The position numbers were made by a program, and so were the translations under genes. 32,000 nucleotides of DNA, taken from the NCBI RefSeq assembly GCF_001598795.1, contig NZ_BCZP01000009.1, positions 257,876 to 289,875 of the forward strand, given 5' to 3'. Positions 1-32,000 of the stretch are shown in pieces; positions within the stretch are counted from its first letter, which is position 1, and each line of letters starts with the position of its first letter. The notes beneath the pieces are model-generated. The model had not been told where the DNA came from. It saw only the letters and a list, made by a program, of their open reading frames with translations, and did no database searches. The DNA is from Delftia acidovorans NBRC 14950 (GTDB taxonomy: Bacteria; Pseudomonadota; Gammaproteobacteria; Burkholderiales; Burkholderiaceae_C).

Positions 1-2182
1 TTTCCAGGCCTTCAAGCTCCTGCTTCAGCAAAAGCGCAGTTTCCTGTGGCTCGAACTGACGCTGCAGCAGCGGGATGGTGAAGACGTAGCTTGCATCGTG
101 CACGCCGTGGGTTTCATCGCGGCGCAGGACGTAGGCCAGTTGCAGGCGCGCCAGGGACCGGCGCAAGGCCTGGGCCTGGCCGGTGGCGCCGTGGGACTGG
201 ACCAGGGCGTCGAGTGCGGTCAGGCTGGTCTGTCCTTGCTGGGCCGTGTGATAGACGGCGATGCGGTCCAGGCGGCAGGCCTGTTCGTCGGTGCTCAAGC
301 GGCCCCATCCCACCAGCGCGTCCTGCACGGGCTGGGATGCCATGGCCTGGCGCAGGTGGCGTTCTTCGATGACGCGTTCGTCGGGCCCCAGGGCTTCCAG
401 GCATTCCTGGCAGAGGATGGCGACCAGGTTGGCGCGCCTGCCGCTGGCCTCTATCAGCCGCTCGGCCAGAGCGTCGTTGGCAAAGCCCAGGCGCAGCCTG
501 CGCAGCGGTTCGGTGGCCAGGGCGTGACATGCCGCTGGCTCCAATCCACCAATGGCCAGGATTTCGCCGAAGTTGCGCAGCGGCGATTGGTAGTCGAGCA
601 GCGCTGCCGCGTACAGATCCCAGAATCCCGCCAGCATGAACCAGCAACGGCCCTCCTCGCTCAGCGCGCGCAAGGCGCTGAGCTGGGGGTAGCCATTGCG
701 GGCTTCGTCGCGGAAGAACAGGTCGGCCTCGTCGATCAGCAGGTACAGCCGCCTGCCCTGCGACTGCTTTTGCAGGTGTTCGATGATGGCCTCCAGCGGT
801 GTTTCCACGGGAAGGCCGAACTGCGTGGCCAGGCGCGGCGTAAGGCGGTGGTCGCGCAGCGAGATGTAGTGGCAGGCGATGGCCGGATGCTCCTGCAGCC
901 GCCGCTGCACGGCCTTGAGCAGGCTGCTTTTGCCGAGCTGGCGTCCTCCCACGACCAGGTAGTTGGCCGGTTCGCGGTTGAGCACGCGGGCCAGCAGGCG
1001 CTCGCGGCCAAAGAAAACGTCCTCGCGCGTCACGCCGCCGCGCGTCTGGTAGGGCGATATGCGCGTGACCTGCAGCTGCGTGGCCAGCAGCCGCAGCAGC
1101 ACCTGGTCCGGAGCGCCGCCCAGCAGCCATTCGGTCTGCCCCGGGCTGTCCAGCAGCACGTGCAGGTTGGCGCGGTCCTGGGCATGGCGCTGCAGCAGCG
1201 GCATGGGCGACTGGGGATGGTGCGAGCTCACGATGAGCACCACATCGCCGCCGGTTTGCAGCAGGCGCAGCTGGCGCACGAGTTCGCCCTCTTCCAGCTC
1301 CGCTGGGGGCGCATAGACCAGGCAACGGCCCAGGGCGATGGGCAGCTCGGGCGGCAGCGTCCACTCGAACATGTCGCCGGGCACGGGCCACTCGCCTTGC
1401 GCCGGTTTGCAGACGGCGGACAGGCGTTCGGCCAGCGCCCGCACGCGGGCGCCTGGGCTTGCGCCGGCAAGGCGCAGGGCCCGCTGCCAGTCCGGCGGGC
1501 GTATGCCCGCAGCGCGCAAGACGGCGGAACGGCGGCCGGTGAGCTGCAGCAGCCGGTCCAGCTGGGGCAGATGCTGGTAGGGCTTGCGGCGCAGGCGCTC
1601 GGGCTTGAGCTGTGCCGGGCCTATCAGCGGATGGCGCACCAGCCACAGCAGGGCCAGGCAGCCAAAGACCAGTGCGCTGGTCCAGATGACGCTGCGCAGC
1701 CATCCAAAGGGTTCATGCTCGGGCTGGCCCGGCGAGGGGCTGCAGTTCAGCGGCAGGTAGCGCGGCGGAGTCGGAGGCAGGCCGCCCTGGCAGCTCCAGT
1801 CCCAGCGTTGCCTGTCCAGTTGCAGCAGGACCTGGGTTCCGGCGAGCACGCCCATCTGGCTGTCGCGCACCACGTCCGCCTGCAGCACGAATGGACTGGG
1901 CGAGCTCATGCGCACGCGTGGTTCGGCAATGTCCGGCGCCACGCTGGCCAGGTCCTGCGGCCAGCTTTCATGCTGGCGCACATAGTCCATCAGGGCCAGG
2001 CGCCACAGGATGATTTCGTTCCAGACCCGGCCCGAGCTTTCCGCGCCCTGCAGGCTGCTGCGGGTGACGGGGTTGTAGCGGGGCAGCAGGATGGCCGTGC
2101 CGATGAACAGCGTGACCAAGGCGAGCAGCGCGGCGCGCCACCAGGATCTGGGCAGTTGCACAAGCCGACCCAGGCCGCTCAT
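1..2182 (-). CDS. Membrane-anchored P-loop NTPase (Arch_ATPase/STAND-like), 3'-truncated by the window edge; layout TM - pilin-like ectodomain - TM - cytoplasmic ATPase
   Basis: Not in the ORF track because it has no stop inside the window. My manual minus-strand translation from ATG (complement of 2180-2182) stays open to base 2 (727 codons) with GC3-rich codons. It reads MSGLGRLVQLPRSWWRAALLALVTLFIGTAILLPRYNPVTRSS ... WSCQGGLPPTPPRYLPLNCS ... FGWLRSVIWTSALVFGCLALLWLV ... FFGRERLLARVLNREPANYLVVGGRQLGKSSLLKAV (Walker A, about 923-949) ... RRLYLLIDEADLFF (Walker B, about 722-748). The start overlaps the upstream stop as ATGA. Confidence 0.75.
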   Translation of the reverse strand, partial: MSGLGRLVQLPRSWWRAALLALVTLFIGTAILLPRYNPVTRSSLQGAESSGRVWNEIILWRLALMDYVRQHESWPQDLASVAPDIAEPRVRMSSPSPFVLQADVVRDSQMGVLAGTQVLLQLDRQRWDWSCQGGLPPTPPRYLPLNCSPSPGQPEHEPFGWLRSVIWTSALVFGCLALLWLVRHPLIGPAQLKPERLRRKPYQHLPQLDRLLQLTGRRSAVLRAAGIRPPDWQRALRLAGASPGARVRALAERLSAVCKPAQGEWPVPGDMFEWTLPPELPIALGRCLVYAPPAELEEGELVRQLRLLQTGGDVVLIVSSHHPQSPMPLLQRHAQDRANLHVLLDSPGQTEWLLGGAPDQVLLRLLATQLQVTRISPYQTRGGVTREDVFFGRERLLARVLNREPANYLVVGGRQLGKSSLLKAVQRRLQEHPAIACHYISLRDHRLTPRLATQFGLPVETPLEAIIEHLQKQSQGRRLYLLIDEADLFFRDEARNGYPQLSALRALSEEGRCWFMLAGFWDLYAAALLDYQSPLRNFGEILAIGGLEPAACHALATEPLRRLRLGFANDALAERLIEASGRRANLVAILCQECLEALGPDERVIEERHLRQAMASQPVQDALVGWGRLSTDEQACRLDRIAVYHTAQQGQTSLTALDALVQSHGATGQAQALRRSLARLQLAYVLRRDETHGVHDASYVFTIPLLQRQFEPQETALLLKQELEGLE

Positions 2183-3429
2183 GCCTGCAGCACCGCCACG
2201 GCGGCTTCGCGGGCAATGTCGCAGCGCCAGTGCAGATGGGCACCCTCACCTGCTCCGCGCACCTGCAGCAGATTGCCCCAGAACAGGCGCCGCAGCACGG
2301 CATCCTGCAGATAGGGGCGTGCACGGCCCAGCGATGCCGCATCCACCAGCCCGCGCAGTTGCTCGCGCGTGGCAGGTTCCTGCGCCAGGGGCAGCAAGGT
2401 CTGCCACAGGCGGGCGCTGGCCACCAGATGGGCGCGCAGCAGGGGCGAGTGCACGGAAGCGACGCCCACGCCCTGCTCCATCAGCCATTGCAGCGCTTCC
2501 TCGAAAAGCGCGGGATGCCCGCCCGTCAGCGCCTGCAATGCCTCGATGACCTCGGCCGGCCAGGCCGTGCCGGGCCAGCGCTGGTGCGCCATCAGGGCCA
2601 GGTCTTCCAGCGTGGGATCGGGCCAGTGGGCCACCTGGCCGATGTTGAGCAGCGACAGGTCACCGCTGCGGTACTTGAGGTCGGCCAGGGCCTCGCTGCC
2701 GCACAGCAGCAGGTGCAGGCGGCCGCTGTGCATTTCGCTGAGGCTGCGCAGAATGCCGGCCAGTGTCTCGCGCAGCTGCGCCGTGCCCTGCTCGAAGCGG
2801 CTGACCAGGCAGAACAGCCGGCCGCCGGCCAGCAGGCGCTTTTCCAGCAGGGCCTCGAATTCGTAGTCCGAGCCCACTTCGCCCAGCCCGCATTGCCGGC
2901 CCAGGGCCGCAAAGTAGTCGGCCGCAGCCGTGCTCACGCTGTAGGGCGGCTGGATGTGCAACACCGCCTCGGCGCCATACTGGGCGCGGGCGCGCAGCAG
3001 CAGTTCCTGGCGAAACGGGGGCTGCCCCCAGTGCGCGGGCGACAGCAGCATGGTGATGGCATAGGGCCGGGCATGGGCCAGCTGGGCGAAAAGCCGGTCC
3101 ATGAAGCCTGCAAAAGGCTGGGCGCCAGCGGCGGCGGCCTGCAGCGGAAACTCCGTGGCAAAGCCAGCGGCGGAGAACAGGCGATTGGTCTCCGCCTCCG
3201 TCAGACGCAGGTACTGGGCGCAGGCGGCCAGCCGGTCGCGCGAGCGCGGATTGGGCAGGGAAACCCCATTCCTCCAGTTGTTGACGGCTTCCCGGCTCAG
3301 CCCGATCTCGGTGGCCACGCCCGAGGCGCTGGCGCGGATGCGGCGCATGTACAGCCCCAGCAAATGGCCGAAATCCTCGTGAACGCCTGGTGCCACGGCA
3401 GCTCCCTGTTCAATGGCGGTGGGCTGCAT
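2179..3429 (-). CDS. XRE-family HTH protein fused to a degenerate (Walker A/B-less) copy of the neighbouring NTPase module
   Basis: 416-aa track ORF with a true ATG at 3427-3429 and GGAG 8 nt upstream. N-terminal HTH: FGHLLGLYMRRIRASASGVATEIGLSREAVNNWRNGVSLP. The remainder aligns by eye with the ATPase core of the downstream gene, but has LLSPAHWGQPPF in place of GGRQLGKSS and LVSRFEQG in place of LIDEADLF. Confidence 0.8.
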   Translation of the reverse strand: MQPTAIEQGAAVAPGVHEDFGHLLGLYMRRIRASASGVATEIGLSREAVNNWRNGVSLPNPRSRDRLAACAQYLRLTEAETNRLFSAAGFATEFPLQAAAAGAQPFAGFMDRLFAQLAHARPYAITMLLSPAHWGQPPFRQELLLRARAQYGAEAVLHIQPPYSVSTAAADYFAALGRQCGLGEVGSDYEFEALLEKRLLAGGRLFCLVSRFEQGTAQLRETLAGILRSLSEMHSGRLHLLLCGSEALADLKYRSGDLSLLNIGQVAHWPDPTLEDLALMAHQRWPGTAWPAEVIEALQALTGGHPALFEEALQWLMEQGVGVASVHSPLLRAHLVASARLWQTLLPLAQEPATREQLRGLVDAASLGRARPYLQDAVLRRLFWGNLLQVRGAGEGAHLHWRCDIAREAAVAVLQA

Positions 3430-3447
3430 CAGCGACGGCTCCGCTCA

Positions 3448-3469
3448 GGAAAACAGCGCCTGCTGGCGC
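3448..3469 (-). terminator. Weak hairpin plus T-tract between the 2TM gene and the HTH gene (possible terminator/attenuator)
   Basis: The minus strand reads GCGCC-AGCA-GGCGC followed by TGTTTTCC. The stem is only 5 bp. It lies 19 nt upstream of the ATG at 3429. Confidence 0.25.
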
Positions 3470-3576
3470 AGATCCATCCTGCCGGGGCCATGGTCCGTAT
3501 CCTCATCCTGTTCACCCTCTCCTGGGATTCAGCTGGTCTTGTGCAATTTGTTTCATTTTGCCGAGCGCGGATTGTC

Positions 3577-4398
3577 TCAGGATGCGGCATCGCCGCCACC
3601 CTGCCCCGCAAACTCCCGTCGCGCGCCGGCCATGCGGTACAGAGGCAGCACCACCGCCAGCACCAATCCCAAAGCCAGCCAGAACCACAGGCCCTTGCCT
3701 CTGAAGGCCAGGGCCGCAATGACGGTGAAGGCCACGGCCTCGCACAGCCCGCGAAAGCCGGCCCGCAGCATGAACAGCCCCACGATGCCCTGCACGGGCG
3801 ACACGCCGCTCTTGCGCAGGCTGGCCATGGTGTCCAGCAGGGCCTGCACGGATTCCTGGGCCTGGCGGTCACGCTCCTGGTCCCGCTCGCGCAGCCGGGT
3901 GATGGCCATGGGCTGGGCCGGATTGGTCAGGGCGGTGCCGTCGGCGCCCTCTTCCTGGCCGGGCTGCGGATAGACCTCGCCATCCGTATCGACCAGCACC
4001 TGGCGCTCCGGGTAACGGGACAGCCAGGCGTGGTGGCTGACCCATTGGCCAGCATCGAAGTGGTAGCGCTCGCTCTCGCCCACCTGGTCGTAGAAGACAT
4101 GCAGCACCGCCGCCTGCAGGCCGTGCTGGAACAGCGTCTCCAGCAATCGCCAGGGCATGCCGGCCGTGGTGCGGGTGTCAAAGCCCAGCTCCAGGTGCTG
4201 GGGATGGCCCAGGGCGCTGGCATTGGCCCAGTCGTCATCCCACAGCGCGGACCGGTCCAGGGCGGGGTCCAGCTCATGGATCCAGCGCTCGGCCTGCTCC
4301 CAGGACTGCCGGGCCAAGTACTGGCAGATCAGTTGCACGCGGCGCAGCTGCAGGGGCGTATCGAAGAAAAGATAGAGGTGATGGACGTTGCTGGACAT
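3577..4398 (-). CDS. Hypothetical protein: soluble N-terminal domain, charged linker, C-terminal two-TM hairpin
   Basis: Same frame as track ORF 3577..4629. I prefer the start at MSSNVHHLYLFFDTP (ATG = complement of 4396-4398) because the upstream extension is R/G/C-rich junk. The C-terminus has hydrophobic spans IVGLFMLRAGFRGLCEAVAFTVIAALAF and LWFWLALGLVLAVVLPLY. I recognise no family. Confidence 0.6.
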   Translation of the reverse strand: MSSNVHHLYLFFDTPLQLRRVQLICQYLARQSWEQAERWIHELDPALDRSALWDDDWANASALGHPQHLELGFDTRTTAGMPWRLLETLFQHGLQAAVLHVFYDQVGESERYHFDAGQWVSHHAWLSRYPERQVLVDTDGEVYPQPGQEEGADGTALTNPAQPMAITRLRERDQERDRQAQESVQALLDTMASLRKSGVSPVQGIVGLFMLRAGFRGLCEAVAFTVIAALAFRGKGLWFWLALGLVLAVVLPLYRMAGARREFAGQGGGDAAS

Positions 4399-4603
4399 GG
4401 CGGGCCTGAGGCGTTTGCAGGAATGCCGCGATTGTTCAATTGCAGCCGCCAGCCGGCCCTCCCAGGCCTGTCCAGCAGGCGGCTGGCAGGCGCTCCCACC
4501 GGTTGACATTCTGTCCACTGCAAGAAGCGGGATGCAGGCGCTGCGGCGGCGCCCTAGACTGCGGCAATTGCCCACAGCGCCCATACCGCCAACCGCGCCC
4601 GCC

Positions 4604-5335
4604 ATGCACAACCTCCGTCTTTTCGACAACGAAGCTTGCGAATCCGCCCCGCCCGGCCACTGGACGCAGATGGAGCACCAGCTCGATGAGCAAGGCTGCG
4701 CGCGCCTGCCCGGCCTGCTGGATGCGCAGCAGTGCCGCGACCTGGCCGCTCTTTACGCAAGGGAGGACGGCTTTCGCTCCCGCATCGTCATGGCACGCCA
4801 CGGTTTCGGGCGCGGCGAGTACCAATATTTCGACTACCCCTTGCCACCGCTGCTGCAGCGCCTGCGCGAGCAGCTGTATCTGCGCCTGGCGCCGGTGGCC
4901 AATCTCTGGAACCAGCGCATGGGGCTGGAGGTGCGCTATCCGGACCGGCTGCAGGACTTCCTGGCGCGCTGCCACGCGCAGGGCCAGTTGCGGCCCACGC
5001 CGCTCATCCTTCAATACGGTGCGGGCGACTACAACTGCCTGCACCAGGATGTCTATGGAGAGCATGTGTTTCCGCTGCAGGTGGTGCTGCTGCTGTCGCG
5101 GCCCGCGCGGGACTTCACGGGTGGCGAGTTCGTCATCACCCAGGCCGATGGCGACCGGCAGCGGGCCGATGTGATGGCACTGGACCAGGGCGATGCGCTG
5201 GTCCTGGCCGTGCGCCACCGGCCCGTGCCCGGGCGGCGCACCGGCTACCGCCGCGTGGCCATGCGCCATGGGGTCAGCCGCATCCACAGCGGCCATCGCC
5301 ATACCGTGGGGCTGATCTTTCATGACGCACTTTGA
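4604..5335 (+). CDS. 2OG-Fe(II) oxygenase, COG3826 / Oxygenase-NA-like (predicted nucleic-acid base oxygenase)
   Basis: Frame of track ORF 4388..5335; start taken at MHNLRLFDNE (ATG 4604). An alternative ATG at 4532 would add an R/P-rich extension. Motifs: GEYQYFDYPLP, RPTPLILQYGAGDYNCLHQDVYGEHVFPLQVVLLLS (HxD), FTGGEFV, RHGVSRIHSGHRHTVGLIFHDA. Confidence 0.8.
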   Translation: MHNLRLFDNEACESAPPGHWTQMEHQLDEQGCARLPGLLDAQQCRDLAALYAREDGFRSRIVMARHGFGRGEYQYFDYPLPPLLQRLREQLYLRLAPVANLWNQRMGLEVRYPDRLQDFLARCHAQGQLRPTPLILQYGAGDYNCLHQDVYGEHVFPLQVVLLLSRPARDFTGGEFVITQADGDRQRADVMALDQGDALVLAVRHRPVPGRRTGYRRVAMRHGVSRIHSGHRHTVGLIFHDAL

Positions 5336-5338
5336 TGG

Positions 5339-5998
5339 ATGGCCGGTATGAGCACGCTGGATCTTTTCGCCGATGAACATCCCACCGGGGCCGAATCCAT
5401 AGGTCCGCAATCCGTGGTGCTGCGCGGCCATGCCCTGCCCCATGCCGTGCAGTTGCTGGAGGCGGTCGAAGGCATTGCGGCGCGGGCGCCGCTGCGCCAT
5501 CTGGTTACGCCGGGCGGCTTCACCATGTCGGTGGCCATGACCAACTGCGGCGCGCTGGGCTGGACCAGCGACAGGCGCGGCTACCGCTACAGCGCCATCG
5601 ACCCACTCAGCGGCCAGCCCTGGCCGGCCATGCCGGCCGTGTTTGTCCGGCTGGCGGGCGAGGCGGCCGCTGCGGCGGGGTTCGATGGCTTTGTGCCCGA
5701 TGCCTGCCTCATCAACCAGTACCTGCCCGGCACCCGGCTTTCCCTGCACCAGGACCGCGACGAACACGACCTGGGCGCGCCCATTGTCTCGGTGTCCCTG
5801 GGCATGCCCGCCACGTTTCTGTTTGGAGGACTGGCGCGGACAGACAGCACGGCCAGGGTGCCGCTGCAGCATGGCGACGTGGTGGTCTGGGGCGGTGTGG
5901 ATCGGCTGCGCCACCACGGCGTGTTGCCGCTCAAGGACCAGCCTCACCCGCTGCTGGGCGGGCGGCGCATCAATCTCACTTTTCGCAAGGCGGGCTGA
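5339..5998 (+). CDS. alkB: Alpha-ketoglutarate-dependent DNA/RNA dioxygenase AlkB
   Basis: Collinear with E. coli AlkB as I recall it: LDLFAD, VTPGGFTMSVAMTNCGALGWTSDRRGYRYS, PWPAMP, DACLINQYLPGTRLSLHQDRDE (HxD), APIVSVSLG, HGDVVVWGG, RLRHHG, INLTFRKAG. The start may instead be the in-frame ATG at 5348 (MSTLDLFAD). Confidence 0.93.
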   Translation: MAGMSTLDLFADEHPTGAESIGPQSVVLRGHALPHAVQLLEAVEGIAARAPLRHLVTPGGFTMSVAMTNCGALGWTSDRRGYRYSAIDPLSGQPWPAMPAVFVRLAGEAAAAAGFDGFVPDACLINQYLPGTRLSLHQDRDEHDLGAPIVSVSLGMPATFLFGGLARTDSTARVPLQHGDVVVWGGVDRLRHHGVLPLKDQPHPLLGGRRINLTFRKAG

Positions 5999-6700
5999 AT
6001 GGTTGGACGGTCTGAAATGGATAGGCTCAACGGCCAGGATCGCTTCGCCCGCCTGGATTGGGCGCGGATTGCCGCTGAGCTCGATGCCGAAGGCCATGCC
6101 CGGCTGCCGCAGCTGCTGACTGCGGATGAAAGCCGCGCCTTGGCCCGCGAGGCGGCAGCCGCGTCTGGCCTGCCGCCCTGCGTGCAGGCATGGCGCCCGG
6201 TGCTGTACGGGCATCTGCTGGCCCTGGCCAACCGCTGGCGCGAACACATGGGCATGATGCCTGGGTTGCCAGGCTGCTTCGAGGATTTCATGCGTCCGGG
6301 CCGGCAAGCAGGCCAAACGCAGCCACAGCCACATCTGCTGCGCGTGCCGCAAGCGGGTCATGCCCCGCTGCGTTCATACAGCGAAGGTGCGGCGGTGTTT
6401 CCGCTGCAGCTGGTGCTGCTGCTGTCCCGGCCGGGCCAGGATTTCGAGGGCGGCGAATTCGTGATGACCGAGCAGCGCCCGCGCATGCAATCGCGCCCCA
6501 TGGTGCTGCCGCTGGGCCTGGGGGATGCGGCCATCATCGCCACGGGGCCGCGCCCGGTGCGCGGTGCGGCGGGCTTTTACCGCGTGCATCTGCGGCATGC
6601 CATCAGCCGCGTTCACCGTGGCGAGTGGCTGGGTCTGGAGCTGCTTTTGCACGACGTGCCCCAGGCGCCAAAGGCTCTGCAAACGGACCGCTGGCTATAA
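5999..6700 (+). CDS. Degenerate paralogue of the 4604..5335 oxygenase (HxD iron ligands replaced; candidate pseudoenzyme)
   Basis: ATG 5999 directly abuts the alkB stop (TGA 5996-5998). It shares LDAEGHARLPQLL, VFPLQLVLLLSRPGQDFEGGEFVMTEQRPRMQSR and YRVHLRHAISRVHRG...LLLHD with the upstream paralogue. At the LHQD position it reads LRSY, and it lacks the GEYQYFDYPLP segment. Confidence 0.7.
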   Translation: MVGRSEMDRLNGQDRFARLDWARIAAELDAEGHARLPQLLTADESRALAREAAAASGLPPCVQAWRPVLYGHLLALANRWREHMGMMPGLPGCFEDFMRPGRQAGQTQPQPHLLRVPQAGHAPLRSYSEGAAVFPLQLVLLLSRPGQDFEGGEFVMTEQRPRMQSRPMVLPLGLGDAAIIATGPRPVRGAAGFYRVHLRHAISRVHRGEWLGLELLLHDVPQAPKALQTDRWL

Positions 6701-6701
6701 T
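6696..6701 (+). promoter_or_regulatory. Candidate -10 box (TATAAT) for the riboswitch-led operon
   Basis: A perfect TATAAT overlaps the TAA stop at 6698-6700 of the preceding gene. There is no convincing -35 at 17-bp spacing. Confidence 0.3.
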
Positions 6702-6727
6702 GCCGCGCCTGCAAAGGCATCCGTGCA

Positions 6728-7022
6728 ACAGGTGTCCGCATGCCAGCCATGGGGATGAAACGGGAACAAGGTGACTGCCAGCAAATGCTTTTTGCGCTGC
6801 CGGCACAGGCCTTGGCTGCCCCCGCAACGGTAAACAAGTCAAGGCGCTCCATGCCTGTCCCGCCAGTCTCCGCAACCCTGCGGAGGGGCGATGACAGGCT
6901 GTCACTGGTTCATGGCGTGGTCTGCAACATGCAGCTTTTCGCGGGTGGATTGGGAAGACGGGGCGCTGGGCGGAAGGCATGTCCTTGCGCCGCTTGTGAG
7001 CCCGGAGACCGGCCTGCTGCGT
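6728..7022 (+). promoter_or_regulatory. Cobalamin (B12) riboswitch aptamer
   Basis: Hallmark blocks in canonical order: GGTGTCC (6731), GAAACGGGAACAAGGTGA (about 6757-6774), GGCTGCCCCCGCAACGGTAA (about 6814-6833), GTCACTGG (6901) ... TGGGAAGACGG (about 6950-6962), and the B12 box AGCCCGGAGACCGGCC (6999-7014). Internal helices: GCCTGTC/GACAGGC and CTCCGCA-ACCC-TGCGGAG. Confidence 0.85.
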
Positions 7023-7026
7023 TTCG

Positions 7027-7050
7027 CGCCTGCTGTGCAGGCGTTTTCTT
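7027..7050 (+). terminator. Intrinsic terminator, probable expression platform of the B12 riboswitch
   Basis: CGCCTG-ctgtg-CAGGCG followed by TTTTCTT. It starts 13 nt after the B12 box and ends about 100 nt upstream of the receptor start. Confidence 0.6.
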
Positions 7051-7152
7051 GACTGTCTGCGGGGTGCGGATGGCAACGTCCTGCGCCCTTTCCTCCCACG
7101 CTGGCTGGAGAGGTGGCAGTGCCTTGCTTTCGCATCAGACGGTCGAAGACCG

Positions 7153-9309
7153 ATGTTCGAAATGCATTCTTCCTTTTCCAGGGTTTCCAGCGCTCGCGCT
7201 GCCCAGTCCCTTTCCGTGCGGCTGAGCCCGCTGGCCCTGGCCTGCGCCTTCATCTGCCTGCCGGCGCAGGCTCAAACACAAACGCCCACGCCAACGCCCC
7301 CATCAACCGCCCTGCCCGAGGTCCAGGTCACCGGCCAGGCCGAACGCATCGGCCAGCAACTGGCCCAGCCTGCGCGCTCTGCCAGCCATACCGGCGTCTC
7401 CAACCAGGAAGTGCCGGCCAGCGTGGACGGCGTCTCTGCCGAGCAGATGCAGGAGCGCGGCGACTACGCCCTGGTGGACGCCGTCACGCGCACCGTGGGC
7501 CTGACCTCCAGCAGCACGCCGGGCAACGGCGGCCTGGCCTTCAGCAGCCGCGGCTTTGCGGGTGTCAATTCCGTGGGCGTGGCCGAAGACGGCATGGTGC
7601 TGGGCGTGGCCGCCGGCACCACGGCGTATCCGGGTGACAGCTGGGGCTACGAGCGCATCGAAGTGCTGCGCGGCCCGGCCTCGCTGATGTATGGCAGCGG
7701 CACCATGGGCGCCACGGTCAACGCCTTCCGCAAGCAGCCCAGCCGCACCAGCTCGGCCGAGGTGCTGGTGGGCGCGGGCACGGACGACACGCTGCGCCTG
7801 GGCCTGGGCGTGACCGGCGCCCTGGGCGCCTATGCCAGCTACCGTATCGACAGCTACACCGCCCGCAGCGCAGGCGAGCGCGATCTGGACCAGTCGCGCA
7901 ACGGCAAGTTCATGAGCACGCTGCGCTTGGAGCCCACGAGCGACCTGCAGATCGACCTGATCGCCGACCGCAGCGTGCAAAAGCCCAGCCGCTACTGGGG
8001 CACGCCGGGCCTGAGCGGCAAGGTGGTGGAGTCGCTGCGCGACCGCAATTACAACGCCGAAGACAGCGTGCTGCGCTATGCCGACGAGCGCCTGCGCGCC
8101 AAGGTGCAATGGAAGGCCAATGACTGGCTGACGGTGCGCAACGAGCTGTACCACGTGAAGTCCGACCGCCACTGGCGCAACATCGAGGCCTACGCGCTCA
8201 ACCCCGCCACCTGGACCGTGGGCCGCTCCGACTACCTGGAAATCCTGCACGACCTGGAGCAGACCGGCAACCGCCTGGGCCTGAACGTGGACCGGGGCTC
8301 GCACAAGATCGCCATGGGCTGGGAGGCCGCGCGCATCAACCTGCGGCTGTCCAACAACTCGCCCTATGGTGGCTCGTCCACGGTCTCGGCCTGGGATCCC
8401 GTGCATGGCAGCTGGGCCAGCCCCGATCTCACCGCCGCCAAGACAGAAACCGGCGTGACCCAGCATGCCCTGTACCTGGAAGATGCCTGGCGCATCAGCA
8501 ACCGCTGGCTGGCCATGGCCGGCCTGCGCCGCGATGTCTACGACTTTGCCAGCCACTCGCTGGTGGGCGGCACGGATTTCAACAAGACGCTGGCCGCCAC
8601 CTCCTGGCGCCTGGGCCTGACCTATGAGCTGGCCCGCAACACCCATGTCTATGGGCAGATCAGCTCGGGACACGATCCCGTCAACAGCCTGGTGTCGCTG
8701 AACCTGGCCAACACGGCTTACAAGCTGAGCAAGGGCCGCCAGGCCGAGATCGGCATCAAGCAGCAGGTGGCTGGCGGGCGCGGCGAATGGACGCTGGCCG
8801 TGTTCGACATCAAGAAGGACAACATCATCACGCGCGACCCGGACCGCCCGGCCATCTCCATTCAGGGCGGCAGCCAGTCCTCGCGCGGGGCGGAAGCCAC
8901 CGCCACCTTCCAGGCCACGCCCGCCCTGCGCCTGGAGGGCAACCTGTCCTATGTGGACGCCCAGTTCGACAAGCTCATCGAGGCCGGCGGCAACCGCGCA
9001 GGCAACCGTCCGCAGAACGTGGCCAAGACCACGGCCAACCTTTGGGGCCACTACCGCGTGGGCGCCTGGCAGGCCTCGCTGGGCCTGCGCTACGTGGGTG
9101 ACCGCTTTGGCAACAACGCCAATACCGTGAACCTGCCCGCCTACACCGTGGCCGACGCCGCGCTGAGCTGGCAGGTGGACCCGCGCACCACCCTGAGCCT
9201 GATCGGCCGCAACCTGGCCGACAGGGTCTATGTGGGATCGAGCTACGGCAGCCAGTTCCTGGTCGGGCAAGGCCGCCGCTTCGAGATCGCGGCGCATATC
9301 CGGTTCTGA
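7153..9309 (+). CDS. TonB-dependent outer-membrane receptor (riboswitch context suggests a corrinoid/cobalt-chelate substrate)
   Basis: 718 aa. Signal peptide ends ...LALACAFICLPAQA. TonB-box-like ALPEVQVTG. Plug motifs IEVLRGPASLMYGSG. Beta-barrel repeats and the terminal RRFEIAAHIRF with C-terminal Phe. An alternative start is ATG 7162. Confidence 0.9.
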   Translation: MFEMHSSFSRVSSARAAQSLSVRLSPLALACAFICLPAQAQTQTPTPTPPSTALPEVQVTGQAERIGQQLAQPARSASHTGVSNQEVPASVDGVSAEQMQERGDYALVDAVTRTVGLTSSSTPGNGGLAFSSRGFAGVNSVGVAEDGMVLGVAAGTTAYPGDSWGYERIEVLRGPASLMYGSGTMGATVNAFRKQPSRTSSAEVLVGAGTDDTLRLGLGVTGALGAYASYRIDSYTARSAGERDLDQSRNGKFMSTLRLEPTSDLQIDLIADRSVQKPSRYWGTPGLSGKVVESLRDRNYNAEDSVLRYADERLRAKVQWKANDWLTVRNELYHVKSDRHWRNIEAYALNPATWTVGRSDYLEILHDLEQTGNRLGLNVDRGSHKIAMGWEAARINLRLSNNSPYGGSSTVSAWDPVHGSWASPDLTAAKTETGVTQHALYLEDAWRISNRWLAMAGLRRDVYDFASHSLVGGTDFNKTLAATSWRLGLTYELARNTHVYGQISSGHDPVNSLVSLNLANTAYKLSKGRQAEIGIKQQVAGGRGEWTLAVFDIKKDNIITRDPDRPAISIQGGSQSSRGAEATATFQATPALRLEGNLSYVDAQFDKLIEAGGNRAGNRPQNVAKTTANLWGHYRVGAWQASLGLRYVGDRFGNNANTVNLPAYTVADAALSWQVDPRTTLSLIGRNLADRVYVGSSYGSQFLVGQGRRFEIAAHIRF

Positions 9310-10352
9310 TGGCCATGGCGCGCTCCAAAAGCCTCCATGGCCTGTGCGCTGGCGCCCTGGCGGCCACCCTGCTGCTGGCCGGCTGCTCGCGCAGCGATTC
9401 CGGCACCACCAGTGAACTGCCGGCACCGGCTGCCGCACCGCAGGCGGCCGTGACCGTCAATGTCTGCGGCAGCCCCGTGACCTACGCCAACGCACCGCTG
9501 CGCGCCGTGACCCATGACGTGAACATCACCGAGATGTTTCTCTTTCTGGGCCTGGGCGACCGGCTGGTGGGCTACAGCGGTATCACGCAGGCCAAGCAGA
9601 TCGACCCGGCCTTCCAGGCCCAGCTGGCCCGCGTGCCGCGGCTGGCGGAGCGCGAGATGAACCTGGAGGCCATTCTGGGCGCCTCGGCTGACTTCGTCTT
9701 CGGCGGCTGGAGCTACGGTTTTCGCCAGGGCCAGGTCACGCCCGAGGTGCTGCAGCGCCACGGCATTGCCTCATATGTATTGTCCGAATCGTGCATCCGC
9801 GTGGGGCCGCGCAGCCAGGTGGCGCTGGAAGACGGCCTGACCGACCTGCGCAACCTGGGCCGCATCTTCCGCATCGACGCCCATGCCGAGCAACTGGCGC
9901 AGGGGCTGGAGCGCGAACTCAAGGACCTGCGCGAGCGCATGCAGGGCGTGCGGCAGCGGCCTTCGGTCTTCGTCTACGACAGCGGCCAGGACATCCCCGT
10001 GACCGTGGGCCGCTACGGCATGCCGCAGGCCATGATCGAGGAAGCGGGCGGGCGCAACATCTTCGACGACATTCCCAGCAACTGGCCTGCAGGCAACTGG
10101 GAGGACGTGGTGCAGCGCAACCCGCAGTGGATCGTCATCATCGACTACGGCCAGCCCCATGCGCAGGGCAAGATCGACTTCCTGCTGGCCAAGCCCGAGC
10201 TGGCGGGCGTCGATGCCATCCGCGAAAAGCGGTTCTTCGTCATGACCTATGCCGAGGCCACGCCCGGCCCGCGCAATATTGCGCGGACCCGCGCGCTGGC
10301 GCAGGCCCTGCACCCCGACCGCATGCCGGCGCCCAGCCATGCGGTCAACTGA
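9309..10352 (+). CDS. Periplasmic substrate-binding lipoprotein of a BtuF/FecB-type ABC importer
   Basis: The ATG overlaps the receptor stop (TGATG). Lipobox LLLAGCS. Typical class III binding-protein length and composition. Followed by FecCD permease and ATPase genes. Confidence 0.85.
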   Translation: MAMARSKSLHGLCAGALAATLLLAGCSRSDSGTTSELPAPAAAPQAAVTVNVCGSPVTYANAPLRAVTHDVNITEMFLFLGLGDRLVGYSGITQAKQIDPAFQAQLARVPRLAEREMNLEAILGASADFVFGGWSYGFRQGQVTPEVLQRHGIASYVLSESCIRVGPRSQVALEDGLTDLRNLGRIFRIDAHAEQLAQGLERELKDLRERMQGVRQRPSVFVYDSGQDIPVTVGRYGMPQAMIEEAGGRNIFDDIPSNWPAGNWEDVVQRNPQWIVIIDYGQPHAQGKIDFLLAKPELAGVDAIREKRFFVMTYAEATPGPRNIARTRALAQALHPDRMPAPSHAVN

Positions 10353-11424
10353 CTCCCGCTGGCCCAGGCGTCCTGGCGCCGCCCGCCTCTGGTGCCTGCT
10401 GCTGTTCGCGGCCCTGTTGCTGGTGATGACGCTGGCCATTACCTGGGGGCCAGTGGACATGCCGGCAGGCACGGTCTGGCGCATTGCCCGGAGCCGGTTG
10501 CTGCAGGCCTTGGGCATGCAGCCGCCGCCGCTGGAGGGCATCACGCCGCAGCACCAGCAGATCGTCTGGCTGATCCGCATGCCGCGCGTGCTGCTGGCGG
10601 CCCTGGTGGGCGCGGGGCTTGCCGTGGTGGGCACCATCATGCAGGCCATGGTGCGCAATCCGCTGGCCGATCCCTATCTGCTGGGCGTGTCCTCGGGTGC
10701 GTCGGTGGGCGCCGTGGCCGTGCTGGCCTTCGGTGCGCTGGCCTCGGCCGGCATGTACGCCCTCACGGCCGGGGCCTTTGTGGGGGCGCTGGCGGCCACC
10801 GTCGCCGTCTACCTGCTGGCGCGCTCCCAGGGCCGCATCCATGCCACGCGGCTGATCCTGGGTGGTGTGGCCATCGGCTATGTGCTGGCGGGCGTGACCA
10901 GCCTGATCACCCTGTCATCGGGCCAGCGTGACCTGGCCAATGCCCTGCTGACCTGGACGCTGGGCAGCCTGGCCGGCACGCAGTGGGAGGAACTGGGCAT
11001 TCCCGCCGCCGTGCTGGCTGCAGGAATGCTCTGGCTGGGGCTGCAGACGCGCCCGCTCAACGCCCTGCTGGCCGGTGACGAGGCCGCCGCCACGCTGGGC
11101 GTGGACACGGCACGGCTGCGGCGCGCACTGTTCCTGGCGGTGTCGCTGCTGACGGGCACCATGGTGGCGGTCAGTGGCGCCATCGGCTTTGTGGGGCTAA
11201 TCGTGCCGCACGCCGCGCGCATGCTGGTGGGCACGGACCACCGGCGCGTGCTGCCTGTGGCCGCCCTGGCCGGCGCCCTGCTGCTGGTGCTGGTGGATCT
11301 TGTCGCGCGCACGGCCTTTGCGCCCATGGAACTGCCCGTGGGCGTGATCACCTCGCTGATCGGCGGACCCTTCTTCGTCTGGATGCTGGTGCGCCAGCCG
11401 GTGCAGGGAGGGCGCGGCCCATGA
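10339..11424 (+). CDS. FecCD/BtuC-family ABC importer permease
   Basis: Frame of track ORF 10249..11424. Start taken at ATG 10339 (MRSTDSRWPRRPG..., 14-nt overlap with the binding-protein gene). Multiple TM spans plus RMPRVLLAALVGAGLAVVGTIMQ, NPLADPYLLGVSSGAS and GFVGLIVPHAARMLVG motifs. Confidence 0.87.
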   Translation: MRSTDSRWPRRPGAARLWCLLLFAALLLVMTLAITWGPVDMPAGTVWRIARSRLLQALGMQPPPLEGITPQHQQIVWLIRMPRVLLAALVGAGLAVVGTIMQAMVRNPLADPYLLGVSSGASVGAVAVLAFGALASAGMYALTAGAFVGALAATVAVYLLARSQGRIHATRLILGGVAIGYVLAGVTSLITLSSGQRDLANALLTWTLGSLAGTQWEELGIPAAVLAAGMLWLGLQTRPLNALLAGDEAAATLGVDTARLRRALFLAVSLLTGTMVAVSGAIGFVGLIVPHAARMLVGTDHRRVLPVAALAGALLLVLVDLVARTAFAPMELPVGVITSLIGGPFFVWMLVRQPVQGGRGP

Positions 11425-12209
11425 AGCTGCAAGCCCAGGACCTGTGCTGGAGTGCCGATGCCCGGCGTGTCGACGCCCGGCGCATCGTGGACCAGGCCAG
11501 CCTTGCCCTGCACAGCGGCGAATGCGTGGGGCTCATCGGCCCCAACGGCAGCGGCAAATCCACCCTGCTGCGCATGCTCTACCGCGTGTTGCGGCCCGAC
11601 GCAGGCTGCGTGCTGCTGGACCAGCGCGACATCCGGGACATGACGGCGCGCGAGTTCGCGGCCCAGGTCTCGGTCCTGGCGCAGGAGGCGCCTCAGAGCT
11701 TTGACTTCACCGTGCGCGAGGCGGTGATGATGGGCCGCATCCCCCACCAGTCCCCCTGGGCGGGCGACAGCGCCGAGGACCTCGCCTGCATGCGGCAGGC
11801 GCTGGCCCAGGTGAATGCCTTGGCGCTGGAGGAGCGGCGTTTCTCCAGCCTGTCCGGCGGCGAGAAGCAACGCGTGCTCGTGGCCCGCGCGCTGGCCCAG
11901 CAGCCACGGCTGATGCTGCTGGACGAGCCGACCAACCACCTGGACATACGCCATCAGCTGGAGTTGATGTCACTGGTCCGGCGCCTGCAGATCAGCAGCA
12001 TCGTCGCCCTGCACGACCTCAACATCGCCGCCCACTACTGCGACCGTCTCTATCTCATGGAACAAGGCCGCATCGTTGCCCATGGCACACCGGCCCAGGT
12101 ACTGACCCCGGCCACCATCGGCCAGGTCTACGGCGTGGCTGCCGAGGTGGACATCCATGCCGCCACCGGCCGGCTGCGCATCAGCTTCATTCCCGATGAA
12201 CTCCTCTGA
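11421..12209 (+). CDS. ABC importer ATP-binding protein (BtuD/FecE-like)
   Basis: ATGA overlap with the permease gene. Walker A GPNGSGKST, signature LSGGEKQRV, Walker B LMLLDEPTNHLD, H-loop ALHDLN. Confidence 0.92.
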   Translation: MKLQAQDLCWSADARRVDARRIVDQASLALHSGECVGLIGPNGSGKSTLLRMLYRVLRPDAGCVLLDQRDIRDMTAREFAAQVSVLAQEAPQSFDFTVREAVMMGRIPHQSPWAGDSAEDLACMRQALAQVNALALEERRFSSLSGGEKQRVLVARALAQQPRLMLLDEPTNHLDIRHQLELMSLVRRLQISSIVALHDLNIAAHYCDRLYLMEQGRIVAHGTPAQVLTPATIGQVYGVAAEVDIHAATGRLRISFIPDELL

Positions 12210-12978
12210 AACATCCATCCCGCCCGGGACCGACGCCGTGATCGTGCTGGGCCGCGGCGGCACGGGCGCAGCATCGCGCCAAAGCCTCATCGAATTGGCC
12301 GAGGCCTTGCGCCAGACGCTGGAGCCGGCCTGCAAGGTCGTCACATCCTTCGTGGACAAGGCCGCACCCTCGCTGCCCGAGGCGCTGCAGCAATGCCTGC
12401 CGGCGCGCTCCATCGTCGTGCTGCCCCTGTTCTCGCCCGACGAGCCTGCCCTGCTGCGCTGGCTGCACAAGCTGGCCATGCGCTGGCGCTCGCAGTTGCC
12501 GGACCAGGGCGTGCAGGTGCGGTTTGCCGACCATCTGCTGGGCGCTGCCGCCATGCCCGCGCTGCTGCTGCCGCAGATCAGGCAAGCCCTGCAGACCCCG
12601 GATGTTGCAGAAACCGCAGGCGACCACTGGCAGCACGATCCCCAGGCCTGGTCCCAGGTGCCGGACCACCAGCACCATGCCCTGGTCTGCACGGGACCGC
12701 GCTGCACCGCCCTGGGCGCCGTGGCCGTCTGGCAAAGCCTGGGCGAGGCCGTGCAGGCCAGCAGTGAACTGCGTGCCAGGCTGCGCCTGCTGCAGACCAG
12801 CTGCCAGTACCCCTGCAACCATGGCCCGCTGGCCATCGTCTATCCGGACGGCGTCTGGTACGGGCGGCTCACGGCCGAGAATGCCGCCGAAGTGATCGAA
12901 ACCCATGTGCTCTCGAGGCATGTCTGCGCGGAGCACCACGTGCACGGGCCAGTGGAGCTGGGGACGCAGGCTTCGTGA
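12196..12978 (+). CDS. CbiX/SirB-like domain fused to a thioredoxin-like [2Fe-2S] ferredoxin domain
   Basis: Frame of track ORF 12157..12978. Start at ATG 12196 (MNSSETS), overlapping the ATPase gene by 14 nt. The N-terminal half resembles CbiX (AVIVLGRGG..., IVVLPLFSPDEPALL). The C-terminal half has C-x4-C (CTGPRC) and C-x3-C (CQYPC) with PLAIVYPDGVWYG. Confidence 0.72.
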   Translation: MNSSETSIPPGTDAVIVLGRGGTGAASRQSLIELAEALRQTLEPACKVVTSFVDKAAPSLPEALQQCLPARSIVVLPLFSPDEPALLRWLHKLAMRWRSQLPDQGVQVRFADHLLGAAAMPALLLPQIRQALQTPDVAETAGDHWQHDPQAWSQVPDHQHHALVCTGPRCTALGAVAVWQSLGEAVQASSELRARLRLLQTSCQYPCNHGPLAIVYPDGVWYGRLTAENAAEVIETHVLSRHVCAEHHVHGPVELGTQAS

Positions 12979-12982
12979 TGTC

Positions 12983-13909
12983 TCAGGGCTGTGCCGCCTC
13001 CAGCTCGGCCAGCCTCACCGCCACAAAATCCCGCAACGCACGCACCAGCGGCGTGAACTGCCTGCGACTGGGTGCGACCAGGAACAGCGGCACGCACTCG
13101 GTCGTCCAGTCGGTGCACAGCGCAAGAAGGCGGCCCCGGGCCAGGTCCTCGGCCACGTCGAAATACGACTTGTAGGCAATCCCCCGCCCAGCCACGGCCC
13201 AGCGCCGCACGGCATCTCCGTCATTGGCCACATTGCGGCCGCGCACCCGGACATGGACCGGCTCAGGTACGGCAGTCCCCTGCCCTGCCGGCCAGAAGCT
13301 CCAGCGGTCGTGCACTTCCTCGCCCAGCATGAAGCACAGGCAGTCATGGCCGGCCAGGTCGTGGGGGGTGGCGGGGGCGCCGCGCTGCTGCAGATAGGAG
13401 GGCGCGGCGCAGAGCACGCGGCGGTGCGTGTCCGACAGCGGCAAGGCCACCAGGCTGGAATCCTGCGGCCTGCCATAGCGAAAGGCCGCATCCACAGGCT
13501 CGCTGTAGACATTGGCAGCGCGGTCGGACAGGTGCAGGCGCAGATCCACGCCTGCATGCTGGCTCTGGAATTCGTCCAGCCAGGGCATGAGCACGTTGCG
13601 GCCCAGGTCGGAGGGGGCGGCCAGTTGCAGCGTGCCGCGCAAAGCGGCCTGGCCGCCAGCCAACTGGTCGCGCACCTGGCGCAGGCCGGCCAGCGCGGGG
13701 CGGCAGTGCTCCAGAAACAGCTCGCCCTCCTGCGTGAGCCGCAGGCTGCGCGTGGAGCGCACGAACAGGGTCACGCCCAGCTCTGCCTCCAGCCGCTTTA
13801 GCGCTGCGCTGGCGGCAGCCGGGGTCAGGTCCAGGGCACGCGCCGTGGCCGAGAGGCTGCCGCTGTCTGCGGTGCGCACGAAGATATCCAGGTCTTGCAG
13901 GCTTTTCAT
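12983..13909 (-). CDS. LysR-family transcriptional regulator
   Basis: Start taken at MKSLQDLDIFVRTADSGSLSATARALDLTPAAASAALKRLEAELGVTLFVRSTR (ATG = complement of 13907-13909). LysR substrate-binding domain follows. Divergent from the hydrolase gene. Confidence 0.9.
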   Translation of the reverse strand: MKSLQDLDIFVRTADSGSLSATARALDLTPAAASAALKRLEAELGVTLFVRSTRSLRLTQEGELFLEHCRPALAGLRQVRDQLAGGQAALRGTLQLAAPSDLGRNVLMPWLDEFQSQHAGVDLRLHLSDRAANVYSEPVDAAFRYGRPQDSSLVALPLSDTHRRVLCAAPSYLQQRGAPATPHDLAGHDCLCFMLGEEVHDRWSFWPAGQGTAVPEPVHVRVRGRNVANDGDAVRRWAVAGRGIAYKSYFDVAEDLARGRLLALCTDWTTECVPLFLVAPSRRQFTPLVRALRDFVAVRLAELEAAQP

Positions 13910-13931
13910 GGGCATTCGCCAGGCTTTGATT

Positions 13932-13948
13932 TTCAAAAACTATTTGAA
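13932..13948. promoter_or_regulatory. Candidate LysR box (palindrome TTCAAA-N5-TTTGAA)
   Basis: TTCAAAAACTATTTGAA is a perfect 6-bp inverted repeat in the AT-rich LysR/hydrolase divergent gap and fits the T-N11-A logic. Confidence 0.35.
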
Positions 13949-14063
13949 GCTTAGTCCAACGAGAAAGCCATTTGTCGTGCTTGCGCCAACTGGGAGCACG
14001 GCCTGGGATGGAAGCCGGCTTCCGTCCTTTGGCAGCGGATCTTGGCGCCCCGGCAACCGTAGT

Positions 14064-15401
14064 ATGGTTGTCGCCATGCAGCTCAAACATTTCGCCGGTG
14101 CCCTGGCTGGCAGCCTGGTGTTCGCCACAGCCACGGCAGGGGTCACCGCAGCCAAGACCCCCTCCTATCCCGATGCCGATGCCAGCGACCCCGCAAAGCT
14201 GGGCTGGATGGTGGGCTCGCCGCCACCGCCGGACCGGATGCTGCGCTTCGACGATGGCTCCTATTTCCAGTTTCCCGCCATGCGCTGGAGCGTCTCGCAC
14301 TTTCGCCAGCTCATGCCCACGGTGAATGTGTCGCGCGGCCTGGCGCCTGCAGCGCCGCTGGCCCAGGCGTTGCGCGAAGACATCGACGAGTTGCGCTTCA
14401 CGCCATTGGGTGCCAGCCAGCCCATGACCTGGCGCGATTCGCTCAAGGCCAACTACACCGACGGCATCGTGGTGCTGCACAAGGGCCGCGTGATCTATGA
14501 GCGCTACTTCGGCGTGCTCAAACCCGAAGGCCAGCACGGCGCCATGTCGGTGACCAAGTCCTTCGTCGGCACGCTGGCGGCCATGCTGGCTGCCGAGGGG
14601 CAGCTCGACCCCTCGCGCCGTGTGTCGGAATACGTGCCAGAGTTGGCGGCCTCGGCCTTCGGCAATGCCACGGTGCGCCAACTCATGGACATGACCACGG
14701 GCATACGCTTCAGCGAAGACTATGCGGACCCCCAGGCCGAGGTCTGGGCGCACGCGGCAGCGGGCAACCCGCTGCCCAAGGCCAAGGACTACACCGGGCC
14801 GCGCAGCTACTACGAATTCCTGCAGACCGTGAAGCCCGAAGGCGTGCACGGCAAGGCCTTTGGCTACCGCACGGCCAATACCGATGCGCTGGGCTGGGTG
14901 CTGGCGCGCGTGAGCGGCCAATCGGTGGCCGATCTGCTGTCCGAGCGCATCTGGAGCCGCCTGGGCGCCGAGCAGGATGCCTACATGTCGGTGGACTCCA
15001 CGGGCACGCCCTTTGCAGGCGGCGGCCTGAACCTGGGCCTGCGGGATCTGGCGCGCTTTGGCGAGATGCTGCGCAACCGGGGCCAGTTCAACGGCCAGCA
15101 GATCATTCCCGCAGCCGCCGTGGACGATATCCGCCGGGGCGGCGATGCGGCGGCCTTTGCCAAGGCCGGCTACAAGCTGCTGCCGGGCTGGACCTACCGC
15201 AACATGTGGTGGGTCACGCACAACGCCCATGGCGCCTTCGCGGCGCGCGGCGTGCATGGCCAGACCGTCTACATCGATCCCAAGGCACAGATGGTGATTG
15301 CGCGCTTCGCCTCTCACCCGGTGGCTGGCAATGCGGCCAATGACCCGACCTCGCTGCCGGCCTACGAGGCCCTGGGCCGGATGCTGGCTGGGGAGCGCTG
15401 A
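14064..15401 (+). CDS. Beta-lactamase-fold serine hydrolase (class C / 6-aminohexanoate-dimer-hydrolase-like), secreted
   Basis: Frame of track ORF 13512..15401. Start at ATG 14064 or 14076 (MQLKHFAGALAGSLVFATATAGVTAA signal peptide). SxxK motif in AMSVTKSFVG. YRTANTD and GGGLNL blocks. Confidence 0.85.
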   Translation: MVVAMQLKHFAGALAGSLVFATATAGVTAAKTPSYPDADASDPAKLGWMVGSPPPPDRMLRFDDGSYFQFPAMRWSVSHFRQLMPTVNVSRGLAPAAPLAQALREDIDELRFTPLGASQPMTWRDSLKANYTDGIVVLHKGRVIYERYFGVLKPEGQHGAMSVTKSFVGTLAAMLAAEGQLDPSRRVSEYVPELAASAFGNATVRQLMDMTTGIRFSEDYADPQAEVWAHAAAGNPLPKAKDYTGPRSYYEFLQTVKPEGVHGKAFGYRTANTDALGWVLARVSGQSVADLLSERIWSRLGAEQDAYMSVDSTGTPFAGGGLNLGLRDLARFGEMLRNRGQFNGQQIIPAAAVDDIRRGGDAAAFAKAGYKLLPGWTYRNMWWVTHNAHGAFAARGVHGQTVYIDPKAQMVIARFASHPVAGNAANDPTSLPAYEALGRMLAGER

Positions 15402-15527
15402 AGCACTGAAGGGGCGGCAATTCCCCGCATAGGCTTCGGCGGCCAGGGGGCACCGCCTGCATGGACGCGTATTGTCAAGAAAATTTGCTAACGTATGTAG
15501 CATCTTCTTGCAATAAGTAATTCTTCT

Positions 15528-17360
15528 ATGTTCCAGTCCCTGCGTGCGCGACTCATCGCGCTCAGCGTGGCCATCGTCACCGTGGCCATGCTGGCCCTGG
15601 CCATTGCCAACTTCCTCACGGTGCAGCGCCATGTGCTGTCCACCCTCGACGACCAGAGCCGCCAGCTCGTGAACGCCCAGGCCCAGGTTCTGGGCGAATG
15701 GGTGGCGACCAAGCGCCTGCTGACCCATACCCTGGCGCAGGCGGTCGATACGCCGGACCCGCGTGCCGTGGTCCAGGCGCTGCGCGACGGCGGCGGCTTC
15801 TCGGATGCCTACTTCGGCTATACCGACAAGCGCATGTTCTTCCTCAACGAGATGGCTGCGGACTACGACGTGACGGCCCGCCCCTGGTTCAGGCAGGCGC
15901 TGAAGGAAGGCCGTCCCATCGTGACGGCGCCCTATCTGTTTGTCTCTCCACCCGAAGTGGGCGTGACCTTTGCCGAGCCCGTGGGCCCGGCCGGCAATCC
16001 CGTCGCCGTGGTCGGCACCGATGTGCTGCTGACCACGGTGGTGCGCACCGTGGGCGCCATCAGGCCCACGCCGGGCAGCTTTGCCTTCTTGGTGGATGAG
16101 GCGGGCGCCATCGTCACCCATCCCGATCCGGCACTCACGCTCAAGCCCGTCTCCGCGCTCTCGCCCCAGTTGCGCGCCGACGCCATCCAGGCCCTGCCCA
16201 AAGAGGACACCGGCATGCGCACGGCCGTCGGCGGCAAGGACTTCCTGCTCTACGGCCACGGCGTGCCCGGCACGAACTGGCAACTGGTGGTGGCCGTGCA
16301 GCGCGACGAGGCGCTGTCCGCGCTGGGTTCGCTGCTCAAGGTGTCGGGCGCCATCGTTGCCATTTCGCTGATCCTGGCGATTGCGCTGCTGGGCGCCGTC
16401 ATCGCCCGCGTCACGCGCCGGCTGGCCGTGGTACGCGATGCGCTGGAAGACATCGCCTCGGGTGACGGCGATCTCACGCGCCGCCTGTCGGTGCAAGGCA
16501 ATGACGAACTGACGCAGATCGCACGCGCGTTCAACCACTTCACCGACAAGATCGCCTCGGTGCTGGTGCGCATCCGGGAATCGTCCGAGACCGTGCGCCA
16601 TGCCTCCACCGAAATCGCCAGCGGCAACCAGGATCTGTCGGCACGCACCGAGCAGCAGGCCAGCTCGCTGGAGGAAACGGCTGCCGCCATGGAGCAGCTC
16701 ACGGCCACCGTGCAGCACAACGCCGAGAATGCGCGCCAGGCGCGCCAACTGGCCAGCAGCGCCTCGGACATCGCCACGCATGGCGGCACCGTGGTGGACC
16801 AGGTGGTGCGCACCATGGGCGGCATCGAGCAGTCCTCGCACCGCATTGCCGACATCATCGGCGTGATCGACTCCATTGCCTTCCAGACCAACATCCTGGC
16901 GCTGAACGCCGCTGTGGAAGCGGCCCGCGCCGGCGAACAGGGCCGGGGCTTTGCCGTGGTGGCCTCCGAGGTGCGCACCCTGGCCCAGCGCAGCGCCACG
17001 GCCGCCAAGGAGATCAAGGCGCTGATCGACGATTCCGTGGGCCAGGTCGATGCCGGCAGCCGCCTGGTGCAGGACGCGGGCGCCACCATGGGCAAGGTGG
17101 TGGAAAGCGTGCAGCGCGTGACCGCCATCGTCACCGAGATCAGCAATGCCAGCCAGGAACAGAGCACGGGCATTGCCGAAATCGGGACCGCCGTCAGCCA
17201 GATGGACCAGTCCACCCAGCAGAACGCGGCCCTGGTCGAAGAGGCCACGGCCGCGGCGCAGTCGCTGCAGCAGCAGGCCGCGCAACTGGCGGACGTGGTG
17301 GCAGGCTTTCGGCTGGACAGCGAATCATCCCGGTCCAGAAGCATCGCCCTGCATAGGTGA
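15528..17360 (+). CDS. Methyl-accepting chemotaxis protein (Cache-like periplasmic sensor, HAMP, MCP signalling domain)
   Basis: 610 aa. TM1, then a periplasmic domain ([11 protein letters not shown]...RPWFRQA), then TM2. HAMP: [24 protein letters not shown]. Highly conserved hairpin: [40 protein letters not shown]. Confidence 0.93.
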
Positions 17361-17426
17361 AATCGGCGCCGCACGGCAGGCAACCCACCGCCCTGCCCCA
17401 GCCCTGCCCCGGCGGCCCCGGTCCGG

Positions 17427-18428
17427 TTACTGCAGCGCGATTGCGGCTTGCCGCACCAGCTTCTCCGTGCGGGGGACCTCGGTTTTGACGAAGGCCTCGA
17501 AGTCGGCAACGCTGCCGCCACGGGCTTCGGCGCCGGTGGTCACCAGGCGCTCGCGGAACTCAGGGGTGTTCAGCAGCTTGTTGATCTCGGTGTTGAGCCG
17601 GGAGACCACGGCCGGCGGCGTACCGTGGCTGGCCACGATGCCGTACCACGGGGCGATGTCAAAGCCCGGATAGCCTTGTTCGGCAATCGTCGGGATGTCC
17701 GGGGCCATGGCGGCGCGGCTTGCAGTCGATACGCCCAGGGCCCGCAGCTTGCCGGCCTTCACCTGGGGCAAGGCGGTCATGATGGTGTCGAAGTACAGGG
17801 AGACCTGGCCCGATATCAAGGCTGGAATGGCCTCGGCCGCACCCTTGTAGGGCACATGCACTATGTCGATGCCGGCGGCCTGGCGCAGGAACTCGCCAGC
17901 CATGTGCGAGGTCGTGCCGGCCCCGAACGAGGCATAGGTCAGCTTGCCGGGGTTTGCCTTGGCATAGGCCACCATCTCAGCCAGCGTACTGAACGGCAGG
18001 GACGGGTTTGCCAGCAGCACATTGGGCGTGACCGCCACGATGGCCACCTTCTCGAAGGCGTCCGGGTTGTAGCTCAGCTTCTTGTACAGAAAACGGTTGG
18101 TGACCATGGAGGCCGGCCCGCTCATCAGCAGGGTGTAGCCGTCGCCCGGGGCCCGGGCGGCGGTGTCGCTGCCGATCATGGCGGCGGCACCCGGCTTGTT
18201 TTCCACCAGCACGGGCTGGCCCAATGAATTGCTCAGCCCGGCGCCAACCTGCCGGCTCAAAAGATCCGTGGCGGACCCGGCCTGAAAGGGGACAACGATG
18301 CGAATGGGCTTGCTGGGCCAGGCGCCGGCCCCCTGGGCAGAGGCTTGAGCGGATGCGACAAGGGCCAGGGCGGACAGCAGGGCCGTGGCCAGGGGAGTGC
18401 GGAGCGTTTGGAGGGGCATGGTCTTCAT
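17427..18428 (-). CDS. Bug-family (TctC-like) tripartite tricarboxylate transporter substrate-binding protein
   Basis: Start at MKTMPLQTLRT (ATG = complement of 18426-18428; alternative at 18419). Signal peptide ...LVASAQASA, then WPSKPIRIVVPFQAGSATDLLSRQ and YASFGAGTTSHMAGE, both typical Bug motifs. Confidence 0.9.
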   Translation of the reverse strand: MKTMPLQTLRTPLATALLSALALVASAQASAQGAGAWPSKPIRIVVPFQAGSATDLLSRQVGAGLSNSLGQPVLVENKPGAAAMIGSDTAARAPGDGYTLLMSGPASMVTNRFLYKKLSYNPDAFEKVAIVAVTPNVLLANPSLPFSTLAEMVAYAKANPGKLTYASFGAGTTSHMAGEFLRQAAGIDIVHVPYKGAAEAIPALISGQVSLYFDTIMTALPQVKAGKLRALGVSTASRAAMAPDIPTIAEQGYPGFDIAPWYGIVASHGTPPAVVSRLNTEINKLLNTPEFRERLVTTGAEARGGSVADFEAFVKTEVPRTEKLVRQAAIALQ

Positions 18429-18496
18429 CAGGTTGGAGAGCAGGCATGGCGAAGGAACAGGTTCCGGCTGCCATGGGGAAAATGCATAGATATTTA

Positions 18497-18512
18497 GATA
18501 TTTGTATCCAAT
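18497..18512. promoter_or_regulatory. Candidate GntR operator, copy 1 (GATATTTGTATCCAAT)
   Basis: AT-rich island in the Bug/GntR divergent gap, preceded by a direct repeat AGATATTT x2. Contains the 12-mer TTTGTATCCAAT (18501-18512), which recurs exactly at 21174-21185. Confidence 0.4.
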
Positions 18513-18687
18513 CATGCAGAAGACTAGCAAGCAATAATCGAACCAGCTCTAGGGAAAACCGCCTCTTGCCATCACCTGCACAGGCATGGCTGCGTGGAAA
18601 CCGGCACAAACGGGGTCCCGGGAGGCGCAGGCAGGTCCCCGTAGAATCGGCGGGCCCCTGCCCTGGGCGAAAGACACCGGATAAACC

Positions 18688-19356
18688 ATGCTGACCGACC
18701 GACGCGCCTCGTTTGACACTGTCCATGCCACGGCACAGGAAGAGGCCTACCAACACATCAAGCGCGGCATACGCACGGGCGAACTGCGCCCGGGCATGCG
18801 GCTGGCACCGGATGACATCGCGGCCGAAATTGGAACCAGCCGCATGCCCGTGCGCGAGGCGCTGAACCGCCTTGCCACGGAAGGGCTGATCGTCAACCGC
18901 CCCAACCGTGGCTCGGTGGTCCGGGTGCTGACCGAAAAAGAGGTGCGCGAGGTGTTCGCCATGCGTTCGGTGCTGGAGGGCCTGGCGGCCACCCTGGCGG
19001 CCGAGAACGTGACCACCAATGACATCCACGATCTGGAGCAGTTGCTGCAGCGCATGCACCGCAGCGGCCTGAATGCATCGGAATGGATCACGGCGCACCG
19101 CCAGTTCCACGAGCGCCTGTGCACCATTGCCGACGCTCCCCAGCTGATGCGGCAGATCGCGTCCCTGCACTCGGTCTCCGAGCCCCTGATGCGGGTGTGG
19201 CTGGAGGGCAAGCCATCGACGGACTACGTGCACGACAGGCACGAAGAACTCATAGGCGCATTGAAGGCCAGGGATGGCGCAAAGGTGGAAGCCCTGATGC
19301 GCGCCCACATCCTGCGCACGCTTCCAGGCATCCTCCAGGCGAACCAGGCCGACTGA
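18688..19356 (+). CDS. GntR-family transcriptional regulator with FCD domain (paralogue 1)
   Basis: EEAYQHIKRGIRTGELRPGMRLAPDDIAAEIGTSRMPVREALNRLATEGLIVNRPNRGSVV, followed by an FCD-type helical domain (FHERL..., HEELIGAL). Confidence 0.9.
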   Translation: MLTDRRASFDTVHATAQEEAYQHIKRGIRTGELRPGMRLAPDDIAAEIGTSRMPVREALNRLATEGLIVNRPNRGSVVRVLTEKEVREVFAMRSVLEGLAATLAAENVTTNDIHDLEQLLQRMHRSGLNASEWITAHRQFHERLCTIADAPQLMRQIASLHSVSEPLMRVWLEGKPSTDYVHDRHEELIGALKARDGAKVEALMRAHILRTLPGILQANQAD

Positions 19357-19428
19357 AATCCGCACTGAAAGCCGCGCCGGCCCCTTCGCTGTCACGAAGC
19401 CTGGAGCCAGCGCGCAGGCTGCCGTCCG

Positions 19429-21030
19429 TCAGGAACGGTTGGCGCCCATGGCGCAGCCGTCCTTGCGGTGGTCGGATGCGCCGTGCAGCACACCGTCGTC
19501 CCAATCCACCCGAATGGCCTGGGCGCCGCCGATGGCAGGATAGCCGGGCGCCACCAACTGGTAGACCTGCTGCTCCAGCACCTGCGCGACATGCTGCGGC
19601 AAGGTGCTTTCAACCTCCACCTTGTCGGTGCCGGGAATGGGGAACAGCCGCGGCAGATCGCTGGCGGCCTGGATATCGCAGCCGTAGTCGATCACCTTGG
19701 ACAGAAAGTGCGCATGGCCCATGGCCTGGTAGTGGCCGCCCATCACGCCGAACACCAGCTCCACGCGGCCATCCTTCGTGGTCATGCCGGGGATGATGGT
19801 GTGCAGGGGCCGCTTGCCTGGCCCGATGCAATTGGGGTGGCCCTCAGCCAGTTCAAAGCTCTGGCCCCGGTTGTGCAGCAGCACGCCTGATTTGGGCGCC
19901 ATCAGGCCGGAGCCGAAGGGGTGGAAGATCGAGTTGATGAAGCTGGCGCAGTTGCGATCCTTGTCCACCACCGAGATGTAGACCGTGTCCTTGTGCTCCG
20001 CTGCCGCATTGGTCGCCGGGGTCTTGAAATGCTCCGGGAACTCGCCGTTGCGCAGCTGGCCGGCCAGCTCCTGCGACAGCAGATAGTCGACGTCCACATC
20101 GGCAAAGCGTGGATCGGCCAGCAGCGCATCCCGCACCCGGTAGGCCATGCGCGTGGCATCGATCTCGGCCTTCAGCCGCTCGGCCGAGAGCGGGTCCGTG
20201 CCCGGCTCCAGGCCCTGCAGAATGTTCAGCAGCAGCAGGGCAATGATGCCTTGGCCCGGAGGCGGGCACTCATGCACCACATGGTCTCGGAACCTGCTCT
20301 TGACCGGCTGCACGAACTCGCCACGATAGGTGGCGAAGTCCTCAAGCGTGTGCACGCCACCGAGGCTGCGCAGATAGGAGACGATGTCCTGCGCGACCTC
20401 CCCCTCGTAGAAGCCGGCGCGGCCCTGCTCGGCGATTTTTCGCAAGGTAGCGCCCAACTGCGGCTGGCGGTGAACCGATCCGATGGCCGGGGCCTGGCCA
20501 TCGACCAGCATGATGTCGCGCGCAGTGGTGGCGGCCAGCAGTTGCGTGTGCATGGCCCAGTCGGTGCCGGCGCGCGGCGCCACGGCATAGCCCTGCTCGG
20601 CGAAGCGGATGGCATCTTCCAGAAGGCGACCCATGGGCAGCCGGCCGAACCGCTCCGTCAAGGCGACCCAGGCGTCCACGGCGCCAGGCACCGTGACCAC
20701 GTAGGGCGACTGGCGGCGCAATTGCTTTTCCTCGCCCGAGGCAAGAACGGCCTTCAGGGAGGTGGCATGGGGCGCCCAGCCGGCGCCGTTGTAGGCCGTG
20801 ATCTGATCGGAGCCCTTTTCGCTGTACAGCGCAAAGCAGTCTCCTCCAATGCCGGTGGAGCCAGGCTCCACCACGCACTGGACCGCACAGGCCGCGACGG
20901 CGGCATCCATGGCGGTGCCGCCGGCCTCCAGGATGCGAACAGCGGCCTGGGTGGCGGCCGGGTGCGAGGTTGCCGCCATGCCGTGCGTGGACATGACGAC
21001 GGAACGGCCAGGATTCTGGAAATTACGCAT
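19429..21030 (-). CDS. ggt: Gamma-glutamyltransferase family protein (no obvious signal peptide)
   Basis: Start at MRNFQNPGRSVVMSTHGMAATSHP (ATG = complement of 21028-21030, with AAGGAAGAAG RBS upstream). Motifs: GGTAMDAAVA, EPGSTGIGGDCFAL, the nucleophile block HKDTVYISVVDKDRN, LHNRG, GVMGG. Confidence 0.88.
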   Translation of the reverse strand: MRNFQNPGRSVVMSTHGMAATSHPAATQAAVRILEAGGTAMDAAVAACAVQCVVEPGSTGIGGDCFALYSEKGSDQITAYNGAGWAPHATSLKAVLASGEEKQLRRQSPYVVTVPGAVDAWVALTERFGRLPMGRLLEDAIRFAEQGYAVAPRAGTDWAMHTQLLAATTARDIMLVDGQAPAIGSVHRQPQLGATLRKIAEQGRAGFYEGEVAQDIVSYLRSLGGVHTLEDFATYRGEFVQPVKSRFRDHVVHECPPPGQGIIALLLLNILQGLEPGTDPLSAERLKAEIDATRMAYRVRDALLADPRFADVDVDYLLSQELAGQLRNGEFPEHFKTPATNAAAEHKDTVYISVVDKDRNCASFINSIFHPFGSGLMAPKSGVLLHNRGQSFELAEGHPNCIGPGKRPLHTIIPGMTTKDGRVELVFGVMGGHYQAMGHAHFLSKVIDYGCDIQAASDLPRLFPIPGTDKVEVESTLPQHVAQVLEQQVYQLVAPGYPAIGGAQAIRVDWDDGVLHGASDHRKDGCAMGANRS

Positions 21031-21167
21031 AACGGTTCTTCTTCCTTGTGTTGCTGGGACTTGGATTTCGGGCAATGAATGGGGGGCCGGGGGGGGCTGC
21101 CAACGCTGCTTGCAGCGGGCCGCCATCGACGCAGGGCGCGATGGCAGCCTCGAGATTACCGTATCCT

Positions 21168-21198
21168 GATATCTTTGTATCCAATTTTTCCAAAGATA
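21168..21198. promoter_or_regulatory. Candidate GntR operator, copy 2 (GATATCTTTGTATCCAAT within the inverted repeat TATCTTTG-N13-CAAAGATA)
   Basis: The exact 12-mer TTTGTATCCAAT at 21174-21185 is shared with 18501-18512. The 8-bp inverted-repeat arms lie at 21170-21177 and 21191-21198. Confidence 0.4.
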
Positions 21199-21316
21199 CC
21201 CAAGCAATCACCATGCCTGGATTGGCCGTACACAATGCACCATCAGAGTGCGCCCTGGACCCTGACAGCCAAACCTAGAATGACGACCGGGCTCCGCCCA
21301 CCCCAGAACCATCACC

Positions 21317-22018
21317 ATGCCGCCACTTGCCACCCCCTCGCCCGATGCGGCACAGACCAGCGCCCACGAAGAGGCCTATCAACACCTCTCTCATGGCATC
21401 CGCATGGGGCTGCTGAAGCCGGGCGACAGGCTGGTGGCCGATGACATCGCCAACTCCATCGGCATGAGCCGCATGCCGGTCCGCGAGGCCTTGCGCCGGC
21501 TGACTGCGGAAGGCCTGTTGGTCATGCCGCCGAACCGGGGCGCGATCGTGCGGGAGCTTTCCGAGAGCGAGGTCATCGAGGTTTTCGAGATGCGTGCCGT
21601 GCTCGAAGGCCTGGCCGCAGCCATGGCCGCCAAGCGCTGCACACAGGCGGATGTGGACGACCTGCAGGACCTGCTCTCGAAAATGAAGCGCTGCGAGAGT
21701 GACCAGTCGGAATGGATCACGGTGCACCGGCGCTTTCACGAGCGCTTTTGCCGCATCAGCGCAGCCCCGCGCTTGTGCGAGCAGATCTCGGCCCTGCATT
21801 CGGTGGTCGAGCCGCTGATGCGGATCTGGCTGGAAAACAACGAGCCCTCGCCGAAGTTGCAGGAGCACCACCAGCAACTGGTGGCCAGCCTGCAGGCCGG
21901 TGACCCGGATCGCATGGAGCGCGAAGTGCGCGCGCATGTGCGTGGAACGGTAGACAGCATCACGCAGGCCATGCGCAGACATCGGCCGCCCCAAGGCAAA
22001 TCGCGCGCCAAGGTCTGA
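21317..22018 (+). CDS. GntR-family transcriptional regulator with FCD domain (paralogue 2)
   Basis: EEAYQHLSHGIRMGLLKPGDRLVADDIANSIGMSRMPVREALRRLTAEGLLVMPPNRGAIV. Collinear with the 18688..19356 product, with more than half the positions identical by eye. Confidence 0.9.
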   Translation: MPPLATPSPDAAQTSAHEEAYQHLSHGIRMGLLKPGDRLVADDIANSIGMSRMPVREALRRLTAEGLLVMPPNRGAIVRELSESEVIEVFEMRAVLEGLAAAMAAKRCTQADVDDLQDLLSKMKRCESDQSEWITVHRRFHERFCRISAAPRLCEQISALHSVVEPLMRIWLENNEPSPKLQEHHQQLVASLQAGDPDRMEREVRAHVRGTVDSITQAMRRHRPPQGKSRAKV

Positions 22019-22039
22019 CCTTGGCCTGGACGATACGCC

Positions 22040-23023
22040 CTAGCCTCTCCTGTCCTTGAGGCGCGTCATGGAGCGGCGCGCCGCTGACAGGCTGCCGCGC
22101 CGGCCCAGCGAAAGCCCCGCGCCGGCATCCGGCAAGGCACCGCCAGCGGCCAATCGCTGCTGTGCCTCCAGCAGGCTGCGCAGGTCCGCCGCACGCTCCT
22201 GCGCCAGGGCGGCCGCATTCTGGGCGGTCTGCAGCTGGGAGTGCAGGCTCAGCTGCTCCTCCTCACTCTTTTCATAGCGGCCTTGCAGCTCTGCGAGGCG
22301 GGTCGCTGCCTTGCGCTCCTGCTCGGTGGCTGTCTTGCGCGCAGCCGCCAGTTCCTGGCGTGCACGGTCCACTTCGTTGAGCATGTGGCGCTCATTGCCC
22401 GCGTATTGCTCGGCCATGCGCTGGCGTTCCAGCGCGGCAGACTGCATTTCCTCGCCATGCTTTTGCTGCAGCGCCTCGCGCTGGCGGGCGGCTTCGGCCA
22501 GCGCATCGCGCATTTCCTCCAGGCGCTCGTCGCGGTCCTGCAGCTGCTGCTGCATTTCATCCAGCCGGCGTGAAAGATCCTGTGACTGCGCCTGGGCCAC
22601 TTGCAGGGCCTGGTCCATGGCCTCTTTCTGCGCCTGCATGGACGCCTCGCGCCGCGCCATTTGCTCTTGCTGCTCCTGCAGCTCGGCCTGCGTGGCCTGC
22701 GCCGCTTCCTCGCGCGATTGCAGCGCGGCGCGGGCGGCCTCCATGGCGGCTTCCTGGGCGGCGTCCCACAGTTGCTGCGCCAGGCGCTGAACGGGATCGG
22801 GCACGGACGAGGGCAGCAACTCGCCCTGCCCTGCCGCCACGCCCAGGCGCTGGCCCAGGGTGGCAAACCAGGTCTCCAGCATCGGGCTGACGGTATTTGG
22901 CGAGCCTCGGCCGATTTGCTGGCGCACGCGCTCAATGGTCGGCCGCAGGCCCTGGGCGATCAAGGCGTCTGCCGCGGCCCAGACATCGGCTTCCTGCACG
23001 CCGCGGGTGGATGTTTTCTGCAT
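22040..23023 (-). CDS. KfrA_N-like DNA-binding domain plus long Q/E/A-rich coiled coil
   Basis: Start at MQKTSTRGVQEADVWAAADALIAQGLRPTIERVRQQIGRGSPNTVSPMLETWF (ATG = complement of 23021-23023). This matches the KfrA N-terminal pattern as I recall it. About 230 aa of heptad-like Q/E/A/R sequence follow. Confidence 0.72.
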   Translation of the reverse strand: MQKTSTRGVQEADVWAAADALIAQGLRPTIERVRQQIGRGSPNTVSPMLETWFATLGQRLGVAAGQGELLPSSVPDPVQRLAQQLWDAAQEAAMEAARAALQSREEAAQATQAELQEQQEQMARREASMQAQKEAMDQALQVAQAQSQDLSRRLDEMQQQLQDRDERLEEMRDALAEAARQREALQQKHGEEMQSAALERQRMAEQYAGNERHMLNEVDRARQELAAARKTATEQERKAATRLAELQGRYEKSEEEQLSLHSQLQTAQNAAALAQERAADLRSLLEAQQRLAAGGALPDAGAGLSLGRRGSLSAARRSMTRLKDRRG

Positions 23024-23049
23024 ATCGTGAACTATTTTCCAGATTACCA

Positions 23050-23070
23050 ACGATAAGTGATTGTTATCGT
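23050..23070. promoter_or_regulatory. Inverted repeat ACGATAA-N7-TTATCGT in the very AT-rich KfrA-like/integrase divergent gap
   Basis: Perfect 7-bp arms lying 27-47 nt upstream of the KfrA-like start. The gap (23024-23125) is the most AT-rich stretch of the window. Confidence 0.3.
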
Positions 23071-23125
23071 GATTTATTTTAATATTGCGTAATACATCAT
23101 ATGTGCCATGTATTAAATATTACAT

Positions 23126-24436
23126 ATGAAATTTTCATACAGTATGGATACGCACATTACACGGCTTTGCCCAGGCAAAAGGCCGCTGCAACCTCTGGAA
23201 AGCCTGGAAACTGAACTTTGCATGGCCTGCATGGCCGCAGGCTCCGCGGCGGGCAGCCATGCTGCGCCGGGCGACAATCCACGGATGCGCAACGGCCCCT
23301 TTTCGCTGATTCCCCAAGACCAGCCTCTGGAAGACACAAAGCAAGGCAGCACCCTGCCCTCTGCAGGGCTGGAGCCTGCCGCCCAGCAGGCCGTGCGCGA
23401 GTTGCTGCGCGAGGGCGAATCCACCAACACCAGAAACAGCTACCAGAGTGCGATGCGCTACTGGGCCGCTTGGCATGCGCTGCGCTTTGAGCGGCAGATG
23501 CAGCTGCCGCTGGATGTGCCGTGCGTGCTGCAATTCATCATTGACCATGCCCTGCGGCAGACCGGCGCGGGCCTGGCCAGTGAAATGCCGGCGCACATGG
23601 ACCGCGCCCTGGTCGAGGCCGGGTACAAGGCCCGCGAAGGCCCCCTGTCGCACAACACGCTGGTGCACCGCATGGCGGTGCTGTCCAAGGCCCATCAGGT
23701 GCACGGTTTGGCCAACCCCTGCCAGGACGGCGCGGTGCGCGAGCTGATGTCGCGCACGCGCAAGGCCTATGCGCGGCGCGGCGAGCAGCCCGCCAAAAAG
23801 GATGCGCTGACGCGCGACTTGCTGGAGCAATTGCTGCAGACCTGCGATGACAGCCTGCGCGGCCGCCGTGACCGCGCCCTGCTGCTGTTCGCCTGGTCCA
23901 GCGGCGGGCGCCGCCGCTCGGAGGTGGCCGGGGCGGACATGCGCCACCTGCGCGCCGTGGGGCCGCAGGAATTCATCTACACGCTGGCGCACTCCAAGAC
24001 CAACCAGTCCGGGCGGGATGCGCCCGAGAACCACAAGCCCGTGACCGGGCGCGCGGCCCAGGCGCTGGCCGATTGGCTGCGTGCCGCCGCCATACAGGAA
24101 GGGCCGATCTTCCGGCGCATCCGCAAAGGCGGCCATGTGGGCGAGCCCCTGTCGCCAGCGGCCGTGCGCGACATCGTGAAGCAGCGCTGCGCGCTGGCAG
24201 GCGTGGAGGGGGATTTCTCGGCGCATTCCCTGCGCTCGGGCTTTGTGACCGAGGCCGGGCGCCAGAACGTGCCCTTGCCCGACACCATGGCGCTGACGGG
24301 GCACAGCAGCGTCAATACGGTGCTGGGCTATTTCCGTGCGGATTCCGCGTTGAGCAACCGAGCGGCCCGGCTGCTCGACGCCGGCGACGACGATGCGGCC
24401 GCCGCCGCGCAAGGCAGCGGCCGGCCGCAGTCCTGA
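23126..24436 (+). CDS. Tyrosine site-specific recombinase / integrase
   Basis: SAM-like N-domain: NTRNSYQSAMRYWAAWHAL. Catalytic residues in order: SSGGRRRSEV (Arg), LAHSKTNQ (Lys), SAHSLRSGF (His-x-x-Arg), LTGHSSVNTVLGYFR (His ... Tyr). The start is uncertain, with in-frame ATGs at 23126, 23144 and 23285. Confidence 0.88.
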   Translation: MKFSYSMDTHITRLCPGKRPLQPLESLETELCMACMAAGSAAGSHAAPGDNPRMRNGPFSLIPQDQPLEDTKQGSTLPSAGLEPAAQQAVRELLREGESTNTRNSYQSAMRYWAAWHALRFERQMQLPLDVPCVLQFIIDHALRQTGAGLASEMPAHMDRALVEAGYKAREGPLSHNTLVHRMAVLSKAHQVHGLANPCQDGAVRELMSRTRKAYARRGEQPAKKDALTRDLLEQLLQTCDDSLRGRRDRALLLFAWSSGGRRRSEVAGADMRHLRAVGPQEFIYTLAHSKTNQSGRDAPENHKPVTGRAAQALADWLRAAAIQEGPIFRRIRKGGHVGEPLSPAAVRDIVKQRCALAGVEGDFSAHSLRSGFVTEAGRQNVPLPDTMALTGHSSVNTVLGYFRADSALSNRAARLLDAGDDDAAAAAQGSGRPQS

Positions 24437-24443
24437 GCTGCCG

Positions 24444-24475
24444 GCTCAAAAGAGCTCAAAAGCTCAAAAAGCTCA
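24444..24475. repeat. Tandem octamer repeat GCTCAAAA (3.5 copies)
   Basis: GCTCAAAA-GA-GCTCAAAA-GCTCAAAAA-GCTCA fills almost the whole 36-nt gap between the integrase stop (24436) and the bioB stop. The last GCTCA contains the bioB stop codon (complement of 24473-24475). Confidence 0.6.
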
Positions 24476-25534
24476 CTCCTGTACCGAGGTCCGCGTGCCG
24501 CTCAGGCCCAGCTTGCGCAGCAGCGTGGTGTCGGCTTCCACATCGGGGTTGCCGGTGACCAGCAGCTTGTCGCCATAGAAGATGGAATTGGCGCCGGCCA
24601 TGAAGCACAGGGCCTGTACGGCGTCGCCCAGCTGCTGCCGGCCCGCCGACAGGCGCACGCGCGCCGTGGGCATGGTGATGCGCGCCACCGCGATCACGCG
24701 CACGAAGTCCAGCGGATCGACCGGCTCGCTGTCCGCCAGCGGCGTGCCGGGCACGCGCACCAGGCTGTTGATGGGCACGGATTCGGGATGGGGGTTGAGA
24801 TTGGCCAGCTGGGCGATCAGACCCGCGCGGTGTACAGGCGCCTCGCCCATGCCGATGATGCCGCCGCAGCACACGCTGATGCCCGCGCCGCGCACGGCCT
24901 TGAGCGTGTCCAGGCGGTCCTGGTACTGGCGCGTGCTGACCACGTCCTGGTAGTACTCGGGCGCGGTGTCCAGGTTGTGGTTGTAGTAGTCCAGGCCCGC
25001 TTCGCGCAGCGACTGCGCCTGGTGCGGCTGGAGCATGCCCAACGTGGCGCAGGTCTGCATTCCCAGACCCTTCACGGCGCCGATCAGCTCGTTCATCTTC
25101 TCGATGTCGCGGTCCTTGGGCGCGCGCCAGGCTGCGCCCATGCAAAAGCGCGTGGCGCCCGCGTCCTTGGCGGCCTGGGCGGCCCGCGTGACTTCGTCCA
25201 CGCTCATGAGCTTTTCCGCCTTGACGCCGGTATCGAACTCTGCCGCCTGCGGGCAGTAGCCGCAGTTCTCGGGGCATCCGCCCGTCTTGACCGACAGCAG
25301 CGTGGCCAGCTCGATGTCGCCCGCAGGCCAGTGCTCGCGGTGCACGCTCTGGGCCTGGAACATCAGGTCCATGAAGGGCTTGTCCAGCAGTTCCTGGATG
25401 GCCTGCACGCTCCAGGCGCCTTCAAACGGCAGTGTGTCGCTTTTTGAGGGGCGTGCATGCCATTGCAGGGGGCTGCCGGCCGCAGGCTGTGCGGAGGTGG
25501 CGGAAGTCGTCGGGGTGGTGCTGCAGGCGGTCAT
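24473..25534 (-). CDS. bioB: Biotin synthase
   Basis: Radical-SAM motif [12 protein letters not shown], plus [26 protein letters not shown] and the C-terminal [11 protein letters not shown]. The track start at 25537 is a TTG; I prefer ATG at 25534, with GAGGAG 7 nt upstream. Confidence 0.93.
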
Positions 25535-25650
25535 CAAAAACTCCTCTGTGGGTCTGCTTTTTTCATTCTGCTGAGCAAAAAACCGTCTGGGAATGAAAAA
25601 GCCGGCTCCTTGGCAAAAATAGTTGCTCCATTTTCATGGCCTGCAAAAAG

Positions 25651-25684
25651 AGCGAACTTCGCTTATTTTTGAGCGATGTTCGCT
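25651..25684. promoter_or_regulatory. Twin 13-nt palindromes AGCGAACTTCGCT / AGCGATGTTCGCT (candidate operator pair)
   Basis: The two near-identical palindromes (25651-25663 and 25672-25684) are separated by TATTTTTG. They lie in the 400-nt gap between the divergent bioB and helicase genes. Confidence 0.3.
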
Positions 25685-25937
25685 GCGTTTTGGCAGAAGT
25701 TTTTATGCCTGCATGCTTCATGCTGCAAGCGCGCAGCCATTGGCGGCCAACATCGCTCAATTGTCCGATGCAGGCCGAAAAAGATGTGCAAGCGGGCGCA
25801 GGCCTTGATTCCCAATACCTGCCAGATGCCTCTCCAAAACGACCACAATGGGTGCCCGCTGTCGTCGCCACGGCGGTTTTCATTGCCACGGCCCGTGCTT
25901 CCGCCCGCTTTCCACCACTTTCCCCCGATTCGCTCCG

Positions 25938-27917
25938 ATGTCCCTGCGCTCCCTGGAATTTCCCACCGATCACGGCCAACCGCTGCTGCTGTCGCGCGAG
26001 CAGCAGGCCATCCTGGCGCATGAGGGACGTTCGGCCATCGTGGCGGCGCTGGCGGGCGTAGGCAAGACGACCACGCTGGCCTGCAAGGTGGTTCAGGCCT
26101 GCCGCAGCGGCCATGCCCAGCGCATCCTGGTGCTGGCCTATTCGCGCTCCGGCGTGGCGGCCTTTCACCACCGGCTCAAGCAACTGGTGCGCGAAGTGCC
26201 GCCGCAGGTACAGATCACCACGGTGGAACGCTGGGCGGCCCAGCAGATCCGCCGCCGCGACCCTGCGGCCCGCTTTCTGGCCGACCGCGTGGCACTGCAG
26301 GCCCGTGTGCGCGAGGCACATGCCGCGCTGTGCGAGCGGCTGGCCTGGCAGCCCGACCCTTTGTTCGAGCAGCCCGGCGATCTGGATCTGGACGCCTTCT
26401 GGGACTTCAACCTCAGCGCCAAGAAGTCGTTGCTGCCCCAGCGCCTGGCCGAGGAAGGCATGGGACTGGCCAGTTTCTGCGAGGAGTATTTGCTCGACTA
26501 CCGCATGGCCGGCCTGTTCTTCGAGTACGAGCGCCGCCGCATCGACCACTGCGGCGACCCGCTGTACTACGCCGAAGGCGACTGCAGCCATGCACTGGCC
26601 AGCGACGCCCTGCAGGGCCAGGCGCTGGACCTGCCGCGCTACGACCTGGTGGTGTTCGACGAGATGCATGACCTGGACCCGGCCTCGCTGCAACTGCTGC
26701 GCGCCCTGGTCGGAACCAGCGGCTGCGCCTTTCTGGGCGCAGGCGACTTCAACCAACACATCGAGGCACAGGCCTGGTCCGTGTTCCGCGACAAGCTCCA
26801 CCAGCTCGATGACTTCCTGCCCCAAGCCACGGCCACGCTGGTGCTGACCCAGTCGCGGCGCTTTGGCCCGCAGATCGCCAAGGCGGTCAATGCGTTGTTC
26901 AACGTTGGCCTGACTGCGGCGCCCACGCGCTTCAGCACCGTGCAGCAACTGCAGCACACCGATGACAGCCAGTGCATTGACCAGCTGCTGCAGATCCAGG
27001 CCGGTCTGGCCCGCGGCACGCCAACGGCGGCGCCGGGTGAGCCCCCGTCGCCCGGCGCGCGCAATCCCTCGCTGACCGTGATCCTGCGCCATGAGCAGGA
27101 TGCCTGCGCGCTGGAATGGGCCATCCACCGCGCCGGCAAGTCCGCCAGCTTCTACGGCTTCAAGCGCTTTTACCTGCAGCGCGAGATTGCCCTGCTGCTG
27201 GGCCTTTGCTATGCACATGGCATGCAGGCGCTGTCATGGAAGGCTGAGACCAGCGTGCTGGGCAGCGAGACCCTGGCGGCCTTTGTGGAAGGTGCGCTTT
27301 TCTACGGCAAGGGCAGTGTGGATGGCGCCGACATGGCCGATCCATCAAGCCGCCACACGCTGGCCCAGCGCATGGCGGGCGAGATGCAGCACAACCCGCA
27401 GATCATCTGGCGATTCCTGGGCAACCAGTCCAGCCTGCAGGGCGGGCAACGCAACTTCCAGGCCTTTGGCAGCTTCTTGCAACTGCCCCTGGCGCTTCAG
27501 TCAGACGCGCGCAGCCTGCTGGAGCAGGCCGATGTCTGGGGCCTTTTTGCGGGCGTGGCCCTGTCGCAGGCCCAGGCGGTGGCCATGCGTCAGCGCGTGA
27601 AGGCCTTCATGGATTCGGTGGCGGGCATGGCCGTGCCCGACATGCTGGCCCAGGTGACCGCCATGGCTACGCGCTTCGAACGAACCGTGCGGGCCGAGCG
27701 CGGCTTCGACTTTCATCTGAGCACCATCGAGGAAGCCAAGGGCAAGGAATACGAGCATGTCGCCCTGCCCTTCATGGAGCCTGGCCGCTTTCCGGCCTCG
27801 GCCCCGCACGCGCTGGCCTTTCTGGAGCGCAACCGCCTGTACGTGGCCATGACGCGCGCCCGAAAAAGGCTGTGGCTGCTGGAGCATGCCGAGCGGCGCG
27901 TCCAGCCTTTCGCCTGA
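25938..27917 (+). CDS. UvrD/Rep-like superfamily 1 helicase (divergent)
   Basis: Start at MSLRSLEFPTDHG (ATG 25938; the track extension is junk). Motif I ALAGVGKTTT. Ia ILVLAYSRSGVAAF. II LVVFDEMHDLD. III FLGAGDFNQHI. IV LTQSRRFGPQI. V LSTIEEAKGKEYEHVALP. VI LYVAMTRARKRLWLL. Confidence 0.85.
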   Translation: MSLRSLEFPTDHGQPLLLSREQQAILAHEGRSAIVAALAGVGKTTTLACKVVQACRSGHAQRILVLAYSRSGVAAFHHRLKQLVREVPPQVQITTVERWAAQQIRRRDPAARFLADRVALQARVREAHAALCERLAWQPDPLFEQPGDLDLDAFWDFNLSAKKSLLPQRLAEEGMGLASFCEEYLLDYRMAGLFFEYERRRIDHCGDPLYYAEGDCSHALASDALQGQALDLPRYDLVVFDEMHDLDPASLQLLRALVGTSGCAFLGAGDFNQHIEAQAWSVFRDKLHQLDDFLPQATATLVLTQSRRFGPQIAKAVNALFNVGLTAAPTRFSTVQQLQHTDDSQCIDQLLQIQAGLARGTPTAAPGEPPSPGARNPSLTVILRHEQDACALEWAIHRAGKSASFYGFKRFYLQREIALLLGLCYAHGMQALSWKAETSVLGSETLAAFVEGALFYGKGSVDGADMADPSSRHTLAQRMAGEMQHNPQIIWRFLGNQSSLQGGQRNFQAFGSFLQLPLALQSDARSLLEQADVWGLFAGVALSQAQAVAMRQRVKAFMDSVAGMAVPDMLAQVTAMATRFERTVRAERGFDFHLSTIEEAKGKEYEHVALPFMEPGRFPASAPHALAFLERNRLYVAMTRARKRLWLLEHAERRVQPFA

Positions 27918-27924
27918 AGGCGTC

Positions 27925-28395
<471 letters not shown>

Positions 28396-28472
28396 TGTCT
28401 CACTCCTGTTGATTTATGAAGAATCACATTGTGGAGCCAATCCGCAAGGCCGCAGCCCATCGCACAGGCGGC

Positions 28473-29318
28473 TCAAAACTCCCCCAGCACCCAGCCGCTG
28501 ATCACCGCAAAGTACTCGCGCAGCCAGGCGTTGGCGCGGATCGTCACGGGCGTGGGTGCACCCACGGTGAAGGCCTGGCCGTAGCCGCTGCGCTCGGCTA
28601 TCCAGCCGGCGCGCAGGGTGTGGAAGTCGCTGGTGACGATGGCGATTGCCGCCTGCGGCTCCACCCCGCGCGCCTGCAGCAGGGGCAGGCTCCAGGCCAG
28701 GTTCAGCGCCGTGCTGGTGCTGCGCTCCTCCATCAGCAGGCGCTCGGGCGGCAGGCCGTGGCGCTGCTGCAGATAGCGCGCCATGATGGCGCCCTCGCTC
28801 TCACTTTCCCCAAAGTCCACCCCGCCGCTGGTGAGCACCAGCGCCTTGGGCTGGCGGGCGGCCAGCTCGGCAGCGCGGTCCAGCCGCTGGGCCAGCGTGA
28901 GCGACGGCTGACCGTCACGCGTGGCACTGCCCAGCACCACGATGGCCTGCACCGGCTGGTCCGGTGGCAACCCGGACGAGGCGGACAGCAGGTGCGCCCA
29001 GAACACCAGCAGGCTGACCAGCCACATCGCCAACGCCGCCCAGCCCAGCCACCAGGCGCGCCGCAGCCAGGCACTGGCGCGCAGCCTGCGCGCAATGGCC
29101 GAGCGCCAGAAGCTGCAGGCCATGAACAGCAGGCCCAGCACCGCTGGCAGCGTCACGCCCAGATTGAACATGCCGCGTGCCATCAGCACCACGGCATCGC
29201 CCAGCAGCACGGAACCAGTGATCAGGCCCAGCCACTGCAAGGGCCCCAGCCGCCGGAAGCCCGAGACGGCGTTGCGTCCGGGCACTGGCCCGGGCGCGGG
29301 AGAGAGCTTGTGCAACAA
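28473..29318 (-). CDS. DUF218 (YdcF/ElyC/SanA-like) membrane protein
   Basis: TTG start at 29318 with GAGGG just upstream, 7 nt after the stop of the lectin gene. Three N-terminal TM spans, then AIVVLGSATRDGQPS, ALVLTSGGVDFGESESEGAIMARYL, ERSTSTALNL and IVTSDFHTLRA. Confidence 0.8.
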   Translation of the reverse strand: MLHKLSPAPGPVPGRNAVSGFRRLGPLQWLGLITGSVLLGDAVVLMARGMFNLGVTLPAVLGLLFMACSFWRSAIARRLRASAWLRRAWWLGWAALAMWLVSLLVFWAHLLSASSGLPPDQPVQAIVVLGSATRDGQPSLTLAQRLDRAAELAARQPKALVLTSGGVDFGESESEGAIMARYLQQRHGLPPERLLMEERSTSTALNLAWSLPLLQARGVEPQAAIAIVTSDFHTLRAGWIAERSGYGQAFTVGAPTPVTIRANAWLREYFAVISGWVLGEF

Positions 29319-29324
29319 GCGCCC

Positions 29325-30152
29325 TCAGTTCCAGCGCTGGTTCGGGCCGCCGGCGCAGGACCACACGATCACGGGCTGGCCCGGCCGGGCATTGCCGCCT
29401 TCGATGTCCAGGCACTTGTTGGCAAAACGGCTGCGGATCTGGCCACGGCTCCAGTCCCATTTCTGGTTGGGCTGGTTGCGGCATTGCCAGGCAATCACCC
29501 GCGCACCATTGCGGGTGTTGCCATCGGCAACGTCCAGGCACAGGTCGCCCACGCGCATCTCGCCATCACGCGTCAACGTGAAACGCTGATTCTCACCGCC
29601 GCTGCAGTGGTAGACGATGAGCCCATTGCCTGGGCGAAGCCCCCCGGATATATCCAGGCACAGCCCGTTCTGGCCACGCACCTCCCGCCCGCCCCACGAG
29701 GGATAGCCGGGCTGCTGGCCCGGATAGCGGTCATCGTTCCATTGCTCGTCGCGGTCACGTTCGCGGTCCTTGTCGCGCTTGTTCGCCAAAATGGCGGCGC
29801 CGGCAATGGCTGCCACGGCGGCACCGGCGATCCATGCGCCCGTGTTGTCGCTCCCGCCTTCCTGGCCCTGCGCGCCCTGGGGCAGGCCGGTCAGGATGCG
29901 GAAACGCCCGCCGCAGCCGTCCTTGACCCACATCTCCCGGCGGCCCAGGTCGTAGCCCCAGTTTTGGTTGTAGCTGCAGTTGCCAGCCAAGGTCTCGACC
30001 AGTTGCACCTGCTGCGCGTCGTCGGGCAGGCTGTAGGTCTGGTAGCGGCCATTGGACATGAGTTGCACCGTCTCTTCGCCTGCATGCGCAGGCAGAACCG
30101 GCAGGATGAAGCTGCTGGCCAGCAGGACGGAAATGCATTTCTTGATTTGCAT
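29325..30152 (-). CDS. Secreted DUF3011-like domain - Gly/Ala hydrophobic segment - ricin-type beta-trefoil lectin
   Basis: Start at MQIKKCISVLLASSFILPVLPAHA (ATG = complement of 30150-30152). VQLVETLAGNCSYNQNWGYDLGRREMWVKDGCGGRF resembles DUF3011. The hydrophobic segment is GAWIAGAAVAAIAGAAILA, followed by the charged KRDKDRERDRDEQ. Three CLD...Q-x-W/F repeats follow (NQRF, NQKW, NQRW). Confidence 0.8.
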   Translation of the reverse strand: MQIKKCISVLLASSFILPVLPAHAGEETVQLMSNGRYQTYSLPDDAQQVQLVETLAGNCSYNQNWGYDLGRREMWVKDGCGGRFRILTGLPQGAQGQEGGSDNTGAWIAGAAVAAIAGAAILANKRDKDRERDRDEQWNDDRYPGQQPGYPSWGGREVRGQNGLCLDISGGLRPGNGLIVYHCSGGENQRFTLTRDGEMRVGDLCLDVADGNTRNGARVIAWQCRNQPNQKWDWSRGQIRSRFANKCLDIEGGNARPGQPVIVWSCAGGPNQRWN

Positions 30153-30472
30153 GGATAGGCTCTTTGACCGTACTTGGTGACGGGAACGCTGCCAACCCGG
30201 AAGAGAGCTGCAGCGGATCTTCAGGCGGCAGAGTTTAACCATGCACAGGCGTCCAAAGCCCTCATCCGCTATTGAATGACGTCAGTGCAGGAAGCGGTCT
30301 TACACCTCGCCAACCCACCCCCTCTGCTCCAGCCATAAACCACACACATTACGGGGTTTTCCTCAACGAATCCGCCAATCGCCGGATGCATTGCCTGAAC
30401 GGGCCCCGAAACCTGCGGAATCCTCCGCCTACTTTCTCGCGGCCCTCCATGCATATCGATCAAGGGGCACAC

Positions 30473-32000
30473 ATGGTTGGCATCGTCAGCGGCAATAGTC
30501 TGGGTCTGGGCAACAGCTCTCTGGCCACACTGGGTCAACGCGCCGCACAGGGCAACGCCTCCCAGGGGCACGGTGGCGAGCAGGTCTTCGTCAACGTCGC
30601 CTCCGGCAACCTCGTCATCGCCCACAACGACGACCAGCTCGTGGCCCACGGCGGCGGCTTCCAGGCCGTGCGCACCTACAACAGCCAAGGCCTGCTCAAT
30701 GACGACAACGCAGACAACTGGAGCTCGGGCTTCTACCGCCGCCAGCTCGTGCTCTCGGGCACTTACGGTCAGGCGGGCAGCACCATCACCCGCACCGAGC
30801 GCGATGGCGCAAGCGCCCTGTTCTCCTGGGATGCCGCCTCCGCCAGCTATGTGAGCACCGATGGCGCCGGCGCCTATGACCGCATCGTGCAGCCAGGCTC
30901 CAGCTACGTCTTCACCGATGGCGCCACCGGCAACCGCGAGTTCCACGACACCGCCACCGGGCGCCTGGACAAATCCGTGGACGCCAGCGGCAACACCACG
31001 GCATATACCTACGACGCCAACGGCAACATCGCCAAACTGGTCAACCCCAGCGGCGAGTCCATCCAGTACGACTACACAGGCAACCTGCTGACCCGCATTC
31101 GCGTGGTCGACAGCCAGGGCGCCACCACCACGCGCACCAGCTATGCCTATGACACGCGCAACCGCCTGTCCCAGGTCACGGTCGATCTCACGCCCCAGGA
31201 CGGCTCCACGGCCGACGGCAAGCTCTACCGCACAAGCTACACCTACCACGGCGACAGCAACCGCATCGCCACACTCACCCAGAGCGACGGCAGCCAGTTG
31301 ACCATCGACTATGTGCAGGTCGGCTCGGAGTTCAAGGTGTCGTCGCTGCGCGACGCGCTGGGCCAGACCACGCGCTTTGCCTACGACACGGCCACACGCA
31401 CCACCCAGGTCACGGACCCTGCCGGCAAGGTCTCCAGCTACGCCTACGACGCCAAGGGCCAGCTGCTGAGCATCACCTCGCCCGCCACCAATGGTGTCTC
31501 TTCCGTCCAGCGCTTCGAGTACAACGCCAACGGCGACCTGATCCGCAGCACCGATGCGGACGGGCGCACGGTCTTCATGGCCTATGACGCCAACGGCAAC
31601 CAGGTGCTGCAGCGCGATGGTGCAGGCAACACCATCACGCGCACCTACAACGCCCAGAACCGCCTGCTCAGCGAGACCGTCTACACCCAGCCCGACCCCG
31701 ACGGCGACGGCGCAGCCCAGGCCTCGGGCGCGCAGACCACGCGCTACGTGTACGACGATGCCACGGGCCTGCAGCTGCGCTTTGCCATCAGCGCCGAAGG
31801 CCGCGTCACCGAATACCGGCGCAATGCCTATGGCGAAGTCATCAGCACGCTGCAGCACCAGACGGCGCGCTATGGCGCAGCCGCTGCCTCGACCGAGGCC
31901 GCCCTGTCGGCATGGAGCGGGCAGCAGAACCTGCAGCAGCTGCAGCGCACCGACTACGTGCTGGACTTCCGGGGCCAGGCCCAGGTCACCACCACCTATG
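30473..32000 (+). CDS. RHS / YD-repeat protein, 5' part (continues beyond the window)
   Basis: Not in the ORF track because it has no stop inside the window. My manual translation from ATG 30473 (AAGGGG RBS upstream) is open to the right edge: MVGIVSGNSLGLGNSSLATLGQRAAQGN... Repeated YD-type units follow: YTYDANGNIAKL, YDYTGNLLTRI, YAYDTRNRLSQV, YTYHGDSNRIATL, FAYDTATRTTQV, YAYDAKGQLLSI, FEYNANGDLIRS, MAYDANGNQVLQ, YVYDDATGLQLRF. Confidence 0.85.
   Translation, partial: MVGIVSGNSLGLGNSSLATLGQRAAQGNASQGHGGEQVFVNVASGNLVIAHNDDQLVAHGGGFQAVRTYNSQGLLNDDNADNWSSGFYRRQLVLSGTYGQAGSTITRTERDGASALFSWDAASASYVSTDGAGAYDRIVQPGSSYVFTDGATGNREFHDTATGRLDKSVDASGNTTAYTYDANGNIAKLVNPSGESIQYDYTGNLLTRIRVVDSQGATTTRTSYAYDTRNRLSQVTVDLTPQDGSTADGKLYRTSYTYHGDSNRIATLTQSDGSQLTIDYVQVGSEFKVSSLRDALGQTTRFAYDTATRTTQVTDPAGKVSSYAYDAKGQLLSITSPATNGVSSVQRFEYNANGDLIRSTDADGRTVFMAYDANGNQVLQRDGAGNTITRTYNAQNRLLSETVYTQPDPDGDGAAQASGAQTTRYVYDDATGLQLRFAISAEGRVTEYRRNAYGEVISTLQHQTARYGAAAASTEAALSAWSGQQNLQQLQRTDYVLDFRGQAQVTTTY

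Follow-up and report, generated by a model that had tools for sequence, protein, structure and literature searches.

A conserved gene pair of Delftia acidovorans as a candidate split, membrane-spanning STAND switch with transcriptional output

The window analysed here is a stretch of 32,000 nucleotides from Delftia acidovorans NBRC 14950, and its first part carries on the minus strand two genes, A and B, with a third one, C, upstream of them. Gene A (2179..3429) is a 416-aa open reading frame and overlaps the start of gene B (1..2182, extending past position 1), as positions 2182..2179 read ATGA and join the ATG of B to the TGA of A. From 2182 the B frame stays open for 727 codons, up to the edge of the window, and the complete gene, recovered from the same genome (L001:11248-13446), encodes 732 aa, so that just 5 codons lie outside. 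The earlier note on this DNA had pointed out that B is invisible in the ORF track, which is consistent with the ORF tool omitting frames that run off the window. Two long ORFs on the plus strand, 98..2314 and 2230..4506, are regarded as putative antisense shadows of A and B, which are common in DNA of 68-71% GC; the A and B frames are real genes, for which sequence searches gave 265 (A) and 291 (B) homologues conserved over the full length. Gene C (3577..4398, minus strand) encodes 273 aa with two C-terminal TM helices and is separated from A by 147 bp (3430..3576, minus strand) with a stretch richer in AT and, at 3456-3469, a weak hairpin. This intergenic region showed no promoter consensus, and no operator or promoter motif upstream of A or C was conserved across genera.

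The product of A is predicted to be soluble, with an XRE helix-turn-helix (HTH) ahead of a NOD that would be unable to bind nucleotide in the usual way. The HTH, of the XRE/Cro-C1 type (3166..3372, aa 20-88), matched HTH_3 and HTH_31 in Pfam, the latter with 23.2 bits for a cut-off of 27, as well as the PDB profile of the XRE-type repressor 2KPJ (E = 0.045), and aa 20-87 form five helices in the AF2 model (pLDDT 85.9). As the HTH_31 score is under the cut-off, we treat A as a putative DNA-binding protein. The rest of the chain is an inactive STAND NOD (NBD-HD-WHD), whose nucleotide-binding-domain-like core (2620..3117, aa 105-270) presents the order beta1-alpha-beta2-alpha-beta3-alpha-beta4-alpha-beta5 in the model and has lost the catalytic motifs. 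At the P-loop position, SPAHWGQPPFR (3010..3042, aa 130-140) has no GK[ST], and at the Walker B position, LFCLVSRFE (2791..2817, aa 205-213) has no acidic pair. In 24 orthologues, H133 to P138 and R140 are invariant in the former and F206 and L208 to E213 in the latter, and the same is true for G303, G304, H305 and P306 of TGGHPAL (2506..2526, aa 302-308; SGGHPxL in the wider family), which corresponds to the GxP motif of STAND helical domains (PMC6468293). The best Foldseek matches of the model were ORC2/Cdc6, NRC NLRs, Avs3/4 and MalT (8BOB).

Gene B encodes a transmembrane STAND NTPase that is predicted to reside in the inner membrane, with the N-terminus and the entire C-terminal 550 aa in the cytoplasm. 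Two hydrophobic segments (aa 15-33 and 164-182; Kyte-Doolittle 2.0-2.1) coincide with AF2 helices and define TM1 (2084..2149, aa 12-33; hydropathy 2.04, AF2 helix 12-32), with basic residues just before it, and TM2 (1631..1705, aa 160-184; hydropathy 2.13, AF2 helix 160-183). TM2 is followed by a cytoplasmic helical and alpha/beta domain (1073..1630, aa 185-370), folded in the AF2 model, for which the Pfam scan gave no match to a known family, and by the near-invariant TRISPYQTRGG segment (1007..1072, block aa 371-392; 78% mean pairwise identity, T373 to G382 invariant), which is predicted to be disordered (AF2 pLDDT <50) yet is found in distant partners too. The nucleotide-binding and helical domains (383..1006, aa 393-600), identified by Pfam and Foldseek, are probably active, since B retains every ATP-binding motif of a STAND NOD: the FFGRE motif is invariant among orthologues, and so are G412, G413, R414, Q415, G417, K418 and S420 of the Walker A motif GGRQLGKSS (923..949, aa 412-420) and D484, E485, A486 and D487 of the Walker B motif LLIDEAD (722..742, aa 481-487). 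The C-terminal helical/winged-helix region (2..382, aa 601-727) is modelled as helices and short strands. In Pfam, B scored 33.9 bits with AAA_22 and 29.0 bits with nSTAND1, just over the cut-off of 27.1, and its model (pLDDT 77.5) matched ORC/Cdc6, PABY2304, NLRs and Avs4 in Foldseek.

Between both TM segments lies a periplasmic domain resembling type IV pilins (1706..2083, aa 34-159), modelled as a long helix and four strands (block mean pLDDT ~75-90) and predicted to bear a disulfide, Cys131 and Cys147 being invariant among orthologues. As the B copy of the window has no Pfam Pilin match itself, this assignment is based on its orthologues, on a weak PDB match and on the AF2 secondary structure: Pilin was matched by 7 of 19 orthologues (best E = 4.8e-7), the orthologues P0234 and P0238 scored over its cut-off, and the sole PDB matches of the domain profile were PilA 1HPW and 1QVE, both weak (E = 0.08). 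Neither this domain nor the TIR and WD40 relatives described below appear in the earlier note.

That note had described the ATGA overlap, the 416-aa XRE-type product devoid of both Walker motifs and a membrane-anchored partner with a live STAND-type NTPase, and our analysis agrees with it in all these points. It had also aligned both proteins colinearly by eye. The Walker B block (LFCLVSRFE opposite LYLLIDEAD, both in the BLASTP alignment and by hhalign) and the GRLHLLLCG/GRCWFMLAG and GGHPAL/GRRANL blocks were reproduced, while the first block, as well as the precise register of the second, was at the margin of the aligned region or beyond it. Calling A a paralogue or dead copy of B was, on the other hand, too strong. 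BLASTP of A against B was not significant (E = 0.65), and hhalign related them with E = 0.0026 over 132 columns when orthologue alignments were used and with 76% probability and E = 2.3e-5 over 183 columns when these were replaced by diverse family alignments, placing R140 of A opposite the Walker A K418 of B. Furthermore, both AF2 models matched the same ORC/Cdc6, plant NLR, Avs and MalT structures. A is therefore not a recent dead copy of B, given their distant relation within the STAND/AAA+ fold and the separate P-loop-less family to which A belongs.

The co-occurrence of the two families extends well beyond Delftia, as in 78 of 80 species loci B immediately follows A, both exceptions being contig ends. 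In 75 of 77 loci the start of the B frame overlaps or abuts the stop of A, and both genes are predicted to be translationally coupled. Identity to the Delftia pair drops in parallel for A and B (96/91, 75/62, 68/56 and 56/48%), and in one locus (L092:9191-11869) a natural fusion joins an HTH and an A-like NOD to the cytoplasmic domain and core of B. Among beta- and gamma-proteobacteria the mean pairwise identity is 75% for the HTH, 74% for the NOD of A and 76% for the NTPase of B, and decreases to 56% in the C-terminal region of B and to 36% in its periplasmic domain, the fastest-evolving part.

The core of A belongs to an old and large family of 620 clusters, separate from B and P-loop-less throughout; none of the representatives displayed has GK[ST] at the P-loop position. 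The N-terminal module is exchanged among HTH, TIR, Metallophos (a calcineurin-like phosphoesterase) and TIR plus caspase, and among the top 150 representatives TIR (70) is found more often than HTH (34). Across this family the usual partner has a B core and a WD40 sensor located outside the cytoplasm. In B-core proteins the N-terminus is also exchanged (pilin-like, WD40, a weak CARDB-like match or nothing), and a TM segment precedes the conserved cytoplasmic part. The cytoplasmic domain of B is conserved in the WD40-type partners, with which B aligns from TM2 on. The pair is kept in 15 of the 20 distant loci with sufficient downstream sequence. Other distant relatives of A are solo (L095 and L117) or decayed (L094 and L113), and therefore a dead-NOD protein can persist without B.

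Taken together, we consider with a probability of about one half that A and B together form, as its two subunits, a split STAND (NLR-like) switch that spans the membrane and has a transcriptional output. STAND proteins function by an ADP/ATP switch and head-to-tail multimerisation (PMC6468293). Accordingly adapted to two chains, the pilin-like head of B would read a cue from the periplasm or envelope, which might be pilin subunits or arrivals by the type IV pilus route, and the signal would pass through TM2 and the cytoplasmic alpha/beta domain, opening the NOD of B for exchange of ADP by ATP. ATP-bound B would then join the dead NOD of A head-to-tail, as in STAND self-assembly, and the assembly would alter the oligomeric state or the location of the HTH (by clustering, membrane tethering or release), switching target promoters. 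Candidate targets are the operon itself and the membrane-protein genes upstream of it in the loci that have them. In the sister clades TIR, phosphoesterase or caspase domains would be gathered by the same engine. The flow of information from B to A is assumed because of where the sensor and output domains are located. STAND clades of defence and non-defence function are interspersed (PMC13581612), and the HTH clade, which is chromosomal and slowly evolving, looks as if an immune-type architecture had been domesticated for regulation.

The earlier note had left the choice between a transcription switch and an anti-phage or abortive-infection module; both are possible, and the former is better supported. 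As an anti-phage module, which we regard as rather unlikely, B would detect an invader at the envelope, e.g., a pilus-dependent or filamentous phage reaching the periplasm, and A would induce a toxic or protective gene, such as that of membrane protein C, or bind the invader DNA. The TIR, phosphoesterase or TIR plus caspase domains of A-core relatives and the WD40 domains of their partners do form a predicted conflict-system architecture (PMC7159879, PMC8195603), the rapid divergence of the periplasmic domain fits this role, B faintly matched PDC-S01 in PADLOC (E = 0.0011), and the site just past B is a mobile-element insertion hot spot in Delftia, where L001 has a TraI_2 relaxase and both L119 and L120 an inovirus-like prophage. 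However, the conserved core has no toxic effector, and gene C (58 clusters, no Pfam match) is a lineage-restricted companion outside this core, found upstream of A solely in Comamonadaceae and some Pseudomonas loci and missing from Undibacterium, Massilia, Tahibacter and many Pseudomonas loci. The slow evolution of A and of the B NTPase also argues against such a module, and so do the flanks of the HTH clade, which are housekeeping genes (metH, gyrA, gpx and hemC) that differ by lineage. Moreover, no copies of the pair were present in the plasmid sequences or the phage collection, nothing matched in PHROGs beyond the HTH, and two IMG/VR matches, each beginning exactly at gene C, look like provirus-boundary overcalls. 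Apart from the faint PDC-S01 match, PADLOC gave no match to either core and no system-level match.

The flow could also be reversed, A being a nucleic-acid receptor through its dead NOD and HTH and B an ATP-driven membrane executor or anchor. Inactive STAND domains have been proposed by Kaur et al. as sensors with ancestral nucleic-acid binding (PMC8195603), and the invariant AHWGQPP and SRFEQG in the dead site of A suggest a conserved new site for a ligand or partner. Nevertheless, the TIR, phosphoesterase and caspase modules occupy the classic effector position on the A core, the WD40 and pilin-like modules the classic sensor position on the B core, and B has no recognisable effector domain, which makes this reading improbable. 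We give similarly little credit to B being a membrane-bound antagonist or chaperone of an autonomous transcription factor A, which it would sequester or remodel without a mixed NOD oligomer, as MalK or MalY do on MalT. A soluble A with an anchored B, the solo A-like genes and the control of MalT by inhibitory partners (PMC6468293) would be in line with this, but B possesses an entire STAND NOD sharing the fold of A instead of being an unrelated inhibitor, the fusion carries both NODs on one chain, and the same pairing serves TIR outputs, which need clustering. Finally, that A and B are mere neighbours with unrelated functions, as their non-significant BLASTP comparison might suggest, is extremely improbable, since it disagrees with the synteny (the genes keep their adjacency, their order and the overlap of stop and start in beta- and gamma-proteobacteria as well as in distant TIR/WD40 relatives) and with the fusion.

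The pair is conserved in about 80 species, within a wider family that is apparently undescribed and often carries immune-type TIR domains. In agreement with the earlier note, we found no named system containing both families, and no description in the literature of the A/B family, its membrane topology or the pilin-like sensor. The concept itself has precedents in iSTAND, in the nSTAND2 active/inactive pair and in MalT, and its novelty is reduced because inactive STAND partners and a two-gene nSTAND2 system have already been published (PMC7159879, PMC8195603). The latter (Kaur, Iyer, Burroughs, Aravind 2021, eLife, Fig. 6C; PMC8195603) is, like A/B, a two-gene operon with STAND modules in both products, of which the one with eroded motifs carries the variable output domain, and a mixed hetero-multimer is predicted in both cases. 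However, B scores with nSTAND1 and AAA_22 and neither A nor B matched nSTAND2 in the Pfam scan, the outputs are GT4 or HEPN in that system and HTH, TIR, phosphoesterase or caspase in the A/B family, and it was described as mobile and cytoplasmic, whereas the active subunit of A/B crosses the membrane and has its sensor on the extracytoplasmic side, and the HTH clade resides on chromosomes. iSTAND and iSTAND2, the third components of MoxR-vWA ternary conflict systems (PMC7159879, PMC8195603, PMC12839542), resemble A in being inactive STAND modules with an N-terminal TIR, caspase or similar domain and an active AAA+ partner. In contrast, no MoxR or vWA gene was seen beside A in the annotated loci or conserved neighbour clusters, the partner of A is a STAND NTPase, and A itself has a full HD and WHD and evolves slowly, which would set it apart from iSTAND as described.

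Other systems share the logic in a different arrangement. In MalT, AfsR/SARP-type regulators and GutR a STAND NOD is also an ATP-dependent switch controlling a DNA-binding domain, but in these regulators a single soluble chain combines the active NOD with a TPR-type sensor in the cytoplasm and with DNA binding by a LuxR or SARP domain, while A/B separates the sensor and active NOD from the HTH and dead NOD, and sensing would be extracytoplasmic. Avs, bNACHT and eukaryotic NLRs follow the same effector-NOD-sensor tripartite logic, and A/B relatives have TIR and WD40 domains; in A/B, however, this logic is distributed over two genes, the sensor is N-terminal to the NOD, the topology is membrane-spanning, and the cores match no PADLOC model save the faint PDC-S01. 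ORC/Cdc6, the best structural match of both proteins, likewise mixes ATP-binding and degenerate AAA+ subunits of one clade in a different domain context, and a replication role for A/B is not implied. As for the sensor, the inner-membrane regulator PilS reportedly monitors the pilin inventory by sensing pilins within the membrane (Kilmury and Burrows 2016). PilS is a histidine kinase without a pilin fold, and the likeness to B is that TM1 and the head of B resemble a membrane-retained pilin; that B might sense pilins is a hypothesis.

Genes A (window 2179..3429, minus strand, 416 aa) and B (window <1..2182, minus strand) make up a genuine two-gene module that is conserved and so far uncharacterised. 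Read in the sequence, the TGA stop of A sits within the ATGA at 2182..2179 of the minus strand, and the B frame opens at the ATG of these same four nucleotides and stays open as far as the window edge; according to the full genome, B has 732 aa and the window falls short of its last five codons. Each frame is backed by full-length homologues in hundreds. The window is chromosomal DNA of Delftia acidovorans: the best protein matches are 99% identical and named from this species, and both genes are also found at 3.30 Mb of GCA_000741825.1. On the plus strand, ORFs 98-2314 (738 aa) and 2230-4506 (758 aa) lie opposite B and opposite A and its upstream neighbour C, respectively. Antisense shadow ORFs are common in DNA of 68-71% GC, and we read those over A, B and C as high-GC artefacts of this kind, which could mislead gene calling based on ORF length.

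The earlier note had made the pairing depend on its occurrence beyond this genome, and this was confirmed in a survey of one genome per species, which comprised 80 loci from Delftia, Acidovorax, Simplicispira, Hydrogenophaga, Undibacterium, Massilia, the Pseudomonas nitroreducens/otitidis group, Tahibacter and other Lysobacterales. A is immediately followed by B in 78 of these loci, the remaining two being contigs of 1.5-1.8 kb, and the start of the B frame overlaps or abuts the A stop in 75/77. A and B lose identity to their Delftia counterparts in step. The flanks of the pair vary by lineage and consist of ordinary genes (metH, gyrA, glutathione peroxidase, dctA, hemC). The HTH, the dead nucleotide-binding oligomerisation core (NOD) and the live NTPase show a mean identity of 74-76% across two proteobacterial classes, and the periplasmic head of B is the sole variable part (36%). 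Gene C (3577..4398, minus strand, 273 aa), which encodes a protein with two C-terminal TM helices, was rejected as a core component because it belongs to a narrow family with no Pfam match and is missing from many lineages: outside Comamonadaceae and some Pseudomonas it is not seen with A and B, Acidovorax has a further 155-aa membrane protein between C and A, and Undibacterium has neither of them. As C is restricted by lineage, the conserved unit is A plus B. The C-A-B cluster is also present in Acidovorax sp. GW101-3H11 (locus L040, NZ_LUKZ01000009.1, about 1,212-1,216 kb), an RB-TnSeq Fitness Browser organism, and mutant phenotypes for these orthologues may already be on record.

Hydropathy and the AF2 model agree on two membrane helices in B (aa 12-33 and aa 160-184). 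Between them the model shows a long helix and four strands, and in the orthologue alignment the cysteines C131 and C147 of this stretch are invariant. The AF2 topology of aa 34-159 is compatible with the alpha1 plus 4-strand pilin fold. Two orthologues of about 50% identity match Pfam Pilin above its cut-off of 22 (P0234, 27.3 bits, and P0238, 26.2 bits), a match is seen in 7/19 B orthologues at E < 0.1, and a PDB search with the profile of aa 34-159 returned only type IV pilins, 1HPW and 1QVE (PilA), weakly (E = 0.08) and over the last strands and the disulfide loop. The B copy of the window does not itself match Pfam Pilin, so the pilin assignment is good, not proven. A prepilin leader has G(-1)/F(+1) and Glu+5, and no GFTLIE-type site was found in aa 1-33 of B (MSGLGRLVQLPRSWWRAALLALVTLFIGTAILLPRYNP); with no cleavage motif and with a second TM helix, the head should stay anchored in the inner membrane and face the periplasm. 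After the second helix there is a 185-residue cytoplasmic domain that matches no known family. The segment TRISPYQTRGG (window 1007-1072, B aa 371-392) is nearly invariant and among the most conserved stretches of B, is kept in distant partners of WD40 type, has an AF2 pLDDT below 50 and may be a docking or regulatory peptide.

A STAND NOD consists of an AAA+ nucleotide-binding domain (NBD), a helical domain and a winged helix (PMC6468293), and this is the architecture that AF2 and Foldseek give for B. Its hhGRExE-type motif FFGRE (390-394), intact Walker A GGRQLGKSS (412-420) and Walker B LLIDEAD (481-487) are those of a STAND NTPase and are invariant in 26 orthologues; where the GxP motif of the helical domain was sought, the aligned position reads SGRRANL, without proline. 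B passes the nSTAND1 (PF20703) threshold narrowly (29.0 bits vs 27.1, aa 386-589) and scores 33.9 bits with Pfam AAA_22, which is the only precomputed Pfam match on many orthologues. A sequence-profile search of the PDB with full-length B gave no match, and Foldseek found ORC/Cdc6, PABY2304, NRC2, RPP1, Avs4 and CED-4, fold matches that agree with those of A.

The AF2 model of A (mean pLDDT 85.9) has five helices at residues 20-88, a probable XRE-type HTH. By sequence this domain scores low: HTH_31 reaches 23.2 bits, under the Pfam cut-off of 27, HTH_3 gives E = 0.041, 2KPJ is a weak PDB profile match (E = 0.045) and PHROGs offers phrog_638 (E = 0.003), while JGI labels the homologues of A 'XRE-family'. 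About 310 residues follow, with the strand and helix order of an AAA+ NBD and then a helical domain and a winged helix; Foldseek of the model matched ORC2 (E = 7.5e-8), archaeal ORC/Cdc6, plant NRC-type NLRs, Avs3/Avs4 and MalT, and together with AF2 and hhalign it places the core of A in the NBD-HD-WHD fold of STAND proteins. The helical domain carries the GxP motif as TGGHPAL, with G303, G304, H305 and P306 invariant, and this reads SGGHPxL across the wider family. Both Walker motifs are gone from A, as the earlier note had stated: the P-loop position reads SPAHWGQPPFR, with no GxxxxGK[ST], and the Walker B position reads LFCLVSRFE, without the acidic residues. The replacement residues at both sites are invariant in 24/24 orthologues of beta- and gamma-proteobacteria, which argues for a conserved alternative site and not for random erosion. 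Pfam AAA_35 (PF14516) covers only aa 258-364 of A and falls below threshold (23 bits vs 27), a few relatives having a precomputed match to it; the sequence-profile search of the PDB with full-length A gave only the weak HTH match, and an NCBIfam search found nothing meaningful for the pair.

The kinship of A and B is visible to profile and fold comparisons only. BLASTP of one against the other is not significant, whereas hhalign of the orthologue alignments gave E = 0.0026 over 132 columns and, once diverse alignments of 134 A-core and 29 B-core sequences were compared, E = 2.3e-5 over 183 columns at a probability of 76%, with R140 of A opposite the Walker-A lysine of B. The two cores are thus homologous in the STAND/AAA+ fold, as distant relatives and not recent duplicates. 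hhalign recovers the Walker-B, sensor-1-strand and GGHPAL/GRRANL blocks that had been aligned colinearly by eye. The description of a live and a dead NTPase is right in substance, but "dead copy of itself" is too strong for proteins that align at E = 2.3e-5 between profiles and not at all by BLASTP.

To place A in a wider family, its profile was scored against 1.8 billion representative proteins, which gave 620 clusters at E <= 1e-3, of which 179 reach E <= 1e-30; the relatives come mostly from metagenomes. No Walker A was found in the listed representatives, and two of them (P0318 and P0332) retain the Walker-B acidic pair. Among the top 150, the domain N-terminal to the A core is a TIR in 70 and an HTH in 34, others carrying a calcineurin-like phosphoesterase or TIR plus caspase. 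Their usual neighbour is a homologue of the cytoplasmic part of B (38-42% identity over ~550 residues from the TM helix), in which the place of the pilin-like head, ahead of the TM helix, is taken by a hydrophobic segment at the N-terminus and a WD40 propeller; as the NOD depends on ATP of the cytoplasm, the WD40 part is expected to lie outside it. Among 20 distant loci whose downstream sequence is long enough, 15 keep the pair, the exceptions being solo genes (L095, L117), a truncated case (L094), an interruption by a transposase (L113) and a fusion to an ABC-type ATPase (L118). In one group of metagenomic relatives (L094:7992-9784 and L095:5592-6752) the HTH plus dead-NOD gene lies near hemC without a B partner, followed in L094 by a 195-aa truncated HTH plus P-loop remnant, which indicates that the dead-NOD protein can outlive its partner. 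The A and B families are tied together by a fusion ORF of 892 aa (L092:9191-11869, metagenome contig Ga0316201_10000401) that follows a normal HTH plus dead-NOD gene (L092:7992-9188) and combines in one chain an XRE HTH, an A-like NOD and, from B, the cytoplasmic domain, the SPYQ linker and the NTPase core; its A-like NOD has both Walker motifs intact (A, GERRSGKTS; B, LMDEIE) and carries SGCHPALL, a motif of A type. PADLOC matches in the TIR/WD40 sister clade are confined to the TIR, WD40 and Metallophos parts. This clade may be an immune system absent from current catalogues.

Regarding mobility, tblastn of plasmid and phage collections found no copies of the HTH-form pair, and a tRNA scan for an integration site found none. 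IMG/VR gave two matches, both Delftia provirus calls (L119 and L120) whose left boundary falls exactly at C; prophage genes begin only past B, so we rejected a phage-borne pair, and the calls look like a boundary overcall. The element itself, ~70 bp past the B stop in these two other Delftia genomes (L119:4485-8217 and L120), encodes a Rep-like protein of rolling-circle type (HYHVVVW, YLMKYATKD), a proline-rich repeat protein and possibly an ssDNA-binding protein, and looks like an inovirus. B of L120 differs from that of L119 by an in-frame 945-nt deletion (L120:2332 vs L119:2332-3276, roughly aa 39-353), which leaves TM1 joined to the NTPase core, with the pilin-like head, TM2 and cytoplasmic domain lost; this short B is either a natural form or an assembly artefact. 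In the Delftia locus L001, B is followed beyond window position 1 (L001:13650-16687) by a 128-aa gene, a relaxase of TraI_2 type, a LysR fragment and an SRAP gene, and this relaxase and the L119/L120 prophage suggest an insertion hot spot downstream of B in Delftia.

On the other side of the pair, an AlkB-like 2OG-Fe(II) oxygenase gene (5339..5998) stands between two PF09859 'Oxygenase-NA' genes (4388-6700), divergent from C and repeated in this arrangement in the Delftia loci L001-L004. It is followed by an iron/haem/corrinoid-type uptake cluster (7153-12978; TonB-dependent receptor, periplasmic binding protein, FecCD permease, ABC ATPase and CbiX-like protein) and, ~20 kb from the pair, by a mobile element with genes for a KfrA_N-domain protein (22040..23050, minus strand) and a tyrosine integrase (23126..24436, plus strand); several large ORFs at 25563-31858 have no Pfam match. 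In window 1-4900 there is no sigma-70 consensus promoter, and shuffled sequence yields at least as many terminator-like hairpins. A search 5' of A in the 80 loci for exact palindromes and shared 8-mers found no operator conserved across genera. The palindrome TTGAC-N5-GTCAA, present in 8 loci, was discarded, since in the example read (Massilia, L046) it is part of a long GC-rich terminator-like hairpin.

Inducer binding turns the closed, ADP-bound state of a STAND protein into the open, ATP-bound one, and head-to-tail multimers gather their effector domains (PMC6468293). The module described here has the sensor and the live NOD on one chain and the output and the dead NOD on the other. The periplasmic head of B would read an envelope cue, the NOD of B would then be loaded with ATP, and B would recruit or release A through NOD-NOD contacts, with an altered DNA occupancy of the HTH as the consequence; in the TIR relatives, the same assembly would switch on TIR domains by proximity. 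We favour the HTH clade as a domesticated regulatory switch, with a probability of roughly one half. The main rival, an immune role of the pair, draws on the resemblance of the A and B relatives to predicted conflict systems (PMC7159879, PMC8195603). However, defence and non-defence clades are interspersed in a recent STAND phylogeny (PMC13581612), the three shared domains of the HTH clade evolve slowly across two proteobacterial classes, its flanks are housekeeping genes and it is missing from the plasmid and phage collections. Moreover, as the earlier note had expected, no PADLOC system describes it: among the PADLOC-DB 2.0 models A matched none and B only PDC-S01, faintly (E = 0.0011, 15.9 bits), and PHROGs matched the HTH alone. 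These observations favour the regulatory switch and make the immune role rather unlikely.

Tentatively, the Delftia pair could belong to an undescribed class of prokaryotic transmembrane NLR-like receptors as its regulatory branch; in this class an extracytoplasmic sensor, a TM helix and an active cytoplasmic NOD would work with a soluble dead-NOD output adaptor. The sensor would be pilin-like, WD40 or other and the output TIR, phosphoesterase, caspase or HTH, a Toll-like-receptor logic on a STAND engine; if so, these would be, as far as we found in the literature, the first STAND receptors proposed with extracytoplasmic sensing. The cue of the pilin-headed clade would be the type IV pilus, the pilin pool or its entrants, such as filamentous or pilus-specific phages.

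In every domain of life, STAND and NLR proteins serve immunity and regulation as central switches, and the accepted picture is of cytoplasmic receptors made of a single chain. A STAND conserved as two chains would extend both the site of sensing, as its ATP-binding sensor subunit crosses the membrane, and the use of dead ATPases, as a subunit without P-loop bears the output. The HTH clade is tractable (two genes, a clear RNA-seq readout and cultivable hosts, among them an RB-TnSeq strain) and could reveal how this architecture works, and the pilin-like head hints that pilus biology and gene regulation are connected in a way so far unexplored.

Transcription is driven by STAND NODs in MalT, AfsR and GutR. 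Our literature searches found no description of the A/B pair, and among published designs the two-gene nSTAND2 system comes nearest, in which an active STAND is joined by an inactive one carrying GT4 or HEPN (PMC8195603). A and B are likewise adjacent and the inactive protein has variable outputs, a likeness of design and not of family membership; however, the outputs of the A family are HTH, TIR, Metallophos and caspase, and, unlike the mobile nSTAND2 operon, the HTH form was not seen on plasmids or in phages. Further inactive STAND partners occur in MoxR-vWA ternary systems and in BREX BrxB (PMC7159879, PMC12839542), and no MoxR or vWA genes occur near A in the Pfam-annotated loci L001-L003, L084-L087 and L117 or in those neighbour clusters of the 80 loci that were inspected. 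The pair stands apart from nSTAND2, iSTAND, BrxB and MalT-type proteins in its membrane-spanning sensor subunit, its pilin-like head, its HTH and TIR outputs and, probably, the families involved.

Follow-up and report, generated by a model that had tools for sequence, protein, structure and literature searches.

A domesticated type IVa pilin domain as the predicted extracytoplasmic part of a STAND-type NTPase in Delftia acidovorans

Type IV pilins are cleaved, polymerising filament subunits, and STAND/NLR-like NTPases are cytoplasmic switches with C-terminal repeat sensors, a feature that is typical of STAND NTPases, not universal. In the PilS-PilA pair, sensing takes place within the membrane, with the pilin as ligand and a six-TM histidine kinase as receptor. 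One study (PMC8179133) describes modular type IV pilins, for example PilB of S. sanguinis, in which a pilin module is combined with an extra domain. N-terminal effectors joined to a STAND NTPase are a frequent design in defence (Kaur et al. 2020, PMC7159879), and inactive STAND partners are known in conflict systems (PMC7159879). Among these, the iSTAND ternary conflict systems, defined by MoxR AAA+ and vWA, have a STAND protein without catalytic activity among their conserved components, and some of them are membrane-proximal (PMC7159879).

Here we describe a gene that combines the two kinds of module. It lies at the beginning of a 32,000-nucleotide stretch of the Delftia acidovorans NBRC 14950 genome (the whole of which is called the window below), is encoded on the minus strand and is referred to as the pilin-STAND gene. 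It starts at window position 2182 with an ATG that overlaps the stop codon of the preceding gene in the sequence ATGA (2179-2182). There is an in-frame stop 26 codons before this ATG, and from the ATG on the frame is open to window position 1. Positions 2182 to 1 hold 727 of the 732 codons; the final 5 codons and the stop lie beyond position 1, and the complete 732-aa protein is available from the same genome (L001:11248-13446). An earlier note, made from the DNA letters, had described positions 1640-2182, which correspond to residues 1-181, as a type IV pilin-like ectodomain without a prepilin signal, held between two TM helices and fused to a cytoplasmic NTPase. Every string that it quoted is present in the minus-strand translation; in the protein, MSGLGRLVQLPRSWWRAALLALV spans residues 1-23, GTAILLPRYNPVTRSSLQGAESSG residues 28-51, WSCQGGLPPTPPRYLPLNCS residues 129-148 and FGWLRSVIWTSALVFGCLALLWLV residues 159-182. 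It had not picked up the strand, the partner gene or the domain between TM2 and the NTPase. All features are collected in Table 1.

Table 1. Positions of the pilin-STAND gene, its predicted domains and the neighbouring genes in the window.
Feature	Window positions	Strand	Basis
Pilin-STAND gene, residues 1-727 of 732	1..2182	-	Translation; full length from L001
TM1, predicted equivalent of pilin alpha1-N, residues 12-34	2081..2149	-	AF2, Foldseek, motif counts, invariant columns
Predicted periplasmic pilin head, residues 35-158	1709..2080	-	AF2, Foldseek, hhalign, Pfam in family members
D-region, Cys131 to Cys147, QGGLPPTPPRYLPLN	1742..1792	-	Invariant Cys, entropy, pilin alignment
TM2, residues 159-183	1634..1708	-	AF2 helix 160-182, hydropathy, charge
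Juxtamembrane helices and alpha/beta domain, residues 184-385	1028..1633	-	AF2 pLDDT 88.7, Foldseek
STAND-type P-loop NTPase, residues 386-590	413..1027	-	Pfam, invariant columns
Walker A GGRQLGKS, residues 412-419	926..949	-	Invariant columns
Walker B LLIDEAD, residues 481-487	722..742	-	Invariant columns
C-terminal region, residues 591-727 in the window, about 140 aa	1..412	-	Conservation profile
Partner gene, 416 aa, ATGA overlap with the pilin-STAND gene	2179..3429	-	Pfam, hhalign, synteny
Accessory gene, 273 aa, 147 bp upstream of the partner gene	3577..4398	-	Gene call

A full-length search together with an exhaustive phmmer search identified about 120 homologues with a full length of 700-750 aa. 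They form a small family of patchy distribution, with about 15 clusters at 50 % identity. Word-indexed searches with the N-terminal 199 aa or with a 51-sequence profile returned only 2-3 fragments, as TM-rich candidates swamp the index. A scan of window positions 1-5000 for sigma-70 promoters found none, and terminator-like sites in the same interval occur at chance level.

Residues 1 to about 160 of the protein are well supported, by profile comparison and by a structural model, as a domesticated type IVa major-pilin domain. The AF2 model (pLDDT 90.7 for the model, 90-98 across the pilin head) contains an alpha1-C helix (residues 38-71), a W74-P75 motif and four beta-strands (90-96, 99-104, 117-123 and 128-133). 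In a Foldseek search of the PDB with this model, the top 15 matches are all type IV pilins (probability 0.77-1.00), namely type IVa major pilins such as Neisseria PilE and Pseudomonas PAK/K122-4, not pseudopilins; E-values are modest (2e-3), and target-normalised TM scores are 0.41-0.59 for stand-alone pilin chains. The profile of 51 family N-termini matched a bona fide PF00114 domain with an hhalign probability of 96.5 % and an E-value of 7.1e-10. Individually, 24 of the 51 members match PF00114 at E <= 1 (best 2.3e-8), and three full-length members, P0116, P0119 and P0122, exceed the Pfam Pilin gathering score (27.3, 26.2 and 32.0 bits vs 22), each covering positions 5-108 of the 108 in the Pilin model. 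P0116 and P0122 are 35 % and 33 % identical to the window protein in the N-terminal module; P0119 is not in the alignment.

Scanned directly, the pilin-STAND protein of the window itself gave no Pfam Pilin match, and Pfam, NCBIfam and PADLOC scans of its N-terminus returned nothing. A PDB sequence search with the family profile placed pilins in the three best positions, with E-values (0.13-0.29) that are insufficient alone. The homology of the window copy is carried by the family profile and the fold, and its PF00114 membership is therefore transitive. The pilin-like ectodomain read from the letters is thus upheld both by the comparison with PF00114, which is significant at the family level, and by the predicted structure, where an alpha1-C helix is followed by a four-stranded sheet and pilins rank top.

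The W-P motif is invariant in the family N-terminal alignment, and Cys131 and Cys147 are invariant in the 51 and 34 aligned sequences. Within the periplasmic domain, conservation is highest in the D-region that they delimit (entropy 1.50 bits vs about 2.2 for the rest of the pilin head). This cysteine pair aligns with the W-x-C...YLP-x-x-C motif of K122-4 pilin and of P0134, and Cys131-Cys147 is predicted to form a disulfide, as in the pilin D-region. The likeness to the C-terminal pilin disulfide loop was part of the original description, which also suggested a search for homologues keeping both cysteines; both are kept across the family.

TM1 appears as a helix of residues 12-32 in the AF2 model and ends at the invariant Pro34, the counterpart of pilin Pro22, and the Foldseek alignments run over full-length pilins, alpha1-N included. 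It lacks G(-1), F1 and E5 and has a conserved Arg16 at pilin position +4, where 114 of 117 members carry Arg; at position -1, 70 of 117 have Arg or Lys. The prepilin-peptidase motif G-[FMLIV..]-[TSA]-[LMIV]-[LIVMT]-E was found in 0 of 120 members, position +5 is never Glu among family members (Ala, Leu, Gly and others occur instead), and no match to PF07963 N_methyl was listed in the profile scan of family N-termini. TM1 is best viewed as a former alpha1-N helix retained as an uncleaved signal anchor. After TM2 come the invariant or near-invariant residues H184-P185-L186 and an Arg/Lys-rich stretch (6 K/R in residues 183-205), and in all full-length members TM2 and about 550 cytoplasmic residues follow the pilin head. 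In a Kyte-Doolittle analysis, hydrophobic 19-residue windows start only at 14-18 and 164-165, which gives exactly two hydrophobic segments.

Lacking a prepilin-peptidase site and Glu5 and being pinned by TM2, the pilin-STAND protein should be neither processed nor extracted from the membrane nor polymerised. As the NTPase needs ATP, its side of the membrane must be the cytoplasm. Taken together, hydropathy, charge, the position of the invariant Cys pair between the two TM helices and the AF2 model give good support to a two-pass inner-membrane protein with a predicted periplasmic pilin head and a cytoplasmic NTPase. The earlier note had it right in this respect too: the canonical cleavage motif and Glu5 are missing, and two TM helices place the pilin segment in the periplasm, opposite to the NTPase.

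The NTPase is the most conserved region of the protein. It scores above the Pfam cut-offs for AAA_22 (33.9 bits, cut-off 27) and nSTAND1 (29.0 bits, cut-off 27.1; residues 386-589), an invariant TRISPYQTRGG motif precedes Walker B, and G412, G413, R414, Q415, G417, K418, S420, D484, E485, A486 and D487 are invariant in 34 sequences. With both Walker motifs invariant and intact (GxxxxGK[ST] and hhhhDE), the proposed fusion to a cytoplasmic NTPase stands, and the domain is a STAND-type P-loop NTPase that is predicted to be active. In the C-terminal region we found no repeat or other Pfam domain, and it is too short for a repeat-type (TPR/WD40/LRR) sensor; by analogy with STAND architecture, we presume that it forms the helical/winged-helix portion of this module.

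Between TM2 and the NTPase, the AF2 model shows an alpha/beta domain of about 200 aa with the topology alpha-beta-beta-beta-alpha-beta-alpha-beta. The domain may weakly resemble the restriction-endonuclease fold: its Foldseek matches are HindIII (probability 0.94, E 0.035), then Can2, VRR-NUC and Mus81, and every match to a viral VRR-NUC, nuclease or resolvase has E > 0.05. It has no Pfam match and no PDB sequence match, and it contains neither a PD-(D/E)xK motif nor a conserved Lys; the semi-conserved Asp285 is Gly in Delftia. With weak fold matches and no match in Pfam or PDB sequences, we do not call it a nuclease.

The gene whose stop overlaps the pilin-STAND start is a constant companion. 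We compared 10 loci, from Delftia, Acidovorax, Massilia, Undibacterium, Pseudomonas/Metapseudomonas and metagenomes, and a homologue of this partner (43-73 % identity) lies directly upstream of the pilin-STAND gene in all of them; in Delftia the two genes are translationally coupled. The partner, a gene of ~400 aa across loci, is more conserved than the pilin-STAND protein and consists of a putative N-terminal XRE-like HTH and a probable, catalytically dead paralogue of the NTPase. It has LLSPAHWGQPPF in place of the P-loop and FCLVSRFE in place of Walker B, and none of the partner homologues of the 10 loci has a Walker A motif. In an hhalign comparison with a 4-sequence profile, the partner matched the pilin-STAND NTPase with an E-value of 1e-4 and a probability of 56 %. 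Its Pfam matches, HTH_31 (23.2 bits, cut-off 27) and AAA_35 (23.0 bits), are both below cut-off; matches to HTH_31/HTH_3 at the equal position were seen in the six other partner orthologues scanned, below cut-off in every orthologue, and among PDB sequences the partner is closest to an XRE-type repressor (E 0.29). The putative HTH of the partner suggests a transcriptional output.

Further upstream, the accessory gene encodes a protein that begins with a soluble part and ends in a hydrophobic hairpin; Pfam and PADLOC gave no match for it. Homologues of this gene, of about 270 aa, were found only in Acidovorax (46 % identity) and P. pseudonitroreducens (34 % identity). Since it is present in only 3 of the 10 loci, we rejected it as a core component.

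As a whole, the membrane-locked pilin domain on a STAND NTPase and the dead HTH-bearing partner may be best explained as a two-protein transmembrane switch, a reading to which we give an even chance of being correct. Its structural side is well supported; the switch mechanism is what the architecture would suggest. The pilin head, above all the conserved D-region loop, would bind a conserved partner in the periplasm or envelope. Binding would alter the packing of TM1/TM2 and of the juxtamembrane helices, and the altered packing would allow the NTPase to exchange nucleotide and to oligomerise. Through the shared NOD-type module, the dead paralogue would co-assemble with the active NTPase, and the partner HTH, held at or released from the membrane, would alter transcription. 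The middle alpha/beta domain might serve as a coupling module or as a second, possibly nucleic-acid-directed, output. As there is no C-terminal repeat sensor, a role as sensor is the most economical one that we can propose for the pilin head, and the D-region, its least variable part, would probably be the conserved ligand surface.

Several observations count against the switch. The N-terminal position in STAND proteins is usually taken by an effector, not a sensor. A possible nuclease-fold domain lies N-terminal to the NTPase, and this arrangement would fit a defence protein equally well. The HTH of the partner is below Pfam cut-offs, the paralogy score is weak, the family is small and patchy, a TraI_2 relaxase is a neighbour in Delftia, and the window sequence has no direct match to Pfam Pilin.

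Some of these observations agree with an anti-phage or conflict system of the abortive-infection type, an explanation that we consider unlikely. Here the STAND NTPase would oligomerise upon infection, the TM hairpin and/or the restriction-endonuclease-like domain would be the toxic effectors, and the pilin head would be a decoy or guard recognised by the receptor-binding proteins of pilus-specific phages. The STAND architecture with N-terminal effectors is of the defence type, inactive STAND partners have precedent (PMC7159879), and REase-fold nucleases are the sole structural neighbours of the middle domain. Taxonomic distribution is patchy and accessory genes are variable, and beside the Delftia locus lies the TraI_2 relaxase; in M. 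otitidis, a Tsi1 immunity gene is found nearby. However, a PADLOC-DB v2 search with the three operon proteins gave no significant match: the sole one, PDC-S01 (E 0.0011, 15.9 bits), is to the P-loop, and nothing was returned for the partner or the accessory protein. The middle domain has no PD-(D/E)xK motif, its lone candidate Asp is Gly285 in Delftia, and its nuclease-fold matches have E > 0.03. The putative recognition surface, the D-region, is conserved, not diversifying, and the partner bears a putative HTH. Flanking genes vary by genus and are housekeeping genes at most loci (metH/CTI, polA/uvrD, sdh/recJ, gyrA-like), not defence islands, and in Pseudomonas the genes are inserted at a site that is syntenic across species.

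Alternatively, the protein could monitor the type IV pilus of its own cell. TM1 would pack on pilins of the membrane pool or dock on the assembly platform, and the NTPase would report the size of the pilin pool or extension and retraction, much as PilS senses PilA. TM1 keeps the pattern A-x-x-L-P-x-Y...T-x-R with the invariant Pro22 equivalent and matches alpha1-N in structural alignments, major T4a pilins and not pseudopilins are the nearest structures, and, speculatively, the Arg at position +4 could pair with Glu5 of a true pilin. The host genera of the family are all known to make T4aP. On the other hand, no type IV pilus gene is adjacent to the pilin-STAND gene in any of the 10 loci, the Arg at the cytoplasmic end of TM1 is explained by the positive-inside rule alone, and TM1 is no more conserved than the head. 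We see only a slim chance for this explanation.

A similarly slim chance goes to a broader proposal, in which the immobilised pilin is a 'dummy subunit' that serves as a receptor: it would dock on the pilus platform, pair with pilins or be bound by phage tail proteins. The tail proteins would be those of pilus-specific phages arriving on a retracting pilus, and the STAND NTPase, acting through its HTH-bearing dead paralogue, would translate the pilus state, or an attack by way of the pilus, into a response in the cytoplasm. Finally, it is barely credible that the pilin likeness is a product of chance or composition, or that the protein is a genuine cleaved and assembled (pseudo)pilin: the missing Pfam Pilin match of the window sequence, the PDB E-values and the Foldseek E-value of 2e-3 would fit the former, but the profile E-value of 7e-10, three members above the Pfam cut-off across the whole model, 15 of 15 top fold matches to pilins and the invariant cysteines and W-P motif argue against it, and filament assembly is excluded, since 120 of 120 members lack both the cleavage site and Glu5 and TM2 tethers the pilin head to about 550 cytoplasmic residues.

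What sets this protein apart is that a pilin without assembly features, predicted to be locked in the inner membrane, is the sole extracytoplasmic part of a STAND NTPase. A filament subunit reused as a fixed surface module is undescribed within the full-text library that we searched, where no paper describes a fusion of a pilin with a STAND or other NTPase or a pilin-fold sensor; the arrangement had been unfamiliar to the author of the earlier note as well. Should the pilin head be the input of the transmembrane switch, it would represent a new class of periplasmic sensor domain, and the protein would be a rare STAND protein that reads a signal across the membrane. If the 'dummy subunit' proposal were true, this would be the first pilin-derived receptor and would connect a STAND/NLR-like switch in the cytoplasm directly with the envelope. 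The conserved D-region offers a defined surface for probing. The system is compact (two genes), is found in tractable Pseudomonas, Delftia and Acidovorax strains and offers mutational handles (Cys131/Cys147, Lys418 and Asp484), so its function is directly testable.

Compared with type IVa major pilins (PilE, PilA of PAK/K122-4; PF00114), the pilin-STAND protein shares the N-terminal hydrophobic helix and its continuation, an amphipathic alpha1-C, with a kink at the Pro22 equivalent. After alpha1-C, it likewise has a G-x-W-P motif, a four-stranded antiparallel sheet and a predicted C-terminal disulfide loop that closes with ...Y-L-P-x-x-C. It differs in having no class III signal peptide, Gly(-1)/Phe1 or Glu5, in the TM2 and about 550 cytoplasmic residues after the head, and in the absence of pilus genes nearby; the D-region, a variable surface in true pilins, is conserved in this family. 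Modular pilins (PMC8179133) likewise fuse a pilin module with another functional module in one polypeptide, but they keep the prepilin signal, are polymerised and carry the extra module outside the cell, whereas the pilin-STAND protein is immobilised and its added parts are cytoplasmic. Pilin heads with a ...Y-L-P-x-x-C D-region also occur on a non-filament membrane protein in P0134-type proteins, which combine DnaJ-RDD-TM2 with four tandem PF00114 heads; in these, however, the heads lack alpha1-N, stand in tandem at the C-terminus and accompany unrelated domains, without an NTPase.

Among signalling systems, PilS-PilA provides a precedent for a pilin alpha1-N helix that signals within the inner membrane, but in the pilin-STAND protein the pilin-like element belongs to the receptor itself. 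The iSTAND systems resemble the locus in having a catalytically inactive STAND protein as a component (PMC7159879), whereas here an inactive STAND protein is paired with an active paralogue; the paper that describes them (Kaur, Burroughs, Iyer and Aravind 2020, PMC7159879) makes no mention of pilin. The gene tables of the 10 loci contain neither MoxR AAA+ nor vWA genes, and we therefore rejected membership in the iSTAND/MoxR-vWA group. With STAND NTPases (nSTAND1 PF20703/AAA_22 PF13401; MalT, Avs, NLR-like), the protein shares intact Walker A/B motifs, N-terminal accessory modules and a presumed helical/winged-helix tail. It differs from them in having no C-terminal TPR/WD40/LRR array, in being embedded in the membrane by a pilin-derived hairpin, and in its pairing, at 10 of 10 loci, with a dead paralogue that carries a predicted DNA-binding domain.

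The pilin-STAND gene, which encodes a pilin-like ectodomain held between two transmembrane helices (TM1 and TM2) and a following NTPase, is read on the minus strand from window 2182 to 1 as 727 stop-free codons, and its product begins MSGLGRLVQLPRSWWRAALLALV. The interval 1640-2182, where an earlier note had placed the ectodomain, does fall inside this real gene, with the qualification that the coding strand is the minus one; all the sequence strings quoted there are found in the translation (residues 28-51, 129-148 and 159-182). The start codon, an ATG at 2182, shares bases with the upstream gene's stop in an ATGA, and an in-frame stop lies 26 codons upstream of it. Because the complete protein has 732 aa (GCA_000741825.1, locus L001), the window lacks only its last five codons. 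An antisense plus-strand ORF was rejected as a high-GC shadow, typical of 69 % GC DNA, and several further long overlapping ORFs in the window are of the same kind.

Coordinates of the features discussed in the window
Feature	Window position	Strand	Details
pilin-STAND gene	1-2182	-	
Arg16 codon	2135-2137	-	pilin position +4
partner	2179-3429	-	416 aa; immediately upstream, overlapping the pilin-STAND start codon
accessory gene	3577-4398	-	273 aa; C-terminal hydrophobic hairpin
antisense ORF (rejected)	98-2314	+	738 aa; not a gene
oxygenase trio	~4604-6700	+	
cobalamin riboswitch	6713-7031	+	RF00174; 70.7 bits, E 1e-15
TonB-dependent receptor	7153-9309	+	

The family comprises about 120 full-length homologues of 700-750 aa from Delftia, Acidovorax, other Comamonadaceae, Massilia, Undibacterium and the Pseudomonas nitroreducens/Metapseudomonas otitidis group, the nearest named ones being those of Delftia lacustris and D. 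tsuruhatensis (90 % identity). Among closely related Delftia copies the proteins are 84-91 % identical. When the N-terminal 199 aa were searched exhaustively by phmmer against 1.8 billion representatives, just 15 clusters came back at E <= 0.001, nearly all of which share the same architecture or are fragments thereof. Two truncated or rearranged copies are likely pseudogenes or assembly artefacts: P0001 (222 aa, NCBI), whose first ~107 residues are the pilin module with one substitution, followed by unrelated sequence, and P0127 (351 aa), in which the N-terminal module is joined to the extreme C-terminus and the middle is scrambled.

The window's own protein has no pilin-family match in Pfam or NCBIfam. 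We aligned 51 non-redundant N-terminal modules of the family, in which P34, W74, P75, G115, C131, C147 and P185 are invariant; both cysteines of the proposed disulfide loop are thus retained in all homologues aligned. When the 51 members were scanned singly, 24 matched PF00114 (Pilin; best E 2.3e-8) and no other family recurred, and three full-length members passed the Pfam Pilin gathering score (22) over the whole model, with 27.3, 26.2 and 32.0 bits. The family profile also aligns with a genuine PF00114 domain, one of the repeats in protein P0134 (itself 133.9 bits), with an hhalign probability of 96.5 % and E 7.1e-10, from the end of the second half of the pilin N-terminal helix (alpha1-C) through W-x-C...Y-L-P-x-x-C. 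In a profile search of all PDB sequences, pilins take the top three ranks (K122-4 twice and N. meningitidis PilE), at E values of 0.13-0.29 only. In an AlphaFold2 model built on the alignment (mean pLDDT 90.7), helices span 12-32, 38-71 and 160-182; the first two are separated by a break at P34/N37-P38, and four strands fall within 90-133. The predicted structure bears out the pilin fold that had been proposed, since all fifteen top Foldseek matches in the PDB are type IV pilins, among them N. gonorrhoeae and N. meningitidis PilE, the P. aeruginosa PAK, K122-4 and PAO1 pilins and Acinetobacter PilA (probabilities 0.77-1.00, best E 2e-3). Alignments to full-length pilins cover ~153-161 columns and therefore include the first half of the N-terminal helix (alpha1-N). 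From these family-profile and fold matches we infer that the ectodomain is, by sequence and predicted fold, a homologue of type IVa major pilins.

The absence of a prepilin signal, also noticed earlier, extends to the family: the class III signal motif occurs in none of 120 members. Numbering back from invariant Pro34, the equivalent of pilin Pro22, no member has Glu at position +5, 70 of 117 have Arg or Lys at -1, and 114 of 117 have Arg at +4 (Arg16), beside the Glu5 site of true pilins. A second hydrophobic segment is present in every member. The defining features of a prepilin as filament subunit are thus missing: the protein would not be cleavable by prepilin peptidase, lacks the assembly Glu5 and is tethered at both ends. 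There are exactly two hydrophobic segments. Since an ATP-dependent NTPase has to lie in the cytoplasm and TM2 is followed by six Arg/Lys residues, the loop joining the two segments is predicted to be periplasmic; this is consistent with the invariant Cys pair.

The NTPase is by far the best-conserved region of the protein. At residues 386-589 it scores over the Pfam cut-offs for both AAA_22 (33.9 bits) and nSTAND1 (29.0 bits), and the sequences aligned are invariant in Walker A (GGRQLGKS) and in Walker B (LLIDEAD). No repeat domain was found in the ~140 residues that follow. Between the membrane and the NTPase, residues 186-392 are modeled (pLDDT 88.7) as juxtamembrane helices and an alpha-beta-beta-beta-alpha-beta-alpha-beta domain that has no match in Pfam or among PDB sequences. 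Its structural neighbours are restriction-endonuclease-fold proteins only, none significant: HindIII (probability 0.94, E 0.035), Can2, VRR-NUC, Mus81, phage VRR-NUC proteins and resolvases. The (D/E)xK motif is absent, and the sole semi-conserved Asp is Gly in Delftia. We treat it as a domain of unknown function whose fold may be REase-like.

All ten loci examined, those of the most distant family members included, have a homologue of the partner as the next gene upstream, in the same orientation. Partners from other loci are 43-73 % identical to that of Delftia and show stronger conservation than the pilin-STAND proteins encoded next to them. Scans of orthologues gave recurrent, sub-threshold XRE-type HTH matches at the N-terminus, and alignment of the body with the pilin-STAND NTPase begins at the Walker B strand (hhalign E 1e-4, probability 56 %). 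Walker B DEAD is replaced by SR..FE, Walker A was found in none of the partners, and four of those checked for it carry LLS-x-AHWGQPPF at its site. Taken together, the HTH matches, the NTPase alignment and the lost Walker motifs make the partner most likely a fusion of an HTH with a dead paralogue of the pilin-STAND NTPase. The third gene is accessory, with homologues only in Acidovorax and P. pseudonitroreducens.

Flanks of the loci vary between genera. The site is syntenic in two Pseudomonas-group species, where metH and CTI flank it; Massilia has DUF4132 genes, and distant members a gyrA-like gene, polA/uvrD or sdh/recJ. Type IV pilus genes, MoxR/vWA genes and recognised defence genes are adjacent in none of the ten loci, and PADLOC gave nothing beyond a 15.9-bit P-loop match. 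The Delftia copy adjoins a TraI_2 relaxase: just past window position 1 (L001:13650-16687) are a 128-aa ORF and the full relaxase (871 aa), and two other assemblies (L002 and L003) have merely a 120-aa TraI_2_C fragment there. The operon may border a decaying integrative conjugative element. In both Acidovorax and Undibacterium (L009:16065-17905 and L010:10422-12532), Lactamase_B-family and DsbA-family genes occur downstream of the module, between a few hundred bases and 7 kb away, which could be conserved synteny or coincidence; a DsbA neighbour would bear on the pilin head's disulfide. Divergent from the three-gene operon, and separated from the accessory gene by a shared intergenic region of 205 bp, are two PF09859 "Oxygenase-NA" genes on either side of an AlkB-like 2OG-Fe(II) oxygenase gene. 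Beyond them, the cobalamin riboswitch, the TonB-dependent receptor downstream of it and the Peripla_BP_2, FecCD, ABC_tran and CbiX-like genes that follow are an ordinary B12-uptake operon.

We hold with high confidence the anatomy, namely a non-processable pilin domain between two TM helices, an intact STAND NTPase and an obligate, catalytically dead partner that probably bears an HTH. The protein and its partner could form a transmembrane switch; the pilin head is the sole extracytoplasmic part, and a C-terminal sensor is missing. Binding at the head would be relayed via TM1/TM2 and a conserved juxtamembrane segment (H184-P185-L186...) to the NTPase, with which the dead paralogue would co-assemble, the HTH thereby being sequestered at, or released from, the membrane. 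This mechanism is tentative, and we consider it somewhat more apt to be wrong than right; anatomy and switch as one statement stand at about even chances. Within the periplasmic domain, variability is lowest in the C131-C147 loop (D-region; consensus G-x-P-P-x-P-x-R-Y-L-P-x-N-C), whose mean column entropy is 1.50 bits versus ~2.2 in alpha1-C, the alpha-beta loop and the strands. True pilins present an exposed and variable surface at this loop; that it is conserved here speaks for a conserved binding partner and against a target in an arms race.

A role in defence or abortive infection, in which N-terminal modules would be effectors and the pilin a decoy, appears unlikely. Less likely still, the protein would monitor the pilus system of its own cell through alpha1-N contacts. 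Arg16 would be positioned to pair in the membrane with Glu5 of a genuine pilin, and its conservation may also be explained by the positive-inside rule. Chance resemblance, or a true filament subunit, is highly improbable, being contradicted by the homology in sequence and fold and by the missing prepilin features.

Full-text literature searches of one library found no paper describing a pilin-STAND fusion, and a survey of conflict systems (Kaur et al. 2020, PMC7159879) makes no mention of pilin. The architecture is real and conserved and, within that library, undescribed. Found by chance, the metagenomic protein P0134 (983 aa) joins DnaJ, RDD and TM2 domains to a tandem row of four PF00114 heads, which are without alpha1-N and have the ...Y-L-P-x-x-C loop in common with the pilin-STAND family. 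Pilin heads thus serve outside filaments in a second, unrelated setting, so such re-use may be broader than this family. The iSTAND/MoxR-vWA system was rejected as a counterpart, since no MoxR/vWA genes are adjacent. The ectodomain derives from a T4a major pilin and would work like one, but it lacks what makes a filament subunit. The NTPase belongs to the STAND class by profile and motifs, but the C-terminal sensor usual in that class is missing from the pilin-STAND protein.
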